A stretch of 20,000 bases of DNA from IMG/VR virus record IMGVR_UViG_3300020215_000002. One strand, written 5' to 3'. Each line of letters begins with the position of its first letter. Position 1 is the first letter of the stretch. The translations under genes were made by a program, and so were the position numbers. The stretch comes from an uncultured virus (IMG/VR IMGVR_UViG_3300020215_000002) (taxonomy: Duplodnaviria; Heunggongvirae; Uroviricota; Caudoviricetes). Positions 1 to 20,000 of this stretch are shown piece by piece. The notes beneath the pieces are model-generated. The model was not told where the DNA came from, ran no database searches, and worked only from the letters and a program-made list of their open reading frames with translations.

Positions 1-35
1 AACGACTCCCCGGCACCGCATTCTACGATCCCACA

Positions 36-1163
36 TCACACGAACTCAATGTGCGCAGGGGCCGGACTCGTCGGCAGCGCTACCCTCCCGTGCTTGTAGG
101 CGTACAGGAATTCATTGCTGGGATTTTGCAGGCAACCCGGTGGACATCTCCGACGGCTGTCCCATTGATCCCCGCCGATATAGTCCATCACCTCGTCGTA
201 GCGCTCGCTCGCCCAGATGTCACGGAAGCGGGTGGTGATGATGTTCCCGATGTGGGTCTTCTTGTGAGCCTCGTTGAACAGCATTCCGCATGGTGCGACC
301 GTGCCGTTCCCGCTGATTTGGAGCTGGAACCTCGGGCCGTAGCACTGCGAGTAGGTGCGCGAACATTTCGCCTTGATCCGCTCCCACTTCGCCGTGATGC
401 GGACGCCCGCCTGACGCCCGATCCGCTCGGCCTCTTCGAGGGCCGGGTACAGTTCCTCGTAGCGGCTGTAGTCCACACCGAGTTGGCCGTCGCTCCCGTC
501 GGCACAGTGCTTGATGACCGCATACGTCGGTTTCAACTCGGCCGCAAGGCGAGCGAAGGGGATGATCTGGTCCCCATCCTTCGGGTTGAGGACCATCTGC
601 ATGTTGAGGGTGCAGCCGAGCCCGTCCCGCCGAATGATCTCCATCCCGTCGTTGATGTTCTGAACCACCTGATGGAACCAGTCGCGCGGCACGCCCATGA
701 TCTCGGCGTAGCGCTTGGGTTCGCCGGCAGAGAAGTTGAATCGCAAGAACGAAAGGTGGCGGAGCGTCCTTTCGAGAATCGGCTTGGTGAGCTTGTACCC
801 GTTGCTGCCGGCGCCGACCTTCAATCCGACCTTGGCGGCGTGCTCGACGGCATCCGCCCACCAAGGAACAACCGTGCTCTCCCCGTCGCTGATGAATGAG
901 ATCCCCCGGACCCCAATGGCCGCCGCGTCGGTGAGAAAGTCGAGGAAGATATCCTTGGTGATCTTCCCAACTCCTTCGCTGGCCTGAAGTTGCGCGTAAC
1001 AGAAGTCACACGCATAATTGCACGAACGTGTCATCGACACGTCCATTGTGATGGGCGCGATCTTCTCCCCCCGCTGCCACGCCGCGATGCGGTCGGGGTA
1101 CCAGCCGACCTTCGTCCCATCGATGATGAGCTGGTCAACGAAGTCCGGGAGTGCCACGCTCAT
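36..1163 (-). CDS. Radical SAM protein with C-terminal SPASM/Twitch domain
   Basis: CxxxCxxC motif CNYACDFC, followed by a SPASM-like region CYGP...GTVAPCG...IGNI....FRDIW...CPPGC. ATGA overlap with the upstream ORF. Confidence 0.9.
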   Translation of the reverse strand: MSVALPDFVDQLIIDGTKVGWYPDRIAAWQRGEKIAPITMDVSMTRSCNYACDFCYAQLQASEGVGKITKDIFLDFLTDAAAIGVRGISFISDGESTVVPWWADAVEHAAKVGLKVGAGSNGYKLTKPILERTLRHLSFLRFNFSAGEPKRYAEIMGVPRDWFHQVVQNINDGMEIIRRDGLGCTLNMQMVLNPKDGDQIIPFARLAAELKPTYAVIKHCADGSDGQLGVDYSRYEELYPALEEAERIGRQAGVRITAKWERIKAKCSRTYSQCYGPRFQLQISGNGTVAPCGMLFNEAHKKTHIGNIITTRFRDIWASERYDEVMDYIGGDQWDSRRRCPPGCLQNPSNEFLYAYKHGRVALPTSPAPAHIEFV

Positions 1164-1444
1164 TTAGCGTCCCTCACAATCGGGTCGTCGGCGCCGGTCT
1201 GAACCGGCCAGAGTCGTCCGCTGCCGTCCTCGCGGAACTCGAAACCCGGCATGTACGTCAACTCGGCGGTCGTCACCTCATTGATGCCCACGGTCAGCAC
1301 CAGCCGCTTGGCCGGTACGTGGACGCCGTTGACCTTCACCTTCGCGTGCCTCCCGCTCGGGCCGGTCGCGACCACTTCCAGGGTGCCGACCTTGACCGTC
1401 AGCGTTTCGGGCTCAAGGGTGGCGGTCTTCTCGTCAGCGCTCAT
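1160..1444 (-). CDS. Hypothetical protein, 94 aa, beta-rich
   Basis: Translationally coupled on both sides (ATGA overlaps at 1441-1444 and 1160-1163); normal protein composition. Confidence 0.75.
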   Translation of the reverse strand: MSADEKTATLEPETLTVKVGTLEVVATGPSGRHAKVKVNGVHVPAKRLVLTVGINEVTTAELTYMPGFEFREDGSGRLWPVQTGADDPIVRDAK

Positions 1445-2130
1445 GGTTTCCTCAGCAGCACGGACAGGTAGGCGTAGGTGATGACCGGCGAGCCGTGCGG
1501 GTCAATGACCTCTTCCACTTCCGGGGCCCCCATCGGCTCCGCCGCCTCGACTAGCTGCGACTCGATGACCTCGAAGCCCACGTCGGCCGCCATGCAGTAA
1601 ACATCGGCCGGCGCATAGATCCGGTGGACGTTCCCGTACACGACGGACCGGGGCAGCGCTTCCACGGCGGGGCCGGCCATGATTGCCGCGAGCCCGCCGG
1701 GCCGCAGCACCCGGTAGATTTCCCGGAGCATCAGCAGGTCGCCGTTCGGCTTGACCGGGTCGCCGTAGCGGCCGAGGCCCGCGTGGCACAGGACGCACGT
1801 CGAAGACACGGCGTCGAACAGGCCGTCCGCCACCCCCCCCATCTCCGTCGCGTCACAGTCGCAGTAAACGCCGGGCAGGTTCGGCGGCCGGCGCACGTCC
1901 ATGTAGGTCGTCCGCCAGGCGGCGGCCCACAGCCGCTTCAACTCCGGCATCGGCGAGCCGATCACGAGGCACAAACGGCCCCGCCCCGCCCCCAGCCGGG
2001 TCTCCGCGAAGTCCGCCGCCGCCCCGTACCAGCCGCCGTCGCCGGTGGCCCAGCGCTCGTCAACGGTGTCAATGACGTCGCCCCCCACGAGGGGCATCCG
2101 CTCGGCGTCGATGGGCGGGGCGGCGGTCAT
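1441..2130 (-). CDS. Class I SAM-dependent methyltransferase, DUF268-like, about 229 aa
   Basis: Motifs FDAVSS..VL.HAGLGRYGDPVKPNGD...EIYRVLRPGG...N.HRIY match my recollection of DUF268. Start reassigned to the ATG at 2130, which overlaps the upstream stop (TGATG). Confidence 0.8.
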   Translation of the reverse strand: MTAAPPIDAERMPLVGGDVIDTVDERWATGDGGWYGAAADFAETRLGAGRGRLCLVIGSPMPELKRLWAAAWRTTYMDVRRPPNLPGVYCDCDATEMGGVADGLFDAVSSTCVLCHAGLGRYGDPVKPNGDLLMLREIYRVLRPGGLAAIMAGPAVEALPRSVVYGNVHRIYAPADVYCMAADVGFEVIESQLVEAAEPMGAPEVEEVIDPHGSPVITYAYLSVLLRKP

Positions 2131-2390
2131 CAGATGAACTCGCGGAACCGGCGGTCGCGGACGAGTTCTCCCCGCGGCTCGGGGTCGGCCGGCGTGGTCG
2201 CCATTGTCTCGATGACTTCCATGAGCTTGATGCGCTGGTCCCGCATGTTGGTGTAAATGGCATCGCGGCGGCTGATCGCTTCCTGTTCTCGCCGCCTCAA
2301 CACTTCCCACTCCTGCTCGGCCTCGCGGTAGGCCGTGACTAACGCGGCCAGGTCGCGGGCGCATATCGCCAACTCTTCTTCGATGCTCAC
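2130..2390 (-). CDS. Hypothetical coiled-coil protein, 86 aa, ending in RRFREFI
   Basis: GTGA and TGATG overlaps with both neighbours; helical charged sequence. Confidence 0.75.
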   Translation of the reverse strand: MSIEEELAICARDLAALVTAYREAEQEWEVLRRREQEAISRRDAIYTNMRDQRIKLMEVIETMATTPADPEPRGELVRDRRFREFI

Positions 2391-2605
2391 AGGCTGGCCC
2401 TCTGCTCGACCGTCATGTCCCGCCGCCGCTTAAGGTCGTCCTGCATGGTGACCTTGAACACCTCCGCCGGCACCCCCAACTCCTCCCTCAAATACCGCTC
2501 CAGCCGTAACAGCGCACGGCCCTGGGCATCACTCCCGATGCCCGGGCCGAAGGTGACAATGACGTGGTGGGGCGGGACGGGGGGGTCGGTGAGGGAGATT
2601 TGCAT
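2387..2605 (-). CDS. Hypothetical protein, 72 aa
   Basis: ATG start, coupled to the next gene; TATAAT about 32 nt upstream. Confidence 0.7.
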   Translation of the reverse strand: MQISLTDPPVPPHHVIVTFGPGIGSDAQGRALLRLERYLREELGVPAEVFKVTMQDDLKRRRDMTVEQRASL

Positions 2606-2637
2606 GCGCGAGTCTGCGCGGGGCGACGAGTGGCGGT

Positions 2638-2643
2638 ATTATA
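2638..2643 (-). promoter_or_regulatory. Possible -10 element (TATAAT) for the small-ORF, methyltransferase and radical SAM operon
   Basis: Perfect TATAAT in very GC-rich DNA, overlapping the stop of the upstream ORF. No clear -35. Confidence 0.4.
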
Positions 2644-2920
2644 CTCGCTCGTCGCTCGGGGTGTCGTCTAATTCCTTGAGGCCGTTGGGGAGTTGGACGG
2701 GCGGGCCGGCGAGGCCGATCCCGTCCACCGGCATCACACCCTCAAAGGTCGCCACCTCGCGCCCGACGGCGACCGCCAACTCGTCGGCCTCGGCCCCGCT
2801 GAACTTCAGCGTCCCGCCGTTGTCCAGGCCGACGACCACGGACCCGTCGGAGGCCCAGACGGCACTACAGACGTGACACAGGTTGACGGTGTACCCGCCG
2901 ATGTGAACGAACGACGCCAT
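2639..2920 (-). CDS. Hypothetical protein, 93 aa (MASFVHIGGYTVNL...)
   Basis: 3' end of the 2639..4213 ORF. ATG at 2920 is preceded by AGGGGG, and composition turns protein-like from this point. Confidence 0.65.
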   Translation of the reverse strand: MASFVHIGGYTVNLCHVCSAVWASDGSVVVGLDNGGTLKFSGAEADELAVAVGREVATFEGVMPVDGIGLAGPPVQLPNGLKELDDTPSDERV

Positions 2921-2937
2921 CACGCCCCCTTGTGGCC

Positions 2938-3363
2938 TCACACCTGCTTCTTCTGATCCCCGATCACCACGTCCAGGGCGATGGCCAGGACCGTGGTCGT
3001 CGTACCGCTGATGAGCGTGGTGCCCGTCATGTCCCCGACGTACCTCACATACCGCTGCGTGCGGGTGAACGCGATGGCCTGGAGGCCGCCGACCCCGGTG
3101 GACAGGCCCGCCAGGGGGGTGAACGTGGCCCCCGGAATATCCACGAAGTTCCCGGCCGTGGTGCTGGGCGACTCCTGCATCTTCCCGGCCAGCCCGACGG
3201 CCACGCCCGTGATGCTCCCGACCACCTGGATGGCGAAGCACCGGGCGTCGCTGGTGATCAGGTCCACGGCCGGGCCGGTCACGTCGGCCGTGACGGCGGC
3301 CGTCGGGCTGGTGATCCCGGGCGCGACGTGGATGACCTTGATGTCGCCGAGTTTGCTGCTCAT
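2938..3363 (-). CDS. Probable capsid decoration/cement protein, paralog 2
   Basis: Downstream of the MCP; T/A/G/V-rich beta protein with AVD...QES...F.D..GA.F...R..RYVR pattern reminiscent of Bbp16-like cement proteins; paralog of 3403..3798. Confidence 0.65.
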   Translation of the reverse strand: MSSKLGDIKVIHVAPGITSPTAAVTADVTGPAVDLITSDARCFAIQVVGSITGVAVGLAGKMQESPSTTAGNFVDIPGATFTPLAGLSTGVGGLQAIAFTRTQRYVRYVGDMTGTTLISGTTTTVLAIALDVVIGDQKKQV

Positions 3364-3402
3364 GGTGGCCCGGGTGAGGTCGCCGTCTGGCTCGTCTGGC
3401 TC

Positions 3403-3798
3403 TCAATACTGCTTCTTCTGCCCGCCGATGAGGACGCTCAGGGCGACCGCGCTGGTGGTCCCGGCGATGTCCCCGACGTACCGGACGAACCGCTGGGTGC
3501 GCTGGAAGTTGAGGACCTGGATGCCCCCGACCCCGGTGGTACTCGTGATGGTCGTGAACACGGCCCCGGCCACGTCCGTGAAGGACGCCGCGGTCGTACT
3601 CGGGGACTCCTGGACCTTCCCGACGAACGTCAACTCGGTCCCGGCCACCGTGCCGACCACCTGGATGGCAAAGCAGTTGTTGTCGCACGTCAGCATGTCC
3701 ACGGCGGCGGCCGTGATGTCCGTGGACACCGCGATGGTCGGGTTGGTGTTCCCGGCCGCCAGGTGGAGGACCTTGATGTCGTTGAGTTTGCTGGACAT
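3403..3798 (-). CDS. Probable capsid decoration/cement protein, paralog 1
   Basis: Immediately after the MCP. Start placed at MSSKL (3798) by alignment to the paralog; shared CFAIQVVG, QESPSTTA, GVGG.Q, RTQR.VRYVGD and QKKQ. Confidence 0.65.
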   Translation of the reverse strand: MSSKLNDIKVLHLAAGNTNPTIAVSTDITAAAVDMLTCDNNCFAIQVVGTVAGTELTFVGKVQESPSTTAASFTDVAGAVFTTITSTTGVGGIQVLNFQRTQRFVRYVGDIAGTTSAVALSVLIGGQKKQY

Positions 3799-3849
3799 TG
3801 AACTCTCGGCTCCGGGGGAGGACAACAGGGGCCCTGCGGGGCCGAAGGC

Positions 3850-5295
3850 TCACGCGACGTTGATGGCATCCGCGAACACGAAGCTGCTCGCGTGCCGGGG
3901 GCCGGCGTCGATGTGCTGGATGCACCGGAGCCGGGTCTGGTCGTTGGTCATCTGGGTGTCCCCGACGTTGCTGCTCAGGAACTCCAGGACCCCGAACCGG
4001 GCCGTCACCCAGTCCGGGAAGTGGCCCAGAATGACGTAGGTCCGGGACCCGTTGTCGCGGGTCCGGGACACCTGGGTGGACCGGACGACGGGCGTCCCGT
4101 CGAGCTGGTACTGTTGCCGCTCCTGGAGGCTCCGCCACACGCTGGCCAGGTACGGGCCCTCGTTGTCCCCGGCCGTGACGGCGGCGGCCCGCCGGTTCCG
4201 GATCTTGGCCCACAACTGCCGGGCCATCACCCAGGCCGTCGGCTCGCCCGCCGTGTCCGGCAGGATGGACTCCATTTCGGCCGCGTCACTGATCTGGAAC
4301 AGGTTGGAAGTGACGGTGTAGGCCAGCAGGGGGTCCGTCCCGGTGCTCCAGGACGCCGCCGAGGGGTAGGTGATGAGGCCCTTGATCTGGGTCCCGCCGG
4401 TGCCCTCCAGCATCGCCAGGTCGGCCTTGAGCGCCGCCACCTTGGCCATGTCGCCCCGGACCATCGCCTCGGCGGTGATGGACCCGAACCGGATCAGCTC
4501 GTTGTTCAGGTCCACCAGGACGCCCAGCTTCTTGGCCTGCAAGTCCAGGTACCCGGTGGCGGGGGTGGACTCCGTGATCGTGGCCCCCTCGCCGACCCAG
4601 TAGGCCGTGGTCACGTTGGTCAGCTTGGGGTACTGCATCCGGCCGTTGGCGGGCAGGCCGACCTCGGAGGCCCCGGCCCGGGCGAACACCTCCAGGTTCC
4701 GCTGGATGTCCACCAGCTCCATCAGGGTCGGGAACCCGACCAGGACGCCGCCGGTGTTCTCGTCCACGGTCCCCAGGTCCTTCTGCCGCAGGCCCATCTT
4801 GCGGCCGATCCAGGCCGCCTCCAGCGGGTCCACCTGATCCGCGTTGGCCACCATCTTCAGCTTGAGTTCGGCGACGGTCCGCTGCTCGGCCGAGGACCCC
4901 TGGGGCAAACACCTCGTGTCGTAGGGGATGACCATCGACCGGCCGCCCTGATTCGGGGTCGGCCGCCAGCCGTGGTCGTGGTAGCTGGCCTTGAGCTTCT
5001 CGTGGACGTCCAACTCGTACTTGACCTTCTCGCGGTCCACGAAGCCCGCCATGTAGCCGGCGGCCCGGAGGACGCTGTACCCCTCGGAGTCGCCCGGCAG
5101 TCGCCCGATCTGGGCGTACACCCCGTTCGGGTTGACGCCCGCGGGATACACGGCACCGGCGTGCTTCTCCTTGAACTCGGCGAGTTCCCGCCGCTGGATC
5201 TTCTGCTCCGCCTGGACGTCGGCGACGCCCTTCTTGACCTCGGCGACGAGTTCGAGGACTTCCGCGGCGGCGGACTTACCGGCGAGCGTGCTCAT
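3850..5295 (-). CDS. HK97-family major capsid protein with N-terminal delta/scaffold region
   Basis: Coiled-coil N-terminus; QKDLGTVDENTGGVLV mature-start motif; AYWVGEG; L.AKKLGVLV.LNNEL; ML.GTG...IKG; GHF; DQT..R. Position fits the head module. Confidence 0.95.
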   Translation of the reverse strand: MSTLAGKSAAAEVLELVAEVKKGVADVQAEQKIQRRELAEFKEKHAGAVYPAGVNPNGVYAQIGRLPGDSEGYSVLRAAGYMAGFVDREKVKYELDVHEKLKASYHDHGWRPTPNQGGRSMVIPYDTRCLPQGSSAEQRTVAELKLKMVANADQVDPLEAAWIGRKMGLRQKDLGTVDENTGGVLVGFPTLMELVDIQRNLEVFARAGASEVGLPANGRMQYPKLTNVTTAYWVGEGATITESTPATGYLDLQAKKLGVLVDLNNELIRFGSITAEAMVRGDMAKVAALKADLAMLEGTGGTQIKGLITYPSAASWSTGTDPLLAYTVTSNLFQISDAAEMESILPDTAGEPTAWVMARQLWAKIRNRRAAAVTAGDNEGPYLASVWRSLQERQQYQLDGTPVVRSTQVSRTRDNGSRTYVILGHFPDWVTARFGVLEFLSSNVGDTQMTNDQTRLRCIQHIDAGPRHASSFVFADAINVA

Positions 5296-5300
5296 ATCGG

Positions 5301-5344
5301 TGGACCCAATGGGGATGCGGCAGTCCGCAAGCTACGTGGGTCCA
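5301..5344 (-). promoter_or_regulatory. Structured 5' leader (nested stem-loop) just upstream of the MCP start codon
   Basis: TGGACCCA (5301-5308) is the reverse complement of TGGGTCCA (5337-5344); inner hairpin TGCGG-cagt-CCGCA at 5316-5329; ends 5 nt before the ATG. Confidence 0.55.
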
Positions 5345-5394
5345 TTAGGCGGGCGGGGTGGGGCGGGGGGAAAGTGGGGCGGGCGGCGGGCTTG

Positions 5395-7005
5395 TCAAGT
5401 CCCCGCGCGGGATTTCTGGATAAAGCCGGGAAGGGCGAACCGCAGGGCCTTGCCGAACACCTCGTCCAGGAGGTCGTTCGGCCGCAGCTCGGTCCGGCCC
5501 GTGCGCGGGCGGGGCTTTGCCTGCTCCGGCTCGGCGAACGCCGCGTCCAGGTCCGGGTTGTGCCGGGGGTCGGAGGGCGGCGTGCCCTTCGGGGCCGGCT
5601 TGGGCTTCGCCTCGGCCTTCGGCTTCCCGGCTACCGTCGGCAGGCCGAAGGCGTCGGTGGACTCCCCCGACTCCTTGCGGGCCTGCGCTTCCTCTGAGAA
5701 GTGCTGGGCGTGGAGGCGGCTGGCCAGGCTGAGGCTGAGCTTGAATTCCCGCTGCTGGCGGGCGTTCAACGGCCGCCCGGCCTGGGCCTGCCGGCGCAGG
5801 ATGTTGGCCCGGCCCATCGCCCAGATCAGGTGCTCGCGGGCCTCGGTTTCGTTGGCGGGGCTACCCAGGTTCGGCGGGGGATTACCGGTGCCGGGCATCG
5901 ACGGGCGGGCGCGCCCTGGTAGGGACGGCGGCGGGGCCACCCGCGTGAACCGGCGGTCGGCGTTGCGGAACTTTGGGGCGCGGGCCGGCTTCGGGGTGTC
6001 GGCCGAAAGCACGCTGGCCCGCGGCTTTTTGGAGCCCCCGCCACGGGCGAATTGGCCGCGGTTCTGCGCGTTTCCTCTCGGGTGCTTGGACTCGTCAAAG
6101 TGGCCGGCCAGGACGGCGGCGGCCCCGACCGCCCGCGCGACCCCGCCCAGCAGGCCGCCGCGGCGGGCCTTGGTGACGAGGGCCGGGAGGGCGAACCCAA
6201 GGGCCTTCTCCCTCGCCGCCAGCCCCGCGTGCCGCTCGAACGCCGTCACGATCCGGTCGGCGGCGTCGTAGGCGCGGCTGTCGTCCTCGTCCTCCGACAC
6301 CTCCAGGTGCTCGCCGATGGCCTCGGCGGCGTACTGGCGGGCGTCGAACCCGTCCCAGTTGCCCGGCGCCTCGGTTAGCACCTTGGCGGCCGGCCCGAGG
6401 AGCGATTCCCGGACGTTGCGGAGCAGGTCGGACCGGGCCGTGTCGCCGCCGGGCCGCAGGTCTTCTTCGGCGAACTCCAGCCAGCCGACGTCCAGGGCCT
6501 TGCGGTACTCGTCGGTGAGGACTTCTTCCGCGGCGGCAGCGGCGTCGATGGGAATGCCGGAAGCGATATCCGGGTGGGCCTCCCAGAACGCCGCGAAGGT
6601 AGAGCGGACGTGGTTGTCGATGTGCTCCGCGACTTCCTCTTTCAGCCGCGGGAAGTCCAGCGCCTCATACGCGGCGGCCTCCGTCGGGGCCTCGATGGCC
6701 GCGATGTACCGCTCCGCGACCAGTGGGTACAGGTCCCGCACGAGGGGCTTGTCGGCCATCACCCGTTTGGCGTGGGCCAGTTGCTCCCGCACGAGGTCGG
6801 CCCGCTCCTTCCGGCCGCGGGCCCGGGCGGCGTTGGCCCGCTCCCGGAGGGATGGTTTTTCGGAGGGGGTGCGCCCGGCCGGCCCCGCGGGCTCGCCGTG
6901 CCGGCCGGGCGCCGACGAGAACTTGCCCGCGTCCCGCGGGTGCTTGGTGGGGTCGAACGGGACGGACTTGGTGACGATGGGGGATAGGCGGAATGCCACG
7001 GCCAA
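5395..7005 (-). CDS. Head-associated protein, 536 aa, with two F-D-x-x-KHPR...G-x-F motifs and repeated KALxFALP..K(S/A) motifs
   Basis: Lies between protease and MCP; FDPTKHPRDAGKF and FDESKHPRGNAQNRGQF; acidic helical middle and basic Pro-rich C-terminal half. Confidence 0.7.
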   Translation of the reverse strand: MAVAFRLSPIVTKSVPFDPTKHPRDAGKFSSAPGRHGEPAGPAGRTPSEKPSLRERANAARARGRKERADLVREQLAHAKRVMADKPLVRDLYPLVAERYIAAIEAPTEAAAYEALDFPRLKEEVAEHIDNHVRSTFAAFWEAHPDIASGIPIDAAAAAEEVLTDEYRKALDVGWLEFAEEDLRPGGDTARSDLLRNVRESLLGPAAKVLTEAPGNWDGFDARQYAAEAIGEHLEVSEDEDDSRAYDAADRIVTAFERHAGLAAREKALGFALPALVTKARRGGLLGGVARAVGAAAVLAGHFDESKHPRGNAQNRGQFARGGGSKKPRASVLSADTPKPARAPKFRNADRRFTRVAPPPSLPGRARPSMPGTGNPPPNLGSPANETEAREHLIWAMGRANILRRQAQAGRPLNARQQREFKLSLSLASRLHAQHFSEEAQARKESGESTDAFGLPTVAGKPKAEAKPKPAPKGTPPSDPRHNPDLDAAFAEPEQAKPRPRTGRTELRPNDLLDEVFGKALRFALPGFIQKSRAGT

Positions 7006-7013
7006 CCCTCCCG

Positions 7014-7442
7014 TCAGACCCGGTCCCGCCGCCGGCCCCCGAGGTTGGGGACCGACGACGGGACCGCGGGCCGCGCAACGACTGGGGGCGGCTCCGGGGC
7101 GGGCTGGGCGGCCTCCCGAGGGGCCTCCGGGACGGGCTTCAGGTCCGGTCCCGGAAAATTACCGGGACCGGACGGCCGGGACGGTTCGGCGACCTTAACC
7201 GGCGTCTGCGAAACCGCTTGCGGCACGACCGCAGGCGGCGCCGGCTCGGACGGCTTTTGGCTGCCAATTTGGAGCAAGTGCCGTTGGCACTCCGAGGCGT
7301 GTTTGCGCTTGTCGTCCACGGCTTGGCCGGCGCGAGTCACTTCGGATTGAAGGACGGCCAGCTTCGCCTCCGCGTCTTTCAACGCCTGAACGGCGGCGGC
7401 ATAACTCCGGGCGGCGGTCAGGATCGCGGCGTCGGTGGCCAT
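7014..7442 (-). CDS. Hypothetical protein with N-terminal coiled coil and Pro-rich tail, 142 aa
   Basis: ATG 1 nt after the protease stop; fills the gap in the operon. Confidence 0.7.
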   Translation of the reverse strand: MATDAAILTAARSYAAAVQALKDAEAKLAVLQSEVTRAGQAVDDKRKHASECQRHLLQIGSQKPSEPAPPAVVPQAVSQTPVKVAEPSRPSGPGNFPGPDLKPVPEAPREAAQPAPEPPPVVARPAVPSSVPNLGGRRRDRV

Positions 7443-7443
7443 C

Positions 7444-8721
7444 CTACACCCCCCGCACGGCGTCGAGGACGGCCTTGGCGCCCGCCATCTCGCTCTTGAC
7501 CCGCTCCCAGTCGGCCTCCTCGTCCGGCTGGTCGGGCGGCAGCCGGACGAACCGGACGGCCTCCAGGTCGTTGGCCATCTTCTTGCTGACGCACCGGGTC
7601 CGGTGGGGGAGGAGTTGGTCCCGGGCCTGGGTCCGGAGGTACTGGACGGCCTTCTCGATAACCGGGGCGTCGTCCTCGGAGAGGGCCTTCTTGTACCGCT
7701 TCAGGTAGTCGTCCCAGTCTCGCAACGCCTTCTGCCGCCACTCGAACATCATCGTCTCGTTGATGTCGTCGCCGGGGTTGCCCGGCACGGCCGGCTGGTC
7801 CGGGTAGTCCTGGGCGTGGTTTAGGTGGCCCTTCTGGCAGACTTCCAGCGCCTTGCCGAAGAGCGCAATACACCGCCGGGCGTCCGCCTTGGTCCGCTCG
7901 TTCTCCTGGACGCCGTGGAGTTCCCTCGCGAGTCCAAGCATCTTGAGGGAGGCCCCGGCCATCGCGTGGTAGAACTGGGTGGAGGGCGTCAGGGCGACGG
8001 CTTCCGTCTCCAGCGGCTCGTCGTCCAGCAGGTCGTCCGGGGGGGCGGGCGGGTCGAGGTCGCCGAGGTCGTCCAGCCCGTCGTCGGCCTTCGCCTTCAC
8101 GAACCCGCCCGTGACCTGCGCCTTCTTGGCCGGGAGGTACGGGACCAGCATGTCCTTCAGTTCCGGCACCAGGGACTCGCCCCCGAAGCCTTTCTCCACC
8201 GCGACCACGAGCGCGTCGGGGTTCATCCCGATGGGACAATGGCTGATCTCGATGAGCCGCCACTTGTCGTAAATGAACGCCGGGTGGCCGTCGTGGGCCT
8301 TGACCTTGTGGACGCTCCCGGGCACCGTCTGGAAGCCGGGCGAGACGCCGCGGAGGGCCCCGGACTCCACCAGCCGGAAGGACTGGAGGGCCAGCTTGCT
8401 GGACTGGTCGAAGTAGTTGACCGCCTCGATCCGGTCCTCGAAGGACTTGAGCGTATAGTGGCCGTCCGGGTCCTGGGCCCGCGCGATCCCCGGCCAGTCC
8501 TTCCGGTGGTTCAGGAGGACGATGGGGTTCCGCTTGTGGTCGCGGGTGTCGCAGCCCTTGGCGATCAGGATGTCCCGCTCGCGGTCCATCGTCTCCGTGG
8601 AGACGATGACCCGCACGGCCATTTTGGCGCCGTCCGCCTTGATGTCGGCGTCCGGGACCAGATAGGCGAGGGACTCGTCATCGAGCTTCTTGACGCGCCA
8701 GGGAGTCGTATCGATCTGCAT
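7444..8721 (-). CDS. HK97-type prohead (maturation) protease with long C-terminal extension
   Basis: STETMDRERD, NPIVLLNH (catalytic His), GVSPGF (catalytic Ser), EISHCPIGMNPDA; about 250 aa helical/acidic extension. Confidence 0.9.
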   Translation of the reverse strand: MQIDTTPWRVKKLDDESLAYLVPDADIKADGAKMAVRVIVSTETMDRERDILIAKGCDTRDHKRNPIVLLNHRKDWPGIARAQDPDGHYTLKSFEDRIEAVNYFDQSSKLALQSFRLVESGALRGVSPGFQTVPGSVHKVKAHDGHPAFIYDKWRLIEISHCPIGMNPDALVVAVEKGFGGESLVPELKDMLVPYLPAKKAQVTGGFVKAKADDGLDDLGDLDPPAPPDDLLDDEPLETEAVALTPSTQFYHAMAGASLKMLGLARELHGVQENERTKADARRCIALFGKALEVCQKGHLNHAQDYPDQPAVPGNPGDDINETMMFEWRQKALRDWDDYLKRYKKALSEDDAPVIEKAVQYLRTQARDQLLPHRTRCVSKKMANDLEAVRFVRLPPDQPDEEADWERVKSEMAGAKAVLDAVRGV

Positions 8722-8784
8722 GGGTCGCGGCCTCAGCGGGTGTGCTACCCGTTGTCGGGCCGGGACGGGGCGGGGGGGAATGGG

Positions 8785-9456
8785 TTAGACGGTTGCCAGC
8801 GTGTCCTCGAAGCATCGCACCACGTCCTCGAAGAGTGGGTCCGCCTCTCCGGTACTCACCGGGGCAGCCGGCCGACTGTTGTGGCTGCGGTCGTCGGGGG
8901 CAAGAAACTGCTCGGCCAGCCGGTAAAGGTCATACTCCCTGGACAGTTTGAGCATCGCCTCGACGATAATTCGCCGAGCCCTTTCCTTGGTCACCCCGAC
9001 GGATCGCCCGACTTCTTCTAGCGTGCATTCGTCGGGGTGGCCGATCCCGAACCGCATCTCCAGACATTGCCTCTGTCGCTTGTCGATGAACCGCAACACC
9101 GAATCCAGCAGGTCCCGCAGTCCCATCTTGTCGCCGGACGGAGAGGGCGCCGGATCTGGGAGCCGCTCCAGCGGGTAGTCAAGCGTGCATTTGGGGTTTT
9201 TGCTGTACCACTGATTGGATTGGTGCTCAGACTTCAAAGCGCATTCGATGCACTTCCAAGCGTAGGTTGAGAACCGCCCGCGACCAATCTTGTAGTGCCG
9301 TGCGGCGTGGTAGAGGCCGGAGAGGGCGGCGGCCTCGTAATCAGACGAGTGGGCGCCCCGCCGCTTGCAAAACCGGTGCAGCACCTTGTACGCCAACCGC
9401 TGGTTGGCCTCGAACCGCTCTCGCGGACTGATGTGACCAGCGCCGTGATTGCTCAT
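8785..9456 (-). CDS. Sigma-70-family RNA polymerase sigma factor (regions 2 and 4)
   Basis: N.RLAYKV...ALSGLYHAA..Y...RGRFSTYAW.CI (region 2); RQRQCLEMRFGI...TLEEVGRSVGVTKERARRI (region 4 HTH). Start at ATG 9456 or GTG 9471. Confidence 0.88.
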   Translation of the reverse strand: MSNHGAGHISPRERFEANQRLAYKVLHRFCKRRGAHSSDYEAAALSGLYHAARHYKIGRGRFSTYAWKCIECALKSEHQSNQWYSKNPKCTLDYPLERLPDPAPSPSGDKMGLRDLLDSVLRFIDKRQRQCLEMRFGIGHPDECTLEEVGRSVGVTKERARRIIVEAMLKLSREYDLYRLAEQFLAPDDRSHNSRPAAPVSTGEADPLFEDVVRCFEDTLATV

Positions 9457-9458
9457 GG

Positions 9459-9470
9459 GCCATTTTACCA
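9459..9470 (-). promoter_or_regulatory. Extended -10 (TGG-TAAAAT) 5 nt before the sigma ATG, possible leaderless promoter
   Basis: Minus strand reads GTGGTAAAATGGCCCATG; the same GGTARAATGGC motif occurs at 10324-10334 and 12097-12107. Confidence 0.5.
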
Positions 9471-9480
9471 CCGGCCCCGT

Positions 9481-10269
9481 TCAGATGAACTCCCGGCCCC
9501 GCTTCGGCGGCTCCGGGGTGGCCGGCTTGTCGGGTTCGGGGGGCTTCTCGTCGGGCTTGATCCACTGCCGCGGAACGGCCCAGAACTCACCTGTCGCCGG
9601 GGTCATCCCTAGGAACGCCCGCGCAGCGTTAATGTCGATCTTCCCTTGCGAGAACAGGTGGGCCGCCACCTTCGCGGCCACCATCTCCTCCTCCGGGGTC
9701 GGCACCCCCCGCCGCTTGGCGAGTTCGGCGTAGGTCGCAGAGAAGGTGGCTCCTCCGACGGTGACGTAGGTGAATTCCCTGTTGGGCCGGGCGACCGGGC
9801 CAGCCTCGGGAATCGCTTCCGGCTGGTTGCTGGCGAGCACCCGCACCACCTCTTTGCGGGCAGCCTCCAGCGTCAGGCCGCAGGCCGCCAGCGCCCGGGC
9901 CGCCGCCCCCTCGGGCTCGCGGAGCAGGCCGAGTAGCAGGTGTTCGGTCCCGATGTAGTTGTGATTGAGGTCCCGCGCCTCGTGCAACGCCCACTCGACT
10001 ACCTTCTTCGTCCGCGGCGTGTGGGGGAGCTTGCCGAGCACGACCTGATCGGAGCAGACGCCGGGCGGGACCAGTTTTTCCAATTCGGCCCGGACTTGGA
10101 CAAGGGACACGCCAAGGTTTCTGAGGACGCTCCCCGAGACGCCCGACCCCTCCTTGACCAGCCCCACGAGGAGGTGTTCCGTCCCGATGTACTCGTGGCC
10201 GACCCGCTGGGCCTCCTGGTTGGCCAGCTGCATCACCTTCCGGGCCCGGTCCGTGAATCGCTCGTACAT
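9481..10269 (-). CDS. Stand-alone ClpC N-terminal (Clp repeat) domain protein with a unique C-terminal region; no AAA+ domain
   Basis: MYERFTDRARKVMQLANQEAQR..HEYIGTEHLL.GLVKEGSGV...LP.TPR.KKV.E....EAR.LNHNYIGTEHLLLGLLRE is a double Clp_N repeat; about 115 further residues end in RGREFI. Confidence 0.92.
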   Translation of the reverse strand: MYERFTDRARKVMQLANQEAQRVGHEYIGTEHLLVGLVKEGSGVSGSVLRNLGVSLVQVRAELEKLVPPGVCSDQVVLGKLPHTPRTKKVVEWALHEARDLNHNYIGTEHLLLGLLREPEGAAARALAACGLTLEAARKEVVRVLASNQPEAIPEAGPVARPNREFTYVTVGGATFSATYAELAKRRGVPTPEEEMVAAKVAAHLFSQGKIDINAARAFLGMTPATGEFWAVPRQWIKPDEKPPEPDKPATPEPPKRGREFI

Positions 10270-10277
10270 GGGGTGTC

Positions 10278-11882
10278 TCAGTGGGTGCCGTTCGCGCTGA
10301 ACCCGTTGAGCCGGAACGCCTTCGCCATTCTACCAGGGGCTTCCGCCTGAATGGGGTTCGCAATCCCCGTGTCCGTGTCGGTCGGCATCTCGTCCCCCTC
10401 GGTGGCGAACGCCGCGTAGGGGTCCTCGGCATCACCAAGACCCGCCAGGCCGGGGTCAGGCGAGCCCACCCCCGGCACCATCGACTGAAGCAGCACTTGG
10501 GGAATATCGGCAATCGGGTCTTCGAGGGGCGGCTCGTCAATGGCGGCCCGGTACTCGTTGGCGCTCACCACGCCCAACTGGAACGCCTGAGCGACCTTGT
10601 CCATCTTCTGCAACCGAAGCGTCGGGTCGTCCATGCTCTTGGCGGTCAGCTCGATCCGGAAGTCGTCCCCCCAGTGCTTCTGCCAGTGATGAGTGAAGGT
10701 GTCGCCGAACAGGACGAGGTCGGGCTGGACGGAGAACTCGACCGTGCACTTGGCCCCGACCGCCGCCTCGGAGTAGCTGCCGGCGCCGGCGAGACCCGCC
10801 ACGACGGGGGAAACCCCCTGGATGGCCAGGACGTTCTCCCGGTTCTGCACCCGCCCGTTCACGTAGTCCAACTCGCCCGGCCCGCTCATCATCTGCTGGA
10901 CGGTCAGGCCCAGCATGGCCAGCACCTTGCCCGCGTTGTTCGACCCCGCCTTGAACGTCTCGATTTGGGTCATCAACTGGTCGATCATCTCTTGCGTCAC
11001 AACCTGCCCATTTCTCGGGTCGAGGTTGAAGACGAGCGACGGCTTCACGGAGTTCACAAAGGACGCCCACGTCGCCGTGTCGGTTTGCTCCATGATGTCG
11101 ATGATTTGACTGCAAGCGCTGAGCGGACTCGTCCCCTCGCCGGGATACAAGGGGTTCGGCCACTTGACGTCGATCATCTGCTCGTAGGGGATCATCCACG
11201 TCGAGGTGGACGGGGAGGCGACCCCCTGCGTGAAGGTGTTGAAGACGGGGGTTACTTGGTACCAGCCGAGTGGGGAAGCAGGAGTGGGGGCCATCGGCCG
11301 CACCCACCCCTTCGGGATGACCCACAGGTGCTCGGGCTCGCCGAACTGGTTGGGCACCTCCCAGACGTAGCAGCCGCCCGTCAGCCGCAACTGGCACTCG
11401 AACTGGTAGCGGAACACGGTGCCGCTGGTCAGAGGGTTGGGGCGGGCCAGGAGCCGGGCCGCCCGGTGGTCGGGGATCGGCGTTTCCCGCTCGGCGGCCG
11501 TGTCCGGCGTGTGGGACTTCCGGCGGCACAGCCGCAGGTAGTGGCCCAGTTCGGCCAGCCGCCGCGACCGCCCGAACCGCATCGCCTTGTCGAAGTAGAC
11601 GTCTTGCTGTGCCTGCTCGCTGCGGTCGTAGATGTTGACCGTCGCCTGCGCCACCTGCTGGGCCACCTTGTGGACGCCGACGTAGATCCACGAGACGAAG
11701 TGCTTGAGCTCCTCCAGATGGTCGCTGATCCACCAGCCGGGCGTGGCCCCGCTCAGCCACGCCTGGTTGAGGACCGGGGGCGGCGGGCTGAAGCGCTGGC
11801 CGCCGGGAAAGGCTTTCGCCTTGGCCCTGGGGGTCGCGGGCTTGCGCTTCGGGGCAGGTTTCTTTGGCTTCTGGCGCGGCAT
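10278..11882 (-). CDS. HK97-family phage portal protein
   Basis: WIYVGVHKVAQQVA, LL.RPNP..SG..F, L.LTGGCY, G.SPLSA, G..NAGK, GVSP...G, GVVSANEYR; between terminase and protease. Confidence 0.93.
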   Translation of the reverse strand: MPRQKPKKPAPKRKPATPRAKAKAFPGGQRFSPPPPVLNQAWLSGATPGWWISDHLEELKHFVSWIYVGVHKVAQQVAQATVNIYDRSEQAQQDVYFDKAMRFGRSRRLAELGHYLRLCRRKSHTPDTAAERETPIPDHRAARLLARPNPLTSGTVFRYQFECQLRLTGGCYVWEVPNQFGEPEHLWVIPKGWVRPMAPTPASPLGWYQVTPVFNTFTQGVASPSTSTWMIPYEQMIDVKWPNPLYPGEGTSPLSACSQIIDIMEQTDTATWASFVNSVKPSLVFNLDPRNGQVVTQEMIDQLMTQIETFKAGSNNAGKVLAMLGLTVQQMMSGPGELDYVNGRVQNRENVLAIQGVSPVVAGLAGAGSYSEAAVGAKCTVEFSVQPDLVLFGDTFTHHWQKHWGDDFRIELTAKSMDDPTLRLQKMDKVAQAFQLGVVSANEYRAAIDEPPLEDPIADIPQVLLQSMVPGVGSPDPGLAGLGDAEDPYAAFATEGDEMPTDTDTGIANPIQAEAPGRMAKAFRLNGFSANGTH

Positions 11883-11898
11883 GTCGCCAGTAGAACGG

Positions 11899-12093
11899 TC
11901 AGGCGGGGCGGCTGCGGGCCTCCACGATGACCGGGGTGTCGGCCGGCGTGATAACGACCTCGCCCTCGGCCACTATCTTCAGCACGGCCGTCAGCCCCCA
12001 TTCCTCGTGGCCGACGAAGTTGTAGCCATCCTTGACGGCCACCTCGCACAGCGGGACCGCCATCGACACGGGGATCGTGATTGGCTCGCTCAT
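11899..12093 (-). CDS. Hypothetical protein, 64 aa
   Basis: Fills the TerL-portal gap; TAGAAT lies 6 nt upstream of the ATG. Confidence 0.6.
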   Translation of the reverse strand: MSEPITIPVSMAVPLCEVAVKDGYNFVGHEEWGLTAVLKIVAEGEVVITPADTPVIVEARSRPA

Positions 12094-12102
12094 GCCGCCA
12101 TT

Positions 12103-13734
12103 CTACCGCGTGTTCACGACCCTGAAGAACAGGTTTACCCCCGCCTGCTTCAGCCACCCCACGACGTAGCGTAAAGCGTCAGCGCGGTGGTAGGTCTCCT
12201 TGTCCATCAGGTCATTCAGCACGTTCCCCGCCTCATCGACCTCGCGGCTGTAGGTGTTCAGGTCGTCAATGAGTCTGGCGCAGTTGGCGGTGACGAACAG
12301 TTGGTCCGTCTGGATCGCGGCGTACACCCGCCCGATGCCCACCTCCACGTCCGGCTGGTCGGGGGGATGCACCGGGTACCCGTCCACGGCGAACTGGGTC
12401 CGCCAGTTGCCTTCGGATTTGGAGCCCCCGACGGCCGCCACGGGCAGCCCCCGCTCCCCGTGCTTCAACGCCCCAATGTGGTCCTTGATCTTCCGCGACT
12501 CCTCCGGGGCGTACTCCTTGTACACACACAGGCGGCCGGTCTTCTGGCCCTTGTCGTCTAACTCTTCGGCGATGAAGACCGCGGCGAAATTCGGACTGCC
12601 GAAATCGAGTCCCACGTACCGCGGCCACTTGGGGTCGGGCTCGAACGCGGGCACGACATGCCCCACGACCCCGTCCTCGTTCACCCCCTGCCAGCCCTTC
12701 CAGCAGTCGTAGACGGCCCCGGCGGGCCGGGTGAACCGGCCGCGGTACTTCATGTTGAACTTCCAGCCCGGCATGGTGAGCTTGGCCTGCTCCCACTCCT
12801 CGCGGCTGAACCGGGGGTTGTCGATGGACTCGAAGTGGACCATCTCGAACCCGGCGTCGGCCGGCATCAGTGGGAGGGGCGGTTCGCCCGCGGCCGCCAG
12901 CTCGGCGTTCTGCCTCCGCGTCTTCTGGTTCCGGGCCGCCCGGTCGTGGATCTCGGTCTTGACCCAGTTGAAGACGTAGGGGCGCGTGGTCAGGAGCATC
13001 CGGCCGCCGGTCGCCCCCAGCCGCCCGCGGATCTCCTCGTAGCTCTCCGTCTTGAACCGGGCCTGGCCGGGTTCGTCCAGCCAGGCCGCCTTCCCGGTGA
13101 ACGACGCCAGCGAGTCGGGGTTGTCGGCGTGGCCGAAGATGATCCGGGACGGGTCGTGGGGGTTGTACGTCGGCCACTTGGCCTGGGGCCACAACCTGCG
13201 GTGCCCGCCTTCACTCACCCGGAACTCGCCCATCGCCCCGCCGATGACCTCCCCGAGCCCGAGTATCCCGCCGAGGTGCGACGAGATGGCCCGCATGGGG
13301 TACTTGTCGAGCAGCTTGAACGACGGGGCCGCGGCCAGGTAATTCCCCGGCCCGCACTTCTGCATCTCGCGGACCAGCCACCAGTCCCCGACGGACGACT
13401 TGCCCGACTGCCACCCGGCCAGGATGAGGAGGACGCGGTAGGTGACGTCGTGAATGTCCTCGTAGTGAAACGCCTCGAACTGGTGCTCGTGGCAGTGGAG
13501 GACGGGGGTGCCGGCGGGGACGATCACGCCGTCCCATTCGGTATCGCTCTCGTGAACGGTGACGAAGTCGCCGGACGGGTCAGGCTGGCGGGTCGGGTGG
13601 AAGAGGGCCGGGGGACCGATAAGGCCAGCCTCAACCCGGCGATTGGCCAGCTCCTCCTCCATCGCCAGCAAGCTTTGATTCAACCGCAGCGATTCGAGCG
13701 CGAGTCTCCGCGATCCGCCGCACAAGTTCGTCAT
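12103..13734 (-). CDS. Terminase large subunit
   Basis: Walker A AGWQSGKS, Walker B AAWLDEP, motif III LTTRP, RNase H-like GLDFG and H..DALRY. Start uncertain (ATG 13734 or 13662); overlaps the TerS 3' end. Confidence 0.93.
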   Translation of the reverse strand: MTNLCGGSRRLALESLRLNQSLLAMEEELANRRVEAGLIGPPALFHPTRQPDPSGDFVTVHESDTEWDGVIVPAGTPVLHCHEHQFEAFHYEDIHDVTYRVLLILAGWQSGKSSVGDWWLVREMQKCGPGNYLAAAPSFKLLDKYPMRAISSHLGGILGLGEVIGGAMGEFRVSEGGHRRLWPQAKWPTYNPHDPSRIIFGHADNPDSLASFTGKAAWLDEPGQARFKTESYEEIRGRLGATGGRMLLTTRPYVFNWVKTEIHDRAARNQKTRRQNAELAAAGEPPLPLMPADAGFEMVHFESIDNPRFSREEWEQAKLTMPGWKFNMKYRGRFTRPAGAVYDCWKGWQGVNEDGVVGHVVPAFEPDPKWPRYVGLDFGSPNFAAVFIAEELDDKGQKTGRLCVYKEYAPEESRKIKDHIGALKHGERGLPVAAVGGSKSEGNWRTQFAVDGYPVHPPDQPDVEVGIGRVYAAIQTDQLFVTANCARLIDDLNTYSREVDEAGNVLNDLMDKETYHRADALRYVVGWLKQAGVNLFFRVVNTR

Positions 13735-14122
13735 CGGGGACGTCCCGCAGTTCAATCGGCCCGCCCTCCGGGCCGGAGTGCTCGGCCGCAAGGCGGTCTT
13801 TGAACTTGCCCGGCCGACGAGCCTTGAGCATGAATATCAACAGAGTGTCGCTGTACCGGCGGACCGACCCGCACTCCTGCCCGCGGTAAAAGACTGGTTC
13901 GTCCACCCCGTCCCGCCCGCGTCGCACCGCCTCGTCCTCCAGGGCGTCCGTCCCCAGTTCAACGGCCTCATCCCACGCCTTGGCGAAGTCCTCGTCGCCC
14001 TCCCGCCAGAAGTACACCGTCCGCCGCGAGATCCCCGCCGCTTTCGCGGACTCCGTGACGTTCGCGGTCTCGGACAGGTATTCCAAGAAGAAGGCTCGCC
14101 GTTCGTCGTCGCTTGATTCCAT
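13631..14122 (-). CDS. Terminase small subunit
   Basis: FL..L....NVT..A.AAGISR.TVY.WR..D..FA..WDEA...G.D.LE.EA.RR...GV..PVFY.G...G....YSD.LL.F.LK...P.K, then EHSGP.GGPI; directly upstream of TerL. Confidence 0.9.
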   Translation of the reverse strand: MESSDDERRAFFLEYLSETANVTESAKAAGISRRTVYFWREGDEDFAKAWDEAVELGTDALEDEAVRRGRDGVDEPVFYRGQECGSVRRYSDTLLIFMLKARRPGKFKDRLAAEHSGPEGGPIELRDVPDDELVRRIAETRARIAAVESKLAGDGGGAGQSPG

Positions 14123-14161
14123 CGGTTTTTTCTAGCGCGCAGTTGTGCAGCACACGGCCGG

Positions 14162-14740
14162 TCACCGGATACTCGGCGTCCCCCCGCCGGCGCGGGCCTT
14201 GCCCCCGACGGTGTAGTAGCGCAGCGCCTGGGCGTGCGTCTTGGGCTGGCGGTTCCTGGCCAACTGCCGGACGCGGACCGCGGAGCGCTGGGGCCCGCGG
14301 AGCCTCACGCACGGCCACTTGCCCATGCCGGGCCCGTCCGTGCCCGGGCCGCGGACCTCGTAGTAGCAGAACCTCCCCTTGCTGGACGACGTGTACAGGT
14401 CGAGGAAGTCCCCGAGGGGGCGGTTGGGGTACTTGTAGAGGGCCAGGCTCAGGAACTCGATATAGATCGTGCAGGTCGGCAGCCGTCGCCCGTACCCGTC
14501 CACGTCCTGCTCTGCCATAATGCGATTAACGTTTGTCGAGTTGACCGCCACCCACCGACCGAGGATCGCCCCGCCGGGCAACGCCGGCACGTCCCGGCCG
14601 CTCTGCACGTCGGCGAACGGGTCGAACTCGCCGGGCCGCTCGCCGGGCAGCGGGGGCGGCTGGTGGGGCAGGGGCGGGACGGACGTCGGCCGGCGGCTGG
14701 GCAGCGGCGGCGGTACGCGGGTGGGCAGCGGGGGCGGCAT
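14162..14740 (-). CDS. KTSC-domain protein with poly-proline N-terminus
   Basis: WVAVNSTNV...IYIEF....YKY......F..L..SSSKGRF....VRG matches the KTSC pattern; four PP(P)LP repeats at the N-terminus. Confidence 0.7.
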   Translation of the reverse strand: MPPPLPTRVPPPLPSRRPTSVPPLPHQPPPLPGERPGEFDPFADVQSGRDVPALPGGAILGRWVAVNSTNVNRIMAEQDVDGYGRRLPTCTIYIEFLSLALYKYPNRPLGDFLDLYTSSSKGRFCYYEVRGPGTDGPGMGKWPCVRLRGPQRSAVRVRQLARNRQPKTHAQALRYYTVGGKARAGGGTPSIR

Positions 14741-14772
14741 GCCCAGACACTAAGCTCGCACCGGGGCGACAC

Positions 14773-15414
14773 ATGACGGTCAGGCACTCGCAGACGTGTC
14801 AGACGCGGGTCACGGTGGCGACGAGGGCGGCGCGGTCAGCGTCCCCCACCCCCCAGCGCTGGGAGGACGGGGGCGGGTACGACGAACGGGGGCGGCCCAA
14901 CGAGATCCCCGAACCGACCCTGTTCACGCCCCTGCCATGCACCGCCCACCCCGGCCCGTCCAAGGTCGAGGTGTTGGCCCTCCGGCACCGCCTTCGCATG
15001 TCCCTCTGGCACTCGTCGGACGCGACGATGACGAAGCCCGTCGATTGGCTCAAGTCGCTCGTGGACTTGGGACATGCGCTCCGCGAAGCGGCCCTGGCCG
15101 AGCGGGGCATCCGCTGGACCGTCGAGGGGGTGAAGTTGGTGGCGGGCGAGAAGAAAGGGGACCCGCCGCACTGGCGGGCACAGATTTGGGACCCGGGGGC
15201 CAACGGCGGCCGGGGGACGAACATCCACCTGGGGTACGCCGACGACCGCGGCGGGGCCATCGACATCATCGTGGACTGGTACCGCCGGTACTGCGGGATT
15301 GATGCCCGGGTGGAACCCCCGGAGTGGTTCCGGGAACTGCTGACGGATGCGCTTGCTCAGCAGGCGGAGGCGAGCGAGCGGGCCGGGGGGCTGGCGTGGG
15401 ACGTGGAGGACTAG
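14773..15414 (+). CDS. Putative DNA-binding protein with P.T...PG..KVEVL..R....LWH..D motif and AP2-like domain
   Basis: GV......WRAQIW.......IHLGY......A resembles AP2. The N-terminal motif resembles a planctomycete hypothetical family (from recall). Start uncertain. Confidence 0.6.
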   Translation: MTVRHSQTCQTRVTVATRAARSASPTPQRWEDGGGYDERGRPNEIPEPTLFTPLPCTAHPGPSKVEVLALRHRLRMSLWHSSDATMTKPVDWLKSLVDLGHALREAALAERGIRWTVEGVKLVAGEKKGDPPHWRAQIWDPGANGGRGTNIHLGYADDRGGAIDIIVDWYRRYCGIDARVEPPEWFRELLTDALAQQAEASERAGGLAWDVED

Positions 15415-15617
15415 TCGGGCCACCCGTGGTCGTTGCTTTGCGTGCAGAACGGCGCGACGGACCCGTCGAACAACTCGCGGACGATGATGGAGTTGTCGTC
15501 CTGGTCCGGGTTCGCGGACCGGAATAAAGCAGTCGCTTCCCGCTCGTCCGCCGCCCACGCATAGGCCCGGACGTAGCTCTCGCCGACGTAGCCGGTGGTG
15601 ATCTCGAACAGCTTCAC
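15411..15617 (-). CDS. Hypothetical protein, 68 aa (VKLFEITTGYVGESYVR...)
   Basis: GTG overlaps the ParB-like stop (GTGA); 3' end of the 15411..16406 ORF. Confidence 0.65.
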   Translation of the reverse strand: MKLFEITTGYVGESYVRAYAWAADEREATALFRSANPDQDDNSIIVRELFDGSVAPFCTQSNDHGWPD

Positions 15618-16678
15618 CGGTGCCCCTTCGGGACCATGTCCCTCGTCACCCACCCCTGCTTGCACGCCTTGCACCCCTCGCCCCCACACGCCGAACAGAC
15701 GGCGTAAGGCGTGGCCGCGACCAACCCCTCGCGGGCCCCTTCGAGCATCGAAACCCCCTCGTCCACGCAACTCGACACGGCCGCCGGCAGGTGCGGGCAC
15801 TCGCGGAGCTTGCCGACCGCCTTCGCCAGATCGCGCAGGGGGCCGGACAGGATGCCGTCCACGACCGCCACGCACTCCCCGATCCGCCGGGTGTACTCGT
15901 TGAACGGCCTGACGACGGGTTTCGGGAGCGGGACGCCCAGGCGGTCCCGGCTCTGCTCGTCCCGGAGCCGTTCGTACTCGGCCACGGCCTTGTCCGTGTC
16001 CCGTGTGGTCGTGAGGCGCTCGGCAACCGGGGCGTACCGGGCGTCCTTGTCGGCAGCGGCGAACACCTGCTTCCTGGCCCGGAACTCCTGGTACACGGGG
16101 TCCACCGGCTGGCCGTCCTGGCTGACCAGCTCGGCCAGGTCCACGTACCGGTCGGGCTCCCGCTGGGCCGCCTCCAGCACCGCCTGGGCCTTCACCAGCG
16201 TCCGCCCGCTCATCCCCACCGCCTCGCCGATCTTGTCGCGGGCGTCCCCCCGCCGGGCCGGCTCCGCCGCCGCCGCCCCCCCGACCCGGCCCTCGCCTTT
16301 CTTGGCCTGGGCCGCGGCCTTCCGCTTCGCGGCCTCCGGGTTCTCTAACTCTTCCAGCCGCCTCGCCAGTTCCAACTGCTCCTGCCGGGTCAACTGCACG
16401 CGGCACCCGGGGCAGTTCTCGTCGCGCTCCGCCCGCAACGCCTGCACGGCGTCGTCAAAGGCGGGGCTGACATAAGCCCGGATGTGTGACCACCCCAGGC
16501 GGTGGGCCGCCTCCAGCCGCCGCCGGCCGCCGACCACCTCGTACCGGGCGTTCAGGACGACCTCCTGGAGCTGGCCGAGGGCCCGCATCGACTCGACCAG
16601 GACGCCCAGGTCGGCGTCGGTGCCGCGGACGGGGCCGGACCGGCGGATGCGGGACAGGGGGACGGGTTCGGATTTCAT
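15614..16678 (-). CDS. ParB/Srx N-terminal domain protein with HTH and C-terminal CxxC...CxxC
   Basis: VPLSRI...L..S....GQLQ.V.....Y.VV.G.RRL.A...LGW...EN..R..LT..E; RD.IGE.VGMSGRT (HTH); CSACGGEGCKAC. Confidence 0.85.
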   Translation of the reverse strand: MKSEPVPLSRIRRSGPVRGTDADLGVLVESMRALGQLQEVVLNARYEVVGGRRRLEAAHRLGWSHIRAYVSPAFDDAVQALRAERDENCPGCRVQLTRQEQLELARRLEELENPEAAKRKAAAQAKKGEGRVGGAAAAEPARRGDARDKIGEAVGMSGRTLVKAQAVLEAAQREPDRYVDLAELVSQDGQPVDPVYQEFRARKQVFAAADKDARYAPVAERLTTTRDTDKAVAEYERLRDEQSRDRLGVPLPKPVVRPFNEYTRRIGECVAVVDGILSGPLRDLAKAVGKLRECPHLPAAVSSCVDEGVSMLEGAREGLVAATPYAVCSACGGEGCKACKQGWVTRDMVPKGHR

Positions 16679-16711
16679 GCGCGGGAGGGGGTGAGAGGGC
16701 GTACCGTGCCG

Positions 16712-16717
16712 ATTATA
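16712..16717 (-). promoter_or_regulatory. Possible -10 element (TATAAT) for the ParB-like gene
   Basis: Perfect TATAAT 33 nt upstream of the ATG and just downstream of a terminator. Confidence 0.45.
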
Positions 16718-16751
16718 ACCGGCGAGGCGGCCCCCACGAGGAGCGGACGGG

Positions 16752-16790
16752 AAATGAAAAGGGGGCCGCGACCCTTGCGAGTCACGGCCC
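16752..16790 (-). terminator. Rho-independent terminator
   Basis: Minus strand GGGCCGTGACTC-GCAA-GGGTCGCGGCCC (12-bp stem with two G-U pairs, GNRA loop) followed by CCTTTTCATTT. Confidence 0.75.
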
Positions 16791-16856
16791 TGAGCAGCAC
16801 GGTCTGGCCCCCCATCCTACCGGGGCCAAGTGTCCGGTGTGGAATCGTTATCGGCC

Positions 16857-17042
16857 CTACGCCGCCGCCGCCGGCTCCCGCCGGGCCGCCACCACGCGGG
16901 CGAGCATCCCCCGGAGCCGGCGGCGGACGACGGCCAGGTCCTCCGCGTCGCGGGGATCTCGCGTCCCGGTGTAGTCCGCGGCCACGTCGTCCAGGCCGGC
17001 CAGCAGCTCCGTCAGCTTGACCTCCAGCTCAACCGGGTCCAT
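16857..17042 (-). CDS. Hypothetical helical protein, 61 aa (MDPVELEVKL...)
   Basis: GGGGAGG Shine-Dalgarno before the ATG at 17042. Confidence 0.65.
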   Translation of the reverse strand: MDPVELEVKLTELLAGLDDVAADYTGTRDPRDAEDLAVVRRRLRGMLARVVAARREPAAAA

Positions 17043-17127
17043 GTCAGGGCCTCCCCAGGGGTGCGCATCAGGGCGTCCCATCAACACTTACACACATGAT
17101 AGCGCACGGAAGGGGGCGGGTTCGGGG

Positions 17128-17153
17128 AAAACCGGACGGGCGGGTCCGGTTTT
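17128..17153. terminator. Inverted repeat, possible bidirectional terminator
   Basis: AAAACCGGAC-gggcgg-GTCCGGTTTT downstream of the winged-helix gene. Confidence 0.5.
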
Positions 17154-17192
17154 AGGCAGGCGGGGCCTTGGCCGGGCGCCCCCGGCGACGGG

Positions 17193-17504
17193 TCAGGCCG
17201 TGGTCGGCCGTGAGCCGATCCGGGCCAATAGGTCCCGGCCGGCCGTGGTCAGATACCAGATTTTGACGGCCCATTCGCTTTGGTCGGAAAGCGACTCTTT
17301 CACCAGCCCGCGGCGGTCCAGTGCCCGCAGCACCGAGGCGGCGCCGAGGACGTAGTTGCCCCGCGTTCCGCTGGAACGCTTCAGGTGACCACGCCGCCGG
17401 AGCAGGTAGCCGACCGCGTTGGTACTGGGGCCGTGCCGCTCGCTCAGAATGCGAAGCGCCTCGGTCTGCATGTCCGTCAATTTCAGGTCCGTCACCTCGC
17501 TCAT
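17193..17504 (-). CDS. Winged-helix (MarR-like) DNA-binding protein, 103 aa
   Basis: LT..Q...L.IL...VL.AL.RRGLV......W.LT.AGR.LL; ATGA overlap with the upstream ORF. Confidence 0.7.
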   Translation of the reverse strand: MSEVTDLKLTDMQTEALRILSERHGPSTNAVGYLLRRRGHLKRSSGTRGNYVLGAASVLRALDRRGLVKESLSDQSEWAVKIWYLTTAGRDLLARIGSRPTTA

Positions 17505-17701
17505 CTCACGCCCCCCGCCAGCCGGCACGCCGTCCCCAAGTCCCGGCACACCGTCTCGCGGCCATCCGCATGGTACACGCAGATGCGGGTCCGGTTCCCC
17601 GCGGTCCGGAGGTAGACGGGGCGGGCGGTGCCGTTGCTCACCACGACCAGCCTGTCGTTCAATCGGCTCGCGTGCCAGCCGGGCGGGAGGGTGGATGGCA
17701 T
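17501..17701 (-). CDS. Hypothetical protein, 66 aa
   Basis: Coupled to the winged-helix gene; fills the operon gap. Confidence 0.6.
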   Translation of the reverse strand: MPSTLPPGWHASRLNDRLVVVSNGTARPVYLRTAGNRTRICVYHADGRETVCRDLGTACRLAGGVR

Positions 17702-17717
17702 TGTCGGGGGTCCGGGG

Positions 17718-17891
17718 TTAGGCGTTCTTCGGGAACTGCTCCCGGAAACACTCCGGGTGCCATCGGCCGTCGCGGGTGACGATGCACTTCGTGTGGATCG
17801 ATTGCCAGCAGCGGGCGCAATAGTACGTCCGGGACTTCGGCTTCGGCTCCCACGTCCGCTTCCGGTTGTGCCCGGGGAATCCTGTCGTCAT
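17718..17891 (-). CDS. Small zinc-finger protein (C-x2-C-x16-H-x2-C, LIM/PARP-finger-like), about 57 aa
   Basis: CARCWQSI...DGRWHPECF; GGGAGG before ATG 17891, with an alternative leaderless ATG at 17936. Confidence 0.65.
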   Translation of the reverse strand: MTTGFPGHNRKRTWEPKPKSRTYYCARCWQSIHTKCIVTRDGRWHPECFREQFPKNA

Positions 17892-17937
17892 CGTCGCGCC
17901 TCCCGTGGGCGGCCACCGGGTCATTCGCCGCCCCATG

Positions 17938-17972
17938 CCAAAGATTGTATCCACTGGATATCATCTGTCAAC
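17938..17972 (-). promoter_or_regulatory. Leftward sigma70 promoter (TTGACA-16-TACAAT); copy A of the 35-bp inverted repeat
   Basis: Minus strand GTTGACAGATGATATCCAGTGGATACAATCTTTGG; contains the palindrome TATCCAcTGGATA. Confidence 0.8.
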
Positions 17973-17977
17973 ACTGG

Positions 17978-18006
17978 TTGACAAAGAATCTCCAGAATCA
18001 TACCAT
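17978..18006 (+). promoter_or_regulatory. Rightward sigma70 promoter (TTGACA-17-TACCAT) for the RHH and GIY-YIG operon
   Basis: TTGACA at 17978-17983 and TACCAT at 18001-18006, back-to-back with the leftward -35. Confidence 0.7.
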
Positions 18007-18063
18007 GATACCCGTGGGGAACGCTAAGCTACTGAGGTGGCAACATGACCAGCCGAGGGCACA

Positions 18064-18264
18064 ATGGCGAAGAAGAAGGTGGCAAAGCCGGACCAGCACA
18101 AGAGCGGGTTCATGGTTCGGCTACCAGAGGAGTACCGAGAATGCCTGGAGGCGAGGAAGCGGCGGTCCGGGGCACCGGTGACGGTCATCCTCCAGCAGAT
18201 AATCGAGCGGGATTGCCGCCGGGCCGGGGAGTCCTGCCCCCAGAACTGGCCGGACGACTCCTGA
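18064..18264 (+). CDS. Ribbon-helix-helix (Arc-like) regulator, 66 aa
   Basis: FMVRLPEEY...LE.......PVTVILQQII fits the RHH strand-helix-helix pattern; GAGGG upstream. Confidence 0.7.
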   Translation: MAKKKVAKPDQHKSGFMVRLPEEYRECLEARKRRSGAPVTVILQQIIERDCRRAGESCPQNWPDDS

Positions 18265-18713
18265 TGTCGCCGCCCGTGGGCGGCGCGGTCTACTTCCTCA
18301 TGGCCGGGGGAGAGTGCGTCTACATCGGCAGTAGTGCCAAACCGGCGGTCCGGGTCGGCCTCCACCGAACCAAGGAGGGCCGAGCGTTTGAGGCGGCGAT
18401 GTATCTTCCAATCGCCATCGAAGACATGTGGGCCGAAGAACGCCGCTGGATTTCGAGCGTCCACCCCCGTCACAACAAGAGGCACAACCCTTGCCCCGAC
18501 CCGGACAGCCCGTCGTGGGGGACATCCGCAAGGCCGGACCGGTTTTTCGCGTCCAGCGAGATGCCTGTAGAGGTTGTGGCGGCCATTGACGAACGGGCTC
18601 GCCAAGAAGGAAGGTCCCGGTCTGAGCTGATGCACATCGCCTGCCTTTTCTACCTTGAATACGCGCCCGTTACCCCGGCAGAGCCGAACTTGCCGCCAAG
18701 CCCGGATTCTTGA
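18264..18713 (+). CDS. GIY-YIG nuclease-like domain fused to a C-terminal CopG/RHH domain, 149 aa
   Basis: AVYFL.....VYIGSS.....R...H...EE..WI....P..N, then MP.EVVAAIDERARQEGRSRSELM; TGATG coupling at 18264. Confidence 0.75.
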   Translation: MSPPVGGAVYFLMAGGECVYIGSSAKPAVRVGLHRTKEGRAFEAAMYLPIAIEDMWAEERRWISSVHPRHNKRHNPCPDPDSPSWGTSARPDRFFASSEMPVEVVAAIDERARQEGRSRSELMHIACLFYLEYAPVTPAEPNLPPSPDS

Positions 18714-18720
18714 GAAATGA

Positions 18721-18755
18721 GTTGACAGTGGATATCCAGTGACTACAATCTTGGG
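18721..18755 (+). promoter_or_regulatory. Rightward sigma70 promoter (TTGACA-16-TACAAT); copy B of the 35-bp inverted repeat
   Basis: GTTGACAGTGGATATCCAGTGACTACAATCTTGGG is 30/35 identical to copy A; spacer contains the palindrome TGGATATCCA. Confidence 0.8.
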
Positions 18756-18819
18756 TGTGGTGAGCGAATCACCCATCAGACGGCCGCCGCGGTGGCGGCC
18801 CCGAACCGAGGAGCCGGAC

Positions 18820-19077
18820 ATGACCGCGACCATCAAAGTGGGTGACAAAGTTGTCGTCGGTGGCGAGGAGTTGACGATCACTCACGGCGACCAGGAATTC
18901 ACCACGGGAAGCCGCGGCCCAAAGGCGGAAGGCGTCGAAGCTGACGGGGTTGTAGTCGCCCCGTCCAATCTGACCACGACGACCCGGCGGGCCTATCGGG
19001 CGGTGGACGCTCGGGGCGACTCGTGGGCGGTCTTCGCGGAAGACGTCGAGTCGGTCAACGGGGAGGCCGTCCGCTGA
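18820..19077 (+). CDS. Hypothetical SH3/KOW-like beta protein, 85 aa (MTATIKVGDKVVV...)
   Basis: GAGGAG Shine-Dalgarno before ATG 18820; IKVGDKV start; first gene after promoter B. Confidence 0.7.
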   Translation: MTATIKVGDKVVVGGEELTITHGDQEFTTGSRGPKAEGVEADGVVVAPSNLTTTTRRAYRAVDARGDSWAVFAEDVESVNGEAVR

Positions 19078-19084
19078 CCCCCGC

Positions 19085-19110
19085 GGGCCGCCGGCCACCC
19101 CCGGCGGCCC
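19085..19110 (+). other. GC-rich stem-loop
   Basis: GGGCCGCCGG-ccaccc-CCGGCGGCCC is a perfect 10-bp stem with no U-tract. Confidence 0.5.
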
Positions 19111-19186
19111 CCTGTCCCGCGGAATCCGTGTCGCACTTCGGGCCGCGGCCGGGAACAGAGGGTGAGCCCACACCGAGGAGTCCGAC

Positions 19187-19459
19187 ATGCGAACGCTGAT
19201 CGCCTCCGGCACTTGCTCTCGCTGCCGCCGTTCCCGCCCCGTCTGGCGGTCGGCCTACTCGCCGCCGCTGGAGACGCTGGTGGAGTTGATCGAGTGCGAT
19301 ATGTCGGCCCCGGACCGCTGCGACGCCTGCGAACTCCTGGCCCGCCTCGCCGACCCGGCCTACCGCGACCTCTGCTGGCCGGCCGCGGACCGGATGGAGG
19401 CCGACGCCCTGGCGGCCGGGGGCTTGAGGCCGCCCGCGGAGCGGGAGAAGGCACCATGA
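19187..19459 (+). CDS. Hypothetical protein with two CxxC motifs, 90 aa
   Basis: GAGGAG Shine-Dalgarno; CSRC...CDAC. Confidence 0.65.
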   Translation: MRTLIASGTCSRCRRSRPVWRSAYSPPLETLVELIECDMSAPDRCDACELLARLADPAYRDLCWPAADRMEADALAAGGLRPPAEREKAP

Positions 19460-19671
19460 GCATCCTGGACGCCATCCGCCGGTGCGCCTCCCGTCTGGCG
19501 GCGCCCTTTCGGTGGTTCAGCCGCCCGACCGAGGCCCTGGAGGTCCGGGCCTACCACGACGGCACCGGGTTCCGATGGGCGCAGGCCACCCTGCCCGACG
19601 GCCGGGTCGTGCCGGTGGCCATCGAACCGGACGGGACGTTCTATGTCGAGTGGTGGGTGAAGCAGACGTGA
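19456..19671 (+). CDS. Hypothetical protein, 71 aa (MSILDAIRR...)
   Basis: ATGA overlap with the previous stop; GGAG upstream. Confidence 0.6.
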   Translation: MSILDAIRRCASRLAAPFRWFSRPTEALEVRAYHDGTGFRWAQATLPDGRVVPVAIEPDGTFYVEWWVKQT

Positions 19672-19695
19672 CCGCCCCCCAACGGAGGACCCCCG

Positions 19696-19986
19696 TTGCC
19701 TGACCCCATCACCCCCGAGCAGCACGCCGACCGCGTGATGCACGTCACCAAGCACGCCGGGGTCCGGTACGCCGACGACGGCGAGATGCGGGCCGCGATC
19801 CTGGGGGCAATTCGGGAGGCGGTCGAAGCCGAGCGAGAGCAGGCCCGGCTGCTGTACGGCGCGGGTTCGTCGAATGGGGATGTGCTCGACTGGCTGGCCG
19901 CGTGGGTAGACGACCCGGACAACCAATGCACGGTGTCCGCCCTGAAACTCTTTGCCGCGCGTGCCCGCCGTATCCGGGGCGGCTGA
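19696..19986 (+). CDS. Hypothetical protein, 96 aa
   Basis: TTG start with GGAGGA Shine-Dalgarno. Confidence 0.6.
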   Translation: MPDPITPEQHADRVMHVTKHAGVRYADDGEMRAAILGAIREAVEAEREQARLLYGAGSSNGDVLDWLAAWVDDPDNQCTVSALKLFAARARRIRGG

Positions 19987-20000
19987 CGCCCCCGCGGCCC

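What the first reader, a model, noticed from the sequence alone, without database searches (positions are those of the whole stretch)
9481..10269. Host-like ClpC N-terminal domain without ATPase, encoded between portal and prohead protease: possible protease decoy or adaptor
Seen: residues 1-145 are a double Clp_N repeat retaining the FTDRA/GTEH and HTPRT/GTEH motifs, with no AAA+ module. Established: the equivalent residues form the phospho-arginine binding pockets of Bacillus ClpC, and stand-alone N-domain proteins (actinobacterial ClpC2) compete with ClpC1 for substrates. Inference: the phage captured its host ClpC N-domain to shield phage proteins from McsB/ClpCP degradation, sequester adaptors or act during head assembly. 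Its position in the slot usually taken by head morphogenesis proteins is unusual.
Basis: partly seen in the sequence, partly recalled or inferred. Interest (0 to 1): 0.8.

Follow-up and report, generated by a model that had tools for sequence, protein, structure and literature searches.

The report
Phage copy of ClpC's docking head
A soil phage, probably of planctomycete bacteria, carries an intact gene for the substrate-docking head of the host's ClpC protein-degradation motor without the motor, most likely a decoy that blunts host proteolysis; such genes turn out to be common in phages but none has been tested.

Summary
Window 9481-10269 (minus strand) is an intact 262-aa gene. Residues 1-146 are a ClpC-type double Clp_N domain (Pfam E 6e-34; model TM 0.92 to the M. 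tuberculosis ClpC1 N-domain) with both FTDRA/GTEH-type pocket motifs and no AAA+ module. Residues 147-262 have no real relative among 1.84 billion representative proteins.

A divergent sigma-70-family gene (8785-9471) lies between this gene and the prohead protease. A sibling phage (portal 74%, capsid 87% identical) runs portal, a 56-aa ORF, then protease, so Clp_N plus sigma is a two-gene accessory insert. The domain is also not a recent capture: it is 64-68% identical to planctomycete ClpC heads, which are 84-100% identical to each other.

Motor-less Clp_N genes are frequent in viral contigs: 66 of the 80 best loci, with 48 unrelated tail types. They keep the pocket residues (48 of 58) and sit next to the portal more often than expected (5 of 48 lineages against about 1.5).

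Planctomycetes encode McsB, and Gemmata algarum also has a McsA-like neighbour.

My best reading is a decoy for ClpC-head ligands (confidence 0.4). No function was tested. Novelty: a new variant of a known kind. Interest: moderate.

The parts
9481..10269 (-). Whole gene: motor-less ClpC-type N-domain protein, 262 aa plus stop
   Evidence: ORF list and translation; Pfam Clp_N x2 E 6.4e-34; phrog_35667 E 6.3e-42
9832..10269 (-). Residues 1-146: double Clp_N repeat (eight-helix ClpC N-domain fold)
   Evidence: phmmer E 1.2e-42 to the ClpC1 N-domain; model pLDDT 88-97 outside the 71-80 linker (62); Foldseek TM 0.92, rmsd 1.4 A to 3wdd, TM 0.87 to pArg-bound 5hbn
10243..10257 (-). FTDRA (residues 5-9): first pocket motif; T6 and R8 equal S. 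aureus ClpC T7 and R9
   Evidence: Translation; roles of T7/R9 read in passages of PMC12583610; T6 kept in 54 and R8 in 51 of 58 distinct viral copies, both 43 of 43 in host ClpC
10174..10185 (-). GTEH (residues 29-32); E31 equals ClpC E32
   Evidence: E32A/E106A as pocket mutants in PMC12583610; E31 kept in 54 of 58 viral copies
10009..10023 (-). HTPRT (residues 83-87): second pocket motif; K88, just after it, equals ClpC K85
   Evidence: K85 anchor point in PMC12583610; T84 kept in 47 (S in 7) and K88 in 50 of 58 viral copies
9940..9951 (-). GTEH (residues 107-110); E109 equals ClpC E106
   Evidence: E109 kept in 55 of 58 viral copies
9484..9831 (-). Residues 147-262: orphan tail. Low-confidence beta-hairpin (168-177) and three helices (179-219), then a Pro/Glu/Lys-rich end
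   Evidence: HMMER against 1.84e9 representatives found only itself and three long repetitive proteins; pLDDT 31-61; no usable Atlas hit; no paralogue in the held pieces of this phage
8785..9471 (-). Co-inserted sigma-70-family factor (regions 2 and 4), 228 aa, starting 9 nt after the Clp_N stop
   Evidence: Pfam r2/r4; phrog_351 E 1.7e-21; TIGR02937 59 bits, above its cut-off; best non-self relative only E 3.6e-10, 28% identity
8722..10277 (-). Two-gene accessory insert (Clp_N plus sigma with flanking spacers) relative to the sibling phage
   Evidence: In L108 the portal ends at 6483 and the protease starts at 6709, with only a 56-aa ORF between; no Clp_N in that 19.7-kb record. GC3 0.87 and 0.77 here against 0.90-0.96 in flanking head genes
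10278..11882 (-). Portal protein, directly upstream (8-nt gap)
   Evidence: PF04860 E 1.7e-33; phrog_12 E 3e-34
7444..8721 (-). Prohead protease (with probable scaffold part), 63 nt downstream of sigma
   Evidence: phrog_80 'head maturation protease' E 5.3e-11; Pfam S78 only 20.3 bits, just under its cut-off of 21

Best explanation
The gene encodes a phage-borne, motor-less mimic of the N-terminal docking domain of the host's ClpC unfoldase, joined to a lineage-specific tail. It arrived with a sigma-factor gene as a two-gene accessory insert in the head operon and is probably co-transcribed with portal and protease late in infection. Shown: its identity, fold, intactness, retained pocket residues, accessory status, and that it belongs to a large class of such phage genes. 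Inferred: the free domain binds the ligands that ClpC's own head binds (phospho-arginine-tagged proteins, the McsB/McsA kinase-adaptor or other adaptors, exposed hydrophobic segments). Without an ATPase it cannot hand them to ClpP, so it would titrate them away from ClpCP and protect phage proteins made in bulk during assembly. The orphan tail would give location or target specificity.
For: ClpC-type head with no ATPase. Residues equivalent to the published pocket and anchor residues are kept (T6, R8, E31, K88, E109). T6, E31, T84 and E109 are all kept in 48 of 58 distinct viral motor-less copies, as expected if ligand binding is under selection. Divergence from host ClpC is uneven. There are 0 changes among conserved positions in helix 1 (16 residues) and helix 6 (10) and 1 in helix 2 (11), the helices that carry or follow the motifs. 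Helices 3, 4, 5, 7 and 8 carry 3/9, 4/11, 5/16, 5/8 and 6/14. This fits a domain that keeps its pockets but no longer has to pack against an ATPase body. The kinase that makes the ligand is present in 5 of 5 planctomycete genomes tested, and in G. algarum a McsA-like ORF sits beside it. Precedents: mycobacterial ClpC2 binds pArg and titrates ClpC1-directed antibiotics (abstract and sections read; passages). Phage SPO1 Gp53 shows that phages target ClpC's head (abstract). The gene is accessory, being absent from the same place in a sibling phage, as expected of a host-interference gene and not of a core head part. The class is frequent in viral contigs: 66 of the 80 best loci.
Against: No binding or activity was tested. 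The tail has no relatives and folds at low confidence, so its role is a guess. Titrating ligands needs high expression, and I found neither RNA data nor a promoter. The host is inferred only from similarity of the head and from GC. ClpC2, the best-studied stand-alone head, works mainly as a pArg-sensitive repressor, so ligand binding could serve sensing and not sequestration. Planctomycetes themselves hold very many motor-less Clp_N proteins of unknown role, so the host may already tolerate such proteins. Enrichment next to the portal gene hints at a capsid-linked role that a plain cytoplasmic decoy does not explain.
Confidence: 0.4

Rival explanations
1. pArg-sensing regulator, or partner of the co-inserted sigma factor. 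Like ClpC2, the head would sense phospho-arginine (host proteotoxic stress), and the tail would bind DNA or the neighbouring sigma factor (as anti-sigma, stabiliser, or shield against ClpCP), coupling phage transcription to host state.
For: The two genes arrived together, are 9 nt apart, and are both absent from the sibling phage. ClpC2 shows that a stand-alone head can be a pArg-released repressor. A Clp_N gene directly followed by a sigma gene recurs in another viral contig, L124. Sigma genes lie 3.5-4 kb away in L004 and L007. The tail has a short helical region (179-219).
Against: No DNA-binding or anti-sigma family matches the tail. In ClpC2 the DNA-binding part lies N-terminal of the head, the reverse of the order here. 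Direct Clp_N-sigma adjacency was seen in only 2 of 48 lineages. The L124 protein carries an unrelated HD_4 tail.
Confidence: 0.15
2. Capsid- or portal-associated protein. The tail docks on portal or procapsid, so that the head acts at the assembling particle (holding or shielding structural proteins) or is packaged and injected to act at the start of the next infection.
For: A motor-less Clp_N gene is the direct neighbour of the portal gene in 5 of 48 tail lineages: the window, L118, L140/L141, L149 (=L016) and L177-181. About 1.5 would be expected from random placement (rough Poisson P 0.02). The gene is packed into the head operon with 8-9 nt spacers and no terminator-like site on its own strand in 7300-12300.
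Against: The sibling phage builds a closely similar head (capsid 87%, portal 74%, protease 72% identical) without it. Neither Pfam nor PHROGs names that other protein a capsid. The portal call in L177-181 is weak (E 1.8e-6). Being within two genes of portal or terminase is not enriched (9 observed against about 6 expected). Atlas structure matches of the tail to portal clusters are all under TM 0.45 and are not evidence.
Confidence: 0.15
3. Degradation hijacker. The tail binds a host protein and the head binds McsB or another adaptor, so that the target is routed to ClpCP and destroyed (an adaptor-of-adaptors).
For: The design of a constant head plus hypervariable tail (48 unrelated tail clusters among 66 proteins) is that of a modular targeting device. 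SPO1 Gp53 shows phages reprogramming ClpCP and not only blocking it.
Against: Nothing I read reports that a free ClpC head delivers cargo to ClpC. Delivery normally needs contact with the ATPase ring or M-domain, which adaptors make and heads do not make in trans. There is no candidate target.
Confidence: 0.1
4. Passenger with no function of its own: a decaying piece of a ClpC-like gene carried along with the sigma gene.
For: Long private branch (0.36-0.40 changes per site); 32 of 118 conserved columns changed; orphan tail; absent from the sibling phage.
Against: The frame is intact, with a start matching the ClpC consensus start and the first 22 residues identical to it. The pocket residues are kept. 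GC3 is at coding level. The same architecture persists in dozens of viral lineages, including cultured mycobacteriophages.
Confidence: 0.08

Closest known systems
N-terminal domain of ClpC / ClpC1 (B. subtilis, S. aureus, M. tuberculosis; e.g. PDB 3wdd, 5hbn, 2y1r)
   Same: Same fold and both repeats (E 1e-42; TM 0.92; 48-52% identity). The equivalents of T7, R9, E32, K85 and E106 are kept.
   Different: No D1/D2 ATPase rings or M-domain; a 116-residue unrelated tail instead. It cannot unfold anything or dock on ClpP.
Actinobacterial ClpC2 (PDB 8ad9, 9p2p; PMC10030653, PMC13345244)
   Same: A motor-less ClpC-head homologue that binds pArg and head-directed ligands and can titrate them away from ClpC1.
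   Different: Much more distant in sequence (E 2e-18 and 2e-13, against 1e-42 for ClpC1 heads). In ClpC2 the head is the C-terminal domain behind a DNA-binding part and only one pArg site is conserved. Here the head is N-terminal and both motif pairs are kept. ClpC2 is chromosomal and autoregulated, not phage-borne.
Plant chloroplast ClpT1/ClpT2 (PDB 4y0b, 4y0c)
   Same: Stand-alone double Clp-N proteins (entry titles).
   Different: Only E 7e-9 and 7e-7, 26-27% identity. Their reported role in assembling the ClpP/R core is recalled from memory, not read here. They are eukaryotic organelle proteins.
Phage SPO1 Gp53 (PMC6873191)
   Same: A phage protein that acts on the host ClpCP system through ClpC.
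   Different: Described as an adaptor-like activator that binds ClpC (abstract), not a copy of ClpC's own head. I did not compare the sequences.
PHROG 35667 and mycobacteriophage Myrna gp251 / Phabba
   Same: Phage proteins consisting of a ClpC-type head plus a short tail. The profile match is E 6.3e-42. Myrna gp251 is 45.7% identical over residues 1-173.
   Different: Only profile positions 11-159 of 235 match, so the tails are unrelated. Those phages infect actinobacteria and their genes are not in the head module. The family is listed as 'unknown function', and the GenBank label 'Clp family protein, ATPase domain' is wrong as to the ATPase.
Planctomycete motor-less multi-Clp_N proteins
   Same: The same phylum-specific head type (for example an identical N-terminal consensus) and no ATPase. 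7688 of 8000 scored candidates of 144-459 aa matched at E <= 1e-3.
   Different: Most carry two or more heads in tandem, some with UVR, four-helix-bundle or ClpX zinc-finger parts. This protein has one head and an orphan tail, and it sits in a phage head operon.

Membership tests
ClpC-type N-domain (Pfam Clp_N, PF02861, double repeat) | Two Clp_N repeats above the curated score | tested here: met
   116.3 bits against a cut-off of 20.7, two stretches
ClpC-type N-domain (Pfam Clp_N, PF02861, double repeat) | Eight-helix pseudo-twofold fold | tested here: met
   Eight helices in the model, pLDDT 88-97 outside the 71-80 linker; TM 0.92, rmsd 1.4 A to 3wdd
ClpC-type N-domain (Pfam Clp_N, PF02861, double repeat) | Pocket residues of both pArg sites (Thr of the F-T-x-R motif and Glu of G-T-E-H, twice) | tested here: met
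   T6, E31, T84 and E109 present; residue roles from PMC12583610 passages and PMC13345244 sections
ClpC-type N-domain (Pfam Clp_N, PF02861, double repeat) | Binds phospho-arginine | not testable with these tools
   Needs ITC or MST on purified protein
ClpC / class I Hsp100 unfoldase | Two AAA+ modules and an M-domain after the head | tested here: not met
   The ORF ends at residue 262; no AAA family hit in Pfam or NCBIfam; the next gene is a sigma factor
Actinobacterial ClpC2 | N-terminal DNA-binding/oligomerising part followed by a C-terminal head; closer to ClpC2 than to ClpC1 heads | tested here: not met
   Domain order reversed; E 2.2e-18 to ClpC2 against 1.2e-42 to the ClpC1 head; architecture from PMC13345244
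PHROG 35667 (phage Clp_N proteins, unknown function) | Match to the family profile | tested here: met
   E 6.3e-42, but only profile positions 11-159 of 235; the tail part of the profile is not matched
Anti-sigma factor | A recognisable anti-sigma domain, or shown binding to a sigma factor | tested here: inconclusive
   No such family in Pfam, NCBIfam or PHROGs; binding is not testable with these tools
Head morphogenesis / minor head protein encoded after the portal (SPP1 gp7 / Mu F kind) | Homology to such a family and conservation in related phages | tested here: not met
   No head-family hit; absent between portal and protease in the sibling phage

The most novel reading that the evidence does not exclude
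Motor-less ClpC heads with swappable tails would be a general, so far unrecognised class of phage counter-measure against the phospho-arginine/ClpCP protein-tagging pathway. This would make that pathway an antiviral barrier well beyond Gram-positives. The constant head soaks up pArg marks or McsB, and each tail places it where that phage needs it. In the portal-adjacent lineages, including this one, that place would be the assembling head, or the particle itself so that the protein arrives with the DNA. Here the module travels with its own sigma factor as one mobile two-gene unit.
Probability: 0.2. Interest if true: 0.75.

Novelty: new variant of a known kind. Interest (0 to 1): 0.5.

Why it matters
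Phages are known to inhibit or reprogramme host proteases, but copying the protease's own substrate-docking head as a decoy has not been described in the papers I could search. The searches 'Clp_N' + 'phage' and 'Clp N-terminal domain' + 'bacteriophage' listed 7 and 1 papers, none on this by title. If the decoy reading is right, three things follow. The phospho-arginine/ClpCP pathway would matter for phage infection in planctomycetes and other diderm phyla. A large database family of 'unknown function' (PHROG 35667, including genes of cultured mycobacteriophages) would get a testable function. And the natural variety of heads could serve as probes or inhibitors of ClpC1, a validated antibacterial target. 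If it is wrong, the gene is still a clean example of a two-gene insert in a head operon.

Tried and rejected
Structure and binding:
- Single-sequence AlphaFold run: useless (mean pLDDT 40). Repeated with an alignment.
- Complex prediction of the sigma factor with the Clp_N protein: no verdict (score 0.00 against a mark of 0.32). This is not evidence either way.
- ESM Atlas search with the tail: no usable hit by features. All structure rows were under TM 0.45, including several portal clusters. Not used as evidence.
- HMMER search of the tail: the three non-self hits are long repetitive proteins with 11-25 matched stretches, which I judged spurious.

Origin:
- Trees of the heads (329 rows with FastTree; 168 rows with IQ-TREE quick) are unresolved. 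The window's head falls in no strongly supported clade, so no donor can be named.

Expression:
- The look-up of sequencing runs: two soil-metagenome DNA holders, both possible sources, and no RNA holder listed. I did not lay reads.
- Promoter/terminator scan of 7300-12300: no promoter-like site, and two terminator-like sites on the plus strand only, fewer than in shuffles.

Rest of the phage:
- The window's own assembly is not held. G001 equals window 1-7957 and ends there, so its lack of Clp_N means nothing.
- No ClpP-family gene in the three held fragments. All are 19-24% complete, so this is weak.
- No paralogue of the tail in those fragments.

Other checks:
- Pfam and PHROGs do not name the 365-aa paralogue of the L114 tail as a capsid protein.
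- I considered the gene a core head protein and rejected that because of the sibling phage.
- I considered a fragment of a full-length phage ClpC and rejected that because the frame closes and a sigma gene follows.
Full report
WHAT IS THERE. The finding's coordinates hold one ATG-started ORF of 262 codons on the minus strand, 9481-10269 including the stop; the plus-strand reading is broken by stops. Pfam finds two Clp_N repeats (E 6.4e-34, 116 bits against a cut-off of 20.7) and nothing else. The best solved relatives are the N-terminal domains of M. tuberculosis ClpC1 and B. subtilis ClpC (E about 1e-42 over residues 1-146 to 1-161).

A single-sequence AlphaFold run was useless (mean pLDDT 40). 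A run on a 79-row alignment of heads gave pLDDT 88-97 for residues 1-70 and 81-140. Confidence dips to 62 in the linker between the repeats (71-80) and to 80 at 141-150. Foldseek puts the model on ClpC1 and ClpC heads at target-normalised TM 0.87-0.93. That includes the phospho-arginine-bound B. subtilis structure 5hbn (TM 0.87).

There is no AAA+ module in the ORF or after it.

THE TAIL. Residues 147-262 have no real relative. An exhaustive HMMER scan of 1.84 billion representative proteins returned the protein itself and three very long repetitive proteins with 11-25 matched stretches, which I read as composition artefacts. The tail models at pLDDT 31-61 as a beta-hairpin (168-177), three helices (179-219) and a Pro/Glu/Lys-rich end. 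The ESM Atlas gave no usable hit. No paralogue lies in the roughly 34 kb of this phage that is held, nor in the sibling fragment.

SURROUNDINGS. On the minus strand the order is:
- ParB-like gene (15614-16678)
- small terminase (13631-14122)
- large terminase (12103-13791)
- portal (10278-11882)
- the Clp_N gene (9481-10269)
- a sigma-70-family gene (8785-9471)
- prohead protease (7444-8721)
- two unknown ORFs
- major capsid protein (3850-5295)
- further on, a methyltransferase and a radical-SAM/SPASM gene.

It has regions 2 and 4 (E 8.5e-8 and 6.2e-11) and matches phrog_351 'RNA polymerase sigma factor' at E 1.7e-21. It is very divergent: the best non-self relative among 5.8 billion proteins is at E 3.6e-10 and 28% identity.

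The spacers are 8 nt (portal to Clp_N), 9 nt (Clp_N to sigma) and 63 nt (sigma to protease). No promoter-like site, and no terminator-like site on the coding strand, was found in 7300-12300. The two genes are therefore probably read with the head operon; that is an inference.

The window is phage DNA. Two IMG/VR fragments are 100% identical to its two halves and both end near position 7950. The protein was seen on a contig of 80,851 bp. The only sequencing runs that hold the stretch are two soil metagenomes.

THE INSERT. A search with the portal protein found one related phage fragment, L108 (19,728-bp record). It is collinear with the window: ParB 62%, large terminase 56%, portal 74%, protease 72% and capsid 87% identical. 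There the portal ends at 6483 and the protease starts at 6709, and between them is only a 56-aa ORF of no known family. The sequence just upstream of the protease start resembles the window's. That record has no Clp_N match at all, but it is only 24% complete.

So Clp_N plus sigma (about 8722-10277) is a two-gene accessory insert, or a loss in the sibling, and not part of the core head machinery. This agrees with their third-position GC: 0.87 and 0.77, against 0.90-0.96 in the flanking head genes.

ORIGIN. The top 61 come from Planctomycetota or from bins whose titles name other taxa, and the other 19 from Chloroflexota. Wherever the ORF was complete it had ClpC length, about 820-910 aa.

Forty-three complete planctomycete ClpC heads are 84-100% identical to each other (median 92%). 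The window's head is only 64-68% identical to any of them and differs at 32 of the 118 columns that are at least 95% conserved in them. It is less like Chloroflexota ClpC (53-57%) and about 50% identical to actinobacterial and Bacillus heads. Its first 22 residues equal the planctomycete consensus.

In both trees (329 rows, FastTree; 168 rows, IQ-TREE quick) it sits on a private branch of 0.36-0.40 changes per site. Planctomycete ClpC heads are its nearest rows (path 0.56-0.60), and it falls in no well-supported clade. The head is thus of planctomycete type, which with 61-74% GC points to a planctomycete host. It is not a recent capture, and the donor could be ClpC or one of the many motor-less paralogues of that phylum.

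WHERE IT HAS CHANGED. The 32 changed positions are unevenly spread: none in helix 1 (16 residues) or helix 6 (10), and one in helix 2 (11). Against that, helices 3, 4, 5, 7 and 8 carry 3/9, 4/11, 5/16, 5/8 and 6/14. Passages of PMC12583610 name T7 as part of the first pArg site, R9 and R122 as at or near the two pockets, E32/E106 as pocket glutamates and K85 as an anchor to the ATPase. By the alignment offsets these correspond to T6, R8, R125, E31/E109 and K88 here, and all are present. At position 125 the planctomycete ClpC heads have Q (42 of 43). The pattern fits a domain that keeps its ligand sites while the rest drifts, but it is not proof.

THE CLASS. Motor-less Clp_N genes are common in viruses. 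A profile-guided scan of IMG/VR found 106 relatives, of which the best 80 were kept:
- 64 complete ORFs under 460 aa (183-384 aa)
- 2 ORFs of 501 aa without an ATPase
- 13 of full ClpC length (817-839 aa)
- 1 cut off by the contig end.

The 66 motor-less proteins have 48 tail types that BLAST cannot connect, 35 of them singletons. I scanned 48 proteins, one for nearly every tail cluster, against Pfam. Only four tails showed a family: HD_4, MazG and DUF2158 (the last in two proteins); the other 44 showed none. T6, E31, T84 and E109 are all kept in 48 of 58 distinct viral heads. GenBank phages hold 24 matching records, none covering 80% of the query. The best are mycobacteriophages Myrna (gp251, 45.7% over residues 1-173) and Phabba. 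PHROGs has the family as phrog_35667, 'unknown function' (E 6.3e-42).

POSITION. I called ORFs crudely, taking the longest non-overlapping ones with a GC3 filter, and scanned the two neighbours on each side against PHROGs. L178-181 were left out as duplicates of L177 and L170 as a duplicate of L169. The earlier Pfam scan added to this.

The portal gene is the direct neighbour in the window and L118 (portal then Clp_N), and in L140/L141, L149 (=L016) and L177-181 (Clp_N then portal; the last portal call is weak, E 1.8e-6). That is 5 of 48 tail lineages. About 1.5 would be expected if genes were placed at random at one gene per kb (rough Poisson P 0.02). Being within two genes of portal or terminase is not enriched (9 observed against about 6 expected). 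Clp_N directly followed by a sigma gene recurs once, in L124.

HOST PATHWAY. PF00217 (the McsB kinase fold) matches at 224-240 bits in 5 of 5 planctomycete genomes tested: Gemmata algarum, a Gemmata MAG, Aquisphaera insulae, Aeoliella sp. and a Planctomycetaceae MAG. Among the 14 control genomes it matched only B. subtilis. The G. algarum protein passes NCBIfam NF002194 'protein arginine kinase' (431.7 bits, cut-off 385). The ORF just upstream of it carries a UVR motif, as McsA does (28.5 bits, cut-off 21.5). Chlamydia is reported to have an mcsAB operon apart from clpC (passages of PMC10128030). Its kinship to planctomycetes is from my own knowledge.

MECHANISM. The best-supported reading is a decoy. 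A free head that still binds what ClpC's head binds, but cannot unfold anything or reach ClpP, would compete with ClpC for pArg-tagged proteins, for the McsB/McsA complex or for other adaptors. That would spare phage proteins during assembly.

Three precedents bear on this. ClpC2 binds pArg at about 5 uM and titrates ClpC1-directed antibiotics, and its authors propose that it may compete for substrates or adaptors (sections 3 and 5 of PMC13345244; passages of PMC10030653). SPO1 Gp53 shows phages acting on ClpC (abstract of PMC6873191).

Every functional step is inferred. I put this reading at 0.4. The rivals are a pArg sensor or sigma partner (0.15), a capsid- or portal-associated role (0.15), a degradation hijacker (0.1) and a functionless passenger (0.08). 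A complex prediction of the protein with the sigma factor gave no verdict and is not counted.

EARLIER NOTES OF THIS SCAN. Two earlier notes concern the same kind of protein on other DNA. One describes a planctomycete protein of four heads and calls such copies common but untested, which agrees. The other describes a 501-aa phage protein, apparently the one in my loci L114/L133, as a head fused to two copies of a capsid domain.

I confirmed that its tail holds two copies (residues 14-108 and 161-265 of the tail) of a segment of a 365-aa protein of the same phage (E 2e-9 and 4e-8). Neither PHROGs nor Pfam names that protein, so its capsid identity stays unchecked here.

VERDICT. This is a real, intact, accessory phage gene. 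It is a new phage-borne variant of the known stand-alone ClpC-head kind, in a family that is frequent but uncharacterised. Interest is moderate (0.5). The idea is testable with simple biochemistry, but nothing here shows function, and the scan has met this class before. I did not consult any paper supplements; bioRxiv supplements are closed, and the residue figures of PMC13345244 (Fig. 1A, S1) could refine the pocket mapping.

Noticed in passing
window 8785-9471 (-): The phage carries a very divergent sigma-70-family factor (regions 2 and 4 only) inside its head operon. The best non-self relative is E 3.6e-10 at 28% identity. What it transcribes is unknown.
   Followed up: partly
window 36-2605 (-): Downstream of the head genes lie a radical-SAM/SPASM enzyme (36-1163), a 94-aa ORF, a methyltransferase (1441-2364) and a 72-aa ORF. 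This could be a peptide- or protein-modification set within a phage.
   Followed up: no
L108 (whole locus) compared with the window: The sibling phage has 56% GC against the window's 61-74%, although capsid, portal and protease are 72-87% identical in protein. That is a large base-composition shift between close relatives.
   Followed up: no
L118:210-3935 and L016:6793-11157: Two portal genes next to Clp_N genes are giant fusions. One (1241 aa) ends in a 2'-5' RNA ligase-superfamily domain. The other (1454 aa) carries a PI3/PI4-kinase-like domain.
   Followed up: no
L124:4001-4975, L015:6001-6981, L131:4001-4858: Some viral Clp_N heads are fused to HD_4 (RelA/SpoT-type hydrolase fold) or MazG pyrophosphohydrolase domains. 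The HD_4 ones sit beside ribose-phosphate pyrophosphokinase genes.
   Followed up: no
L114:4442-5503 and L190:1174-2271: In a roughly 72-105-kb phage, the 355-aa tail of a Clp_N protein is a tandem duplication of a segment of another 365-aa protein of the same phage (E 2e-9 and 4e-8). No family names that protein.
   Followed up: partly
L100:1189-2828 (Gemmata algarum): A McsB equivalog with a UVR-motif (McsA-like) ORF just upstream lies on a different contig from clpC. A phospho-arginine system thus seems standard in planctomycetes (5 of 5 genomes tested).
   Followed up: partly
window about 7950: Both public IMG/VR fragments of this phage end at about this position inside the protease gene. 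This suggests an assembly break point such as a repeat or a coverage change.
   Followed up: no
L002:8920-9546: One viral contig has a ClpP-family protease gene 2.3 kb downstream of its motor-less Clp_N gene (PF00574 E 4.3e-24).
   Followed up: no
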